64,000 bases of DNA. It comes from Psilocybe cubensis (taxonomy: Eukaryota). This document shows positions 1 through 64,000 of this stretch, piece by piece. Position numbers and translations under genes: made by a program. The DNA is taken from assembly GCA_017499595.2 (NCBI GenBank), contig CM039003.1, forward strand, positions 2,542,001-2,606,000. The letters run 5' to 3'. Under the pieces are notes generated by a model. The model did not search any database and was not told the origin of the DNA. It saw only the letters and a program-made list of their open reading frames with translations. Every line of letters starts with the position of its first letter. Positions within the stretch are counted from its first letter, which is position 1.

Positions 1-756
1 TTCCAACTTGGGGCATGCTTTGACCCGGCGGCAAAGAATACGACTGTGTAATCAGCTTCCACTTGATTTCATGGATGATCGATGGTGATTGAGAGCAGGA
101 AAGTAGAAAAGAAGAACAGTTCAGTCAGACTTATATCACGAACAATTGAACAAATCTTACCGTATAAGTCTAGATAGGACAATATGCGCCTAAAGAGGTG
201 AATACAATTAGAGGTTAGAGTGGGCCTTATCAAGCGAGGCTGAATGCGTACGAAAGGAGTAGGTCGTATGACACAACTTGTGGATCTGGCAAAGCTGAGG
301 CGTTGAGGACAACCCTATAAGATATCCTCAGGTTCAGCACTGTGCTCGTCGTTTGTTGATTTGGAATAGACTGCTCCTACATTGGTCTTGTCCTGGCAAA
401 AATGTCTCAGCACCGTGAATCCCACCGATATCGCTTAAAAGGGACTGGACGCACTCGAAATCGACCCCTGCTTGGAATATCATCTTCGCCAACACTTCCT
501 GGACCATTCTCTTTTCCTCATCACCGTGAGAGTATCCTTCACGATACGTCGGTGTACCCCCCTGAGACTTCTTCATCCAGTTCGGAGTGACGTTGTTAAT
601 GAACATCTTCCGTTTCGTGTTTGGACTTGTGGGTGAACGCAAGTAGTCAAAAGCATCTCCATTCTTCGACTGATTAAAACCGGGAGACGATGGGGAAGAT
701 GGAGCAAGCGAAAGTGCCGCGAGACGTTGTTTCAGATTGAAGGAAGCAGGAGGCAT
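1..756 (-). CDS. BCH/CRAL-TRIO-domain Rho GTPase-activating protein (Cdc42GAP-like), 5' part; gene runs off the window start
   Basis: ATG at 756. Spliced exons read ...MIFQAGVDFE / TRPM / VVLNASALPDPQVVSYDLLLS / RILSYLDLY / VEADYTVVFFAAGSKHAPSW, typical of a BCH (divergent CRAL-TRIO) domain. The GAP domain is not in the window. Confidence 0.75.
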
Positions 757-1443
757 TATCGAGTGTTAGTATAGCCTACAGGAGGCGTCGGAGTCGTCTG
801 GCAGTTTTGTGGTTATTGTTGCGGGACAGCTTATTCGCAAGCCCACCGTCGTATGTTGGCTTTGCTGGCCGTCTGAGCGTGTGGTTTTCCAAGGTCGTAA
901 ATATCTTTCAATTCTGTGTGTCGCCGGGTATCCACATGGCTTGGGGCTTTTGCGGTGGATTTACAGATCACGTGTAGTAGTTCAAGAAATGAAAGTCGTG
1001 AACTCGACAGTCCGATTCTTGTTTCCGTACCACATCAGCGATGCAACCAATAATCTACGTTGTGAGGAGAGAGAACAAGGGGTTGCCATACGCAACAGCT
1101 CACCTACGGTCTTATTGCATAACGTGCAGCTTGCAAGCTGCCGCTCGTCGCGGGCAGCGATCAGGAACCAACCTGACGTTCCTGTCAAAAAACTCAAAAG
1201 CCTCTTTAAACGGCTTAGCTCGGTTCGTGAACAGGAACTTGGCAACAATACTCTGATTCTTTAAGCTCGCAGCTGTATAGGATATACAAGAATTTTACTC
1301 TGTGTGAGTCCTTGCTTACTTGCTGATATATCCATACCTCAACATATGCTTCAATAAATCAGGGTTGCCTACACTTTCTGAAAATGGATATTTATTCAAA
1401 TCTCTACGTCAATAGGTGGTGCTGTCCGTTGATTCTTTGCTGT

Positions 1444-2599
1444 CTACGATGCATCCGATATCATCGTAGACTCTGGTGAATTTGCGACTGCAAATTGAAG
1501 TGGGATGTCGCGATTTATCACGTCCTCCGCATTCTGCACCCTAAACTCTAGCGTTGGATTATGGTGCACTCTCCCATGAGAGATTCTAAACAGAATCAAA
1601 AACGGGGAAATGGTCTAGGCAGCAACATATTCACTTAGACGAGTTCCCTTTTATCAATCAAAAAGATTTTGCTCACGTATATCTGGGCCATCATCTGCAG
1701 GAGGATGAGGGCGGCATTCTCTTGAGCTTTGACCAGTACCAGCACAATCAAAACCAAATTGAATCCAACCACCAGCGCAGCGGATTCAATGCACATGGTT
1801 ATGATGCGCATATATCTCGATCCATGCTCTCGTCCCAATGCATCTTGGATGAACTGTCGATGATAGAGGAGGCGGCCCACAATTAGGCCAGTGATCGCAA
1901 CGTTAATGGCAAGTGTAATGCAGGCAAACATTGTCAAGGAGAGATCCGTTCTAGTAAATGGGAAAGTGTAGACTAGTCCAACAGCTGTGGTTCAAATTAT
2001 GTTGTTGGTGAGTACCACGTCCTTCAAAGTCAAAAAAGAATACTTACCGAGAGAAGACAACATCAAAGATGAGCAGAATGCGAGAAACACTATCCTGCGA
2101 AGAGTTGACATTCCGTTGTAAACAACTGTGCAACGCCAAATCTTAACATGGTTTCGAGTCAAATATGTCCATTTTCCTCATAAATCAAAGCACTGCTTAC
2201 CATGAACCCATCGGCGACCCAAATCACAAGGGTCACACAGCAATTCTCTACCAGCCGCATAGGAAAGCATTCACACGTCTTGCAGAGATTCTTGTTTAGC
2301 GACTGGGGAGAAAACGACAAAAAACTTGCGGTCGGGTATCGAAAGTTGAGCATCAGCGTTGATATCACCGCAACTGTACTAAGCATGAACATAAAGCACA
2401 TAAACGCCCATACAAAACGTCTCGTAGATTTTGAGGGACCAATAGCACCGGCTTTCTGATGGGACGGTTGAATGTAGCGAAGGCGTGTCGAAAGAACGAA
2501 AAGTACGCATAATATTGTATATGCGCAGAGCGACAGGGCAGAGCTGATTTTAGAGTATTGGGCAGCTTTAACTGCGTCGCCTTCCGACAGGATAATCAT
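1444..2599 (-). CDS. Putative 7-TM membrane protein of an agaricomycete-expanded family (copy 1), 4 exons
   Basis: Multiple hydrophobic helices; motifs WVADGFM|IWRC, CIESAAL, QIY|TISPFLILFRI; stop TAG at 1444-1446. Confidence 0.75.
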
Positions 2600-3428
2600 A
2601 ACTAAAGAAAGCGTTTAGGTGTTGCAGTTGGGAGTTCTTTCGATGTCCTCTGAGCGCCAAAGCCATTTAATGTTCAGGACTCTCGGTTATTCGGAAGCAA
2701 ACTCAAGCGAAACCTAAGGATGCGGATTGTGTGAAGGCGAGCCCATCGCACTCCGTTCCTAAAATTCTTATGATGACGGTCAAGTATAAGCAGCGATGCT
2801 ATTTCTGTATGTACTTCTAAAGGTGTTGTCGATGACTGACAATTTTGCCAGGTCAGAAGCACTTCATCTACTTAGAAGGGGTATCAGCTACCGGAGGTTT
2901 CTATTCGTTGGTTTCCCAGTCGGCTGGAAAGCAACGGCGTGCATCCTACAAGAAGGTGTATAGCAAAAGTTGGGTATTGATACAAACTCGGATGCCGATT
3001 CTAGCTTAAACCGGCATTCTGATTGAAGGACCTCTAAACTACCAACAAAGCATCAATATCAGGTCAACGACTTGAACTCCTCAATTTTAGGCATTCCAAC
3101 GTCTTCAATATCGTCACTGTTAGGCGCCGGGCCCAGAAGCGTTCCTTACGGCAGGTTAATCATGATTAAATCGATTTTAGACAGCATACTACGTTACTAG
3201 ACGTGTTGAAAATAATGCTTTAACTAGGCATCCAGGTGAGCTCGACTTACAGTTGAGGTATCGGTAAGTATAATACTACACATTGCACATATTGCTAATC
3301 GTTACCAAAACCAACTTCGTACTTGCTACCCGTTGTTTCCTGACTGGAAATGATACAGATTATCTTCAGTCCTTGGACATATAATCCGCAATTTTTTTGC
3401 GTAAAAGTCTCCCGGACATCCTCAGGGT

Positions 3429-4574
3429 TTAAACAGCTGTATCGTTATCGAGTGGCTCTGCTGTGATGAAATGCAAGCTATGAAGGTCGCGATCCACAAC
3501 ATCCTGCGCATCACGAGTTTTGAACGAGCTTGTATCCGTATGATGTACGCGATCGTACGCGACTTTGAATATGATCATCAATGGCGAGATGGCCTGGTGA
3601 AGGTACAAAAATTGTTTTAATTTGTCAGTACCACACCAATTATTGTCAATTAAAAATGCAATGGTGACTCACATATATTTGAACCATCAGCTCGACCAAC
3701 ATGAGAGAGGTGATATCGTTCTCCGAATGCAGGAGGACGAACACCACCAGGATGACGTTAAATGCAACTATCAGAGCAGCTGATTCGAAGAATAACACAG
3801 CGATCCGCATATATGGTGACCTATGCGCAGGTCCAAAAGTCTTTCGCAAGAAATACTGGTAGTATATCAGGCGTCCGGCAATAAGGGTTGTAGTAGATAC
3901 GTTCACAACTAGTGTGATAAGGGAGAACAATGTAAGAGAAAGGTCTGTTCTCTTAGAGGGAATTATGTACACCAAACCAATGGCTGAGAAACAATTCAGT
4001 TTAGATGTGAAATGTCCAGCCAAAAAAAGATAACTCACCTATTGAAGCCAATGCTAGAAGAGAGCAGAATGACATCAGCCCTATGCGGCGAGGTCTTGAA
4101 GTTGCTTTGTATAAAGTCATACAGCGCCATAGCTATGTGCTCCATTAATATATTTTTCCTTTGCACGAAGACGGCAGAGGGAAATAAGCTCACCATAAAT
4201 CCATCTGCAGCCCAAATGGAGGCTATCAAGCAGATATTTTCAAGCTGTCGTACTGGAGGGCACCAGCACACAGTGCATAAATTCTTGTTTATGGAGGGCG
4301 TAGAAAAAGATAGGAAATTGGACGCTGGATACTTGAAGTCAAGCACAAGAGTCGATACCAATGCAGCAGTGCTAATGGAGAAGAGAGTGACTGTATACGT
4401 AAGGAGAAAACGCCTCATATTTTGATAACCATCTTTTGGGAAGCGAAGGAGAAGATAGAGCGAGCATATAAAGAGAACCAGAACGACGCTATATGCCACA
4501 ATTACTAGAGAAGAGTTAATATGCGCGAAACGGATGGATTTTTGGAAATCATCGTGGTCGAATATGAGTTCCAT
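3429..4574 (-). CDS. Putative 7-TM membrane protein, tandem paralog (copy 2), 4 exons
   Basis: Motifs WAADGFM|LWRC, FFESAAL, QIY|AISPLMIIFKV; shares YPxxxFLSFSxxSxNKNLCxxCxCxPxRxxEN and intron positions with copy 1. Confidence 0.75.
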
Positions 4575-5270
4575 GGAGAAAAAATCACTTAAGCTGGCGA
4601 AGATGAAGTTGAGGCTAGCATGCTTTTTATCTGAAGGTATTTTTCAAGGACGACGAGAGCGGACGCTAGTTGACGCGACAGACACGGGTGTAGGGGTAGG
4701 AGAGTGACTCGATTGATTAATCGACTTCTTTGCTTCGGCGAGACGAACCTCGCGGCGCGACATCTTCCGAATAATCAACGAAAATCGCAAACGTGTGGTG
4801 AGTCCACTCAATCTAATAATAAAAATCGTGACAACTCGGTACACATTTAGTCAGCTTTGAAAAGAGACCTCGGTAAGATGCAGAAGGCCAAGAACGCTAG
4901 TGCAACTGACATTGGTTCATGTCAGATCATGTGCTGGTTAGTAATAAGGGAGATGATTGTTTTGGGAAAACGATGGGCGATATCGGACACGTTGAGAAAA
5001 GAACGGTGACTGTCGAGGACGATGGAACAAATTAAAGGAAAGGAGGATCCGGACCAGATAATCATGTATATGTCAAGTTTAGGTGTGCTCGGTCTAAATA
5101 GGCGCCCAACAAGATGTACCTGGATTCAAGATGGACATCTTGCTGAAGCAAGTCGATGGTCAACACACGATATTATCCAGATTTCAAAAAGGGTATTTAT
5201 GACCTGGAATAGACGTAGGTTGGGCAAAGAATATTGATAAGGAGTCGTCACATAATACCTATCGAGGTTT

Positions 5271-6799
5271 CTAACTCTTGGCCCTTCTTGATTTTCCAAG
5301 TCTTTTGGTGCCGCCTCCTCGGGACTTGCCGCCAAATCCTCCTCTCCCACCTTTGCTTCCGCCACGTCCTGCGCCTCCACCACCACGTCCGCCACGTCCG
5401 CCAAAGCCGCCTCGTCCTCTGCCCCGACCACGGCCGGGGCCAAAGTCGTCAGTTGACTCTCGAGTATTGGATTTCGAGTGCCGTGTAGCGCCTCCAAAGC
5501 CAAATTTGGAATCGCGGGCAGAACGAGACATAGATTTTCCGTTGGAGCCTTTGCCACGCTTGGCGGGGCGGTCGGCAATAGCATCTTCGACTGCAATGTC
5601 GAACTCATCGTCGTTAGCCCCAGGGTTGTCCAGAATATCTTTTCTCTCTGATTAAAAAAATGTATTAGTAAACGGTAATATATACCGCACAAATAAGACA
5701 CGCACTTCGTTTGAGCCCCTTAAGTTTCTCTTCCATCTCCTTCTTCGACTTCTCGCGTTCTTTGAGTTTTTCAACCTGTACTTGCTTGCCGAACTTCTTG
5801 CCTTCTCTCTCTTTACGCTTGTCCTCGCTCTTCTTGATTCCAGCAGACTCATTCAGTAGACGTTGACGAATGCGCTCCATATGAGAATCGCTTTTGATCA
5901 TCTCAGCGAAGTAGTCGGCTGGTCGAGTGAAAGGGAAATTGTGTTTTGCAGCCAGAGCACGAGCAGCGTTCGCACCATGAAGAGCCTGTTTGTAGCTGAA
6001 ATTTTTTAAAGATATTAATTCAAGTATCGAAAGTGGTGGAAATGTTAAAAAGGTACGTACAAAGCAAGTTCACGATTTAAGTCGTCGTTCACGTCTACGT
6101 CTATTGTTTGGGGATAGTTGAGCACAAGGGTCTCCGTCCATGGTAATGAAGGATCGAGCTGGATAGATTCGCGAATTTGGTCAAGAGCGACCTATACTTG
6201 ATGTTAGAATTCGAACGCGTTAGAAGAGAACAAAAACACACTTTATTGTCAATCTCAATTTTTTGACGAGGTACAACATCTTCGTCAAGGTCCTCATCTA
6301 TTTCATCCAAGGGAACAGCTTCTTCTTCTTCTTCGTCCTCACTGTTGCCTTCTTCTTCACCAGACAAAGCCTCGAGTTCTTCGGCGTCCACTTCCAAGTC
6401 TTCATCTTCATCATTGTCAGATCCCGACTCACCCTCCTCATCCCCTTCCTCTTCTGAAGTCCAATCTTCGTCCTCATCGTCGTCTTCGCCTTCAATACCC
6501 CCCGACAATGCCTCTAATTGGGCTTTTCCAAAGTCGTCCAAAGCATCATCTCCCAAGAGTTGCATCAACCGCGCCATTCCCTCCTCATCAACACCTTCAT
6601 CATCGTCATCATCATCGCTATCTTCTTCCTCCGATTCCTCGGGTTCTTCTACAGGTTCAGGCGCTGGTGGAGGTGGTGAAGGGGCCTTTTCCACAGCTTT
6701 TGACGTGGATTTTGGTGCTTTAACTTTCGCCTCTTTCTTGGCTTTGTCAGCTTTTGGGACCGTAGATTTTGACGGTTTGGCCTTTACGGTCGAAGGCAT
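5271..6799 (-). CDS. EBP2: rRNA-processing protein Ebp2
   Basis: Acidic N-terminus, DVNDDLNRELA, FTRPADYFAEMIKSDSHMERIR, KKFGKQVQVEKL, C-terminal RGG-rich segment ending KRLGKSRR. Confidence 0.93.
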
Positions 6800-7473
6800 T
6801 GCAGAAGATGAAGAAATTATCAAAGGGAATGTGCGTTTTTATATAAAAGTTTAAATAAAACTTGAAAGGAAAGTTCATTCGAAATTTTGAGAGCTTTGGT
6901 TTCAATTACGTGCAAACAATGATTCTTGCCTGTTATGGGAACTTTAACCCCTAAACTGTCCCTTCTCGACGTCATCAGCCATCCTTGGAAGGTTTGTCGA
7001 CAATGTTACGGAATATCATAGCACATTTCATACACCTTTTGGATCTATGTGTAGATATAATTCACTTACTTCAACCGAACTGCTCTACAAATGTAGTATT
7101 TTCCAACATATACTAGTACTACTTCATTGATATGTTACAATTGACTGCGCCTTAAAGGCAAGTAGTTGAATATAATTTTCTAATCCTTACAACGTACTTA
7201 CATATGTGAGGCGCATATGAGATTCAAGATGCTATAATGTGCGCAACGGTCGATAAATCATGCGGCAAATGGGTTTAAAATAAAAATATATACAGCTATG
7301 TATAGATACAGACACAGTAATGTTGCTTCCAAATTCATGAAGTGCCGAGGTCTAATTTATAAATTACATACAACAGAATAATGCAAGGGATGGGATGGAA
7401 ATAGAAAAGAGCTATAAAAGTACATCTACAAAGTGGGATAGTTAGCATAGGCTGGAGAGGATTTGGCCAGTGA

Positions 7474-8450
7474 TTAGACACGGAACACAGTAAGTACAGC
7501 GACGCGTCCATCTTGTGCTATGCCATGATTGACACCTTTTAAATAAATCGACGTTAGATTAGGAGGTAGTTGCAGATACTAAGCCAGTTTACATACCTTT
7601 CTTGCCTTCCTCAAGGAGATCGCTTCGCCATTCCACGTTAGCTTTCCACCAGAACCCCTTCCAGTGCCCGCCCGTCACTGCCCGTTCAACGAGCCAGTCA
7701 CGTCCTAAATTATATCCATTAGGGACGATGGTGTGGTGCTTGCTGGAATCGAGCTCCTTCGATGCACTATGGAATGTCAGACTTTAGCTCCGGTCGGCCC
7801 CAACCAATTCCGCTGACGTACCCAATAAACCATGCACCACTGTTTGCATCTGTTCCGTTCTGTTTCCAGGCTCTGAAATGATGTCCCCCTAGGAAACAAG
7901 ATAAACGGCGAGAGGGTCGCGAGTTTGCTCTTTAAATACCTGCTAGGCTCTCCCAACATGTCCCCCAGATTGGGAAATAATGTTGTCTTGCAATGAAAAG
8001 CTGGGTTTTCCAACCGTCTCCATCTCCGAGATGGGCGTTGTGAAGGGTACCAGCATGTAGACCTAGACATTCCTCAGAATATCCAAGGGACCTATAAAAT
8101 TTGAATCCCCGTTCGAGATCATTTATGATTCCACACACCTCGTATAGTATAGCATCCCTTCATCCGTCAGGACAAAAGGATCTGAGAGTCCCGAGATGAT
8201 GACATTCAGCGGTTCACCGTATTTCTTTGAAGTATACTATCCCTCTTTTCTTCAGTATAGAGCGATTCTTTGATTCAATACAACCCACGTCGAGGAACCG
8301 TCCACCCTTGAGACGTGGATCATACCAGCCCACCTCCGATCCCGTGTCGGCCTGAACACCGTTGAAAGCAACCTGTGAGGAACCGGCATAGAAATCGAGA
8401 GGTGAAGCTACCACTGAAGCCACCAGCCAGCAAAGGAGAAATACCGACAT
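7474..8450 (-). CDS. Conserved secreted protein of unknown function (LssY C-terminal-like motifs)
   Basis: Signal peptide MSVFLLCWLVASVVASP; exons give GEPLNVIISG, GTCWESLAGGHHFRAWKQNG...GAWFIG, NHGIAQDGRVAVLTV; stop TAA at 7474-7476. Confidence 0.7.
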
Positions 8451-8866
8451 CGCGCTGGTGGTGGTGGTGGTGATGGTGGTGGTGTAAGGACGAGGACTAA
8501 GGTAACTAATTCCAGTTGCGTTCTAATCATTTTCCGGCGTCACACTGTGGCTCCAAGCAGGTAGCTGCGGGACGGAGGACACCTGTTAAAAGCGGTGTCT
8601 ATTTTTGGACATCGCAAATTCGCATCAAACTTCTTTAAATCAGGTTCCCCGCTCTACTGTATAGACGTATAGTGGCTCGAGGGTCTGCAGAGGACCAAAA
8701 TTCTTTGCATCATAGTCACAAGCAAACGGTTGTTGTGATATAAAGACAACAATAAGCCGCTTCACTGACTTAAACAAAGAATTATTTGATTACATAATAC
8801 TGATACGTGTAGCCGACAGCGATCTTTGGCGAGATCTTAATTTCGGTTCTCAGTTAACACACAGCG

Positions 8867-11800
8867 ATGACTAGCAACGACCAACAACGACTAGCCTCAA
8901 CGACGGCCACGATGACCTCGACAATTCTACCACCTCCATCACCTACCGACTCACAGATCAGACGTTTCCCGCGAGAATCAGACGACGAGGACGCAGACAC
9001 GGCTTCGCAGAGGTCCATATCCCTGTCGTCTCCCCCTAGGTCGCGCCAGAACTCAATAATGAGCGATCCACGCCAGTCTTTCGCCACACAAAGCTCTGAT
9101 TCTCACCACTCGCATAGAGAGTCAAATCCCTTCTCTGAACAATTCAAGAACCTCGAAACTCCAGATTCTTCAGCGGCTCCTTCTGTGCTCTCGGAAGACG
9201 ATCATGATACGAGGGAGTTCAAACCCGTAACATATCCACCTAGCCCTCCAAATAGAGACGACGCCATTTCTGTATCTTCCTTCGCTTCCACTTCTTCGAG
9301 GAAAGCGCGCCCAGAATCCCTGTTGATTAACCCAACGACGGAGCCTTTGATTCTTGGTGTTGCTTTGGTGGATTTTAACCATCTTGTGTGTCCCATTTCT
9401 CGTTTCGTGTAACTTTTTACTGAACTTCACCAGGTCGGACCTCGTATCGAATACTCTATTGGTGACATTTTCGAGGACGACGAAGTTGCCAAAATTCTGC
9501 CCTTCCTCGCATTACCAGACGGCGCACATCTGGTGACTCTTCCCATTGTTTTTGCCCATTCCAGTTCTCATTGTAGTAGAGCTCGGAAGATTATTCTTAT
9601 TTCCACCTCGTCAAACCCGGCCTAAATCCAACCACAATTTTTGGTATCTCGTGAGTTTTTAGCATTATTGACATGACCTCTCCATGGTTACATTTTGATA
9701 GGTGCAATCAACAAATTTCTGCTGCGAGCCTTTTAGTCAAAGGCCCTGACGTGACACGCTCAACTGTCCAAAAAGCTGTTGTCGTATTGGCGTCAAAGCC
9801 TGTATTTGGACCAATACGAGAGAAATTGCGAGTGGTTACAACTGCCCTTTTCTTGCAGAGGTACAGCCGCCTTTGTTATTGTTAATACAGACATTTACTT
9901 ACACCCCCTAGGGATTTCCGAGATTCGAGCATTCTCGACGACTTTGCGGCTTCTTTGGAAAGATCGTTGCGCTCGCAGCTGACGGAGAGTGGGCTTTATA
10001 TGGGTACGTCCACACCAACCCATCAATATGACTGTAAGTTGACCAAGTTGTAGGCACGAGCATGTGAGTATCTCGGCTCTATATATCTGTACTTTATCTA
10101 ACCTCGGTCAAGACGCGACCTCGTGCATACATTCAGACAAAAGACTCTAATTCTCGTCAAAGCTCTCATGCTCCAAAAGAGAATTATGTTTTACGGATAC
10201 CCCGTCGAAAAACTATGCACATACCAGTACTCTCTGGTATCTCTGCTTCCTGGTACATAATATTTTCCATTCGCGGTCATATTCTGATTCCTTATAGGTC
10301 TCTTGCAGACCCTTGATGACTGCGGCTCGCCTCCTCTGGCGGCACGTGCACCCACTCTATCTCGTCCAACTTCACTTCGAACGTCGGACCACAAAAGTAT
10401 GATGGCTTATATGGGACTACCTCTCGATATTTTCGGCAAGGTTTGCTTGTTTCTTCCGTGTTTTGTGCGTTGCTGAGCCTTTTTCTCAATAGAATGCATT
10501 TTTCCAACCCTATCTACCCCTACAACAACTCGACATGATAAAAGATACCCCTAGTTGGCTATGCGGATGTACAAATTCTATCATCACACAACAACCTGAT
10601 ATAGATCTCCTTGTTAATGTATGCTACCTTTTTATTTATTTAAATTTGCTTGGCCCTGACCGAAGACGAATATCAGACCGATACAGGCGTTTTCGAGTTC
10701 CGGGACCCGAAGTTGGAACGCTCAGCTGGACTGACGCCAGCGGACAGAAAGTGGATGGACGACATCTTGACTGATGTCAATGAGAATTGGCGATCGGATG
10801 CTTTGTCGAATGCAACAGGAATGCAACAGTAATTATTATGTTTCAAGAGTGTGCGATAGTCCTTGTTTCTGATGTCCGGAATCCCAGGTTCAAAGGGAGC
10901 GACGATTATCTGCGAGCTAAGGTATGTTTTCTTTATTCTCGGTAATAAAAGTCGTGGATTCAAGTTTGTTTTTGTAGTTTGAAGAGTATATCTCAGCGGC
11001 GCTGTCATCTGTACGATACCGCGATTTTATCTCAAAGGGCGAGAACAATGGGGTTATGATTACGGGAGGAACGGGTAAGTGGTTTTCTCCTCACACTTGG
11101 TCGACTTTCTTATCGAGGGCTTAGGCGGGCACCCGAGTTCAACGGAAGATTTCAACCCTCTATGGATATCGGAATTTAAGAACACTAATGCTTATGAGGT
11201 GTGGGAACGCACAACAGACCCTTTGCTTTTCGATATTGTGGAACCACGGTAAGCAAACAGTTCTACTCGCGGTCAGAATTGTTCTGAACAACTTTGGCAA
11301 ATACAGACATCCGTGTAATGAAAAACCTTCTGTGGTTGCTGATATTGGGTTGCGCCTTCAAGAAGGCATTCAAGACCTAAAGCTCGAACAACAACTCGCT
11401 CCTGCTCGAGAAGCTGTGGCAAGAACCTTGACGGCCAGTTCGACGAGCTTTTTCAAAGCTGTTGAAGGTGTTCGAGGGCGGTGGAGTCAGCGGAATACTA
11501 GTCCTGCCCCGCCAACGCCGAATGAAGACGCTCTCAACAAATCGTCACGCGCCAGCACACCTCCTGTGGAAGTCTCAAAGGCGGACTTTGAAGACGTACC
11601 ACGGACTGCGATGCAGGCGGATTATACGCCTTCCAGCAGAACTTTGCGTCCATTCTCTTTGACAAGCACAAATTCTCTGCCCTCGGACTCGCCAGTGACG
11701 AGTCCTGTGAACGGTGCAGTGCCCAGTCCTCTGAAGCCGCTATCGGCGTGGAGCTCTGGCATTGGCTCGTTCTTATCTGCGAAGACTGCTAGGTTTTCGT

Positions 11801-12162
11801 TGGCGGGTGCGAAGACGCCCACGACGGCGCGTCCTGCGGAGTCAGCGTTCCCGCGCACTCCTCAGCCGCTACATGAAGAGTATGGAGAGCCGGAGGGGTC
11901 GCCGCTGTTCAATGGGATGAGCCCAGGTGTGAGCCCAACATCAGCCGAAGTAGTAGCTCCTCAAAGTATATCGAGTGTGCTGGAGTCGAGTGCATCAAGT
12001 CAGACAGTGGTTCCTTCGTCTTCATCTTCGTCGTGGTCTACCACTGGTGCTGGCACTGGGAACGGGAATGGCAGTACCAAGGCTGATGGGAAAGTTGAGG
12101 ACAAGGTCCCAGAGAAGCGTAACGCAGTCGGAGAGGATTCTTCGGTATTTACGGTTCTATAA
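8867..12162 (+). CDS. AVL9: Late secretory pathway protein Avl9 (DENN-like), many exons
   Basis: Motifs VDFNHL.GP, LPFLALPDGAH, RSTVQKAVVVLA, YQYSLVSLLPG, PYLPLQQLD, FKGSDDYLRAKFEEY. Confidence 0.9.
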
Positions 12163-12495
12163 AGCCTGTCGGGGTATGTAGTCAACCATTGCTCTTCGTG
12201 CCATACCTGTCATTTGGCATCTTTTGCGACTACAAGTCGCCGTATCATTACGCTCTTGTGTACTCTGAAGTACCCTGCCGTTGTGAGAGCGAACTCCTCA
12301 AGTCGAATAATTCTGAACCTAAGAACGTGCTTTCACGCTGGCGCTGTGTCACTCAGTTGGCAGTACGTAACGACAACGTAACGATCTATAAAAGTTTATG
12401 ATGCATTACGTGTACATGTTAATGTCTCCTTGCTTCTGACCTCAATCCAGCCTCAATCCTTCCTTAATTCAAGACGAGCCGTCGCGACATATATC

Positions 12496-14259
12496 ATGAT
12501 TCCGACCTCATTATCTCATCTACCCACAGAACTCCTTCTAATAGTACTAGAGGAATTAAGACCAAAGGACATCTTGAACATGGGCAAAGTGTGCCGCCAA
12601 CTGAACCAAATATCTATACCCTACCTCCTCAAGACATCGGACGTACTGCATCCAGAGTCCATTTGTGTCGTAAAACCGAGTTCGCACCGATACTGTACAG
12701 AAGAACTCGCAGCGTTGGCTATAAATTTCTCACTTACCACTATCGGCCATTTCTACTGTATAATATCCCACAGGCGCAACTTGTCGGAAGAATGGTACAT
12801 TCCGCCTTCCCATATTTCATGGCTTATATCTATCATTTGTCGAGTCAACTCATTTCTATCACGGACGACTTCGGTAGGCACCGTCACTTTGGTAATAGAT
12901 TCATGGGGTACCGGATGGTCCTTACGCTCCGAGGCCGTGCAGGACTTCGTGGCATCTGTTCTTGACCTTGTTCACACTGCTACTCAAAAATCATCCACAT
13001 CTCTCCAGATATTACAGTTTAATCCTTCTGTCGAAACAAACTACATCTTCAAACATTTTCAAGAACCTCAAGGTTCCAGGCTAGTGAGGAGATTCCAGCA
13101 CCTTACAAGTTGCTTAATGAACAAGCATTTCGACGCCAAAATGGAGACCAACTTTTCTGGTAAAGGTTGGAAATACCAAAATATTCCATCCTTTTCTCCC
13201 ATTCAAAGAGCTCTACCGCGTGTTCTCCAGAGCAATTTGACGCATATCGACCTCAATTCCGACTTCCTTCTCGTACCCCCCACCTCAGCCTGGACATTTG
13301 AAATGCTCAGGTCTTCCCCAATTGTCACCCTGACTGTTTCTATCCGAGGTCGAATACAAAAAGAAGAATTTACAAGTTATGTCTTCCCCGCAATCGCAGC
13401 ATCTGTTCCTGGGCTTCAGAGCCTACGAATCACATTTCTCGATGACGATTTCTTGACGGTTGTGGTGGACAATCTATATCGGCTTCCACTCCTACGCAAA
13501 ATGGTAGTTGGGCTATCGTTTTCCAGAGGTTATGCATTGTCAACATCTATCCCTACGATTAAACGTATCAAACTTGATCATTTTACGACATTTACAGGTT
13601 CATCGGAACAAGCTGCTTATTTTGTCCAGATCCCGATTATGCTACCCAACCTGCAGTTTATTAACGTGATCAACGACTCATATTTTCAGTCATACACATT
13701 TGAAACGGATTATATGGCTATTGCAGCGCATTTCGGCATCATCAATCGCAGAATGTTGGAGATGAACATTCATCCTTCTATCAGCCTTTGTTTGGCCAAC
13801 CAGAACAACATTGGGGACAGCATTGCATCAACAGTCCCAGCCGATATTATTGGCTCCGATTGTTCTCAACATTTCACAATAATATCTTGCTTGACACTGA
13901 AAGTGGTGTATCATCTGCCGCCTGCTGAAACTGCGGAAACCCACCTGACCTACGATTTACTCGTTGATTACACTTTATCCTGGTTGAACCTATTTCAAGA
14001 CTTGAGATATCTCACACTTTTGGTAAAATGTAATCGACCCATAGACGACTCGGTACAATCGTACATCGTGTCGTTGATAAAGGCTCGCTTTCCCAAGATG
14101 GTGTCCGTCAATCTCGTGAATCTTACCGTTGAACCAGACAAACAACATTACCACTGGTCGAACGCTCATAGCGATTGGGGAAGGGGAACCTATGATATTC
14201 CGACGACATTAGAGTATGAACGAAAGTCTCGCGAACTATGTGTATGTTCTCACTTTTAG
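12496..14259 (+). CDS. Intronless F-box protein (copy 1)
   Basis: Single ORF with N-terminal F-box LSHLPTELLLIVLEELRPKDILNMGKVCRQLN, followed by a Leu-rich/RNI-like body. Confidence 0.8.
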   Translation: MIPTSLSHLPTELLLIVLEELRPKDILNMGKVCRQLNQISIPYLLKTSDVLHPESICVVKPSSHRYCTEELAALAINFSLTTIGHFYCIISHRRNLSEEWYIPPSHISWLISIICRVNSFLSRTTSVGTVTLVIDSWGTGWSLRSEAVQDFVASVLDLVHTATQKSSTSLQILQFNPSVETNYIFKHFQEPQGSRLVRRFQHLTSCLMNKHFDAKMETNFSGKGWKYQNIPSFSPIQRALPRVLQSNLTHIDLNSDFLLVPPTSAWTFEMLRSSPIVTLTVSIRGRIQKEEFTSYVFPAIAASVPGLQSLRITFLDDDFLTVVVDNLYRLPLLRKMVVGLSFSRGYALSTSIPTIKRIKLDHFTTFTGSSEQAAYFVQIPIMLPNLQFINVINDSYFQSYTFETDYMAIAAHFGIINRRMLEMNIHPSISLCLANQNNIGDSIASTVPADIIGSDCSQHFTIISCLTLKVVYHLPPAETAETHLTYDLLVDYTLSWLNLFQDLRYLTLLVKCNRPIDDSVQSYIVSLIKARFPKMVSVNLVNLTVEPDKQHYHWSNAHSDWGRGTYDIPTTLEYERKSRELCVCSHF

Positions 14260-14765
14260 AGTAACATGGTAGTGTGTCCTTACTACTTTTCAAATGGAGA
14301 ACCTAGATGTCAATATTATTGAATTTTACATACTACTACTTGCTTTTACTCACTGCCACTCTGTCCTAGTCTCTCCTAGATAGACCACTGTCCTGTACAA
14401 GACAATGTAAGGGCCAATTGCATCGTTTTAGTACAACTGCTCCGTTTTTGTGCAATAGTCGCCACGTTATGTCGAATTTTATGATGAGCCAGGGAGCATC
14501 CAAAACATATGAATACTCTGCAATAATCGTGAAATTCGCAGAAAATTGTCCAAGTTTGCCACATTGAAAGCGATCAAAGCTGACTTTCAAATTGTGTCCA
14601 ATTGGCAATTCCCATCAGCTCCGATCGGAGTTACTAGTACTACTTGCTTTCATCCTCAACTCTTCAAGCTTCAAGCTTCACCGGTCACCCCATCCTTTAG
14701 TGTAAAAAGCGCTGTATCTTGTTTTCTCTTACGGCTAGTTACCACCACCTACCGTCGGCTACACC

Positions 14766-16517
14766 ATGATTTCGACGTCGCTAATACACATGCCCACCGA
14801 ACTTCTTTTAAATGTTTTAGAAGATTTGAGGCCAAAGGACATCTTGAACATGGCCAAAGCCTGTCGCCGACTCAACCTAATCGCTATACCGTATTTACTC
14901 AAGGAAATGGGATTACCAGATCCAGAAGAATTCTGCGTTGTAAAGGCTAGCTCACACCGATATACGGACGAGCTTGCAGCATTGTCCGTTTATTTCCCAC
15001 TTTTATCTATCAACCATTTCTACTGTATAATATCTCACAGGCGCGACTTGGAGGATTCATTCATTCCACCATCTCACATCTCGTGGCTGATAGATAACAT
15101 TCGTCGTGTTAACATTCTGCTCTCACGGCTCTCTTCTGTAGGCACTTTCAGTCTCGTAATAGATTCATGGGGTAGTGGATGGTCCTTACGCTCCGAGATT
15201 GTGCAGGGGTTTGTGGCATGGGTTATCGACCTGGTTCATACTGCTATGCGGAAATCCTGTGCATCCCTCCAGATACTCCATTGCCATCCCACAACAGTCG
15301 AGACAAACTACAATTTCGAACTGCTCAGAGAACGCTCCGGCCCAAAATTAGTAAGAACGATACGGGACCGTATACATCGTTTGTTTACCAGGACAACTCA
15401 ATTGGAAGATCCACAATTCGTCGGCAATGGATGGAGATATCGCAAGGCCCCCTCTCTTGGTCCCTTCCGTTGCGTTCTCCCCCGTATGCCCCAAAGCGCT
15501 CTCACGCGCTTAGATATCGATTCCGAATTCCTTCTCGTACCCCCTTTCTCGGCGTGGACATTTGAAGTGTTGAGGTCCTCGCCGATAATTACCTTGGTAT
15601 TTTCGCTGCCGAGCTGTATCACAAAGAAAGAGTTCTCTGTTTACCATTTCCCCCGAATTGCAGCATCCGTCCCAAAGCTTCTGGAACTTCGATGCTCGTT
15701 TCCTGATGAAGGATTTTTGAATACTGTGGTGGAGAATCTACATCAAACGCCACTCCTTCGTAAACTGGTTTGCAGCCTATCATTCTCCAACGAATCAATA
15801 TCTCTTCCATCTATCCCTCGTACAATTCCAATTATTAAACTTGTTCATCTCACTTCATTCACGGGTTCTCCGGACCAGGCAGCTTGTTTTCTTCGATACC
15901 CCGTCGTATTACCTAGCCTGCAATTTATCAACTTGATCAGCGACTCGTATTATCAGTCGCAAACATTTGATACGGATTATACGGGTGTTGCGGCTCATTT
16001 CGCTTCAATTAATCGCAGAATGATGGAAATGAATATCAATCCCTGTATCAGCCTCTGCTTGGCAAATCAATGTGTCGTTTTGCACGGCATTGCATTAGTA
16101 CCCGATGGGATTACCGATTGCTTCCAACAGTTTTCAATAGTATCTCGTCTGACGTTGGAAGTAGTTTATCAACATCCGTCTGCTGAAACTGAAGAAACGT
16201 CTCCAACCCATGATTCACTTATCCATTATACATTCTCCTGGATGAACGTATTCCGAGGCCTGCGATATCTCACACTTGCGGTGAAGTGTAATAAAGCTAT
16301 TGACGATCCATCAAAATTGCACATCGTGTCCTCAATAAAGAACCGCTTCCCCGAAATGGTGTCGGTCAATCTCGTAAATCTCACCATTGAACCTAGGAAA
16401 TATCACTACCACTGGTCAAATGCTCATGACGATTGGGAACGGGGAACTTACAATATACCAATGACACCATCGTATGAAAGGAAGTCTCGTGAACTATGCG
16501 TATGTTCGGACTTTTAG
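14766..16517 (+). CDS. Intronless F-box protein (copy 2, tandem paralog)
   Basis: F-box LIHMPTELLLNVLEDLRPKDILNMAKACRRLN; colinear with copy 1 over its whole length. Confidence 0.8.
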   Translation: MISTSLIHMPTELLLNVLEDLRPKDILNMAKACRRLNLIAIPYLLKEMGLPDPEEFCVVKASSHRYTDELAALSVYFPLLSINHFYCIISHRRDLEDSFIPPSHISWLIDNIRRVNILLSRLSSVGTFSLVIDSWGSGWSLRSEIVQGFVAWVIDLVHTAMRKSCASLQILHCHPTTVETNYNFELLRERSGPKLVRTIRDRIHRLFTRTTQLEDPQFVGNGWRYRKAPSLGPFRCVLPRMPQSALTRLDIDSEFLLVPPFSAWTFEVLRSSPIITLVFSLPSCITKKEFSVYHFPRIAASVPKLLELRCSFPDEGFLNTVVENLHQTPLLRKLVCSLSFSNESISLPSIPRTIPIIKLVHLTSFTGSPDQAACFLRYPVVLPSLQFINLISDSYYQSQTFDTDYTGVAAHFASINRRMMEMNINPCISLCLANQCVVLHGIALVPDGITDCFQQFSIVSRLTLEVVYQHPSAETEETSPTHDSLIHYTFSWMNVFRGLRYLTLAVKCNKAIDDPSKLHIVSSIKNRFPEMVSVNLVNLTIEPRKYHYHWSNAHDDWERGTYNIPMTPSYERKSRELCVCSDF

Positions 16518-16612
16518 AGCATCCATCCATCCGTCATCTCCTACGGCTTCGCACATGAAGGACACATTTGGTTGTTATTTATTGCATTATTAACTGATCT
16601 GTCTTGTACTAT

Positions 16613-17732
16613 TTATACAGAAACCTGGATTGTAGCGCTAACATCACTGTTCTTTTCCATCAGACAAATGGCTGCCTTAACGCGCTCTGCCAGAGATCCA
16701 TCCTTAAAGACCTTGATTTGTTTAGGCAACATGAAATCAGGCAGCGCCAGCAGCTTAGGAAGGGTACTTTGTATGATATGATCGCCAAGTTCCTTGTCAT
16801 GTAATAGGGAAAACACAACTGCACGTCTCAACGTCACTCCCTCCGGAACCTTGGATGGTGCGAGTCGAATAATGTAAGCCAAGAGCGCAGATTCTTTCTT
16901 CATCTCTGTTGGACGAACGACTTCAAGAACACAATCCCAGCCATGCTCATCCGCCTGGCAAACAAGCCCGATGGAGATGTCTGGGTACTTCGAGAGGATG
17001 TGCTTTGCCACCTGGGATTCATTCCGATCGAAGACGTCTGTTGCTCCAAGGGATTTTAAGTTATCCTTTTGCTTGGTAGATGCTACTGCCAGGATGGTTC
17101 TATAACCAGCAATTTTAAGGGCGAGGATGGCGTACATGCCACTGCCTGTTGCAGCACCCCATATGATGATCTTTCGCTGTGCTTTTTCCGCCTCTGTGGG
17201 GTGCAGTGGCAGGTTCAGTCCCTCTTTCATGTGGAGGGCTACCATCACGGCAGCATATCGATGAGCTATGGTCGATGCCTGCTCCGCTGAGATTTTGTCT
17301 GGCTTGGGACAGAGATATTTTCGTGAAATCACGATCTGCTCCTGCAGTGCTCCAACCTGATAACTAACACCTAACACCTGGGAGATGGTACGGGTCATTC
17401 TATATTGTGTACTTCCGTTGCGAGGAAGTTGTTTCTCTTACCCAATCTCCTGGTTTCAGATCTTTCACGTCACTTCCAATGTGAAGAATTTGACCTGACC
17501 ATTCCCGCCCAAGGATATATGGGTATTCAGTGATATATGCGCCTGATTTAACCTGGTTAACATCTATGTGGTTGAGCCCGCAGTATGCCACTTGGGCGAT
17601 GATTTCGTCGGGTCTCAATTGCTTAGGGTCTGGTTTAGGGAGTCTGTATTCTTGAACATCTCTTGCTTCAGTTGTGGCGATCGCGAGGGATAGTGAAGAA
17701 GAATTTGGACGGTTGTTCTCTTGAGAGGTCAT
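16613..17732 (-). CDS. MDR-superfamily (GroES-like) NADPH oxidoreductase, trans-enoyl/quinone reductase-like
   Basis: YCGLNHID, YPYILGREWSG, VKDLKPGDW and Rossmann motif IIIWGAATGSG; one short intron near 17390-17442. Confidence 0.8.
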
Positions 17733-18440
17733 GTTGCTTGCTGATGGCTGCAGAAGTCAAAGATAGTCGAATTTTCGAAGATGGTGGAAGGGAACGGAAC
17801 CACTAAATTTACTCACAAAAACACAAAAGAAAGCTCACAACGCCATTTTGTCACAGTGAGACACTTTGTAAATTTACATTTAACATGATAAACAAGCCAA
17901 GAATCTGAACAAACAAGAGCTCCTACCATGGCTACACAAATTTTATCGTTGAACGATGTTTTCCAGTGGTGGAGTATAGCGGCTCAGCTTTAGTGTTGTG
18001 CTAGCGAATATATGCGCCTGAAAACATGTTTTATAACAAATAAAGGCATCCTGGGACAAACATGATAGATCATGGTAGCGATACGGAGTAGGGGTTTAAA
18101 AACTTACTTTGAACTTATTAATTTACAATGATTGTCCAGAATGCCAGTGTTGCTTTGTGAATAAATGAACTCACCAGGGTGGAATTAGCCTGGTCTCATT
18201 TTACAGAGTCAAGCGTACAGGTCGTTTTCATTGAGACTTGTCGGCGTTCACACCAGGTTCGACGGTCATATAAACCAATCTTAATCATCATTGATTCACT
18301 GCAGGTTCATTGACTTGTCTCAGAACACGCCTGGTCACATGCACGTGACTGTCATCAATTGAATCACAAACTATCGTCGTGGCGGTGCTCAAGGATTCTC
18401 CTCACTCATTCCACCTCTCTCACTTCACGTTCATTGGATC

Positions 18441-19877
18441 ATGTCACGGCACGAAGAAGTACTACAAAAGCTCAATCCTAATCTAGATACAAGACTGTAT
18501 GGAGAGGAACTAATGCGACAAGTCAGCATAAAAACTGGCCCAGGATCAGGCTACAATATGGATAAATACCTTGTTGGAATACCTGCAGTGTGTATGCGAA
18601 TAGCTTCTGAAAGGCGTGTCTCTTTAAAATTATAACGCGTATGAAAACTTATGTTCTGTCTTGTAGACTCAACAACGGCGATGTATCTGAACTTTCTGCG
18701 CGAACTAATTCATGCATCGCCCCCGCAGAATATAGGAAATTATACGATATTGTTTACAAGATTGTCGATGAAATGGAGAAAAGAGAGATCGAATATGATG
18801 TCCTCCACGAAAGATACGGGACACAATCGCTGCATTCTGCTCTACAAACCTTCTTCATTCAAGTCGAGAAAGAGTTACTGCGTCTTGACAAGTTACTGAA
18901 ATTACAGATGAAGATCGTCACTGCTACTGCGTACTTCTGGGTCTGTGTATCTGCAAAGGTGAGATAAACCTTTCGAACTTTAATGTGCTGCTGACAATAC
19001 GAAGTTCAAAACCATACCAGATACAATGGTTTACAGCAAGCAACTGGACTTACACATGAAAAACTTTGTTCATCTACTCGAGCTTCTAAATGAGAACTGC
19101 AGTGCTCTCAAGAAATCAATCGAGCGTAAATTCAAGGGGAAAATTCCGTCTCTCACAATTGATAGCAACGTTGCCGTCGCTTCAACACCTCGCCAATCAC
19201 CTCGGAAGAATATTAACGACATAGTTGAAGAACCAATGACTCCTTCCAAACGACAGACGCGTCAAAGCAATTCAGACCTACAGGCTATGCTTGCAACCTC
19301 CCCAATAAAACGTGTAACCATGCCTTCTCCCACCAAAATCGCTCAGCCATCACCATTGCGTGGGCTTCCAGGGAAAAAGGTTCCCATTCGCGAACTCCCC
19401 TCCAAAGATAGTCCGAAGAAGAGAGCCGTCGAAAAAAATGGCGCTGATGACATGGATATAAATTCTCCAGCAATCACCGAGTCACCCTCGAAGAAGAGAA
19501 AGGTAGAGTCGCCTATCAAGGCCATCGCAGAATTTTCTTCTGTCGTCGCTTCTCCAAGCACACGGAAGACCTCAGTGGTGCCCGAGGTTCTGATTACATC
19601 TGTAAAAAAGAACGTCGTGGATACCACGCATGCTTCTGCTTTGCGCTCAAGTCCACGAAAACAAGAGGTAGTTGTCGAAAGCGAATCGTCATCTGATGAA
19701 AGTGAACCCGAAATGAATTCATCGAGGCGGCGTTTCCGACCTGTATATCTAGATCTCAAGCAGTGGAACGCCCGAGATCCGCGACTCGATAGGATATGGA
19801 AGAAAGCAGGCAAGCAATGCAGAAAGCTTGCAGCGGCTGGGCCACCCGGAGAGTCGGACAGCATGGAGATTGACTGA
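18441..19877 (+). CDS. ORC6: Probable origin recognition complex subunit 6
   Basis: Helical N-terminus with GIPAVCMRIASERLNNGDVS...SCIAPAEY, then an S/T-P-rich tail with many CDK-like sites and a terminal RRFRPVYLD motif. Family assignment is from recall. Confidence 0.6.
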
Positions 19878-20201
19878 ACAGACTGACATTTATGTATGTA
19901 TTTATGTCTCGGCTTCGCCTCATTTTGTACTTGTACGACCTACAAACTTCTACACACCTCCCTATCGCAATGCATATTGGAAATTTGAAAGCCTATTGGT
20001 TCTCGATTGCATGTTTCCGGAGACAATAAGAGGTGATTTGGCTCTTGCCCAATCGGACTACGGACGTCAGAATCTAATCTTGTCCTCTTATCTAAATCTA
20101 GCATGCGTTTCTTTGCTCTTGAGCCACCACCACCACCATCGAGAACGAACGTTCGACTGGCGAAAACGAACTCTTAAAAACGGCACTTCACGAACGCTAC
20201 G

Positions 20202-23200
20202 ATGACCACAGTAAAAGAGCCTGTTCTCGAAGTCGAAGCACCTTCACCAACAATTGGCACACCGACTATGGGTTCCTCCATCTCTGGCATCCTCCATATC
20301 CCGGAGTCAAAGGATGGTTTCTTTGGTTACAATGAAGAGAAGAGTTTGCAGCATGTATGAATTAGGATGATACGGACAGTCCTTGAACTGACGGGGCTCG
20401 TACATCCTTTAGATTGAGGAGAAGTACTGGGCACACCGTCGAGGATCCGACGCCCATTCTGAAGCGAGTCACAAACCAATCCTTCACCAACAACATGCTG
20501 TCGGAGACGTATTCGACGAAGATGAAGAAAACCTGGGTAAACTCAAGCAACTTACTGGAGAGACCCATGCCGCAGGTATGCCCCCATATCTCGCCTTCGT
20601 GACTTCGAAACTGACAGGTCTCGTTGGCAGAGGTAATCCTGAATGCAGAGACTTTACACCTTCTTCAATCGCTTCAGAAATGTCTTGAGCTACGCGACAA
20701 GTATATGATCAAATCGCGCCAGCGCCTCGGTGATGATCCGCGCGACTATGATGGGCATTTCAAACCACTGGGCGACGATTACGCGGACGTGTCTGGTGTT
20801 CGTCCCGATGTCCCGGCACTCAGTACCTCTGAGCCCAAGTCACAGCAAAATTCGTTCAAGAAATGGAACATATATCCCAAGCCGCCACCACCTCACTGGC
20901 ATTGGAAGGATAAGGAGGTCATCAGCGCTGACGGGACGCGTAAATCGGGCGACGACGAATTCGAATTTGCAAATTGCGAAATTCCAGGAGAACATAAAGG
21001 GTGGTCGTATGAGATTGATGTAAAGGGTGTATTTCAAGTCTACGACGATACTGAAGGTGCGTCAATAGTGGTTTTGTTTTTGTAGAATTATTGCTCATTG
21101 TCTACAGTTACGGTCAAGGAAGAAGAGATGAAACCGGAAAAGAAGCCTGCATTCGATATCCCAGATATCCGCGAATACTTCCTCGACCTTGAATATGTTC
21201 TCGGCGTCATCGCGGATGGCCCAACCAAAAGTTTTGCATACCGCAGATTGAAATATCTTTCGAGCAAATTCACTATGTATAGTCTTTTGAACGAATTTCA
21301 AGAACTGGCGGATATGAAGGTATGTGTTATGTGATATTCCGCCGAACGTATTACTGATTTGCCTGTAGAAAGTTCCTCATCGGTATATATTCTGAGATTG
21401 CACTTTTGCTGCGTGGTGCTGAACAAAATATCAAAGTGACTTTTACAATGTGCGTAAAGTGGATACCCACGTTCATCACTCGAGCAGCATGAACCAGAAA
21501 CATTTGCTACGCTTTATCAAGTCCAAAATGAAGCGCAGCCCCAACGTGCGTAATTTTCCAAAAAAATCCGCTCCGATCTTGATAAATTTATCACAGGATG
21601 TGGTCATTTTCCGAGATGGGCAACATCTGACTCTATCGCAAGTGTTTGAATCGCTCAAGCTGACGGCATACGATCTTTCCATCGATACCCTTGACATGCA
21701 CGCTCATCAGGACTCTTTCCATCGATTCGATAAATTCAATCTGAAGTATAATCCTATCGGAGAATCTCGCTTGAGGGAGATCTTCCTCAAAACTGATAAT
21801 TATATCCATGGCCGCTATCTTGCAGAACTTACGAAAGGTTGGGCTGACTTCTTCCTCGTTGTGAACAGCATTGTTTACCATTTATTATTTTCACAGAGTT
21901 GATGAATGATTTGGAACAGAGCAAATACCAGGTGTGTATAGATCTTCTATCTTGGCCTCCATGCGCTGAGAATATTTGTCTCTCTAGAATGTGGAATGGC
22001 GTGTCAGTATTTATGGCAGAAGCCTAGACGAGTGGGACAAACTGGCGAAATGGATCGTTAACAATAAACTGTTCTCGCACAATGTTCGATGGCTTATACA
22101 AGTACCTCGAATCTACGAGGTTTACAAGGCGAATGGTTCCGTCAAAACATACGAAGATATCGTCGTTAGTAAGTGCATCATTTTTTTCTAGGACAAATTT
22201 ATAAATTGTCTCAGATGTCTTCAAGCCTTTGTTCGAAGTCACAAAAGATCCCAGAAGCCACCCTGAACTTCATGTCTTCCTCCAGCGTGTAGTCGGATTC
22301 GACACTGTCGATGACGAGTCGAAGATCGAACGGCGAATCCATAAGAAGTTCCCCTATCCAAGGTTATGGGATTTCCCCCAATCACCTCCATACTCTTACT
22401 GGTACGTGTCAATGTTTCTTCTGCACATGAGGGCATAACTCATTTTCATTGTAGGCTGTATTACATGTTTGCTAACATGGCCAGTTTGAACAATTGGCGA
22501 CGACTACGTGGTTTCAGTAAGCATATATGTAAAGGGTACTATCTAGAGCGTAGCTGAAAATTGTCTCCTAGACACCTTTGTTTTCCGACCTCACTGTGGT
22601 GAAGCAGGAGATACCGACCATCTCACATCCGCTTTCCTTACCTCTCATTCCATTTCGCACGGAATCCTGCTGCGCAAGGTACCAGCACTCCAATATCTTT
22701 TCTATTTGAAGCAGATCGGCATCGCTATGAGCCCTCTCAGCAATAATGCACTATTCCTGACATATGAGCGGAATCCTCTGCCCGACTTTTTCAAGACCGG
22801 GTTGAACGTCAGTTTGAGCACTGATGATCCTTTGCAATTCCATTTCACCAAGGTCTGTTGGTTTGAAAGAGTCCTCCGAGTTGTACGGCCTGACAGTCTG
22901 TTACCGCCCGTGTTTTAGGAACCGCTACTGGAGGAGTACAGCGTCGCCGCCCATGTGAGTTACGAGCGTTGCATGGATATGCATGTCATGCAGGCGACTG
23001 ACGGTGGATTTAGATTCTTAAGCTGCCTCAAAGTTCTTTGGCCGAACTCGCCCGCAACTCGGTGAAACAGAGCGGGTTTGAGATGGAAGTCAAGCGGCAC
23101 TGGCTCGGCGACAAGTGGTACCTCCCGGGCGCTGCTGGCAACGACATCAACAAGGTCAGATATCATGTCTATTTCTACTTGCGACAGGATGATTAAACTT

Positions 23201-23394
23201 GAGGGGTATCTTAGACGAATGTGCCGAACATCAGATTGGCGTACCGCCAGCAAACCCTTCTGGGTGAGCTGGACATGATCAAGGGGAAATCTTCTGGGCC
23301 GCAGAGCTCGAATCAGAGCCCAGCTGTGCGAGAGACTATTTTGCCTACTGCCGACGTTGTAGCTGCCAAGACGATGGCGAAGGCACCTGCGTAA
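20202..23394 (+). CDS. AMD1: AMP deaminase
   Basis: [76 protein letters not shown]; last visible exon [11 protein letters not shown]...KAPA-TAA (23392-23394). Confidence 0.96.
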
Positions 23395-23577
23395 TGTAAG
23401 GTTCTCACTGTGGTCTGCAATGCAGCACGAAAGGTAACCTAATAACGAAGTTATATAAAGAATGGAGTATGTACCAGTAGTACATACCTAATAACGAAGT
23501 GGTCAAAGCTAAAGGATATACTGTATCTACGAAGGAGGATAACAGCGCGGGATCACGTGTGTGGTCATATCATGACA
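23395..23577 (-). repeat. 3' LTR (183 bp)
   Basis: TGTAAGG...CATGACA on +; no difference from 29228-29410 seen by eye. Confidence 0.97.
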
Positions 23578-23592
23578 CCACACCCCCTCTTG
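23578..23592 (-). promoter_or_regulatory. Polypurine tract for plus-strand priming
   Basis: Minus strand reads AAGAGGGGGTGTGG immediately before the 3' LTR. Confidence 0.85.
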
Positions 23593-23731
23593 AAGACAGA
23601 GAAATGAAGAGGAGAAATAGAAAGACAAAAGAAAGCACGAAATATCAAAGAAAGAAAGAAACTAAAAATAGATCGAACGGCCGGCACGCCAAAGAAGAGA
23701 GGAAGAGAAAAAAAAAGAACCACAGGCCACG

Positions 23732-26700
23732 TCAGCCAACTGTCCTAGGACGCCCTCGACGACGTCCTTGCAACACCCCTTCCACAGCCCCTCCCTCTGT
23801 GTTCACCCGTCGTGAGACTCCCTGTTTGCGCGAAATCTTGACCTTACCCCTCGTAGCTTCCTCCCGACGAAACTTTGCCACCAATCTGCGTGCATTTTGC
23901 ATGCCGTACTCTGGAATCCACTCGTTTTCGCTCTCGTCAAACCCAAGCCACTTCACCAAAAACTCCACAACACCACCCCTCGTCCGCCGCTCCCTCAGTA
24001 TGCGCTCAATTTCACGCTCTTCGCCGCCGGGCATTAACACAGGCGGCGGCGGCAACTGTCGTCTGCCCAGAATGGTGTCCGTACGAGCTGGGATCAAGCA
24101 CGAGACATGGAAAACATCGTGAATGGCCCAACCAGCAGGCAACTCCAATCGATATGCAGAATCGGAGACTTTCTGTGCAATACGGAAAGGCCCAAAACGA
24201 CGAAAATCCAATTTATTGTTAGGGCGCGATGAGCGCAGGTCAGAGCGTTCCAAGAAGACACGATCACCAGGGATGTAGTCGGGTGCCTCATCCACCCAAT
24301 CATCGTGAAATTTCTTCATCCTCTCCGCGGTGAGTGTCAGAATTGCCTGCAGCTCGCCCTGCACCCTGTGGATGCGCTCCAGCCTCTCGTCGGCGCGTGG
24401 AACTGATTGCGAATTCACAGGATCCACGGAAAACGATGGGTTATAGCCGTATTCAGCAAAAAATGGGGACATCCCTATTGCTGTATGGTGTCTGTTGTTG
24501 TAGGCAAACTCTGCAAAGGGAAGCCACTGCACCCAGTCGTCCTGGTAGTAGTCGACGTACGCGCGCAGGTAAATTTCCAATTCCTGATTAACCCTCTCTG
24601 TCTGACCATCGGTTTGTGGGTGATTAGCGGATGACATCGCGCGCTTAATACCCAAACGTTCCCACAAACGTTTTGTGTATTTCGCAATAAATTGTGGCCC
24701 CATGTCCGACACAATCTTCTTGGGAGTCCCATGCAAAGACCATACCCGGTCTATGAAGGTGTCACACATTTCTACTGCACCATCGGTGGTGTGTGCCGGA
24801 AGGAAGTGGGCACGCTTTGTTGACTTGTCACAGACCACCTGAACCGCGTCGTATCCCTGCGATGGTGGCAGCGGCCCAATGTAATCGGTGGAAATGTGCT
24901 GCCAAGGACCTGCAGGCACCTCAAGGGGTTGTAGCTTTCCATAGGGTTTCTGTCGACGGGGCTTGGTGCGTTGGCAAGTATCACATCCATCAACATACCG
25001 AGCAACAAATTCTGACATCCTTGGCCAATAGTAGTTCCGTGACACCAGCTCCAGCGTGTTTGAGATACCAGGGTGGCCTGCCGGGATCGCATCGTGATAC
25101 AGCTGCAAAATCCAACGCTTCAATTCCTCGTCATTGGGCACATACACCAGCCCACGAAACCGCACCACGCCATCATCCACCACAAAGTCCTTCAGCCGAC
25201 GTTGAACAAGGCCGGGAGCGTTAGGTAAATCCCACATGAGATCCAACTTGGGGTCCTTACGAGACACTGTACGTATCCTGTCCATAATCTCCTTGTCGGC
25301 ACGTATAACTTGCCCCACCCTAGCCACCACCTTGGACATACCACAACAACGCAGCTCCAGCACCACACCTCGCTTTCCCAACACCGTACCACCACCACCA
25401 TCATTGGAATCCTGCCCCAGCCTCTCTGCTGGCAAGATCTCCATAGCAGCATTGTCACGGGCCATCCCGTGGATGTGGTCAGCACGACGAGACAACTCGT
25501 CTGGACCTGCACTCAAACGGCCAGGCCGGTGGTGGATCTTGAAGACAAAACGGTTCAAAAAAAGGCTCCACCGCGCCTGTCTGCGATTCAAATCACGAGC
25601 TGTCATGAAGAACTCCAGGTTGCGATGATCAGAAAATATATCAATACAGAAGGGGTTGCCCTCCAGGTATGGTCGCCAGACTTCAAGAGCACGCACAACA
25701 GCTAACAACTCCTTGTCGTGAACATCATAGTTGCGCTCTGCGGGTTGCATAGCCTTTGAAAAGTAAGCCACGGGGCGCCAATCACCAGCTGCATCCTTCT
25801 GCGACAGGATGGCTCCTACAGCAAAATCTGATGCATCCGTCTCAACATGGAATGGCGCCTCCATTTCCGGCAGCATCAATACTGGTGCTTGTATAAATGC
25901 TTGCTTCAACTGTGCAAACGCCGCTTGCTCCACATCACCCCACCTCCAAGCCATGTCTTTCCGCTTCAAATTCTCCAGTGGGCGGGTAATGTTGGCATAG
26001 TCTGCAATAAAGCGGCGATAGAAGTTACAGAAGCCAAGGAAGCGACTAACATGCCGAACATTGCGTGGCACTGGCCAATCCGTTACCCCGCTGACCTTGA
26101 CTGGGTCCATGCCAACACAACCAGGTGAGATACGAAATCCCAAATAATCCACTTCTGTCGTGCGGAACTGACACTTCTCTGGTTTCAGAAACAGATCTGC
26201 TTTCCGAAGGCGACGCAAGACTTCCTTAACCTGTTCGTCGTGTTTTGAAGGGTCTTGAGAGAAGATAATAATGTCGTCCAGGTAGAGTACCACATTAATG
26301 TCGACAAGGTCATGGAATAGATCATTAACCATGCGCTGAAAGGCAGCCGGAGCATTGCGAAGACCAAACTGCATAACCAAAAATTCAAATTGGCCATAAC
26401 GGGTCCGGAAAGAAGTCTTCCATTCATCACCTTCCCGTATGCGCACATTGTAGTAACCCCATCGCATGTCTAAGGTAGTGAAAACCTTTGCTGCCTTGAG
26501 ACGGTCTAGGAGTTCAGCGGAGAGAGGAATTGGGTATGCATCGGGCCGCGTGATGGCATTGAGTGCACGAAAATCCACCACAAGACGGAGAGATCCGTCC
26601 TTCTTTTTGACAAAGAAAACAGGAGCTCCACACGGGGCCTTGGAGGGCCGTATATAACCCTTCTTGAGGTTGTCATCAATGAATTCCTTCAGTGCCCGAA

Positions 26701-27997
26701 GCTCTGCTGCTGACATCTGGTATAGCTTGCCAACAGGAGGTGGCACATTGCCCTCTAACTCAATCGCCAAATCATGGGGCTTATGGGCCGGAAGCCGTTC
26801 GGACCGACCCTTATCAAAGACATCCAAAAATTCGTGAAACTCTGCAGGCACTAAATCTTCAACTGAGCCAGTAGCTTTTGCAGGAGTTGCAGCCTCTGCC
26901 AGGCGCTGTGATACTGAATGACTGGCGGCAGCACGAATACCTGGCCCCTGGCATCCACGGTGTGATTCTCCATCCCAGCACTGTTCCAAGGACACACCCT
27001 CAACCACCCCACCTGCCTCTTCTTGTTGCACTGCATGCTCCAAAGCTTTTGCAATCTCTGCATGTGCAACACGAAGTGCATCTGCCTGTAGGTCACGTGT
27101 CATCTGTGTCCAACTTGCACGCGAACATTTTAAAAAGTGCAGAGATTCCCTCCGAATGCGAAGTCGGCCCGTAGCGCCACATGTGTTGGTTTGGCGGCAC
27201 TGGCTATGCGTGTGAGGTGTCTTACGGCCTGGTTTTTGCCGGACTGGATGTAACAGCTTCAACCTCTCCACATCATCAGCCTCAACTTCCAACCCAGTAC
27301 GTCTCGCCTCCCGTGCGTGCTGGCGTGCACGGCGGCGTTGCCTTTCTAGCAGTCGCTTACGCAGCCTTCCAGGTGAAGGTGAAGCAGCTGCAGCAGTTAT
27401 GGCCTCCGGCAAAGGTAAGCACCTCTGCCTGCAGTATTCCGAAGTAAAATCCAAGGTAGAGCGGTCAAAATCTACCACCGGATTGTGTCGCCGTAGCCAG
27501 TTAATCCCAAATATAAGGTTGTCATCCCCAATATCAGTAACATCGCATACTAGCAATTCCGAATGTGAGTCGATGAAAACCTTGAGGTGGACTTCATGAG
27601 TGATAAGACCCGACTTGATTTCAGAGTTGTCAATTGTGCGCAAACGGAGGCTCCTCTTCTTTGGGATTGAAATTAGGCCATGTTGCTCCACAAAACGTGG
27701 ATTAATGAAACAGCAGCTAGCGCCCGAATCTAGCATTGCCCTAGTATCAATAATGGTAGGCACATTGGGTGTCGCGGTTTTGTGTACATGAATAGTAATT
27801 GGAATTTCAAAGGAAGAAAACTGTGATCGAGGAGAACGAGCATGAATCACAGCTGCACGGCGGGTCCGACAACGACGGCGGCGAGGCACAGTCTGATTTG
27901 GACCAGTCAAAACCAATTTATTTGGAGGCGTAAGTACAGAAAACCTGTTCTGGGTTGCACTTGCAGCGACAAGGCAAGGCAACCCTACACAAAACCC
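23732..27997 (-). CDS. pol: Pol polyprotein (protease, RT, RNase H, integrase, chromodomain), in the -1 frame relative to gag
   Basis: AMLDSGA (protease), YLDD (RT), TDASDFAVGAIL (RNase H), H-H-C-C zinc finger and D,D,E core, FGPF, C-terminal FLVKWLGFDESENEW chromodomain; >1400 codons without a stop. Confidence 0.96.
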   Translation of the reverse strand, partial: GFCVGLPCLVAASATQNRFSVLTPPNKLVLTGPNQTVPRRRRCRTRRAAVIHARSPRSQFSSFEIPITIHVHKTATPNVPTIIDTRAMLDSGASCCFINPRFVEQHGLISIPKKRSLRLRTIDNSEIKSGLITHEVHLKVFIDSHSELLVCDVTDIGDDNLIFGINWLRRHNPVVDFDRSTLDFTSEYCRQRCLPLPEAITAAAASPSPGRLRKRLLERQRRRARQHAREARRTGLEVEADDVERLKLLHPVRQKPGRKTPHTHSQCRQTNTCGATGRLRIRRESLHFLKCSRASWTQMTRDLQADALRVAHAEIAKALEHAVQQEEAGGVVEGVSLEQCWDGESHRGCQGPGIRAAASHSVSQRLAEAATPAKATGSVEDLVPAEFHEFLDVFDKGRSERLPAHKPHDLAIELEGNVPPPVGKLYQMSAAELRALKEFIDDNLKKGYIRPSKAPCGAPVFFVKKKDGSLRLVVDFRALNAITRPDAYPIPLSAELLDRLKAAKVFTTLDMRWGYYNVRIREGDEWKTSFRTRYGQFEFLVMQFGLRNAPAAFQRMVNDLFHDLVDINVVLYLDDIIIFSQDPSKHDEQVKEVLRRLRKADLFLKPEKCQFRTTEVDYLGFRISPGCVGMDPVKVSGVTDWPVPRNVRHVSRFLGFCNFYRRFIADYANITRPLENLKRKDMAWRWGDVEQAAFAQLKQAFIQAPVLMLPEMEAPFHVETDASDFAVGAILSQKDAAGDWRPVAYFSKAMQPAERNYDVHDKELLAVVRALEVWRPYLEGNPFCIDIFSDHRNLEFFMTARDLNRRQARWSLFLNRFVFKIHHRPGRLSAGPDELSRRADHIHGMARDNAAMEILPAERLGQDSNDGGGGTVLGKRGVVLELRCCGMSKVVARVGQVIRADKEIMDRIRTVSRKDPKLDLMWDLPNAPGLVQRRLKDFVVDDGVVRFRGLVYVPNDEELKRWILQLYHDAIPAGHPGISNTLELVSRNYYWPRMSEFVARYVDGCDTCQRTKPRRQKPYGKLQPLEVPAGPWQHISTDYIGPLPPSQGYDAVQVVCDKSTKRAHFLPAHTTDGAVEMCDTFIDRVWSLHGTPKKIVSDMGPQFIAKYTKRLWERLGIKRAMSSANHPQTDGQTERVNQELEIYLRAYVDYYQDDWVQWLPFAEFAYNNRHHTAIGMSPFFAEYGYNPSFSVDPVNSQSVPRADERLERIHRVQGELQAILTLTAERMKKFHDDWVDEAPDYIPGDRVFLERSDLRSSRPNNKLDFRRFGPFRIAQKVSDSAYRLELPAGWAIHDVFHVSCLIPARTDTILGRRQLPPPPVLMPGGEEREIERILRERRTRGGVVEFLVKWLGFDESENEWIPEYGMQNARRLVAKFRREEATRGKVKISRKQGVSRRVNTEGGAVEGVLQGRRRGRPRTVG
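27952..27997 (-). promoter_or_regulatory. -1 programmed ribosomal frameshift signal
   Basis: Slippery heptamer G GGT TTT in the gag frame (27997-27991), 5-nt spacer, then hairpin GGGTTGC-CTTGC...GCAAG-T-GCAACCC. Confidence 0.85.
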
Positions 27998-29139
27998 GGC
28001 TCGGGGGCTGCAGGTTCCGCTATGGGTGGCTCGGAGGAAACTGTTCCCAATCCATGTGCTTCAAGCACCTTTGTGACCTCCTCTAAAAGCCCTGCCCGCA
28101 GCCGAGCAACAGTAGATGGACAGTTGGCACGAACATGACCACTCTCTCCACATCGATAGCATTTCCGAGGTAAGTGCCGGGCCGCATCAACATCCATAGC
28201 ATTAGGATCACGTGGAGCAGGAGGAAGGGATGCCTGAGCAGGGCGGGGTTGAACAGCATGAGTTCCTGAAGGTAAAGCTGACCGTGCAATAGCAGGTGTA
28301 GGCACTGCAGGACTGCGGTGTGGGTGAGGAGCGTGACGTCGTAGTTCTGCTGCAATGTCTGCATGTCGTGTTTCGCGACGCAAAAGAATTGCCTGGGCTT
28401 CCTCTGCCCCCTTGAAGTCTGAGTGAGCCAGAAGCTGCTTGGTTTGTAAAGACAAACCAGCCCAGAAACACGCATCCACAAATGTCCCAGTCCTATCTGC
28501 TACTGGCAACCGAGCAACCAACTCGCGGAACTCAGTAATGTACTGGGTATCGGATTTCTGGCCCTGCTTGAAGCCCAAGAGGCGCTGTGTAGCATCGCGT
28601 GCCGAGTCACGAGAGCAGAATGTGGCCTTGAATGCTGCCAGATATGCATCCCAATTTTCACGGAGTTCGGAATTTCCACCCTCTGCGTCGCCGAGTGTAA
28701 TGACTGCCGACCACGAGTATGCCTGCCCAGATAGATAAGACTGCGCCCATAGAATACACTGCGCATCATTGGAAAACTCCTCAAAGTGGCGGTTAACCGA
28801 TATCTGCTGAACCCACTCCTCCGCTTTCTGTTTGCTTGTCCCATCAAACACCGTGGCAGGATTAACTTTCGGCATCCGAGAGGGACGAGCACGAGCGGCG
28901 CTCACGGCATCAAGTCGTTGCTCGGTTGCCGCCAACGCAGCGCGGAGTTCCTGGTTCTGCACCTCTAGACGAGAAAAACCCTCTGCCGCCTCCTCCAGGC
29001 CTCGCTCCAACTCGGACAACCTGGGTGCAAGCAACACCTCCAAGGCCGTATAAACCTCCTGCGCAATAGGATTGGTGATCGTGGGGGGTGGCGGCGGATG
29101 CTCGCCCTCTCCTATCGTAGTGGAATTCCCATCCGGCAT
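27985..29139 (-). CDS. gag: Gag protein
   Basis: First ATG after the 5' LTR is at 29139; coiled coil, retrotransposon capsid region (FDG...LSGQAYSW...FKQG), CCHC knuckle CYRCGESGHVRANC. Confidence 0.93.
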   Translation of the reverse strand: MPDGNSTTIGEGEHPPPPPTITNPIAQEVYTALEVLLAPRLSELERGLEEAAEGFSRLEVQNQELRAALAATEQRLDAVSAARARPSRMPKVNPATVFDGTSKQKAEEWVQQISVNRHFEEFSNDAQCILWAQSYLSGQAYSWSAVITLGDAEGGNSELRENWDAYLAAFKATFCSRDSARDATQRLLGFKQGQKSDTQYITEFRELVARLPVADRTGTFVDACFWAGLSLQTKQLLAHSDFKGAEEAQAILLRRETRHADIAAELRRHAPHPHRSPAVPTPAIARSALPSGTHAVQPRPAQASLPPAPRDPNAMDVDAARHLPRKCYRCGESGHVRANCPSTVARLRAGLLEEVTKVLEAHGLGTVSSEPPIAEPAAPEPGFV

Positions 29140-29214
29140 GCTGGAAAGAAGCCCCAAAGGCGCAAATGCCGAAAAAAAAAATTTCTCCGGAAGGAAACGG
29201 GTTGAACGTATAAG

Positions 29215-29225
29215 AGCTTTGACCA
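29215..29225 (-). promoter_or_regulatory. Primer binding site (TGGTCAAAGCT), complementary to a sequence inside the LTR
   Basis: Begins 2 nt after the 5' LTR end; exact reverse complement of LTR positions 29343-29333. Confidence 0.8.
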
Positions 29226-29227
29226 AG

Positions 29228-29410
29228 TGTAAGGTTCTCACTGTGGTCTGCAATGCAGCACGAAAGGTAACCTAATAACGAAGTTATATAAAGAATGGAG
29301 TATGTACCAGTAGTACATACCTAATAACGAAGTGGTCAAAGCTAAAGGATATACTGTATCTACGAAGGAGGATAACAGCGCGGGATCACGTGTGTGGTCA
29401 TATCATGACA
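29228..29410 (-). repeat. 5' LTR (183 bp)
   Basis: Direct repeat of 23395-23577. Confidence 0.97.
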
Positions 29411-29914
29411 CGTAAGGAGGCATCCACGCCACCCCCGTTATTGGTTTTTTGTTTTCGAGGCTCCAGTGCAATTGCATTGACTCTCTGGTAGAACAGCCGT
29501 CAATTTTTCTTTAGACCTGATGTAGATTAATGATCCGGATTAGATTCCCAATAATGATGTATCATCAGCCACAAACGCTACGCAGTCTTATTTATTTGAC
29601 ACACAGGTTATAAGCAAAGAAAACCCTTATATTGATCCAATGAAATACAGAAGGGAAAATGGAGATATCGAGCTATGTACTATACCTTTGAATATACAAC
29701 ATGTGAGAAGAATGGTGTTACATTTAAATGTTGATGTAGAGACGATACGAGAAATGCAAGAAAGAGAAAAAAGATAAAAAAAAGAGAAGGAAATAAGGGG
29801 CATATGTGTCGTTAAACATGAACCGTGGTTTCGCTCGTCAATGGAATATGTCGCAAGGATGAATGTCTTCCGACAAAGTAGTATATGTCAGGGGTAGGGG
29901 TGGGGGAGGGTACT

Positions 29915-31093
29915 TCATTCTTCTTTCGCAGCGTTGAGAGACGGCTTGGAGGGAGAAGGAGAGGTGGGAAGAACGGAAGATGAGCGAGGACCGAATAGGT
30001 CCTCATCATCATTGACGAGAGGCGTCATCTTTCGTCGTTTCGGGCTTTCTTTCTTAGGTGTGCACGGGGTGGTATAGTGAGGGCGCAAATTGTCCTTGTC
30101 GTTTTCCTCTTCAGCTGCAGAGGGCACTGGAACGTCATCATCATGATCATCATCATCGAACTGCAAAGAACGCTTCAAGCGACGAACAGGTCGCGGGGAG
30201 GATGTGTCGGCGACTGGAAGCAACAACGCGTCGTCTTCATCTTCGAAATCGTGGTCAGAGGTCCTAGCGGCCTCCTTGAGCTGGGCTTGAAGCTTCATTT
30301 GCAAGGATTTAAATCCAAAAGGATCAGAGTCTGATCCAATTTTGTCAGCCTTGGCGTCGTTGTTGTCCTCTTGCCACAGGTCGTCGAGTTCTTCGGGGAT
30401 CGCAGCGGCCGACGAAGAGGGGCCACGAACAGTGACGTCAAAAATATTTGACGCTGATGTCATGCGACGGAAAGTCGAGGCGGATATAACAAACTCATGG
30501 TCAGATGGCGGCGAGGACGGGGGAAGAGGCGAAGACACGGCAAATTTGGGGGATGCGGGGAGGGGGATGGCGGTTGGTTCGGGCGGTGGCATTTTGAGTA
30601 CGACAACATTCGTCGCTTCTTTAGCTTCTGGATCAGCGGTTTCAGTCTCGTTGGCGTCGTCAGAAGGTGGCGGAGCGTCCTCGCCGCGGTTAGCGGCTTC
30701 AGGCGCCGGCAAGAATTGGGACGTGATGTCCTGCAGAGGCATCTTGTTCCGCAGGACCAACGCAGGTGGAGGAGCACCCTTGCCCTTCGAGGCGGTTTTC
30801 AGCTTTGGCATGAGCGCATTCTCGCTTTTGGTAGGAGCTTTCTTCGCTGTGGCTTGTCCAGATCCGAGGACGGTGGCGTTGTTGGTCGAGCCTATTGGGC
30901 GGATGCCCGCTCGGATGTGTAGTCTAGTCAAACGAGCTTGACGGCCTATGTTCTCCTTATCATCGCCTTGGATGTTGTTCTCGTTCTGTGTGCGCCTACG
31001 TGTGCGGGCGTTCGAGTTGGATGTAGACGCGCCTTTAGCTGCGTCGTTTTGCGAACCTGCGCGGGGTGCGGTCCTTGTTCTGAGGTTTGGCAT
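29915..31093 (-). CDS. Disordered protein with KEN box and FGF motif; function uncertain, 3' end uncertain
   Basis: 392-aa ATG-initiated ORF containing DKEN, LRNKMPLQDIT, DSDPFGF and several S/T-P-x-K motifs. Confidence 0.65.
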   Translation of the reverse strand: MPNLRTRTAPRAGSQNDAAKGASTSNSNARTRRRTQNENNIQGDDKENIGRQARLTRLHIRAGIRPIGSTNNATVLGSGQATAKKAPTKSENALMPKLKTASKGKGAPPPALVLRNKMPLQDITSQFLPAPEAANRGEDAPPPSDDANETETADPEAKEATNVVVLKMPPPEPTAIPLPASPKFAVSSPLPPSSPPSDHEFVISASTFRRMTSASNIFDVTVRGPSSSAAAIPEELDDLWQEDNNDAKADKIGSDSDPFGFKSLQMKLQAQLKEAARTSDHDFEDEDDALLLPVADTSSPRPVRRLKRSLQFDDDDHDDDVPVPSAAEEENDKDNLRPHYTTPCTPKKESPKRRKMTPLVNDDEDLFGPRSSSVLPTSPSPSKPSLNAAKEE

Positions 31094-32194
31094 GATCTCA
31101 GAGGCTGGAGGTTGATGGATAGTGGTTTCCTGGTAAAAAAAGGTTTGGCGGGGAGAAATCGGGGTCGATAAAGATGGTTTATGTCCTGTTTGAAAACTTT
31201 GGTTTGTGGTTCAGGGGTTTGTTGAATAGCTTCAAGGGAGCGAAGACGTTACATACCGAAAGATTCAACGTTACCTGCTTCAAATATCCAAAAGTTAAAA
31301 GAGATCCAAGCCCGATTCTGGCTCGTAGAGGTTGTGAGATGGCGGAAGATGGGTGTAGAGAAGAACCAAGCGACGGTGAACTGTGGCCAACGCGATTTTT
31401 CAACCAAGGCGCGTACCATCACGTGCCTCATTTAAGCGCGTTGATCAAATGATGTCATCAACGTGACATTACTGGCCCCGTAGGCTTGGCTGAGGCCTGG
31501 TCTTTCTACAACCTGCGCTCACCGTTGCCAAAATCCTTGAGACAATGAACCTGTCATCTCCTTGGCCGATGGAATGGCATAATATCTTTGTCATGACGGA
31601 AGAAATGGAAAAGCAATACAATTTCCAAGGCAAGTATCGTATATATCGCTACGCTGGCAGCAATCTGGCAGTTTGGCCCATATTTGTTGTCCTAGGACAG
31701 TAGGCCTGACTCCAATGAATTGACGTTTCCTCCAGTCCCTACCACCAGCCTTTGAATGGGCTCTCTTTGTCTTACACTTTGCGTTGGTGGTTGAGTAGGG
31801 CGTTTGAATTCCGAGTTCCCTGGTCCCATGACATCAACCTCGAGGATGTCTCTTCAGTTTCTATAACACGCGACAGAAGGCAGACATATATAGGTTCCAC
31901 TATGTATGTCGTCAAAATAACTCCAACGTGGGCAAAACCCAAGAATGATGTATTGTTGATACATCATGTACCAAAGACATTCATCTGCCGAGGTATGCTC
32001 TGGTCTCTCTCGCTGCGGCTCAACCCACGGATAATTCTATTTCTCAGTGCAGATGCCCCCTTACTTTTCACATACATTTATAAATACCATGCATCTGGTC
32101 TCCCTCGGTTTCTTCTCTCTTGTTTCTCTCTTCTCTGTCACTCTGCTTTAGGTTTCGCGTTCTTCCCCCCTTTCCCCAGTTACTCTCTGCCACA

Positions 32195-34270
32195 ATGTCG
32201 GGCTCATCTTCATCTTCTAAATCCGAAACTAAACCCAGAACACATGTTTTGTGTTTTGACGGAACTTCTAATGAGTATGACGCAGATGTAGGTGGCTTCT
32301 AATCGTCATTTTCTCATAACCTATATGCTGACGCTACCCAGAACACAAACGTCGTCAAGCTGTTTGCACTGCTGAAGAAGGACGACTTTGACGATCAGCT
32401 ATGCTACTATCAAGTATGTGGAGAGCGGCCGTTTTGCGTCTCGCGTTGTCTGGACTTCGTACTCATGCCGATGACCGCATAGGCTGGGATAGGAACCTAC
32501 TATGAGCCTGGAGTCGTTTCCCCTCTGTTTGAATGGGGTGCAAAGATCATGGATTATGCATTTGCATGGTGAGTGTTGGTTGCTATGATATTAGGGTGTA
32601 ACCTGACTCGGAGGATAGGTACTTGGATCAGCATGTCATGGATGGCTATACATTCTTGATGCAGAATTATCGAAGGGGTGACAAAATCTGCATTTTTGGT
32701 GCGCATACATTCCATCGCCTACCATTCTAGAGTCGTTGTATTCAGTCAGCTACAGGGTTTTCTCGTGGCGCATATACTGCAAGGTTACTATTTGCTTTAT
32801 TTCATGCATGTCAAGATGGACATTGAACGAGACATTTTAACAGAGCTTTGGGCGGCTTGCTTTACAAGGTGTGCGGTATACACATATCATGTGTGCCAGT
32901 ACTAAAATAACATCCACAGGTTGGCCTTTTGCCCCGGGACAACCAAGCCCAGGTTCCTTTCGCATATAAGATGTACAAACGAACAGACCCGGAAGGCATT
33001 CAACTATGCGCCGGTTTCAAGCAAACGTATTGTCAAGACGTGACCATTGAGTTTATGGGCGTCTGGTACGCATCTTCAGATCAGCTGTAGATTGTGGGTG
33101 ATCGCTGCTAACGTACATCTGTGCCGTTTTCCCCAGGGAGACAGTAGCAAGTGTCGGGGTCATCATGGGACGCACGTTGCCTTTTACCAACTCAAACAGC
33201 GCGATCAAAACGTTCCGTCATGCTCTTGCACTCGATGAGGTGAATACAATCTTCGCGGCTAACACCCCTCTTTTTTACCTTTACTATCCCCGTTGCTGCT
33301 TTTCTTTTTTTATGCGCAACGCTGTTTGCTGATTTGATTTTTACCGTGGTTTCCTATTATTAGCATAGGGCTAAATTTAGACCGAACTATTACCATCGAC
33401 CTGCACCTAATAATGCAGGCTCGCGACTTGATCCCGAACACGCAAGTGATCCTGTAACACAAGGCGGGTCTTCGTTTACGAAAGGCGACAGCCCCTCCTC
33501 TGATGAAGAAGATGCGACCTCGGTAAAAGAGAAAAAGAAGAAACGGTGGGGTTTTTTCGGGGTGGGAGAGACTGTCAAAGTGAAGCGGACTGGCAAGGCC
33601 ATCGCGCCCGTACTTGTCGAGGAGGACCAGACTGATCCCTGCGACGTCCTCGAAGTCTGGTTCTCCGGTTGTCACAGTGGTGCGTTGTTTTCTAAACCAT
33701 TGATTGGACGCTTTGTATCCCGAGTATATCACTGATTTATGAATTACACGACGGTACAGATGTAGGCGGCGGTGCAGTGTCCAATGATACAGTCGACAGT
33801 CTTGCGAACATTAGTTTGCGGTGGATGGTGCGCGAGGCCATGGCGGCGGCCTGCGACATCAAGTTTGATGCTGAGGCGCTTAAGCGCGCGAACATTGATT
33901 TACAGCTCGAGCCGGGTGCCCCGGAGTTGGAAATGGACGCGGTAGACGCGGTGCAGCCCATTCACGATGAGCTCAAGTCGAACCCACTTTGGTGGCTACT
34001 TGAAATTATCCCGCTGCAGTATTCGTGGCAAGACGCGAAAGGCGTATGGCACCGTAGTTGGAGGTACGTTGCAAAATTTTTTAAATATTTTGGGTTGAAG
34101 TTTTCTGATGATTTTGTTGTTTTTGGTAAAGTTTCCATCTCGGGAAAGGACGCAAGATTCAGGATCCCAATCCCAAGTTCCACACCACTGTGATGAAGCG
34201 TATGCAATCACCGCTCAATTATTCCCCCAAAGCCCGCTTTACAGCAGGATCCGAAACTTTCGTTCATTGA
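32195..34270 (+). CDS. DUF2235 (Tle1-like alpha/beta hydrolase) protein
   Basis: VLCFDGT, NTNVVKL, AGIGTY, FGFSRGAYTAR, GVWETVASVG, RHALALDE, EVWFSGCHS.DVGGG. Confidence 0.92.
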
Positions 34271-35151
34271 CCAACATTAATTCCTTCTCACATCGCTGCG
34301 AACAATCTTTGGCTTGATTGTGTATCATATATCTTGATGATGATTTCATTGACAGGGAGGCTGTATTGGCGTTACTGCACTTATAATTATTGGTGTTCTA
34401 TATTGACTACTTACGTTGTATTAATTGCTGTGACGTTGGAAACGACCTTTGATGACAGCTTTTCTTACTCTCCCGTCTCGCCTCCGTTAATTTGCCCAAA
34501 CATGCAGTACTTTTTTATGGTTTGGTTGAGGTGTGATGGATGATCCAGGGTCGCTTTAACAGTGTCAAACTGCGACTGGTGCAAATCAAATGTCAAGTTA
34601 TAGATAGAACCCCTAGCAACTCCGGCGCCAACACTAAGAATATCAAGGAATCTGAGCTCCGAGCGGCTTATTCGTGTTAGAATGAGAATTTGCGGCAACA
34701 TGTGCAATTGCGATGAGTCGAGTAACGAATACCGACAAGGACGATTGGTTTGCGACTGGTTTGAGGCCTGGACACAGAATCTTGGTCATGAAGGGAGTCT
34801 AGAAGTAAATTTTGAGAAGCAATCGTTCAGTCCAGGACTGAATATGCATGCGAGGCGCCACAGACACATATAGCGAAAGGTGGCAAAGGTGCAAAAAATA
34901 TCAGGGGTTTGGATTCTGGAATTAAGGTTGCGGAAGGAGTGGCCAGACTCGGAAAGCGGGGAAGCCGACTTGGCGATCAAATTGTGCCACGTGCCTTTTG
35001 TTCTTATTCGGAAATATACTATTTATCTGGCCAATCTGCTTCTTCTCATCCTTGTCCCCGTTGGCTGTCTCTCATAGCTTGCTTGCTCCTATAACTTGCT
35101 CTCTGCTTTTGATTTGTAGAGACTCCAACTTCCACCTTTTTTCCTCCGACA

Positions 35152-36954
35152 ATGGCGATGGCGACTCCTATCCGCAAGAAGAGGAATTGGAAGGCTCTGC
35201 AACTGAGTGTTGCAGGTGATCCTTCCCCAGCGACTGCCCCGGAGGGTACAGAACCAATGGCCATTCGACAGGCTCCAGCTCCAGTCGTCGCAGCTACAGC
35301 ATCGGCACCCGTCGTCGGTGGAAAGAGACGGCCACCTCCCATGGTGATCAAAGCGCCTAAAATTCCCACCTCAACCGGTGCTGTATCCGCGGTAGAACAA
35401 GACGGCAACATGCTCACCGTCGGTGGAAACCTAAACCAGCAGCCACATTCAGCATCGCCTAATCTACGTCGTAATACGTATCATGCCACACTATCCAACA
35501 CGCTAGCCAACCTGGACATGAACGCCGAAATCAAGTTCGATTTGAAGAATGAGGATCTCAAAGACCTGCAGGAGCTCGGACAGGGGAACGGCGGAAGTGT
35601 GAAGAAAGTTGAACACATCCCAACAAAAACCATCATGGCCAAAAAGGTGCGTTAATTTTGCTGTCCACCAATTACTGGTGTCCAACCGTCCGGATGTTCA
35701 TCACTGATGCGCTTGTGGCTGACGTCGTAGATCGTCCTGATTGATGCGAAGCCCTCTGTGCGGAAACAGATCTTGCGAGAGCTGCAGATTATGCACGATT
35801 GTCATTCGAAGTATATCATATCCTTCTGGGGAGCTTTTCTTGCCGACCCTAATATCTGCATGTGCATCGAGTTCATGGACAAGGGGTCACTAGATGGCAT
35901 CTACAAGAAAATTGGACCCATCGACATCGACATCGTCGGTCAGGTGGCCCTGGCCGTGTTGGAAGGTTTGACATATCTTTATGATGTCCACCGTATCATT
36001 CATCGAGGTATGTCCCAATTTCTTCGACTAAATATCCCTCTCCCTCGTCCTCTGTCACGTGAGGGACCGAGATTGGAGACGACCTTGTCCAACCGGCAGT
36101 GTTGTCAAGACTGAGGTGTCGTCATAACGATTTTTCCTGGTTGCTGACTTCTTTTTCGTGTAGACATCAAGCCGTCGAATATCTTGTTGAATTCACGAGG
36201 AGAGATCAAAATTTGTGATTTCGGTGTATCCGGAGAGCTCATAAACTCCATTGCTGATACGTTCGTGGGCACTTCGACGTACATGAGCGTGCGTAGTTAA
36301 TCATTTTGATATCTTGATTCACAAGGTTGACATACTTTTCTCTCTCCATTGCGTGCCCAATCATGACTTGTACACTTTTTGAACACTTCTCGTCGTGCCG
36401 TTAGCCCGAACGAATACAGGGAGCGCAGTACACTGTCAAATCAGATGTCTGGTCGCTCGGCATTTCTCTGATCGAGCTTGCCCTTGGCCGTTTCCCATTC
36501 TCTGAGTCAACGTCTGATGGAGAGTCAGACTCGGACTACGAGGGAACTCTGTCGCCTGCCCGACCCGGTTCTATATCGCTCTCCGGTCTCCCACCTGCCC
36601 GTATCAAGAGGAATACGCCGAAGAAGGACAAGCGGAAGAGTAAAGGTGTGAGTTTGCAGGGTGGAGGAATGACGATGAGTATCTTGGAGTTGTTGCAGCA
36701 TATCGTGAACGAGCCTGCACCACGGCTGACGCCTGAAGGACGATACCCGAAGGAAGCTGAGGCATTCATTGACAGCTGTCTGTTAAAAGATCCTGATAGC
36801 AGAAAGACGCCAAAGGATCTATTGGTGGGTTGAAGTTTTGTCTTGTTTCAATATAATTACTGATAATCATCGCGTGAATTTGTAGAAGGATGCATGGATA
36901 GAACAGGCACGAGTGTCGACAGTGAATCTGGAAGACTGGGCGAGCACATTCTAG
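35152..36954 (+). CDS. STE7: MAP kinase kinase, Ste7/Fuz7/Byr1 type
   Basis: N-terminal docking motif [68 protein letters not shown]. Confidence 0.93.
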
Positions 36955-37346
36955 AGATTGGACTTGAAGTTCAGTTACCCTCCAACCATTACGCATATGC
37001 CATATCTTGCTTTCTAGACCCAGGAATATTTACAGACAGCAGAATATTTTTGTCGTCCATCTTTCGCCTTTTTTTTCTATGTTCCAAAGAGATACCACAT
37101 TTTTCTTCTTATTTAACCCACTATCATCGCTCTCTCACCATACCTTCATTTCTATGGCTTTGCGTTGTCGTTGTTATTCTCTTCTACATTGTGCTTGGTT
37201 CGAATCTTCTCATATCAGATAGTAATTGTATTTTAGGTGGATGTAAAACGTTACACACACAATCGAAGTGTTTGCGAAACGAAACGATTCTCGGTCGTGT
37301 CACACATGGTGCTAAGCGCAATATGTCACATCACATGATATGACCT

Positions 37347-37363
37347 CGCGTCATTTTCGCGCC
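37347..37363 (+). promoter_or_regulatory. CGCG-core (MCB/E2F-like) motifs upstream of RAD4
   Basis: CGCGT and TTTTCGCGCC about 100 bp before the ATG; function inferred only. Confidence 0.3.
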
Positions 37364-37454
37364 GAAATGTGGAGTGACTCATCCAAAGTACCTTGAACTT
37401 GAACCTCCATCACAAAAAAATCAACTACTAATTTATTCAAACACATAAACCCAA

Positions 37455-40400
37455 ATGTCCTCAGAATTAGAAGATGAAACCTTGCTTCAAGAAGAAGAAA
37501 GTGAAGATGAATTCGATTGGGAAGAAGTCGAAGTGCCCGAACATCAAGCTCCACATCTTGAAATTACACTGCAGCTGGGCCCCAAGGCGTCCAAGAACAG
37601 CGCAAACGCGGACAAGTCGGTCGCTTCCATCACTTCTCAGTAGATTGAACGTGGTTTTTAGATCTCATTTTGGCTAGGAAGAAGGGAATAAACCATGCAG
37701 AGCGGCTTGTTCGGATTGATTGTCATAAGATTCACACTGTCGCTCTCATTGCTAGTGCTCGTCAGCGGAACCTGTGGATTAACAATTCCTTATTACATGT
37801 GCGTTTGTGCTTATTATGTGCTGTGCGGACGTTGTGTTTACGTTGAGCGTTCAGGCTAGACTTCTCTCTCTCACTCCGCTGCATCTCCAGAATGCTTTTT
37901 CAGTTATTCATAAATCCCGCGTGCCAGATCAGAACCAGCGTGGGCGCATGTTTGAGAGAGCCGTTGAGAATCTAACTACATGGTGGGCTACTACATTCTT
38001 TGAAGTGATACCCGACGGACACATACGCAACCGGACGTATGATGAAATACAGCAGAAACTCGAAATACGAGGGCTGCATATCAAGACTGCCGACGAGGAG
38101 CTACTCGACGTTGAGACTCTCCAAGATATTGTCGATGATGAAGTAGAAACGATTCGAAGTTCAAAGAGTCTTATGAAACATGCGCTTATGCGTAGCGGAT
38201 CTAGGGATACGAGTGCGCAGCTTTTTACAGCTTTGTGTAGAGGTCTGGGCATCCCCGCTCGTTTGATCGTCAGCGTGCAGAGCGTCCCATGGCAAGCCAG
38301 CATCGGAAGACCGAAGCCCAAGTATGAGAAGAAGCCGAAGGGAAAGGGGAAAGAAACAGAAGTTGTACAGGACAATGAAGCCGGCGAAGCCTCGAGTTCG
38401 AGTCAATGGGATCATCTGAAAGAGCCTGGAAATCGACTTGACGGCGGCTCCGTGCCCATGAGCGAGAAGGCAAAAGGCAAGCAAAAGGCCAAACCGATAA
38501 TCAAGCTGCGGAAAACGAAGACCAAGGGTAAGGTCTTGGGGAGGCCAACCAGACTGGGTATGTCAGCCCTTGCCATGCTTCACAGTACTATTTGTCTCAT
38601 TGTTCATGACCAGCCTCTCCGGATCCGCTAACAACGCCTCCAGTATATTGGACGGAAGTGTTCTCCAGGCCAGATTCCCGATGGTTCCCAGTTGATCCTA
38701 TTCGTGGGATCGTCAATAAACGTAAGGTGTTCGATCCGACTCCATCAACCAGCAATGTCAATGCACAGGCCAGGATACCCACAAAAGTCGAGAATCGGAT
38801 GGTCTACGTGGTTGCATTTGAAGAGGATGGATATGCCCGAGATGTGACGCGGCGGTATGCTAAAGAGTACAGCGCGAAGGTGGCAAAAGTTCAAGGTGGA
38901 AGCAACGCGCCCAATATTGGCGGTGGGGGCAAAGGCCGCCAGGCGTGGTGGGATAAGGTTGTCAGCTCCATTGAGCGACCGTTTCGATTAGTGAGCAGAC
39001 TTTCTTAATCCTAGACGAAATGTTGATGAATGAATAGAACCGCGATGATTTGGAAGATCAAGAACTGGAGGCAGTTCAGCTGATGGAGGGCATGCCTACC
39101 ACGATGTCTGGGTTCAAAGACCATCCACTGTATGCCCGCCTCATCAACTACTTTTCATGTTGCTCACTATTTCATTCAGATATGTTCTGACGCGACATCT
39201 GAAGCAAACCGAGACAATTCATCCTCCACCACCAGTTACACCAGAGCTTGGAAAGTTTAGAGGAGAGCCTGTTTACCCGCGATCGGCTGTAGTTTCTTTG
39301 AAGACGGCGGAAAATTGGATGCGAAACACGGGGCGGATGGTAAAAGCTGGCGAGCAGCCAATGAAGATGGTAAAGATCCGCGCAGGGACCGTCAATCGCA
39401 TGCGGGAACTCGAGGTCCTCAAAGATGAATTGAGCGTGGCTGGTGAAGGAACTTCGAATTCGGGCCCAGAGGTTCTGCAAGGCTTGTACGCATTTTCACA
39501 GACGGAGCCTTACGTCCCCGATCCTGTGGTCGATGTGAGTCACTTTTTTACCTACATTGTGTTGCGCTTGCTTTCGGTCGCGGTGTGATTTACGAGACAT
39601 TTTTTAGGGTAAAGTCCCTAAAAACAATTTTGGCAATATCGATCTGTACGTACCGTCTATGCTCCCTAGAGGAGCAGTGCATATACCCTGTAAGTTTTTT
39701 TTTCGGGCACCGTGTAGGCTTGGTAGAGGGGCTCAATTCATTTTTATCTTTTGTTGTCGTTCAATAAGTCAAAGGTGTTGCCAAAATAGCTCGAAAACTA
39801 GGCTTTGACTATGCCGAAGCAGTTGTACGTAGTTTTCTTTTCAATTTGCTGACCCCATCTTTAACTTGTATTCCGTATTCAGACTGGTTTTGAGTTTAAG
39901 AAACGCAGGGCGTTTCCCATACTGGAAGGAGTGGTTGTCGCAGCTGAAAATGGAGAAGCTCTGACAGAGGTAATGATCACCATTTGTATTGCGATATATT
40001 CGTTAAACCCAACTTGTCCTGCAGGCGTATTTGGAGGCTGAACGGGAAGCAGAGGAGAAAGCCAGACTCAAACGGGAAGAACGTGTACTGAAGCACTGGA
40101 AGCGCTTGATCCACGGCCTGCGCATTCGGCAGCGACTGCAGGACCAATATGCCACCAGGGCGGGTCATGGGCAGAGCCAGCACCACCATGGGCATTCGCA
40201 TTCCCACGTTGAAGCCACTGAGAGCGAAGTTAAATCGCGAGAAGGGTCGCCTCATGTTCGTACCATTCAATTTGCTTTCATTCCTCTTCCGCCCCTGTTA
40301 TTCTTTGCTTTGGCGTGGATACCAGGGGAGGAGGGCGTTATGTTAATCTAAATCTAAACCTTTTGTTTTTTTGTCTCTTTGTAGAATGATCCACAGGACA

Positions 40401-41623
40401 CGGCAGGTGGCTTCCTAGCAGGCGCGGATAAAGTGGTATACGCCTTCCATCTGCCCAAGAACACACACGTCGTGTTACCTTCTACACCTCCCCCTGGGGG
40501 TGTAGCGGAAGGTGCCGGCGCGCCGGACGCACGGCGGGATGCAGAGGAGGAAGAGGACGTACCCCGCGAGGCGTTCGTCACGTACGATCTCGACGAGGAC
40601 GACGAGGAGAAAATGGAGATTGATTACGCGGTAAATGGCGGGACGCGTGTGCAGAGTGGTGGCCCAGGCGTCAACGGGTTTGATGCTGCGTATGTCCCGA
40701 AAACGATGCAACAAATGGCTGAGGATGCTGCTGCTGAAGCTGAAGCGGCGCAGAAGCTGCAGGGCGACGGAGATGATGTGCTGGGCGAGATTATCACGAC
40801 GGAGCCCCCGCCGCCACCGCCACCGCCGCCCACAGCAGCAGCAGCTGCTGCTGCTAGCGCTTCTGCAGGTACAGGCGTGGATAAGGTTACTACTACTCCT
40901 ACGCTGCCTGGCAGAACTACGCGAGCCAGAGCCAGAGCCACTGTCTCTTCCTCGTCTGCTGCTGCTACGTTTGCGTCTACGTCTACGTCTGCGACGCCCA
41001 ACAGCCTTTCATTGCGTAAGGACGCGACGTCGACGCTTGAGGATGAGGCTCAGGCTCAGGCTCAGGCTAATGCGGGTCTGGGTTCGAGTTCGAGAAATGC
41101 TGGCACCAGGGCAGGGGCAGGGACGGCGTCACGCGCGAAACCGCCCCCGAAACCGAAGCTGGATGCGAATGGGAATGGGAATGCGAAGGTAAATGCAAAG
41201 GCAAAGGCAACGGCGAAAGGGAGAGCGAAACCTAGAGCTAGAAGTTCGGCGAAGCGGAAGCGTGGCCGTGGTCGGCGAACTGCTGCATCCGAGTCCGAGT
41301 CCGACGAGGCGGAGGAGGGGGATGAGGATGAGGAGGGGGATGAGGATGTGCCGCTGGATGATGATGATGACAATAACACTGACGAGTCCGATAAGGACGA
41401 TGACGAGGAAGATGAAGAGGATTTCGGTCCATCGCCTAGCAAGCGCGCGCGCGTAAGCGTAAAGATCAAACCTCCTCCACGCACACTTGCGCAATCTGCA
41501 CAATCTGTAACTTTGACACCACAATCAACGCGCACGCTGCGCCCGCGCGCGTCCAAGACGCCTGCGCAAATTGCGGAGGACAGGAGGCGCGAGGAGGCGT
41601 TTCGCAGGGCTGTGGCTGGATAA
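37455..41623 (+). CDS. RAD4: Nucleotide excision repair protein Rad4/XPC with a long low-complexity C-terminal tail
   Basis: FDWEEV, GSRDTSAQLFTALCRGLGIPARL, YWTEVF, ARDVTRRY, FKDHPLYVLTRHL, VPKNNFGNIDLY, TGFEFK, WKRLIHGLRIRQRL. Confidence 0.95.
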
Positions 41624-43557
41624 TGCCTACTGTTGTTGTGATTGTTTTTTCTCTTTTTTCCTTTTTTCTGTTTTTCTTTTTTTCTTTTTGGCTATGAAGA
41701 TGCTGGGTGCATCCCGTCACTATTTAATTTAGCACTGGCGTTTATCTATTTGTTTTTGTTCTTTGGAGGTGGAAACTGATTTTTTTTGCTTTGGAAATTC
41801 CGACTTTCGATGTTCCATTTTCGATTCTCGATTTTCTGTTTTGTGTTTTTTTGGATACTTGGTTGGGAATGGATATTACCTCCCTTTCTCCAAGCAGATT
41901 GATCACTGAACTTCATTCCGCGTGAAAGCTACTCAAATTTGAATTAGATTCCATCGTCCACCGTGACATACCGTACAATACAGAATACAAATTGCAACTT
42001 ACTCCCGGTTTAAATCCCGTTACATTGTACTGTATTCTCATTGTCATGTCTCGGTTCTCTTCTTCCATCTTCCATCATTATGGTCCCCAGATCTTCTTTA
42101 AAATTATAGTGATCGTTATAGTTGTATTGTAGGTAACATATCGAATGTATCCATATGCCATTTGGCATTGGTTACATTTTAATTAGTGTTCGGTTTTGTT
42201 CTATTGGATTTGAATATCATACTCATACTCGTACATACAATACTCATAGTTATATCGTCCTCCTCTGAATCTTCAAGTTGATTAATTGATAAATGACTCG
42301 GATTAATTCAATTTTTCGTTGACGAACGAAATGAAATGATTATCATTCGACGAATTGACTTGTGGGATAGAGATGAATGGATGGATGGAAAGGACAGACA
42401 AACGAACGAACGCATGAGAACGAACGAATCAATGAGAATGAGAATGAAAATGGGGATTGAATATTGAATAGGAATGTAAAGTGCTCGTATCAAGATTCGA
42501 TGGATGCTCAGTGTTCAAGCGCTCAATGCCCACACAGAACCATCCTATGGCTACACCGACATAACCCAACCCAATTCAAATTCAAATCCAAGAAGTCCAG
42601 ATATCAACCTCCAATATCCAATGTCCAACGTCCAAATTGCAACCCGAAAGCCCCCAAAATCCAAATTTTAAATCCAAAAATCCAAAGTCTGAAAGCACAT
42701 AGAAGATAGTAGAGAAAACTTCGACAGTTCAAAACACTCAAACAGAAACAGTAAACCAAAAACCAAAAACGGAAACAGTAAGAACCAAAAACAGAAACAG
42801 AAAACCCAAAAACAGAAGCAGAAGAACCAAAAGCAGAAACAGAAGAACCCAAAAACAGAAATAGAAGAACGACACAGAATAACCATAAAAATACAGATGA
42901 ACCATAATGACACCGAAGAACCAAAAGCAGAAACAGAAAAAACCAAAAAAAAAAAAAAAAGAAAGAAAAACAGACACCGTGACATAGAAAAAAACAGAAC
43001 GAAGTAAAAAATCCGACACCTCCAACACCAAACCACATTCAATTCAAATTTTCAAACCTTTTCTTGTCTGGAAATTTTATCATCTCTCGGTCTCGTTCGC
43101 GTTCGCATTTTTATCCAAAGTATCCAAAGTCGTACATCGTCTTATCTTACCCTTCACATTCACATTCACATTCAAATCCAAATCCAAATTCAATCCAAAT
43201 CTCCGTCATTTACATATGAAAGTTCTATTCGGGTTACTCGACATATCTGAATCGTACATACATCCACCCTCGAACTGCGAGCTAAAACTTGAACTTCATA
43301 ATACTAACTAGATCAGGCATCGTTTCACACCAAGGATCCGCACGCATCCGCATCCGCACTGGTGACATTGACAATGACAGTAAGAGTGAGGGTGACGGTG
43401 ACGGTGAGGGTGACGGCGTCTAAATCCTCTTTACCCACTTTACACATTTGACTCTGTCACCCTTTTGTTTTTTTTTTTTTGACTTTGCTTTCAACTTCTG
43501 TTTTCGCCCACGCATTCACTTCAACTTCTGTTTTCCGTTTCGGTTTTGACTTCAACT

Positions 43558-46500
43558 TCAACTCCTGTTTTCGGTCTCGACTTCGCTTTCCCTTGTTTTG
43601 ACTTCGACTTCAGTTTCTCTTGTTTCGACTTCAGATTTATCTCCACTTTGCCTTCCATTCACCCCCTCTCCCTCCCCCTCCCCCTCTCCACCCTCCCCCT
43701 CACCCTCCCGCACCCCCTCCCCCTCCTCCTCCTTCAAACCCAAATCAAACACACCAGAAGAAGAACCAGACCCAGAAGAAGAAGAACCCACATTAAACAC
43801 AGAAGGCACCAAACACGCAAAAGTAAGATACGAAGTGTGCCCTCGCACCTCATGTAATGCTTTTGCTACGTTTATTTTTCTTGGTGTTTGTTTTTGTGTT
43901 GGTGGTTGGGTTTGTTTTTGTGGTTGGGTTTTGTTTTGTATTTGGTTTTGGCTTTGGCTTTGGCTTTGGCTTTGAGTTGGTGTCGGTATTTGTTTTTGTG
44001 CTGGTGTCTGTGTCGGCGTTTGTGTCTGCGTCTGCGTCTGTGTTGATGTTGGTGTTGGAGTCTGTACTGTAGAACCGGATATCGTCGTAGATGACGTTGG
44101 TACAGATGCAACTGCTATTGACGTTGATGACGCTGCCGCTTCCGTTGGCGCGCTTGTACTTGATGATAGACCAGTCGTCGGTATCGGTATAGGCGCAGGC
44201 GTAGGTGTAGGCGTTACAGACATCGGCGTGGACATCTCCACATCCTCATCTCCGCGCACATCCTCATCCACATCTCCCTCCGCATCCGCATCCTCATCGC
44301 CCTCTACACCCACATCAGTACCCTCACCAGTACCCTCACCCCCACCCTCACCTCCGCTCCCACCCCCACCCGCACCCTCAATCCTCACCTTCTTACTCAC
44401 ACCCTCCTCCTCCCCGTCCTCCCTCTCTCTCTTCACCCCCACCCCCCTCCCACCCCCACCCCCCCTCGCCACCCGATTCGCCTCAACCTGCCTCACCCTC
44501 TTCTCCTCCCTCCTCACCTCGCTCGCCTTCAACCTCTCCGATACGGCCGCTACAGACTGCAGTGGTGCGTGCTGGAACACTTCGTGTGGGCGTAGGAGGG
44601 TTTCGTAGGTTGTTATTTCTTTTTTTTGTTTTTTTGTTTTTTGTGTTGAGTTTTGGGGTGGTTGGGTGGATTTTGTGGGTGGATTTGTGTGAGTGTGAGA
44701 GGGGAGGGAGAAAGAGAAAGAGAACGTTAGTCAGGTTAAGATCGATCAGAGAAGGAACAAAAAGAAGAGAAGTTATTGAAAATTTGAAAAAATTTGAGAA
44801 TCAAAAATATAAGAGCGAAGGTGATATGATAAAAGAAAGAAAGAAATAAAGAAAAGTAGCGATGAGGTCTCAAAAAACAAAAAGAAAAACAAAAAGAAAA
44901 AGAAAAAGAAAAGAAGAAAATTGTGAATCGCAATTTTCGGATATATGCGCTACAAGTTTCGCGATATATGAATTACAATTGAAATTTGGAACTGGTCAAA
45001 TTAGAACCAGAAGCAGAGGAGGAGGAGGAAGTGTCGCATACATACACCCACAGAACACAGAACAGAACACAGAAAGCCGAAAGCACGTTCCAGGGTCCAA
45101 AAATCCTGAATCCCGTACAGAGCAAAGCAAAGCGGAAAAAAAACGCCCCTCCTCTCCCCCCCCCCCCCCCAAAAAAAAAAAGAAGAAAAGAGTCAGAGAG
45201 TGGGAGTCAGAGAGCCAGAGGTGTACATGCGCTGCGTAGCGCAAATATGCACCCATACAAAACCAGAATTCAGAATCAGAATCAGAATTAGAATTCTGGA
45301 TCCGGAACGGAACAGAGCATAAAGGCAAAAAAAAAAAAAAGAAAAAAAAAGGCTTCAAAGCTGCACAAAAAAAAAAACGAAAAACACGAAAAACCAGAAA
45401 AACAGAAAAACCAGAAAACAGCAAGAAAAAACCAGAACAGAAAAACAGGTAACAGAAAAAAAACCAGGTAACAGATAACAAAAACACCTCAAAAAACCAG
45501 AAAAGCAGGGAAAAAACCCCAAACACAAACCCAAAAACAAAGACAAACTCAGCTCAGTAGCCCAGCACTCACCAGTAAACCCAGCCTCATTCAACGCGCT
45601 CACGGTGCGCAGGACCTGTTCGATGCACGGGCTGAAGCAGCATATGCGGGCTAGCGTGTCTTTCTGTTGTGTGTTGGAAATGGGTGTTAGAGATGGGTGT
45701 TAGTGATGGGCATTAGAGATGGGTGTTAGATGTGAATGTGAGGGTGTGGGTGTGGGTAAGAGTGTGAGGGTGAGGGTGGAGGGTAGGATGTGGGAGTGTA
45801 AGAAGGTAGAAGGTAGAAGGTAGAAGGGCAAAAGGGAAAGGGGAGGGGATGGGGAAGGAGGAAGGAGGAGGGGGAGGAGGGGAGAAGGAGATGGGGAGAA
45901 GGAGATGGGGAGAGGACGACGTACCCTTAACGCCTTCTTCGCATGTTCAACTGCGTCCCATGGAGCGGGTAGGTCTAGGAACACTGGGGGCGGGTGATAG
46001 TGGATGGTGGATAGTGGGAAGAAAAAAAAAAACAAGAAAGGAAAAGAAAAGAGAGAATCGTCAGCGCACCGCCATGACAAAAAAAAGGAAGAAAGACGTA
46101 CCAGCATCCACAGCATCCACAACCGTGAACCCGTCCTTGCACACATTACGATGCGTGAGCGTGATTGTACTTTCGAGACCGTGCCGGGCGAATTCTTCTC
46201 TGTATGTCGGGAGGGAGGTCAGAACGCATAAGAGAGAGAGAGAGAGAAAGACGAACTTTGCTTTGATATACCGCGCTTCATGGAACTCGTACGAGTACAA
46301 ATGTCCTTTTGCGCCAATCGTGCGTGCGACAGAGTGCGAGAACGACGCAGAGCCCGTGCCTATAACCACTCATCAGCCCCCCCCAAAAAAAAACAACGAA
46401 GAAAAAAAAAACCCACCAGCCTCAACAACCCTACTCCCCGGCCTAATCCCCAAATACGCCGTAACAAACGCAATATCCGCCACATACAAAATCTGCGTCC

Positions 46501-46807
46501 TATGCGGGAGCGCAACCGTCCACAACTCGGGCGTCGGGCGTAGGATATGGACGAAGCCGCGACCGGAGCGCGAGGGGACTTTCGAGCCGTAGGGCACGCC
46601 GATGAAGTGGTCTTGTTTGAAGTTGCCGAATTTGGTGTTGAAGTCGCGGCCGGGGGTTATGGTGAGGGGTTGGATGTTGTCGCGGGTCTGTGGGGGGAGG
46701 GGGAGGGTTAATGGGTGGGAGAGGGAGGGGAGGGAGGGAGGGGAGGGACGTACGAGCCAGACGATGACGGTGTCGCCTGCAGCGACATGACGGGCAGACG
46801 ACCACAT
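43558..46807 (-). CDS. TRM61: tRNA (adenine58-N1)-methyltransferase catalytic subunit, 7 exons
   Basis: [87 protein letters not shown]. Confidence 0.95.
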
Positions 46808-47065
46808 TAGAGTTTTTTCGTTAGAGTGGAAAAAAAGAGGTGACTAGTGAGATCTGATCTGGTGTGATGTGATGTGAGTGAATAGACCCGGAGTGCTGGG
46901 TCAGGGATAGGATTGGATTGGACGAAAAAAGAAAGAAGGAAGGAAAGATTAGATTGCGCGCGGGATCTGGAGCTTCCTCTTTCGGCGCCCCTCAAATAAA
47001 GCCTCCGTTGCTCCTACTATGCTACTCCTAGCCATCACCCTCCCCCTCTCATCCCTCTCATACCT

Positions 47066-50000
47066 ATGCCCGTCCAGCCAGACACTACGCCCTGTCTCTC
47101 TTTCAGTCCGTCTCCCTCCCCCTCTCTCTATTTCTGCTCACTCATTGACTTACAGTCGGCATCGTCGATTTCTCCCAAGAAGTACGCTCTTTATAATAAT
47201 ATAATATAATATATTATATTATATTCATGCTTTAACTGCAGGCGAAATGGCTGTTTATGACTGAATCAGTCACCGAGCTCCTCGGTACCCTCCCCCCCTC
47301 CTCCTCCCGCTAACACTAACCTCAAACGCAACGCACAGGCTACGAACCGCACGAGCTCATCGGCCGTCCCTCCCTCGAGCTCGTGCACCCCGACGAGTTC
47401 CCGCGCGTCCGGCAGCTCCATTAGTCTGTCTCCCTCTTGCAATATTTATTCTTTCGCTGACATTGATGATTTTGGTACAGCGATACAATCCAGCAGGACA
47501 AAGCAGCCGTCCTCGTCTACCTCCGCATGAAACACAAGGACAGATGTAAAGGCTACGTCCTCTGTGGCGTTGTGGGTGTCTTCTCTTTCTTTCCTTTTTC
47601 GTTTCTTGGCTCTTGGCTTACTCCCCTCTCCTCCCTCCCTCCCTCCCTCAATCCACTCAGTCAAGGTAAAAAAAATTCACATCTCAACAAGAGAAGACAC
47701 ACACAGGCTAACTCAACCGCATGCCGTAATAGAACAGTAGTCCACAACGTCCTCGTCGGCAGCGTGTCATTCGCCAGCCCCGGCGCTAAAGCGCTCCATA
47801 ACGCCTCGACTGCACAGGAGATCACTGTTATTAGTCCTGCTGCGGAGAATTTCGAGTTTAGGGTGCGTTTGTGTTTTTTTTTGTTTTTTTGGCTTTGGTT
47901 TGGGGTTTTTTTGGGTGTTTGGTTTTTTGGTTTTTTAGTTTTTTGAATGTTTGGTTTTTGGTTTTTTTGGGCGTTTGGTTCTTTGGTTCTTTTATTCTTT
48001 GGATTTTTCGGGGGGCGTTTATTTTTTTTCTTTTCTTCTTTTAATTAAGAAGAAAATGAATTGTTATTCCAGCGCGACATCCTTCTTTCTCAATCACCCC
48101 ATCTCTTATTTCCTTTTTATATCACTTTTAATTTCCTTCCTTTCCTTCCTTCCATCTCTTCTAATTTCCTTTCCTCCCCTTCCCCTCACACTTCCCCTTA
48201 ACACTCACTAACCCACCCCATTGTCCCCACAACAGAGATGGCACGACCCCTCCCCAATGCCCCCCTCCCCAATCCCAGCAAACATGGCCGACCCCGCTGC
48301 GCTCTCGCTCTCCCTTTCCTCTCTCTCGTCCCTCACATCCCATTCCTCCGCCTCCGCCTCCGCCTCGGGATCCGCGGGCCAGGGACAAGGACAGGCACAA
48401 GGACAGTTCCCGCTCTCGCCTACATCCCCCGCACCCTCCACCTCCACCTCGACGTCGTCGTCGTGGGGGAGGAGTAAAGGTGGCAGTGGTAGCCCGCGCG
48501 AAAGGGAGAGGGAGCGCGAACGCGAGCGCGAAAGGAAAAATGGGTATGGGATGGATATAGATATGGACGTTGATATGGAGGATGTTGGGCGAGATCGCGA
48601 GTATACCCGCGCGTACAGCGATAGGAAACACAGCCGCGAGTACAGCGATGAGAGGAACACGCATTATCGGAAACGCAGCGGCGAGTACGACTACGACTAC
48701 ATCAATAAAAACCGCGACTACAACAACAATAACAAAAACAGCAGCAGCGATAGCAGACACCGTTCGGATTCAGGTGGCTCCGCCTCGTCCTCCGCTGAGA
48801 TTATGCATCACAGGGGCGCGCGTGGATGTGATCGTGATCGTGATCACGCGAGCGCGCGCGGGAGGGGGAGGCTGAGTGCGAGTCGTAGTAGGAGTCGGAG
48901 TCGTAGTGGGAGTCGTAGTGGAAGCAGGAGCGGGAGTAGGAGTAGATTTGGAAGTGGAAGTGGAAGTCGCAGTGGAAGCAGGGATAGGAGCAGGAGCAGG
49001 GATAGAAGTCCAAGCAGGAGCAGCCTAAGCGACCTCTCACTTTCTTCGGAGCGCGAGAGGGAGGGGGGGTATATTCGCACGAGCAATGTGCGCGGTTCAG
49101 GTTCGCGCGGGTCGCGCGGGTATGCAGATGACGAGGAGAGGGAAAGAGATCGCGAGGAGGCACAGAGGCGCGCGCATACGCATACGCGGGGCGATAGCGA
49201 TAGCGGGCACGGGAACGGGCGTGGGGGAAGAGAGTATGTACCTGCGCCGTCGTCGTCGGCTTCGCCGCCTTCGTCTCCTCCACACGGGCACTCGCATACG
49301 CGCGCGCGCGCGCATGCGCACGCGTCCTCACATGGGCGCACGAACGCGCACAAGGACGCGCATACGCTCACTCCAGCTCTCACGCCCACGCCTACACCCA
49401 CACCCACACCAACACCCGCGCCGCAAATACCTCCCACGCCCACGCCCACGCACACCACACCCGCGCCCGCGCCCCAAATACCCCCACACCTCCCTCCGCC
49501 GCAAATACCCCCCACACCTACCCAACAAGGCCTCATAACCTTCCCGCCCCTCCCTACCAAATCCCTGCGCACCGCGCTAATCCTCGACAGGTTCTCATCG
49601 CACTCGCCTATAATGTACTGTTCCAATTCTCTCTTATTCCCCTCCTCCTCCTCTTTCTCCTCCACTCAATACCAAAATCAAAATCAAAATCAAAATCAAC
49701 AAACACTCAACACCTCAGCCTCCGCCCAAATAATCGGCTCATCATTCTACGACTGGGTCTCATCCCGCGACATCCCCGTCGTCCGGAGCTGGATCGATCT
49801 GGTGAAAGGATGGGGAGTGAATGAGAGGGGGGAGCCGAGTGATGGGGGTTTCGGGTTTGGGAGGTTTGGGTTGAGGGTTTTGAGGAGGGGGTGAGTGTTT
49901 GTTTTTTTTTTTGACTTGGGGGTTTTTGGGGTGTTTGGTTTTTGTTGGTTAACCTAAAAGACTACCTAACTAACTAACTAACTAACTAACTAACGCCCTC

Positions 50001-50449
50001 CCTCCTTATCTAGAAACCGAATACCAGAACCGCCTACACCTTCGCGCACCCGACGCGGTTCCACTTCCACCTCGCACTCACACTCGGCATCGGCATCGGC
50101 GCATCCGTATGGACAAGGGAGTAGACGGCATCCGCCTTTGAGTGCGAGTGCGAGGGCTTCGCGGGGTAATAACGGTAACGCTTCTAACGCGAATGGTAAC
50201 GGCACTGTGAATGGGAGTGGGAGTGGGAGTGGGAGTGGGTATACGAATGGCGGTGGGAGTAGGAGGCAGCGGTTAAATCAGGGATCAGGCGTCGGCGTCG
50301 GCGTCGGAGCGGGGGCAGGTGGACACATGGGTGGTGGGGTAGGAGGAGGAGCAGGGGAAGGACAAGGAGACGACTGCGAGACGTTCAAAGTGGACGCTAT
50401 ATTTTCGGCGCATTCGGATGGGCTGATGGTCATTTTGCGACGGGCTTGA
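47066..50449 (+). CDS. Fungal PAS-domain protein (two PAS-like regions separated by a low-complexity insert)
   Basis: Spliced: MPVQPDTTPCLSFIGIVDFSQEAKWLFMTESVTELLGYEPHELIGRPSLELVHPDEFPRVRQLHY...; C-terminal RTALILDRFS...IMYCSN...GSSFYDWV...VDAIFSAHSDGLMVILRRA. Confidence 0.85.
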
Positions 50450-53400
50450 GGTTTTTGAAAGGCTTGGAATTTTTGAAAATCTTGATGTTTTTGGTCTGGG
50501 GGTTTGTGGGGATCTTTTTTCTCTTTTTTCTTTTTTTTTTTTGGAGTGTTGGTTTGTTGGTTTGTTATGAGTATCGTGCTGTGCTGTGTTGTTTTCGTGT
50601 TGTCCTATGTTGTTCTATTTTTGTTCTATTTTGTTTTCGTGTTATGTTATGTTATGTCTGTATCGCTCTTGCACTTCGCGTTGGCGATTCAAGCTTTCGA
50701 GCTTCTTTGACCAATCCCTTTCTTTGTCGTTTTTTTTATCCTTCTTTGTTCCTTGTTCCTTTTTTTTGTTTTTGTTTTTGTGATATTGTATGACATCCCA
50801 TCCTCATCCTCACCCTCCATTTCGACTTCGCCTTCGACTTTGATGTAGATACCTATACCTATACCTATACCACGCCCGCATCCCACCAGCCACATCCCGC
50901 ATCCTTGCTCCTCCTTTTCTTCACTTCTCTGATTCCTACTCGCCGGCCCCATCATCCACATCCACATCCACATCCACTTTTTCCTTCTCCTTCTCCGCGT
51001 TCTTCGCATTCCTCTTCCGCCGCTAGCCAGCCAGCCAGCTAATGCGATATCCGATAATCCTCTAGAATTTTCTTGGACCACCCCTCCGCCCCGCGGTTTT
51101 CCTCTTCTTCTTCCTCTTCCGACAACGACAACAACGAGAACAACAACGACGATCGCGAGGATAACGACACCGACAACGACGATCGCGATACTCGACGACA
51201 CCGATACTCGATACGCCGACACCGATGTTGATATCCGCTGCTACGTGATCCATGATACATACCCGCCTCTAAGTCAAAGTCGAAGTTGAAATCAAAGTTG
51301 AAATCAAAGTTGAAGTTCCGAGTCGAGTCGAGTCGAGTCGAGACCGTGCTTCGCTGGAACATTCCTTTTTGCGCTGCGCTGCGCGGCGCTGCGTGGTGTG
51401 GGGTGCGCCAGAACCAGCGCCAAAACCAGCAGTAGCACTAGTACTAGCGCGTCACCACAGCGTCTATGTATCCGCACCGCACCGCGTGGTCTGCGTCGTG
51501 CTTTCCGCGTTGCGCGTCGTGCGTCGTGTTTTCCGCGTTCAGAACCGCCACCACCAACAGAAGCGCTGTTATTGTATTGTATTGAATGTGTTTTCTTTTT
51601 TTTTGGTATTTATGTACTGTTTTTCTTTCTTTTTTTTTTATTTTCATTTCATTCCATGCCTTGTCATCCCATGCTTTGTTTTGTTATTCCATGCTCATCT
51701 CCATGCTCATACCAACTCGACTCAATCGCGTGTTCCGTGCTTTTATCTTATTTTCAAGTTTCGCTCTTCGCTCTTCATTCTTCATTCTCATTCCGTCAAT
51801 TATACAATGCAACCTGCGCTCGAGCTCGAAAATACGCAGTTTGTTCCATTTTAAATTTTCAATCTTTAAACTCTAAATCCCATTTTTTAAAAAATACAAG
51901 TCGAATTTGTGTATGTATGTACAAAGTTGTGATTATTTCTTGTTCCTTGTCCCTTGTTCCTTGTTCGTTTTCGTGTTCGTGTTCGTGTTGTTGTAACAGT
52001 TGTATATACGTACGTCTGCCTTACGATTCTGATTGTGTATATATCAAGTAGTGTTCGGTATGCCATGCCTGCCTTTTTCTTGTGTGTCAGATTGGAGTGG
52101 ATGCTCGAGAGGATATGATATGACTGTGCTTGTTTGTTTTTTTACTCGGGGTATTGTGTATCTCGTCATGCGAGTTGCGTGTTGCCTCGCATGGGCGCCT
52201 AGGCGCATGTGGGTCCTAAAACCACCGACCCGAGTGAGGGGAACCCCCATTTGACATTTGATGCGCGTTGAATGTACGCGGCGTGAAAGTCACACCATCA
52301 CCATCATCATCATTATCGTCATCATCGTATACAGGGGCTCGTTTCAATTTAACTTGGGGTTATGTTTTTTTTTATTTCTTTTCTTGCGGTCTTTTTTTCA
52401 CATCTTTTTTTCACGTTTTTTTGTGCATGCATGGACCGGAATCGCAGAGTGCATGTAAGTCGCACGGTTTTTGTCGTTTACATCTGCTTTGCGATGGAAC
52501 GGGGACTGGTATACCGCGCTATACCATACCAGCCAGCGCTACAGACACGGACCATAGCATGGCATCAGCACTTAGTCAGTGAGTAGTGACTCCCTCCTAA
52601 ACTCCTAGGCCATCCAGCGCATCACTTTGCACATCCACATCCATCCCGCGGAGATGAACTGCCTCGCTTTGTATTCAAGTTGCTTCGTATTACATCGCCA
52701 TCGCTTCCTTTTTCATTTGCATTGCATCGCGCTGTGCTGAAATTGGCGTCGGATACGGTTCGGTGTCACGGTTCGCTTGAATACTGGACTTGAAGTGGCA
52801 GTGGCAGTGGCCGTAGCTTCTGTCGGTCGGTATTTTGCGCGATGCGATTGAGATAGGGCTGCTCGTTGTAGTGCTAATGGTAGTGTTTGACGTCTGGTTA
52901 TCGGGTCCATGGGGATACGATGGATATGGTTGTATAGGAGGAATAGGGAGGCGAGGCTTTGATGGAGGTGTTATTGCTATCACTATCGCTATTACTATCA
53001 CCATTACGAATACCATTACTATTAGTATCAGTATTACTATTACTATTACCAGAAACGGAACTGGAGCTGAACGAATGGATAATAGAAGTCCCAAGTCAAG
53101 TTGAAAAAAAGAAGCGAAGAAAAGAAGCAGCCGCTGCGTCTGACTGAGTAAGCAGTAATTCCAAAGTACTGTCATAACCTTCAATGGATGAATGAATTGG
53201 GGGGAGGGGGGAGGGGGAGGATACTTCAATTTGGCGTTGTGTGTGGACGTGAGTCTGACGATGAGTTTGACTCTGAACAGTGTAACTGGTACAACTACTA
53301 CTGCTGCTACTGCTGCTGCTGCGATTCAGTGCCCGAGCCCGAATCCGGGTCATGCTCGAAGTCGAAGTCGAGATCGAGACCCCTATCCCTCCCTCCCTCC

Positions 53401-54595
53401 CTCCTCCTCCGCCATCTCCCATCGCTTCTGATTCCTACCGGCATATGCATGGTCTTATCCATATCCATACCACCGCAGAATTACAAATGACGAACGAACG
53501 AATCCATCCCGGAAGAGCTCCCGACTCCGAGAATCAAGAATCAAGAATCAAGAATCGTGAATCGTGAATCGAGATACGTACACCGGCTGCCAGGCGCCAG
53601 AGTGCCAATTGCGAGAGTGCCAGATGGCAGGTGTCAACACCACGCCCCTACGCCCCACGCCTCACGCTCACGCTCACGCCCACGTCTCGGTCGGTCCTTT
53701 CCTGAGAAGGAAAAGCGAGAAATAGGGAAAGGAAAGAAGCAGATGCGGAAAAACAGATGTGGAATTGGAATTGGAATTGGAAGCGGAAGAGGAAAAGTGG
53801 AAGAGGAAGTGGAAGCACACGCAGACGAAGCTGGGATCTTAATCAGGCAGGGCAGACTTTCAGGTCCTCAAAACATCCTTTTTTTCCCTGTTCCCTGCAG
53901 GGTCTATCCTGAGAGACCGGAGGATCGCTTGCCAACTCTGTGCGCAAGTGATACATACAACTATCGCAATACATATTCTCTCGTTCACTTCCATCCCCTT
54001 CTGATTTGTGGTGTGACCCCAAATTTCCAAAACGAAGAACAAGGCATACCACAACTTGATAATCCACGATTCAAAACACCACTACAACCACTATACTATC
54101 AGCATCAAGATCAAATTGAATACCATTATCAATATCATTACCAATCCTCCGACCGATCTCAGAATATTCAGAGTCTGATGGCCTAACGCCAAAGCTTATT
54201 TTTTCTTAGAACAACAAATAACCCGACCCGAGATCCACTGAAAGTACAATGACACATTGGAGTATCTAATCTCCCATGGCAAAGTTAGAACAGTGCATTT
54301 GTCATGGTCAATGGTCATTGTCAGCACCCCCAGCCAGAAATATAAATAACTTGCGATTTGGTCCGCCACGCTAAGCCGAAAAGTTGAGGAAAAAAAACCC
54401 AAGCGTCGATGAAAAGTCTGGCTCTGGCGAGGTGATCGGATCGAATGAGGTGGAGGAGCAAGAGAAGAAACATAAAACGCGATTACAGACTGTACAAACC
54501 ACGCGACAATCCATATATGTAACCCACACACGCACGATGCCATGGACATGGATCACAAATTGTAAGTACGTTACTCACTATCAAGGGTACTATGA

Positions 54596-57345
54596 TCACG
54601 CTACACCAAGTCTGAAGAAATCGGGTGCGAATGCCGATGGGTTGGAAATCTGGACCGTGTTCACTTTACCTGGCTTGAAACCTGGCATTGAGAGCAAGTA
54701 GCCTTGGAATAGGATGTCCCAGCTCTGTAGTACCAAATACGCCCCGAAAAGTCAGCAGCCGAAGAGATCCACGAAAAAATCAGAACGAAAAAAGGATGAG
54801 GATGAGCTAAAGCGAAGGGTTGAGATGCGCACATCCCAACCATCCCATCATCCACAACTCGATAACGCAAGCAATCAAATTCAAAATAAAACACATCTGA
54901 CGCACCTGTGCCGAGATGGGCATCTGTGCCTGAACAGGCGTGCCTCCGTTGACGCTCACAAACGCATTACGGCAATTCGAGCACGCGTTGTTGTTGAACG
55001 TCACATCCCCATTGATATAATCGAACGAGAGCAGCTTCGTGCCGCCCGACGCGCCCCCGTCGACGTTGTTGAATGTGAGTGTGCCGCCCTCGCCTACGAA
55101 GCCCACCACCGTCGTCGAACCGTTGACCACCCGCGTCGACGCACCGCCAGCAAGTGTATTTGTGCTCGCAGCCGCGGCGTAGAATGTGAATTGCGGAGCG
55201 GGTGCGCGGACCCCGTTGCTCAGTTTCAGCGCCATAGACCCGTGGGCTGCCACGGTCGCCGTGAACCTATATCGAGAAAACGAGTGCCGCCATTCAGTCC
55301 CACTTCTCCTCTTTCTCCACCCTATTATGCAGGGAAATGCACTCACGATCCCGTCAGTTGTCCGAGGCTTGCGCCGGTGATAAGGTCCGTCGCACTGGCC
55401 GAGGAGAACCCAGCATCGGCAAGGTTGAAAGTAAGGGACCTAGAAGCGTTCTGCCAGTTTATGACGACTTTTTTATTGTTTCGATATTATCAATCGAGTC
55501 ATTTTGTTCAATGCGATGGACCTTCTACTGTTATTAGCGAGAAGGACTCACTGGCAACAGTTGATCCGTCAGCTAGGGGACCTGCCCAAACGTCATGGTC
55601 GTTCGTATAGCGACGCATGAATTTGATAGACGCTCCAAGTGGGTCTTGCTGGGAGATAATGAAATTTAATATTAGACTCAATTAATAATGGGGACCGGGC
55701 ATCGTAAGACGTACGTTCACCGCAATAAGCCTAGTGTTTTTCAGAATACCAAGGGTTTGCGAAGAGGGGTTAGTGAGATCCGTCGAAATAATCAGGGGAG
55801 ATCTAACAATCCACAAAAAGTTTGTAAACTAAAACTAATCGAGGCTGGGGAAGAACGCTAAGACACGCACTTTGCTGCTGCCCAGAAGGCAAAATGTGTC
55901 TGCTGTTCGGCTGCCGTGAGCCCAGAATTGCCTACTTCGAGCATATCCAAATCTAAAGTGCAGAGAATCAGGCCCAAAGAGTGGCGACGTGTATTTTTAG
56001 GTACACCCACCGTTCCACGCCCCTGGACGTGCAAATTGGGAGATAGGCACCAGTTGGTTTATGATCCTAAACAGGTTATCCCATGACGCGGGAGGTCCAA
56101 TATCATTCCTGAATTTGCATTTGAGGCTGATGAGAATACTGATGGACTGTGGCTGAACGACTTACGAGATTCTCCAACTGAATGAAAGCGTCGTAAACAT
56201 TTTTTGCAATAACCAGACAACACTTTCTGACTTACGAATTGCCAACGTCACTGGCAGGCCATCTCGCGGGGTCTTCACGGACATTAAACTAACGACATAC
56301 GCATCGTAGACATAGATGCCCTACCTTGTACACCCCATTCACAAATTGAAAATACGATTGGCCTCTTTGTGGCCGCCAATGCGTCGCGCATCGTGACATA
56401 ATGGGCCTAGGGCTGAACTGAGTTTCGCAGCTACTTGATACATGATTATAGTAGGTACCTCAATCTGGCGGTTTTATTCATGAGTGTCGAAAGACAATAA
56501 AGCAGATGACAGCATACGAACCGAAATGGGGGGATTATCATCCACAAAGTCTGTCGAGCTCACTAGTGGCGAGAATGATTACTTGTTCAATGGCGGCGGT
56601 TGATGTAAGATGTCCGAAAGCTTTACTTGCCTGCGAAACAATTGTCGTACTAGAAGTCAATACATGATCGACAGTCAGTCAACTGTTAGTACAAAGATGT
56701 TGTCATGCCTAAAACATTTACCTTCAAATAATCTGCACCCCAAGATGCAAACGTGAGTGCATCTGAAGTTTCATGTCCCAGACTACCGAGGTAGTGGGCT
56801 GTTCCCCCGACAGCGTCGCAAGCGAAGACTCCTCTAAATCAAAGTTATTCATATTTCAAATACGCCATGAACATGACAATGACATACCCATCGGAATAGA
56901 CTCCAAACTTGAGCCCAAGGTTGTGTATAAACGATGCCAAAGCAGGTATCCCATCAGGGATTTGCGTAGTGTCCCATGTAAATCCACCAGTCGCATTCCG
57001 CGTTTTGCCTTGCCAGCCACAGTCACTACCAAAGGTTTTGGTTAGCATTGCCTTATGTGCCTCTGTCAATCTTCTCTGACACACAGATTGACATATTTGT
57101 AACCCAAAGTGCTCAATCCCAAGTTGATCAAGCTTTGCGCCGCACTTTTGTATTGAGCTTCCGTGGTGGTGCAGCTAAAGATTAATAGTTTGAATGGAAT
57201 GACAACTGAAAATGACTGTATTGGCTTACAAGAAAGCATTGTAGGGGTTCCATCCCATCGGTGGAGTAACAGCGACTCCATTATTCAAAGCATATACCGC
57301 CGATGATAGCCAAAGGCCAACGTATACTGAAAAATTCGATATCAT
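54596..57345 (-). CDS. Secreted GH27 glycosidase with a C-terminal CBM35-like module
   Basis: Signal peptide, ALNNGVAVTPPMGWNPYN, VNLDCGWQG, GLKFGVYSD, WGADYLKYDNC, WRISNDI, LDMLEVGN; C-terminal beta-rich VVGFVGEGGTLTFNNV...NPSAFAPDF. Confidence 0.92.
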
Positions 57346-58125
57346 TGAGTTTTGGGGTGTCAGAATGAGATGACGGCTCCAGGAATCAATCTTCGCGTAT
57401 TTGATATACAGAACACAACGCTGCGGACCGCCAGCGAAGTCTACGTGACTTCCATAGGATTCGAATGAAGCAGGACTCTGGAGCGCAAGCCACGAGACGC
57501 GACGAATGAGCGAATGGTCCCCGTCATGTGTCATAGAAGAATGCGGGTCCTGTGGTGCGAACATGTCGCGCTTTCCGAATGTTGACTTGAAGTTCTCAAG
57601 ATTCGCAGACTTGACATTTGCAAGAACTTAAGATGTGAGGTGGTATCCGGTGTTCTTCAAGAAGATGTGCACCCGTTACACTATCGTACAATTGCGTACA
57701 ATTGACATATGACGAAGCTGCGAGGGTCGAGTCATTGTATGCGTTGGCAATGAACGAGAAGGTGGCAAAGCCACTCGCCAGCAGGATTTTTCGTCCTGGA
57801 TATTGTGATTGCCTAGAAAAACACATGTAAAATAAGACACTCCCAACCAAGGGTGATATGGCTCCTGTAATACTACGCCCTCTCAAAAAGCTTCCATGAT
57901 TCATTGAAATGTTCGAGGTTAGGATGATGGAGGTTTTCTGTCAAGAGGGTAACGCGTAACAAATCACGCCATTTGTGACTATCAGGAGCAATATATTTTC
58001 GGCTAGCGCCGAAGTCCCGTATTCGTCTTGCGCTTCAAATTTCTCTTTAATCTTATCGCTTCGAACTTGGATTAGTTTCAAAACCTATACCCAGATCTTC
58101 CATTATCATTATCAAAACATCTTCA

Positions 58126-59196
58126 ATGTCATCCCAGGAAGCTGATTCTTTAGTCCTGTCTTCGGATCCGCTGCATGTGAGTTACCATTAGTTCGGCGAA
58201 CAGATCTCGTTTCTCATGTTACAATTCAGCCTGCCAACTTGATTCCAGAGCTCTGCAGATCCTTTTATCAGGTAGAACAGGGATAGAAGTGTTTATTTTG
58301 GTTGAATCATGTCTGAAATTGTATGGTAGCTCGGTTGGGTGACGGGTACCGGAGGTGGAATCTGCATTCGTGTTGGGTACGTTCTCATTCCTCAAAGTCA
58401 TGATGTAGACTTATTCCTCCAGAGACAAGGTCTACATAGCTCCATCTGGTGTGCAGAAAGAACGCATTGAACCAATACACATCTTCGTTCTTCCATATCC
58501 CCAAGCACCCGCATCCCCTCACACCGACCGAGTATTTCTCCGACGGCCCGCGCTCAACCTGAAGGAATCTGCATGCACCCCACTTTTCTGGAATTCGTTC
58601 GATCTTCGAAATGCTGGCAGTTGTATTCACACCCACTCTCAACATGCTGTTATGGCAACTCTTCTTTGGACAAGGCCCACGTTTACTATTTCGCACCAGG
58701 TAAATTGACCTTCGCGCATCAGAAAAACCATCTACTTACCTATTTTAACAGGAGGTAGAAGCTCAAATTTGTCTTAATATGCGGAATACTAAATTATGAG
58801 GTTAGATGATCAAGGGTGTTCGAATTGCAGGAACTGGGAATGCTCTGTCATACCTCGACACCTTGGAACTTCCTATCATCGAAAATACTCCGAACGAGGA
58901 AGATTTAAAAGATAGTATGGCGGAGGCTATGATCAAATATCCAAATGCACCTGGTGTTCTCGTTAGAAGACACGGTGTCTATGTTTGGGGTGTGTAATGT
59001 TCTGTTTTCAAAATTGCAATTACTGACATCAGCACAGGTAATGATTGGGAAAAAGCAAAGACTCAAACAGAGGTGAATATCTCGATATTTATTGTTAGAA
59101 TATTGGATTCTAATCGAAATAAAGTGCCTGGATTACCTCTTCGAGATTGGTGTCAAAATGAAGTTGGCTGGTTTGCCTACCGTTCTCAACGAATAA
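58126..59196 (+). CDS. MDE1: Methylthioribulose-1-phosphate dehydratase (methionine salvage)
   Basis: [80 protein letters not shown]. Confidence 0.95.
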
Positions 59197-59685
59197 AGCC
59201 ACATCTATTCTCAGTGGGGAGGCCGTCAATTATCTTTCCTACTCTCTCAAGTCGTATTACGCTTTCCCCTCAGATCGCCTATGTCTGTATCGAGAAAGTT
59301 GCATTCTAAAATACCAAAGTGGTGGTCAAATATTTGGCCCAATCGACGCAAGTATTCTGGGCCTCGAAAGACGGGGCGCTGATCACAAAAAAATATCAAC
59401 TCCTTACTTGTATAGAAAGCTCATCGACAACGAAGCATTGTCATATGTCCGGCTTAGCAAGTTCTGGTCAGTTCCTCAGAGTCTTACCGTTCAGTGTATC
59501 TTGACCAACCGTCGTCAAAAATGTTCCTACTTCCTAGTTTCTTCTAATCCGGTCTCAGGTAAGATATCAGCTTTTAAGATGTATTTACGACAACTTGTAA
59601 TGGTTAGTTCCCGCAAAACATATGTAAAATTATTAGGATGATAATAATAAGCTATAATTTAGATTGAAGTGGCTACGGTTGAATC

Positions 59686-61105
59686 TCATAGTGATTTGTA
59701 TGCCTCTTGAAAATCTGCTACCCATTGTTCAGGGGATACCTTTCCTTTCCTTAAGCGCTTCGACAACCTCTTCATGTACTGATGGAACTCCACTTCCTTC
59801 TCTTGAGGGATAGTTGATTTATACGGTGAAGCTACCGGATAGCTCAATGGAAAGTTGTTATATTCTCCATCCTTCATGGTCTCACGCATGAGTGATGCCA
59901 CGACAAAGGAAAAATTCGTCGCAAGTGTTTTGTCATCTGGAGAAACCGGATATCCAGCAATTTCGTCCATGATCGAGTAAATTCGAGATGTATCAGCGAG
60001 CTTTTCAAGAGAGTCGGATTCATGAATGAGAGTATGTATCTTTGGATCTCTGAGGACAGACACCCGTTTATGGGGTTCATATAGAAGGTTATCCAAGAGA
60101 CAACTGTCGCCTCGTTGAGCAATGTAGAACGGAAACGCCCCATGATTCTTGTCACGGAAATATTTGTTGTAGGGAGAGGGATCTGCAACCTCGTTCCAGA
60201 AGTCGTAGACCCTCATTCCAAAGTCGAGGAGGAACTCCTGGCCATTTAGGTTTGTGAAATAAATCCGATAATGCTCTTTTGGGTCTTGTCCCATTATGAA
60301 CTTCTTTTGTTCCGTGCTATAGTAGACCAGCCTTGTTTGATTTGGGACTGTTAGAGACCCTCGGACGACTCCAAAATCCGAAATTGGTGAACCTAAGAAG
60401 GCAAGCCGGACACGACGTCGTCCAGTAACTTGGTAGGCGGGTACCTCACCTGTTGGCACAGCAGTAGTCGTGTACATCTGTGCCGCCAGGCCAATGCATA
60501 TTGAGAGCGCCAGAGGAAGACCGAGCCCTTCATTGAAGATTCTGCTCCTCAAGATCTCTTGGTCGAGCTGGCAAGTAGCCGTCGGCCACCACTGAGCAGA
60601 CTTTGAACTTGGGATTTTTTCTCCCAAAACGATGAGCTTGGCTACGAGACCATTAGAGAGGACTACGAGAGGTTCACGTTTATCGGGATTGTTGAGAATT
60701 GCATGACTTAGAGCATGATGAGTGTCCGGAACGGAGTGAAGTCGAAGTGCATGAGCTAAGAAAGCGAGGTATGGGAAAAATGCTTCCCCGTCGACCTTAT
60801 CTGTTTTTCCTACAAAACAATTCAGGCAAATGCATCTGGTGTTCTACAAAGACTTACCACAACGAATCTTGTGGGACACCCAGTCCTGTCTCTGGCATTC
60901 TGTCGAGCAATAAGAAACCTAATAACGCCCGCTCTCAATGAAAAAATCTCTAGTTATACCAATCGAGAAGATTTACCTCTCCACATGCACTACATATACG
61001 TAGCTTAGCATCGTTTGACGTCTTCGTACATAGATTGCAAGCATCGCGTCTCAACAACGGTAGAAAGACCGTAGGCCCCCCTGACAATGGCTTTTTTCCG
61101 TGCAT
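59686..61105 (-). CDS. MYND zinc-finger protein
   Basis: Exons give CNLC...CSACGE|VSYCSTECQRQDWVSHKIRC, followed by a long terminal exon. Confidence 0.8.
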
Positions 61106-61860
61106 TTCCGGGTGATAAGGGACAGAATTGTTGCAGAAACGCCTACATGTGTTATAAAGTTCCAGTCAGTCTCACACTGTACGCGGGGACCAGTTCAAAA
61201 CAATAACGACGTCACTGCCAAGTTCTTCAAATGCTTGGCAAGAGCGGCGTTTGTCACACTGGCAAATGACGCGAAGGATAACAGTTTTCGTGCCTACTAC
61301 GTCACGCGTACCGTGACTTCACTGAATCAGTGCTTCGCCTTGCTTCGCGTGGATTGCGTATACTTGGCGCGAGCGGACGTGATTTTTGCAAAGAATTTAC
61401 CAAAACTTTCACTAATTTGAATGGCACCATTTGTCATGTACACGCGTGGTATTGTGTGAGGGTTTTTTTAAATCAGGGGTCGACACGTTACGCACGTGAG
61501 TTGAAAGTTAGGTCTGACTTTGAATTGAGGCTGCTCGGAGATGCCGCTGGTCAAACGTCGGTTTGTATGTTTCTTTTATTATTCCATATTGCGTTCTATG
61601 AATGCGGTCAGCTGGAGTTTCTTATTCTTCAATACTAGGAAGGTCTGTCGGCCCGCCTTGAGACCTTCCTAGTATTGAAGGGCTTACCGTTGTATCACCT
61701 GGCATGTCCACCCTTCTGGCAAATTTCAGGCGGTGCTTCTTACAGTCACTGATGACCTGTACCGCACCATATAACCTCTGGTGTATGTCGGCGGAATTGG
61801 TTTCTTTCTGCGTACGATATATGAGCAACAGTCGCGATTATCTCTGCAGTGTTAACCCTA

Positions 61861-63453
61861 ATGCGCCTTGCAGTGTTATTCTCTGCTGTTAGCAGTTTTC
61901 TGCTGGCAGCAAATTGCATTGCTGCTCCAACTGTCTCTCTTATCGGAAATACGCAGCTGGACGCCAATGGGATCTTCTTTGTATCATACGACGGAGTTGT
62001 GAACGTCAACTCTTTCCAGCTATCTGGCGTTCTCACCTATGCCAATTGGCAATACGCTGGTTGGTACACTTCGTCGAGGTATGCGATACTGGCGCGCAGG
62101 CAACTTCCTTCAGGCAGCTGGTCGACGCTTCAGCTGCCGCACCAACTCTCCACAAACGACTCCCACAACGTCATCGCCATTGGTGTCTCTCCTTCTGATG
62201 GGAAAATACATATTGCTTTGGACTGCCACAGTACCCAGATGTATTACACTAGTTCGGAGGCAGGCCTTGCAACCAGCGGTGCTAGTTGGACTGCAAGTCG
62301 GTTTGGAAGCATCACCAACACACTTGGAAATTTGAATATCGGAAGGTTAGCTACTATATTGCTTCATCCACCTTCAAGTTACTAACATAATGGGTGGGTC
62401 CTTAATATTTCTATCTCCCAATTCCATCGATTATTTTCGCAGTACAATTACTTACCCGCAGTTTGTGCTTACTTCGGATAATCTGTTGCAATTCGTCTTC
62501 CGGACCGGCATCTCTGGTAATGGTGCCACGCAACTAGCAGAATATAACGGAAACTCCTGGTCAAACATCGGATCGTGGGCTTCTGCGTCTGGAACGTATA
62601 CCTCAACCAACGGCGTAACCAGTACCGCTCGCAATTTATACATCCATGGGTTTACTTATAGGTTCGGTACCGCCCATGTAACTGGGACATGGAGAGAACA
62701 GAATAGTGCAGTCTCTTGCAGTAGTGCCGGCTTGACGAACCATGATACGACTTACTTCTATTCTCAAGATAAAGGTACGTCTCTATGCTTAATGTTTTTA
62801 TCATACTGCAATATCTTCTTGGTAGGCCGCAGTTGGAAGAACAGTGCAGGATCTTCTATTGGACAATCTGGTTCTAACCCTATCAACGTTAACACTGGAG
62901 GAACCATTGTCGACTCCCTTAATGCAGACCATGCTCTCATGAATCAAGAGTCCCAAGATGTCGATTCTTCAGGCCAAATTCATGCAATCATCTCCTATGT
63001 ACCAGGTATGTGCTGTTTTTTTAATTGCTAGGAGTGGATATCACATTTCATTTATCAGGTCGCTTCACTCAGTGTGTTTCGAATTATGAGACTGATCGGC
63101 CATTATACGCCAGACCGTTCCACGTATACCGCCACACCAACGGTACATTCACCAAGATGGAGATACCATTCCCTGTCGATTCTGTAGGGCGCTCGCAAAT
63201 TGTCTTGGACAGCAATGATAACGTATACGTCGTGCTTCCGTTCGTTCGTATCGTAACCGCCAGCAAGGCATCTGGGTGGACCGATTGGTCGTTGGCCTAC
63301 GATGGGGTTGCAGCGGGATTGAATGCGTTCGGAGAAGTCACCGTTGATCGTGCCAGAGCTTCCAGTGGCGTTCTTTCGATTCTCTACCAACTCAGTAGTT
63401 CTGGGACAACTCCTTCGCCAGTCAAGGTAATCGACTTCGAGCTTAACGGCTGA
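61861..63453 (+). CDS. Secreted BNR_4-type beta-propeller protein, candidate PL42-like lyase
   Basis: Signal peptide MRLAVLFSAVSSFLLAANCIAAP; NDSHNVIAIGVSPSDGKIHIALDCH, ITYPQF, FRTGISGNG, NLYIHG, NHD, Asp-box SQDKGRSW, LMNQESQ. Confidence 0.7.
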
Positions 63454-64000
63454 ATTTCTTCCTAGTTTTTAGCAGTTTTTAGTCAGTAAAATCAAATGTA
63501 TTATGTTTGAAATGTCTGTATTGCTACCCTTTATTTGAAGCATTATATATAAGAGATATGGTTTACCAGGGATGTTTAAATGTCTGAGTGCTACAATTAT
63601 CTTCCGTGTTTGGAATATCCACTTCCGGTCTATTTTAAAACGTTGGGTTCTGTTAACCTTAATTCCGTACCCCACCATACTGCCAAGAATCTGCTTCATT
63701 ATTGCGCCATTGACCCCCCATTTATACATGTCATGGCTTCGTTTAATACCCCTCGCAATTCTCTCTTCTGGACAAATGCTCCTATGGCCTCTGCATACCT
63801 CGTTGACGACGAAAGTACCGAGCAAGAAGACCCATTGGTGGGAGTCGACTATGATGGTCGGACGCCTGTGAGTCATGAGCGTTCACCGTGAATGTAAATC
63901 AAGTCTGACGGGCTTATAGCTCGATAAAACCATCGACAGGATAGGGATGGGTACATACCAGTGGACGCTGTTATCGCTGTGCGGTTTCGGTGAGCATTTC

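Follow-up and report, generated by a model that had tools for sequence, protein, structure and literature searches.

How a stretch of chromosome can be packed with short tandem repeats while the genes that it carries stay open is the question raised by a locus of Psilocybe cubensis. The window analysed here is the whole 64-kb stretch of DNA around this locus (contig C6, 2542001-2606000, from a genome of 46.6 Mb in 21 contigs), and positions are counted within it. The original prediction placed a repeat-packed island of about 13.5 kb at 40700-54150 roughly centred on a divergent promoter, and attributed it to a local mutational regime, such as a long-lived meiotic recombination hotspot or a zone of error-prone repair synthesis.

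Extent and repeat content of the island

The existence of the island was borne out by the repeat annotation. Tandem repeats detected by TRF cover 35.6% of 40700-54150 (236 rows), in contrast to 1.3% of the other 50.5 kb of the window (30 rows); the change points are given in Table 1. The surrounding DNA is repeat-poor, as had been claimed, also across a further 70 kb of flanking DNA (0.2-2.5%). In a systematic sample of the genome (40 x 10 kb), mean repeat cover was 1.7%, with 7 of the 400 kb reaching at least 15% and none reaching 30%. Such repeat density is not ordinary for this genome, but the island is not unique either, being one among many (see below).

All kinds of DNA are affected, in agreement with the original prediction: repeat cover amounts to 31% in coding sequence, 50% in introns and 34% in spacers. 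The 67 hexamer rows of the island are spread over 58 unit classes, so that no single repeat family accounts for it, and none of four long island frames gave a Pfam match, in keeping with the claim that a transposon ORF is absent. Strongly G+T or C+A skewed 100-mers make up 35% of the island and 2.5-3.9% of the DNA outside. G4-type motifs occur at 12.0 per 10 kb, compared with 0.3 in the background (40-fold), and poly-A/T tracts at 4.3 compared with 0.25 (17-fold). The 64-kb window contains no tRNA genes and 40000-55000 gave no Rfam matches; this is not a structured RNA or tRNA locus. The island midpoint lies within approximately 0.5 kb of the divergent TRM61/PAS promoter, which agrees with the proposed centring, yet repeat cover at 46000-47500, the promoter region, is near the island minimum (11-19%).

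When 36001-56000 is divided into 30 bins, Illumina reads from two runs of a separate study are found in every one of them, supporting the assembly at the level of short reads, which do not fix exact homopolymer lengths. Inside the island, read depth dips to about one fifth in parts and length variants are numerous. The island sequence is real and polymorphic. Contigs assembled from short reads break up within it.

Table 1. Features of the island and its surroundings (positions in the 64-kb window)
Feature	Position	Strand	Remarks
RAD4/XPC gene, about 1164 aa	37455..41623	+	Pfam Rad4, BHD_1, BHD_2; open model
Repeat-saturated island	40801-53800	.	two-change-point fit; 40700-54150 also fits
Convergent RAD4-TRM61 spacer, 1934 nt	41624..43557	.	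32% tandem repeat, lag-6 match 0.41
TRM61 (GCD14), tRNA m1A58 methyltransferase, 578 aa, 7 exons	43558..46807	-	open model; Pfam GCD14
TRM61 intron 6, 954 nt	44619..45572	-	about 50-230 nt in relatives; first half G+T-rich, second less
TRM61 exon 2	46417..46687	-	conserved protein; silent sites go from C (start) to G/T (end)
Divergent TRM61/PAS promoter, 258 nt	46808..47065	.	TRF 21%, lag-6 match 0.30; few six-base repeats
PAS_3-domain gene, 836 aa, 9 exons	47066..50449	+	open model; Pfam PAS_3
PAS 5-nt microexon	47661..47665	+	proposed because it restores frame and family residues over the junction
PAS 3' spacer, 3.7 kb	50450..54150	.	36% tandem repeat
Exon of next gene	54906..55264	-	silent-site GC 0.73; no Pfam match for the frame

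Genes in and beside the island

Three intact genes were thought to have been rewritten by the island. All three have open models (Table 1), but RAD4 is affected only in its last exon (40385-41623), the sole part of the gene within the island, which encodes a dipeptide-rich tail of 454 aa (median 290; longer in 3 of 91 relatives). Exons 1-10 lie outside and served as a control. Several equivalent junction choices exist in the RAD4 model, so its splice sites are not unique. The TRM61 linker (247 aa, median 135) is the longest among 67, and the PAS linker (445 aa, median 68), located in exon 8 (48236-49890), is the second-longest in comparison with 77 relatives, one of which has a longer linker.

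Intron expansion is partial. Introns measure 66, 57, 57, 118, 261 and 954 nt in TRM61 and 50, 60, 54, 57, 89, 67, 373 and 123 nt in the PAS gene, so that some are enlarged while eight of the 14 are of ordinary length (50-67 nt). Three TRM61 introns are skipped in contigs of run X10, another contig of which lies at 50791-52073 in the PAS 3' spacer. Our guess would be that these contigs represent RNA; no listed run is on record as RNA.

Comparison with relatives and strains

Metagenomic agarics retain the gene order PAS-TRM61-RAD4-kinase. The corresponding stretch measures 10.0 kb in P. cubensis, as against 5.3 kb (L022) and 4.6 kb (L027). In most relatives this block is compact: repeat cover is 0.3-3% in nine of the ten best fungal loci, a range that also holds for the six well-matched loci other than L021. 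The exception is L021 with 13%, the repeats of which resemble the P. cubensis island in style. In a quick tree of 31 rows with an unfinished search, L021 clusters on a long branch with Agrocybe pediades (SH-aLRT 93), whose PAS protein is likewise dipeptide-rich. The divergence of Psilocybe and Agrocybe is put at about 67 Mya in the available text of PMC10801892. The likeness of L021 may reflect shared ancestry or recurrence. Across 20 species pairs, co-expansion of the TRM61 and PAS linkers gave rho 0.38 (p = 0.095), and the dipeptide score gave rho 0.05.

Within the species, five contig sets of other strains hold 41-67% of the 31-mers of 44000-50500. The divergence implied by this sharing, a rough estimate in which relaxed constraint and misplaced reads are confounding factors, is 1.3-2.8% in the island, whereas it is about 0.6% in the left flank for X5. 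Raised polymorphism, which is expected of a recombination hotspot, is thus observed by this rough measure.

A genome-wide class of islands

Eight hexamer patterns were searched on contigs C1-C13, yielding 178 sites in 127 clusters. Of these sites, 84 fell into 33 multi-site clusters; when the data were permuted 5000 times, 22 sites did so on average and 46 at most. Islands with 20-40% repeat cover were present in all 18 other multi-site clusters examined (19 of the 33 when this window is included). The 16 islands with both edges visible measure 7-15.5 kb (median 11.5 kb), the edges being set by eye, and total GC is above that of the flank in each of them. From a truncated-Poisson fit, about 87 islands occupying approximately 2% of the genome were estimated. 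The same fit predicts 30 single-hit sites while 94 were observed (mostly unverified), from which it follows that smaller islands or lone arrays occur as well. Taken together, the census suggests that the island belongs to a genome-wide class of roughly 90 members. Period 6 was foremost in 19 of 24 island segments, a count that is inflated outside this window by ascertainment, islands having been found by means of hexamers.

The clusters thin out away from contig ends. At distance thresholds picked after inspection of the data, their density is 5.4 per Mb in the outermost 0.25 Mb of contigs and 0.27 per Mb at distances above 1.75 Mb from an end, 6 of 127 clusters lie more than 1.5 Mb from ends (17% expected, p = 2.5e-5), and on C1-C4 only 1 of 37 lies more than 1.25 Mb from an end. 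Telomere repeats were seen at the left ends of C1 and C2 only. Some of the other islands centre in long exons, and several contain regulators (G-alpha, cyclin).

Silent-site GC and strand patches

Among the 283 fourfold sites in conserved exons of the TRM61 and PAS genes, 200 are G or C (0.71); genes in the flanks have G or C at 341 of 669 such sites (0.51; p = 2e-8). In pairwise comparison with three relatives, the GC excess was 71:21 inside and 120:96 outside the island (L027), 29:16 and 52:55 (L024), and 52:30 and 29:34 (L029); the excess is confined to the island in all three. In other islands, fourfold GC reaches 0.83 in 7 genes (624 sites), compared with 0.47 in 27 background genes (1920 sites; highest gene 0.69), the gene stretches being Pfam-matched, from 282 and 138 frames, with three transposon frames excluded. 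Expression-linked codon bias was rejected as a cause, a ribosomal protein gene attaining merely 0.59. Just beyond the island, in a gene which we take to be glycoside-hydrolase-like (Table 1), silent-site GC is 0.73, 0.60 and 0.26 in successive outward exons (78, 25 and 19 sites). The rise in silent GC is thus limited to the region, as expected of a recombination hotspot.

Silent sites are also polarized along exons. In island exons, the ratio of C/A to G/T is 80:25 in the first 60 nt and 23:57 in the last 60 nt (p = 1.5e-10), whereas the RAD4 control exons are without gradient (31:40 and 33:42). The gradient of TRM61 exon 2 was found in none of the seven orthologous exons compared. Of ten stretches from other islands, which are not all independent, nine share this direction, and a weak gradient of like direction is present in background genes (14 of 25, p = 0.03). 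Introns of at least 89 nt are richer in G+T in the first half in six cases of six, and the eight short introns are without trend. Since a C/A-to-G/T pattern is its own reverse complement, dependence on transcription is not required.

The skew changes sign every few hundred bases, also inside long exons and spacers. On the scale of an island, substitutions are not strand-antisymmetric, whereas at silent sites sub-kb patches of this kind exist. Over 16 islands, the skew has no net antisymmetry around the centre. A single break or origin at the island centre was therefore rejected, and the promoter as sole break centre is not supported. The overall G+T skew keeps one sign in several islands.

The six-base period

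Runs of period 6 occur at 24.7 per 10 kb in islands and at 0.4 in the background. In the spacers of the window, period 6 accounts for 14 of 35 runs, and periods 5 and 7 form shoulders. Because the peak is found in spacers too, frame selection is not its sole cause. The hexamer units of the islands occupy 204 of 350 classes. The following sources of the hexamers were considered and rejected: i) decayed triplets, as the lag-3 excess is absent in spacers and internal lag-3 similarity is only slight, ii) telomerase-like addition, as the telomere unit has 7 nt and the island units are spread over so many classes, and iii) fold-back or templated inversion, as inverted k-mer sharing is equal within and between islands. 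Inverted 10-mers within 400 nt are not in excess (258, permuted 175-411), and simple-sequence matching accounts for the 25 longest among 63 inverted repeats. At least four MutS_V loci, unclassified, were detected when a missing MSH3 was sought as the cause of the unit size. The six-base period is unaccounted for by any reading considered.

Models of island origin

That a local mutational regime acts here is well supported, because silent sites of conserved exons shift along with the repeats; this part of the original prediction stands. Neither relaxed selection nor an insertion can bring about such a shift. We believe that the island is probably the footprint of a persistent meiotic recombination hotspot over native genes, as far as can be judged from sequence. 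The support for a hotspot is circumstantial and comes from silent GC, distal bias, the number and genome share of islands, and strain divergence. Distal crossover bias is known from Coprinopsis.

The hotspot model assumes repeated meiotic breaks spread across the zone, with resection of the break ends exposing single strands. Error-prone fill-in would then duplicate short units and strip C and A from the exposed strand, while heteroduplex repair would be biased to G/C and perhaps also to insertions. Selection would purge frameshifts and changes in folded domains, and growth would thereby be channelled to introns, spacers and disordered linkers, where it would take the form of dipeptide repeats. 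More speculatively, fresh G-runs and poly-A tracts might hold chromatin open and keep the zone hot. The model is weakened by the skew patches, which at a few hundred bases are below resection-tract length and follow exon ends. Moreover, hotspots are expected to be narrow, the classic width being about 1-2 kb in yeast and mammals, and none of the 16 measured islands is smaller than 7 kb. The weak gradient of background genes, the small effect in yeast, the limits of insertion-biased conversion and the crossovers of Schizophyllum (see below) also speak against the model.

A more far-reaching version is put forward only tentatively, and we would sooner doubt it than accept it. Some mushroom lineages might carry about 90 fixed, sharply bounded, hypermutable recombination domains of 10-15 kb, in which an undescribed repair step duplicating approximately six bases would rewrite silent sites strand by strand. 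Such domains would persist for tens of Myr, make the genes within them twice as long and create dipeptide-repeat regions wholesale, so that a recombination map could be read from one genome.

The strongest competitor, though unlikely in our judgement, is a zone not tied to meiosis, in which fork stalling or termination, R-loops or G-quadruplexes would lead to single-strand gaps and error-prone synthesis. Translesion fill-in would duplicate short units and bias substitutions to G/C, and the process would reinforce itself once G-runs had formed. Such a zone would fit the enrichment of G4-type motifs and poly-A/T tracts, although the former may be a product and not a cause. The many short skew patches in place of one centre, as well as the one-signed overall skew of several islands, would also agree with it, and a C-inserting polymerase could presumably lift silent GC without conversion. 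It predicts neither the thinning of islands towards chromosome middles nor the match to the number and share of mapped hotspots.

Readings based on selection are, even jointly, rather improbable. One of them invokes ordinary slippage with relaxed or positive selection on disordered regulators and long UTRs. Slippage is known to generate low-complexity sequence described as cryptic simplicity, which resembles the islands in that numerous short repeats, unrelated to each other and in decay, are found both within genes and in spacers. The expansions do fall in linkers that are already variable among relatives, regulators lie in several islands, and PAS linkers are long in several lineages. However, silent sites are shifted in folded domains (TRM61, BCS1, alcohol dehydrogenase), and introns and spacers of unrelated neighbour genes change jointly with sharp edges; neither sharp 10-15-kb domains, nor a silent-GC shift, nor distal placement is entailed by cryptic simplicity. 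The silent-site shift largely refutes this reading, to which we assign little probability. Slightly less still is left for selection at the RNA level, in which splicing signals or pairing between exons and introns would cause the C/A-to-G/T polarity and favour complementary repeats in long introns. The polarity tracks exon ends, all six longer introns follow it and background genes show a weak trend, but short introns do not, the sign also flips inside long exons and spacers, inverted 10-mers are not in excess, and the duplications and their clustering would be left unexplained.

That the island is foreign DNA, an assembly artefact or the remnant of an inserted transposon or satellite, as the dips in read depth and the fragmented short-read contigs could indicate, is highly improbable and already refuted as regards composition, since synteny with relatives is unbroken, 44000-47000 has only simple matches elsewhere (39-180 nt), no element protein, dispersed long copies or single unit was found among the four tested frames and 58 unit classes, independent reads fall in every bin, and a different agaric has repeats of like style at the locus.

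Relation to known systems

The islands behave like hotspot mutagenesis with biased conversion, to judge by analogy, yet they exceed the width of hotspots. In human hotspots, according to the accessible text of PMC7615360, C>N and A>N changes are asymmetric between strands, short insertions are templated by the flank, and translesion polymerases are proposed. Asymmetric loss of C and A, short insertions copied from the flank and tandem-repeat instability are features which the islands appear to share with this break mutagenesis. By contrast, the human changes are rare variants at short-lived PRDM9 sites, no farther than about 2 kb from a single centre (same text). In P. cubensis, the changes have become fixed and saturate 10-15 kb of DNA, the skew flipping many times and unit length peaking at six bases.

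GC-biased and insertion-biased gene conversion was reportedly treated by Leushkin and Bazykin in 2013. It is similar to the islands in a local rise of silent GC and net sequence gain. It differs in that the P. cubensis units are 5-7 nt long, and the GC rise may be a bias of fixation or of mutation. In the portions available, conversion is described as insertion-biased for 1-4 nt and deletion-biased for longer indels (10.1101/431841), and the human insertion-bias signal is disputed (PMC3879449).

Mushroom maps offer a further parallel. In the accessible parts of the two reports, 65 hot windows of 10 kb, in which SNP density is raised, make up 1.7% of the Lentinula edodes genome (PMC8704546), and Hericium erinaceus has 56 hotspots with GC of 57.8 vs 52.3% and higher rates at linkage-group ends (PMC7005679). 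These 56-65 hot 10-kb windows, 1.4-1.7% of the genome, are of the same order as the estimated islands and their share, and it is solely with such windows that the island width is comparable. Unlike here, repeat saturation is unmentioned in the searchable text of PMC8704546 and PMC7005679 (word search). One of 12 island gene names is present in the Lentinula QTL gene table, a match by name only and not of orthologs.

At yeast Spo11 hotspots, the consulted part of PMC2267716 gives an approximately twofold association with microsatellites, weak or absent for 4-6-mers, and repeats are proposed to form or grow at hotspots or to help activate them, which would parallel the islands. The yeast effect is about 2-fold with units of 1-3 nt, whereas in P. 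cubensis it is about 27-fold for repeat cover and 60-fold for period 6, exons included. In Schizophyllum, crossovers fall in conserved low-diversity exons without a sign of gBGC, according to the accessible text of PMC4209137.

Such islands were not described in the literature searched, which comprised openly accessible papers and few of their supplements, nor were they found by word search in papers on Heterobasidion and Armillaria SSRs, on a P. cubensis genome and on three linkage maps. If they are scars of hotspots, mushroom recombination sites would be predictable from sequence, which would aid breeding and mapping, and the disputed recombination-driven origin or fixation of short repeats could be tested directly where the genome is small and the effect very large. 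A specific repair step is suggested by the six-base period and by the way in which silent sites flip between strands. Low-complexity protein linkers can stem from the position of a gene and not from its function.

Finally, eight of 13 off-target sequence matches were not islands: the match at C3:469k was too small and the other seven had 1.9-2.4% repeat cover. Six of these seven have near-identical profiles, like copies of one element.

Gene models of TRM61 and the PAS gene

The spliced TRM61 model encodes 578 aa, as opposed to 600 aa in the public annotation (P0001), where the in-frame intron 1 is read through. In L021, the orthologous locus that groups with Agrocybe pediades and also contains an island, TRM61 lacks introns 1 and 5. 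Intron 2 is short both in the window (57 nt) and in L021 (about 52 nt), compared with about 230-270 nt in the loci of other relatives (L022-L029).

For the PAS gene, a microexon of 5 nt was predicted, its junction being the exact point where several public ortholog annotations disagree. The 3' spacer was matched by a 1304-nt contig from sequencing run X10, whose depth (107) was much higher than that over the PAS coding region. Our guess is that X10 is an RNA run; the contig may represent a long UTR or a separate non-coding RNA. In Schizophyllum, single models of 1550-1660 aa (P0221-P0225 and P0306) hold both Rad4 and PAS_3 domains. These are probably merged neighbours, which would mean that local gene order differs there.

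Motif clusters and repeats elsewhere in the genome

Clusters of hexamer-pattern sites generally thin towards chromosome middles. The right 1.6 Mb of C9 contained none and represents a distal exception to this placement. On C7, one island motif recurs at 7.8-kb spacing, a periodicity that suggests a tandem segmental array adjoining the island at 175-190 kb. Two identical motif series on C10, separated by about 469 kb, together with two further motif pairs, could reflect either a large duplication or an assembly repeat. Five places on four contigs (L006-L008, L010 and L011) had near-identical composition profiles over 10 kb and are probably a recent family of repeat elements. A plant-type 7-mer constitutes the telomere repeat at the beginning of C1 and C2, and interstitial copies occur every few kb throughout the first 85 kb of C1.

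Coordinates of the described features
Feature	Sequence	Position
TRM61 ortholog	L021	3711-4545
PAS microexon	window	47661-47665
X10 contig in the PAS 3' spacer	window	50791-52073
7.8-kb motif recurrence	C7	188194-239847
Cluster-free region	C9	1530097-3132992
Identical motif series	C10	801953-823385; 1270273-1292694
Further motif pairs	C10	400682/902769; 483219/986608
Telomere repeat	C1	1-184
Telomere repeat	C2	1-147

Follow-up and report, generated by a model that had tools for sequence, protein, structure and literature searches.

A local island of alternating strand skew across TRM61 and a PAS-domain gene in Psilocybe cubensis

Replication and transcription produce an excess of G+T on one strand, as in bacterial replichores, human skew domains and mammalian transcribed strands, and such skews are small in amplitude and span kilobases to megabases. 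In fungi, RIP acts on duplicated DNA, which it leaves AT-rich and TpA-rich, with wrecked reading frames. Cryptic simplicity arising from slippage was reportedly described by Tautz, Trick and Dover in 1986, and Yang et al. are said to have reported in 2008 that single-strand DNA at yeast breaks is hypermutable. The available text of Hinch et al. 2023 (Science; PMC7615360) describes mutagenesis that is strand-asymmetric where the flanks of meiotic double-strand breaks are resected; in it, the forward strand is the single strand left of the break. According to the available part of McLean and Tirosh (PMC3315797), fungal genes carry a C bias at the 5′ end of the coding strand and a G bias at its 3′ end.

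The window analysed here, a stretch of 64,000 nucleotides from P. cubensis, contains an island of about 9 kb in which G-rich (C-poor) and C-rich (G-poor) blocks alternate, with TRM61 on the minus strand and a PAS-domain gene on the plus strand (Table 1). This island was shaped by a local substitution pressure that is directional and strand-asymmetric, and by massive growth of simple repeats alongside it. In blocks of about 100-450 bp, one strand lost C and A and became G/T-rich; silent sites are near saturation where protein function permits, and some amino acids were replaced in the same way.

Extent and periodicity of the island

An oscillating strand skew had been described at 43650-51200 in a sequence-only reading of this DNA, and it proved real: the standard deviation of GC skew in 150-bp windows is 0.464 over this interval (extremes -0.86 to +0.95), against 0.120-0.135 in Markov simulations of order 1, 3 and 5 (20 each). 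The block structure is also unlike that of simulated and control regions, an absolute skew above 0.5 being found in 0.33 of the windows of this interval and, on average, in at most 0.0001 of simulated ones. Outside 40-52 kb, the standard deviation was 0.13-0.20 in 11 of 13 4-kb bins, and 0.25 (4-8 kb) and 0.22 (52-56 kb) in the remaining two. Skewed blocks were called with a three-state HMM, which placed 31 of 39 blocks (5475 of 6777 bp) within 41000-54500 and recovered all ten of the blocks listed earlier, some of them shorter than claimed. The anomaly is a local island and not a property of the whole window. This confinement, the half share of simple sequence and the exon-linked phase described below were absent from the earlier description.

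Block lengths in the island range from 25 to 452 bp, with a median of 150 bp. Autocorrelation of the GC skew stays positive as far as ~200 bp, is below zero at 250-600 bp and comes back near 1000 bp, and the dominant periods are 650 and 975 bp (range ~650-1000 bp). The oscillation was observed on the GC and keto/amino axes, with none on the purine/pyrimidine axis. GC and AT skews are uncorrelated in 100-bp bins (r = -0.06), and many non-coding blocks are purine-rich (G/A) or pyrimidine-rich (C/T).

Table 1. Positions of genes, exons and skew flips in the island (window coordinates).
Feature	Position	Strand	Remark
Skew island	42500-51200	.	P. cubensis; weaker margins 41000-54500
G-to-C flip	43419/43420		non-coding, downstream of TRM61
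TRM61 CDS	43561-46807	-	tRNA m1A58 methyltransferase catalytic subunit
TRM61 exons	46807-46754, 46687-46415, 46357-46256, 46198-46103, 45984-45925, 45663-45574, 44619-43561	-	
TRM61 exon 2	46415-46687	-	conserved, nearly repeat-free
TRM61 intron 6	44620-45573	-	~954 nt, low complexity
C-to-G flip	43755-43881		over TRM61 conserved C-terminal motif
G-to-C flip zone	44061-44233		in lineage-specific low-complexity insert, TRM61 exon 7
C-to-G flip	44553/44554		conserved start of TRM61 exon 7
G-to-C flip zone	44868-45146		TRM61 intron 6; palindrome 44916-44938 inside
G-to-C flip zone, diffuse	46055-46359		midpoint in TRM61 intron 3; (AG)n run 46231-46251 there
C-to-G flip	46494-46601		conserved TRM61 exon 2
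Divergent promoter spacer, TRM61/PAS gene	46808-47154		sharp G-to-C flip at 46972/46973
PAS-domain gene	47155-50449	+	PF08447 present in homologues
PAS gene conserved pieces, 5′ part	47155-47181, ~47245-47284, 47339-47423, 47481-47575, 47738-47862	+	
PAS gene conserved pieces, 3′ part	48236-49890, 50014-50449	+	
C-to-G flip	47658-47844		over conserved PAS exon 47738-47862
G-to-C flip	48068/48069		373-nt PAS intron; adjoins 26-bp near-palindrome 48031-48056
G-to-C flip zone	49009-49367		low-complexity part of large PAS exon; (CG)n-type palindrome 49293-49318
C-to-G flip, sharp	49784/49785		conserved C-terminal part of large PAS exon
G-to-C flip, sharp	49952/49953		middle of last PAS intron (49891-50013)
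G-to-C flip zone	50657-50794		PAS 3′UTR or intergenic DNA

Silent sites, mirror symmetry and lineage

TRM61 introns 2, 3 and 4 were confirmed by spliced joints in contig X10. Low-complexity inserts bring the protein to 600 aa, whereas that of relatives has ~400-495 aa. On the coding strand, intron 6 passes from G/T-rich through T/C-rich to C/A-rich. The PAS gene model is provisional at its start codon and at both exact ends of the 47576-47737 intron; its exon 48236-49890 is mostly low complexity, with a conserved C-part at 49531-49890.

The change of codon endings claimed for TRM61 exon 2 was confirmed. Codons 1-50 are 90% C/A-ending (third positions C38 A7 G3 T2; 4-fold sites C22 G3 T1 A1), the final 41 codons are 95% G/T-ending (G24 T15 C2; 4-fold sites G14 T6 C2), and the switch, near 46537/46538, is sharp to ~10 nt. 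The third base is C (or G/T) regardless of neighbouring bases, and therefore was not copied from them. The blocks span splice borders, one comprising intron 1 and the 5′ half of exon 2, the next its 3′ half and intron 2. A switch in the PAS C-terminal region, also noted earlier, was located in the conserved part (Table 1).

Analysis of silent-site clustering gave z = 15 for the TRM61 conserved core (0/1000 permutations) and z = 11.9 for the PAS ORF, against -1.5 to 3.5 for 10 control ORFs. The skew at synonymous sites is kept after repeat masking, with z = 11.2 for third-position autocorrelation in the TRM61 core (0/2000 permutations) and z = 5.6 for its 4-fold sites on the G-C axis (1/2000). 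The composition of 4-fold sites in conserved exons was A.07, C.07, G.56, T.29 in G-polarity neighbourhoods (n=55) and A.15, C.60, G.17, T.08 in C-polarity ones (n=87), against A.24, C.25, G.22, T.29 in control ORFs (n=2328). The two polarities are not exact mirrors, G being only mildly down at C-polarity sites (.17 vs.22 in controls). GC3 is raised to 0.64-0.73, against 0.44-0.56 in controls, which are not housekeeping genes. Silent sites that follow the blocks, and blocks that cross exon-intron borders, bear out the strand-specific directional substitution with fixed local phase that had been proposed.

The ten G-to-C flips all lie in introns, spacers (3′UTR/intergenic DNA included) or lineage-specific low-complexity inserts; conserved coding sequence holds none of them and six of the ten C-to-G flips (Fisher p ~0.011, by hand). 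The skew phase is tied to conserved exons versus non-coding or low-complexity DNA. Third positions of up to 20 codons after the 3′ splice site read C100 A43 G28 T15, and those of up to 20 codons before the 5′ splice site G61 T45 C29 A11 (exon starts vs exon ends in the two genes, Fisher p ~1e-19). The pattern is dyad-symmetric: on either strand, conserved exons pass 5′ to 3′ from C/A-rich to G/T-rich. Since TRM61 and the PAS gene lie on opposite strands, the pattern is alike on both, which supplies the reason, missing from the earlier claim, why gene orientation does not explain it. This mirror symmetry of the flips is a new point beyond the earlier observation. The flip in the divergent spacer makes the coding strand C-rich at the 5′ end of each gene. 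Of the four island palindromes whose arms reach 11 nt or more, three sit in G-to-C flip zones.

Amino-acid replacements specific to P. cubensis, polarised with a consensus drawn from 18 Agaricomycetes, most of them Agaricales, comprised 16 toward the local polarity, 3 away and 4 neutral (p=0.004). In 224 conserved columns, P. cubensis has 8 private replacements and its five closest relatives 0-2. Across exon 2 the G/T-ending share shifts by 0.85 in P. cubensis; the flip was found in none of 55 metagenomic TRM61 homologues (from 80 loci, those whose HSP reached 80 aa or more), whose shift had a mean of 0.048, a standard deviation of 0.119 and a maximum of 0.36. In-frame intron translations of relatives are of mixed composition. 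Outgroup polarisation and homologous loci alike support the directional process, and among the sequences compared the pattern is specific to the P. cubensis lineage. When 40 listed strain differences were polarised, informative window-private alleles ran 7 toward and 5 against, giving no support for an ongoing bias.

Candidate causes of the skew

From the axis and polarity we tentatively infer, while stopping short of calling it probable, that the skew may be the scar of breaks that recur and whose resected tails are damaged while single-stranded. Breaks would recur at the G-to-C flips, which would be meiotic hotspots or else simple-sequence or palindromic tracts prone to breakage. Resection, 5′ to 3′, would leave the top strand single-stranded left of the break and the bottom strand right of it; single-strand-specific damage (C>N, A>N) with error-prone gap filling would deplete C and A from the exposed strand, so that each break would come to lie between G/T-rich DNA on its left and C/A-rich DNA on its right. 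The reverse flip would fall in the exons between adjacent break sites, where their zones of influence come together. Recurring repair synthesis at each break site would also lengthen simple repeats, and expanded tracts would be more fragile, making the process self-reinforcing and local. The break account fits because the axis (C and A lost together) and the polarity match resected-tail damage.

Several observations count against it. First, the exonic C-to-G flips are sharp (~10 nt; 49784/49785), whereas graded resection tracts should meet gradually. Secondly, ten sites in ~8 kb, 0.6-1.2 kb apart, are denser than hotspot spacing; yeast resection extends over ~0.8 kb, and the supposed break spacing here is counted as shorter. 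Thirdly, the G/A- or C/T-rich non-coding blocks are unpredicted by C/A loss alone. In addition, the polarities are imperfect mirrors, the strain differences are nearly balanced (7 toward vs 5 against), and the choice of this island over its neighbours is left unaccounted for by the model.

It seems unlikely that simple-sequence growth alone, by replication slippage (‘cryptic simplicity’), left the blocks as a by-product. Splice signals, codon repeats and the pyrimidine tracts of promoters would have supplied short skewed motifs that multiplied within introns, spacers and disordered stretches of coding sequence, the repeated short unit being inherently skewed. Consistent with such growth, TRF arrays occupy 40% of 42.5-51.2 kb, a share that rises to 50% once two-letter low complexity is added (elsewhere 1-3%); the enlarged TRM61 protein, the long intron 6 and the many indels between strains point the same way. 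Masking of TRF arrays and two-letter low complexity reduced the standard deviation of GC skew in 200-bp bins from 0.41 to 0.249 (23 bins), against 0.160 and 0.146 in controls; the island skew outlasts masking, so it is more than repeats. Slippage does not explain why repeat-free conserved exons are still skewed at silent and 4-fold sites, why exon 2 third bases are independent of their neighbours or why amino-acid replacements follow the polarity, and it gives no cause for G-to-C flips avoiding, and C-to-G flips occupying, conserved exons. The data suggest that exon changes are mostly strand-specific point substitutions without templating from nearby repeats.

Somewhat less likely still is a cause coupled to transcription or splicing, whether mutational asymmetry (RNA polymerase, R-loops, spliceosome) or selection on the pre-mRNA, in which C/A-rich exon starts and G/U-rich exon ends would act as splicing signals for long simple introns. 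The coding strands of both genes do show C/A-ending exon starts and G/T-ending exon ends, the sign is that of the fungal 5′ C-bias and 3′ G-bias in the available part of PMC3315797, and with two genes only, a coding-strand rule is indistinguishable from a dyad-symmetric one. However, the exon-phased third-position pattern was not found at 17 predicted introns elsewhere in the window (GC skew -0.05 upstream of 5′ splice sites and +0.08 downstream of 3′ ones) or in the 55 TRM61 homologues, and flips also occur away from splice sites, in the promoter spacer, the 3′UTR and inside long exons. Deamination of the displaced strand in promoter R-loops would be expected to leave C-poor coding-strand 5′ ends, opposite to those observed, and RNA folds of two exon-intron stretches were no better than shuffles (z +0.93, -1.47).

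Nucleosome-phased mutation, with strands exposed unequally on either side of the dyad and one C-to-G flip per dyad, is highly improbable: its dyad symmetry would yield the observed symmetry, and exons are often nucleosome-occupied, but no peak at 150-200 bp was seen in the spectrum of island skew, the periods are much longer and blocks reach 452 bp. The sequence-only reading is therefore partly supported, since the substitution process stands, the nucleosome anchor is not supported, and the break anchor fits in axis and polarity while its link to breaks is conjectural. An assembly or sequencing artefact, such as strand-specific conversion errors or a chimeric join, is excluded for practical purposes: block sizes approach read or fragment lengths and blocks poor in C or in G have a superficial likeness to converted strands, but amino-acid sequences are conserved with change confined to permissive sites, an independent run (X13) covers all 30 bins of the stretch with raw Illumina reads, parts of it recur in contigs from two further studies, and the spliced, transcript-like contig X10 carries the TRM61 exons with the same codons save 12 differences (four listed exon pieces). 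The island is indel-rich, with 253 differences from run X13 in 9 kb.

Relation to described systems

The island shares with RIP strand-coordinated clustered transitions in a fungal genome, but its GC content is 0.48-0.57 (44-52 kb), its conserved genes are intact and G/C is favoured at 4-fold sites. Like the G+T excess of replication and transcription, it follows the keto/amino axis and changes sign at defined points; unlike it, the blocks measure 0.1-0.45 kb, absolute skew reaches 0.95 and signs are independent of gene orientation. Dense scrambled short repeats and high indel polymorphism recall cryptic simplicity and microsatellite-rich hypervariable regions, as does codon-repeat expansion in disordered protein parts, whereas silent-site strand switches in repeat-free conserved exons and exon-phased symmetry do not.

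In both genes, C is favoured at the 5′ end and G at the 3′ end, the same sign as in the fungal gene-end skew (PMC3315797, available part). Effects on 4-fold sites and amino-acid use, and the reach into promoters and UTRs, are common to the island and that skew. The skew of McLean and Tirosh is, in the same text, genome-wide with a single gradient per gene; the island shows several near-saturating flips per gene or exon, confined to one place, and its pattern is missing from the control sequences of the window (17 introns, 10 ORFs).

The available text of Hinch et al. (PMC7615360) concerns human PRDM9 hotspots, short-lived sites where de novo mutations are in excess and whose flanks measure 1-2 kb, and reports no standing sequence skew for them; the island, by contrast, has a near-saturated standing composition, 0.1-0.45 kb blocks and about ten putative centres in 8 kb. 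The two systems are alike in C>N and A>N acting together on the single-stranded strand, in the sign change at the centre and in indels or repeat instability at the same sites, and the polarity equals that in the human data if the breaks correspond to the G-to-C flips.

Extent and gene content of the skew island

Over the interval 43650-51200, GC skew in 150-bp windows ranged from -0.86 to +0.95 with a standard deviation (sd) of 0.464, compared with 0.13-0.20 in 11 of the 13 4-kb bins outside 40-52 kb (0.25 at 4-8 kb, 0.22 at 52-56 kb) and 0.120-0.135 in Markov simulations of order 1, 3 and 5. High skew combined with low base entropy set in at about 42.5 kb and ended at about 51.2 kb, and weaker margins spanned 41-54.5 kb: the skew anomaly is a local island. 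A three-state HMM placed 31 of the 39 skewed blocks of the window (5475 of 6777 bp) within 41000-54500, where block length had a median of 150 bp, an interquartile range of 90-242 bp and a maximum of 452 bp. All ten blocks listed in an earlier sequence-only reading were recovered, some of them shorter than it had proposed. Two isolated skewed blocks outside the island, one C-rich (322 bp) within a serine-rich ORF and one G-rich (288 bp), may represent the same phenomenon on a small scale. An ORF at the border of the island contains many short tandem repeats and, of all controls, showed the strongest clustering at silent sites (z=3.5, 1 of 1000), as though the island effect faded in gradually.

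The island holds two genes. A minus-strand ORF is 100% identical to a public P. cubensis protein named TRM61 (600 aa), the next-best matches (65-69% identity) coming from Gymnopilus, P. cyanescens, Galerina and other contigs. TRM61 has seven exons on this strand; introns 2, 3 and 4 were confirmed by a spliced contig of sequencing run X10 (joints 46358>46416, 46199>46257 and 45983>46102), intron 6 consists of about 954 nt of simple sequence, and the last exon carries large low-complexity inserts absent from relatives. The public TRM61 model (P0001) reads intron 1, 66 nt long and in frame, as 22 residues. These residues are absent in 18 homologues, the intron ends are GT..AG, and a piece of the X10 contig stops exactly at 46687; their presence in the model is probably an annotation error due to an open, C-rich intron. 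The plus-strand neighbour is a PAS-domain gene, a label based on the precomputed PF08447 of three of the four homologues found; a Pfam search of its ORF pieces returned nothing at E<=0.01, and an annotated P. cubensis PAS protein was not among these four matches. Low-complexity coding sequence and long simple introns lie between its conserved pieces.

The rest of the window is ordinary, with a Ty3/Gypsy element, two F-box ORFs, and dehydrogenase-like, transglutaminase-like and BNR ORFs. The Ty3/Gypsy retrotransposon is apparently intact, its pol ORF (1442 aa) matching protease, RT, RNase H, integrase and chromodomain and its gag ORF (428 aa) having a zinc knuckle; skew clustering is absent from the codon positions of the element.

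Coordinates of features in and around the skew island (positions in the window)
Feature	Position	Strand	Remark
TRM61 ORF	46373-46843	-	
TRM61 exon 2	46415-46687	-	
TRM61 intron 1	46688-46753	-	
Spacer	46808-47154		TRM61 and PAS gene diverge from it
PAS gene, conserved piece	47155-47862	+	tblastn
PAS gene, conserved piece	49532-49888	+	tblastn
PAS gene, conserved piece	50372-50446	+	tblastn
5' block, TRM61	46807-46972		G on plus, C on TRM61 coding strand
5' block, PAS gene	46973-47146		C on PAS coding strand
3'-end block	43420-43755		
3'-end block	50206-50657		
Palindrome	44916-44938		
Palindrome	47198-47225		
Palindrome	48031-48056		
Palindrome	49293-49318		
Linked strain differences	44312-44336		X5, X6, X13
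Linked strain differences	45698-45718		X5, X6, X13
ORF bordering the island	40385-41623	+	
Isolated block	6319-6640		C-rich
Serine-rich ORF	6101-6838		
Isolated block	29702-29989		G-rich
F-box ORF	12382-14259	+	625 aa; control; tandem with next
F-box ORF	14739-16517	+	592 aa; control
Ty3/Gypsy retrotransposon	23732-29271	-	

Among the matches listed, the stretch or parts of it were present in 11 runs from four studies. Independent raw Illumina reads (run X13) covered 30 of 30 bins, contigs of runs X5 and X6 covered 29 of 30 bins each, and X10 contained spliced TRM61 exons; together these reads and contigs exclude an artefact. None of the runs listed is recorded as RNA; the spliced joints show that the X10 contig derives from transcripts, and we guess X10 to be an RNA run. 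The island is very variable between strains in a comparison made for 42500-51500 alone: X13 differed from the window at 253 places in 9 kb, indels against the compared runs were many, and 1008 of 1512 reads fitted only partly. Some strain differences fall in linked clusters, of which two examples are tabulated.

Silent sites, flips and the direction of change

Simple-sequence growth by slippage, taken alone as the cause of the skew, accounts for the repeats, tandem and cryptically simple, that are dense in the island: TRF marked a fraction of 0.396, and TRF with a two-letter mask 0.501, versus 0.011-0.026 elsewhere. Masking lowered the sd of GC skew in the island from 0.41 to 0.249, versus 0.146 and 0.160 in controls (200-bp bins). 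The skew thus survives repeat masking, and it does so at unmasked silent sites as well; its disappearance there was the outcome that would have refuted the sequence-only reading. That reading had also noted a codon switch within exon 2 of TRM61, and third positions bear it out: the first 50 codons of this conserved, nearly repeat-free exon end in C38 A7 G3 T2, its last 41 in G24 T15 C2; the corresponding 4-fold sites were C22 G3 T1 A1 and G14 T6 C2.

For a null, synonymous codons were permuted among positions of the same amino acid, and the autocorrelation of G/T- versus A/C-ending codons was taken over lags 1-10. The conserved core of TRM61 reached z=15.0 (0 of 1000 permutations), exon 2 alone z=13.3 and the large PAS ORF z=11.9, against -1.5 to 3.5 in ten control ORFs. 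With unmasked codons alone, the core retained z=11.2 (0 of 2000), and its 4-fold sites on the G-C axis z=5.6 (1 of 2000). Whole codon families change with the blocks (arginine CGC to AGG, serine TCC to AGT, leucine CTC to TTG), and blocks cross exon-intron borders, intron 1 and the 5' half of exon 2 forming one block, the 3' half of exon 2 and intron 2 the next. The island is therefore partly simple sequence, but its skew extends beyond the repeats; slippage leaves both the silent-site switches in conserved exons and their phase unaccounted for, and is unlikely to be the sole cause.

The phase is set relative to exons. Over both genes, third positions in up to 20 codons after a 3' splice site were C100 A43 G28 T15 (11 exon starts), whereas those in up to 20 codons before a 5' splice site were G61 T45 C29 A11 (nine exon ends; C/A versus G/T, Fisher p ~1e-19). 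Since the genes lie on opposite strands and the C-then-G rule is identical on either, the pattern is dyad-symmetric, and gene orientation cannot explain the skew, as the sequence-only reading had held. In 43.2-50.8 kb the HMM gave ten flips at which the plus strand turns from G-rich to C-rich (G-to-C flips), five of them abrupt with 0 bp between blocks, and ten of the opposite kind (C-to-G flips). Eight G-to-C flips were non-coding, two fell in lineage-specific low-complexity coding sequence and none in conserved coding sequence; the numbers for C-to-G flips were two, two and six (conserved versus not conserved, Fisher p ~0.011, by hand). Flips also occur away from splice sites, in the promoter spacer (46972/46973), the 3'UTR and the interior of long exons.

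These symmetry arguments, coming from just two genes, do not discriminate against a cause coupled to transcription or splicing. Such a cause fails at control introns: exon phasing was absent at 17 introns predicted de novo elsewhere in the window, some of which may be false, with third-position GC skew of -0.05 before 5' splice sites and +0.08 after 3' splice sites. It also fails at the flips without splice sites, its promoter R-loop version predicts the opposite sign, and the pattern is missing in 55 TRM61 homologues. We judge it improbable.

These 55 homologues, out of 80 metagenomic TRM61 loci, had an HSP of at least 80 aa over the exon-2 segment. The shift in G/T-ending share along exon 2 averaged 0.048 among them (sd 0.119, maximum 0.36), while that of P. 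cubensis is 0.85 (39/41 minus 5/50), 6.7 sd out. The largest shifts of the 55 (dK 0.33-0.36) belonged to two loci of one metagenome, L042 and L043, whose third-position GC skew moves from -0.6/-0.7 to -0.17/+0.18, a weak form of the 5' C to 3' G trend. Gene calls of relatives on short contigs read through introns 1 and 2 with translations of mixed composition; intron 1 of P. cubensis reads as proline, serine and leucine, implying C-rich DNA.

Direction of change was polarised through amino-acid replacements only; the reference was a consensus built from 18 further Agaricomycetes, mostly Agaricales, and each change was inferred from the nearest ancestral codon. Where local skew was distinct (|K| of at least 0.15), 16 P. 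cubensis-specific replacements in TRM61 went toward the local polarity, 3 away and 4 were neutral (binomial p=0.004), the codon contributing 3 of the 91 bases by which its polarity was defined. Among the replacements are I>V, K>R and K>G within G/T blocks, and V>T, D>H and M>T within C/A blocks. Across 224 well-conserved columns, 8 replacements are private to P. cubensis, compared with 0-2 for its five closest relatives, a difference that is suggestive only because branch lengths are uncontrolled.

Base shares at 4-fold degenerate sites
Site class	A	C	G	T	n
Conserved exons, G-polarity	.07	.07	.56	.29	55
Conserved exons, C-polarity	.15	.60	.17	.08	87
Control ORFs	.24	.25	.22	.29	2328

The shares at 4-fold sites indicate a joint loss of C and A from one strand and a loss of T, and less clearly of G, from the other; where G is concerned the two polarities mirror each other imperfectly, at.17 in C-polarity sites versus.22 in controls. 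GC and AT skew were uncorrelated over all 100-bp bins (r=-0.06), and G/A- or C/T-rich composition is common among non-coding blocks, so that silent sites are where the keto/amino description fits best. For the G-C and keto/amino indicators, autocorrelation stayed above zero up to about 200 bp, fell below it at 250-600 bp and returned to about zero or a little more around 1000 bp; the purine/pyrimidine indicator remained positive without oscillation (control ACF about 0.01 or less). Mutation phased by nucleosomes, to which the sequence-only reading had tentatively anchored the blocks, has the wrong period and is highly improbable, as neither autocorrelation nor periodogram gave a nucleosome-scale period (~150-200 bp), the strongest periods being 650 and 975 bp.

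Four further candidates were rejected. RNA folds at 46350-46810 (-; z +0.93) and 49500-50150 (+; z -1.47) were no better than shuffles, which speaks against selection on RNA structure. Long inverted repeats are just 70-81% complementary, a level that composition alone can give, which removes a fold-back or palindromic origin of adjacent blocks. Seeding by the encoded protein found r of -0.11 to -0.21 between ancestral first/second-position and P. cubensis third-position skew, a value reached by a fraction of 0.70-0.81 of circular-shift nulls. Neighbour-templated (dislocation) substitution in exons was set aside, third bases being C, or G/T, whatever the adjacent bases.

Recurrent breaks as a candidate source

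We are highly confident that the island phenomenon is real and driven by substitution. The directional pressure that has acted in it is local, specific to the lineage and strand-asymmetric; it is filtered by protein constraint, coupled to repeat growth, and fixed in a mirror-symmetric phase. Recurrent breaks at G-to-C flips are a plausible source, to which we give somewhat less than even credence. Resection from a break at such a flip would expose single-stranded DNA, of the top strand to the left and of the bottom strand to the right, a geometry stated by Hinch et al. 2023 (PMC7615360), who attribute break-flank mutations to single-strand damage and translesion gap filling and describe many indels at the same break sites. 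Long accumulation at stable sites would make the sequence G/T-rich to the left and C/A-rich to the right of each break, with the reverse flip between breaks. The predicted axis is the observed one, and the polarity would also agree if breaks sit in introns, spacers and low-complexity inserts. Repeated repair could expand repeats and render the tracts more fragile, a possible reason for a runaway, local island.

Of seven near-perfect palindromes in the window (arms at least 11 nt, spacer at most 6), four are in the island, and three of the four lie inside G-to-C flip zones (p ~0.03 by a rough hand estimate, suggestive only). Several points count against the break-scar reading. Exon flips are sharper than expected where graded tracts meet, ten or so sites within 8 kb are very closely packed, and G depletion at C-polarity sites is weak. 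Blocks rich in purines or in pyrimidines call for a further cause, for instance polypyrimidine tracts or slippage. In a small sample of polarised strain differences (the 40 listed of 317) no clear bias is seen, 7 informative window-private alleles being toward the local polarity and 5 against.

A broader proposal, which we hold to be rather doubtful, is that, in a fungus whose hotspots do not move fast, long-fixed break sites imprint a standing keto/amino skew, mirror-symmetric, on the DNA to both sides, the island being an extreme, readable example and a low-intensity form explaining the 5' C-bias and 3' G-bias of fungal gene ends. Such standing skew would dictate codon choice, push replacements in essential genes and seed runaway simple-repeat growth.

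Significance and relation to known systems

Over a few hundred bases, a strand-specific pressure of purely local reach can prevail over codon usage, and even over the choice of amino acid, in genes that are conserved and essential. Tools for codon usage, dN/dS and gene prediction presume homogeneous composition within genes; the public TRM61 model, which appears to carry an in-frame intron as protein, is a practical example. If the break-scar reading is true, the island would offer a sequence-only readout of long-lived fungal break or recombination sites and a mechanism for unexplained fungal gene-end GC skews, and would link break repair with the evolution of silent sites and the origin of protein segments of low complexity. 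Under the broader proposal of fixed breaks, break landscapes would be readable from sequence as G-to-C flips.

Gene-end skew, break-flank asymmetry and cryptic simplicity are already known. Among the papers listed by full-text literature searches, none describes an island of this kind or connects fungal GC-skew flips with break hotspots, and the P. cubensis assembly paper says nothing of skew, repeats or strand. To the extent of these searches, a mosaic that is near-saturated, exon-phased and mirror-symmetric and that recasts codon choice in essential genes is undescribed.

The fungal gene-end GC skew described by McLean and Tirosh, a 5' C-bias and 3' G-bias of the coding strand, has the same sign at the 5' and 3' ends of both island genes, as seen in the 5' and 3'-end blocks tabulated. 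It is, however, a single genome-wide 5'-to-3' gradient per gene, whereas the island has several flips per gene and exon, and the 10 control ORFs and 17 control introns gave no comparable signal. RIP yields an AT-rich product with degraded reading frames; the island has a GC content of 0.48-0.57 over 44-52 kb (2-kb bins), and its frames are intact and conserved, one being spliced in a transcript-like contig. Of the features expected of a footprint of break and resection mutagenesis, a change of sign at discrete centres and a joint hit on C and A are found in the island, the latter with the imperfect mirror for G.
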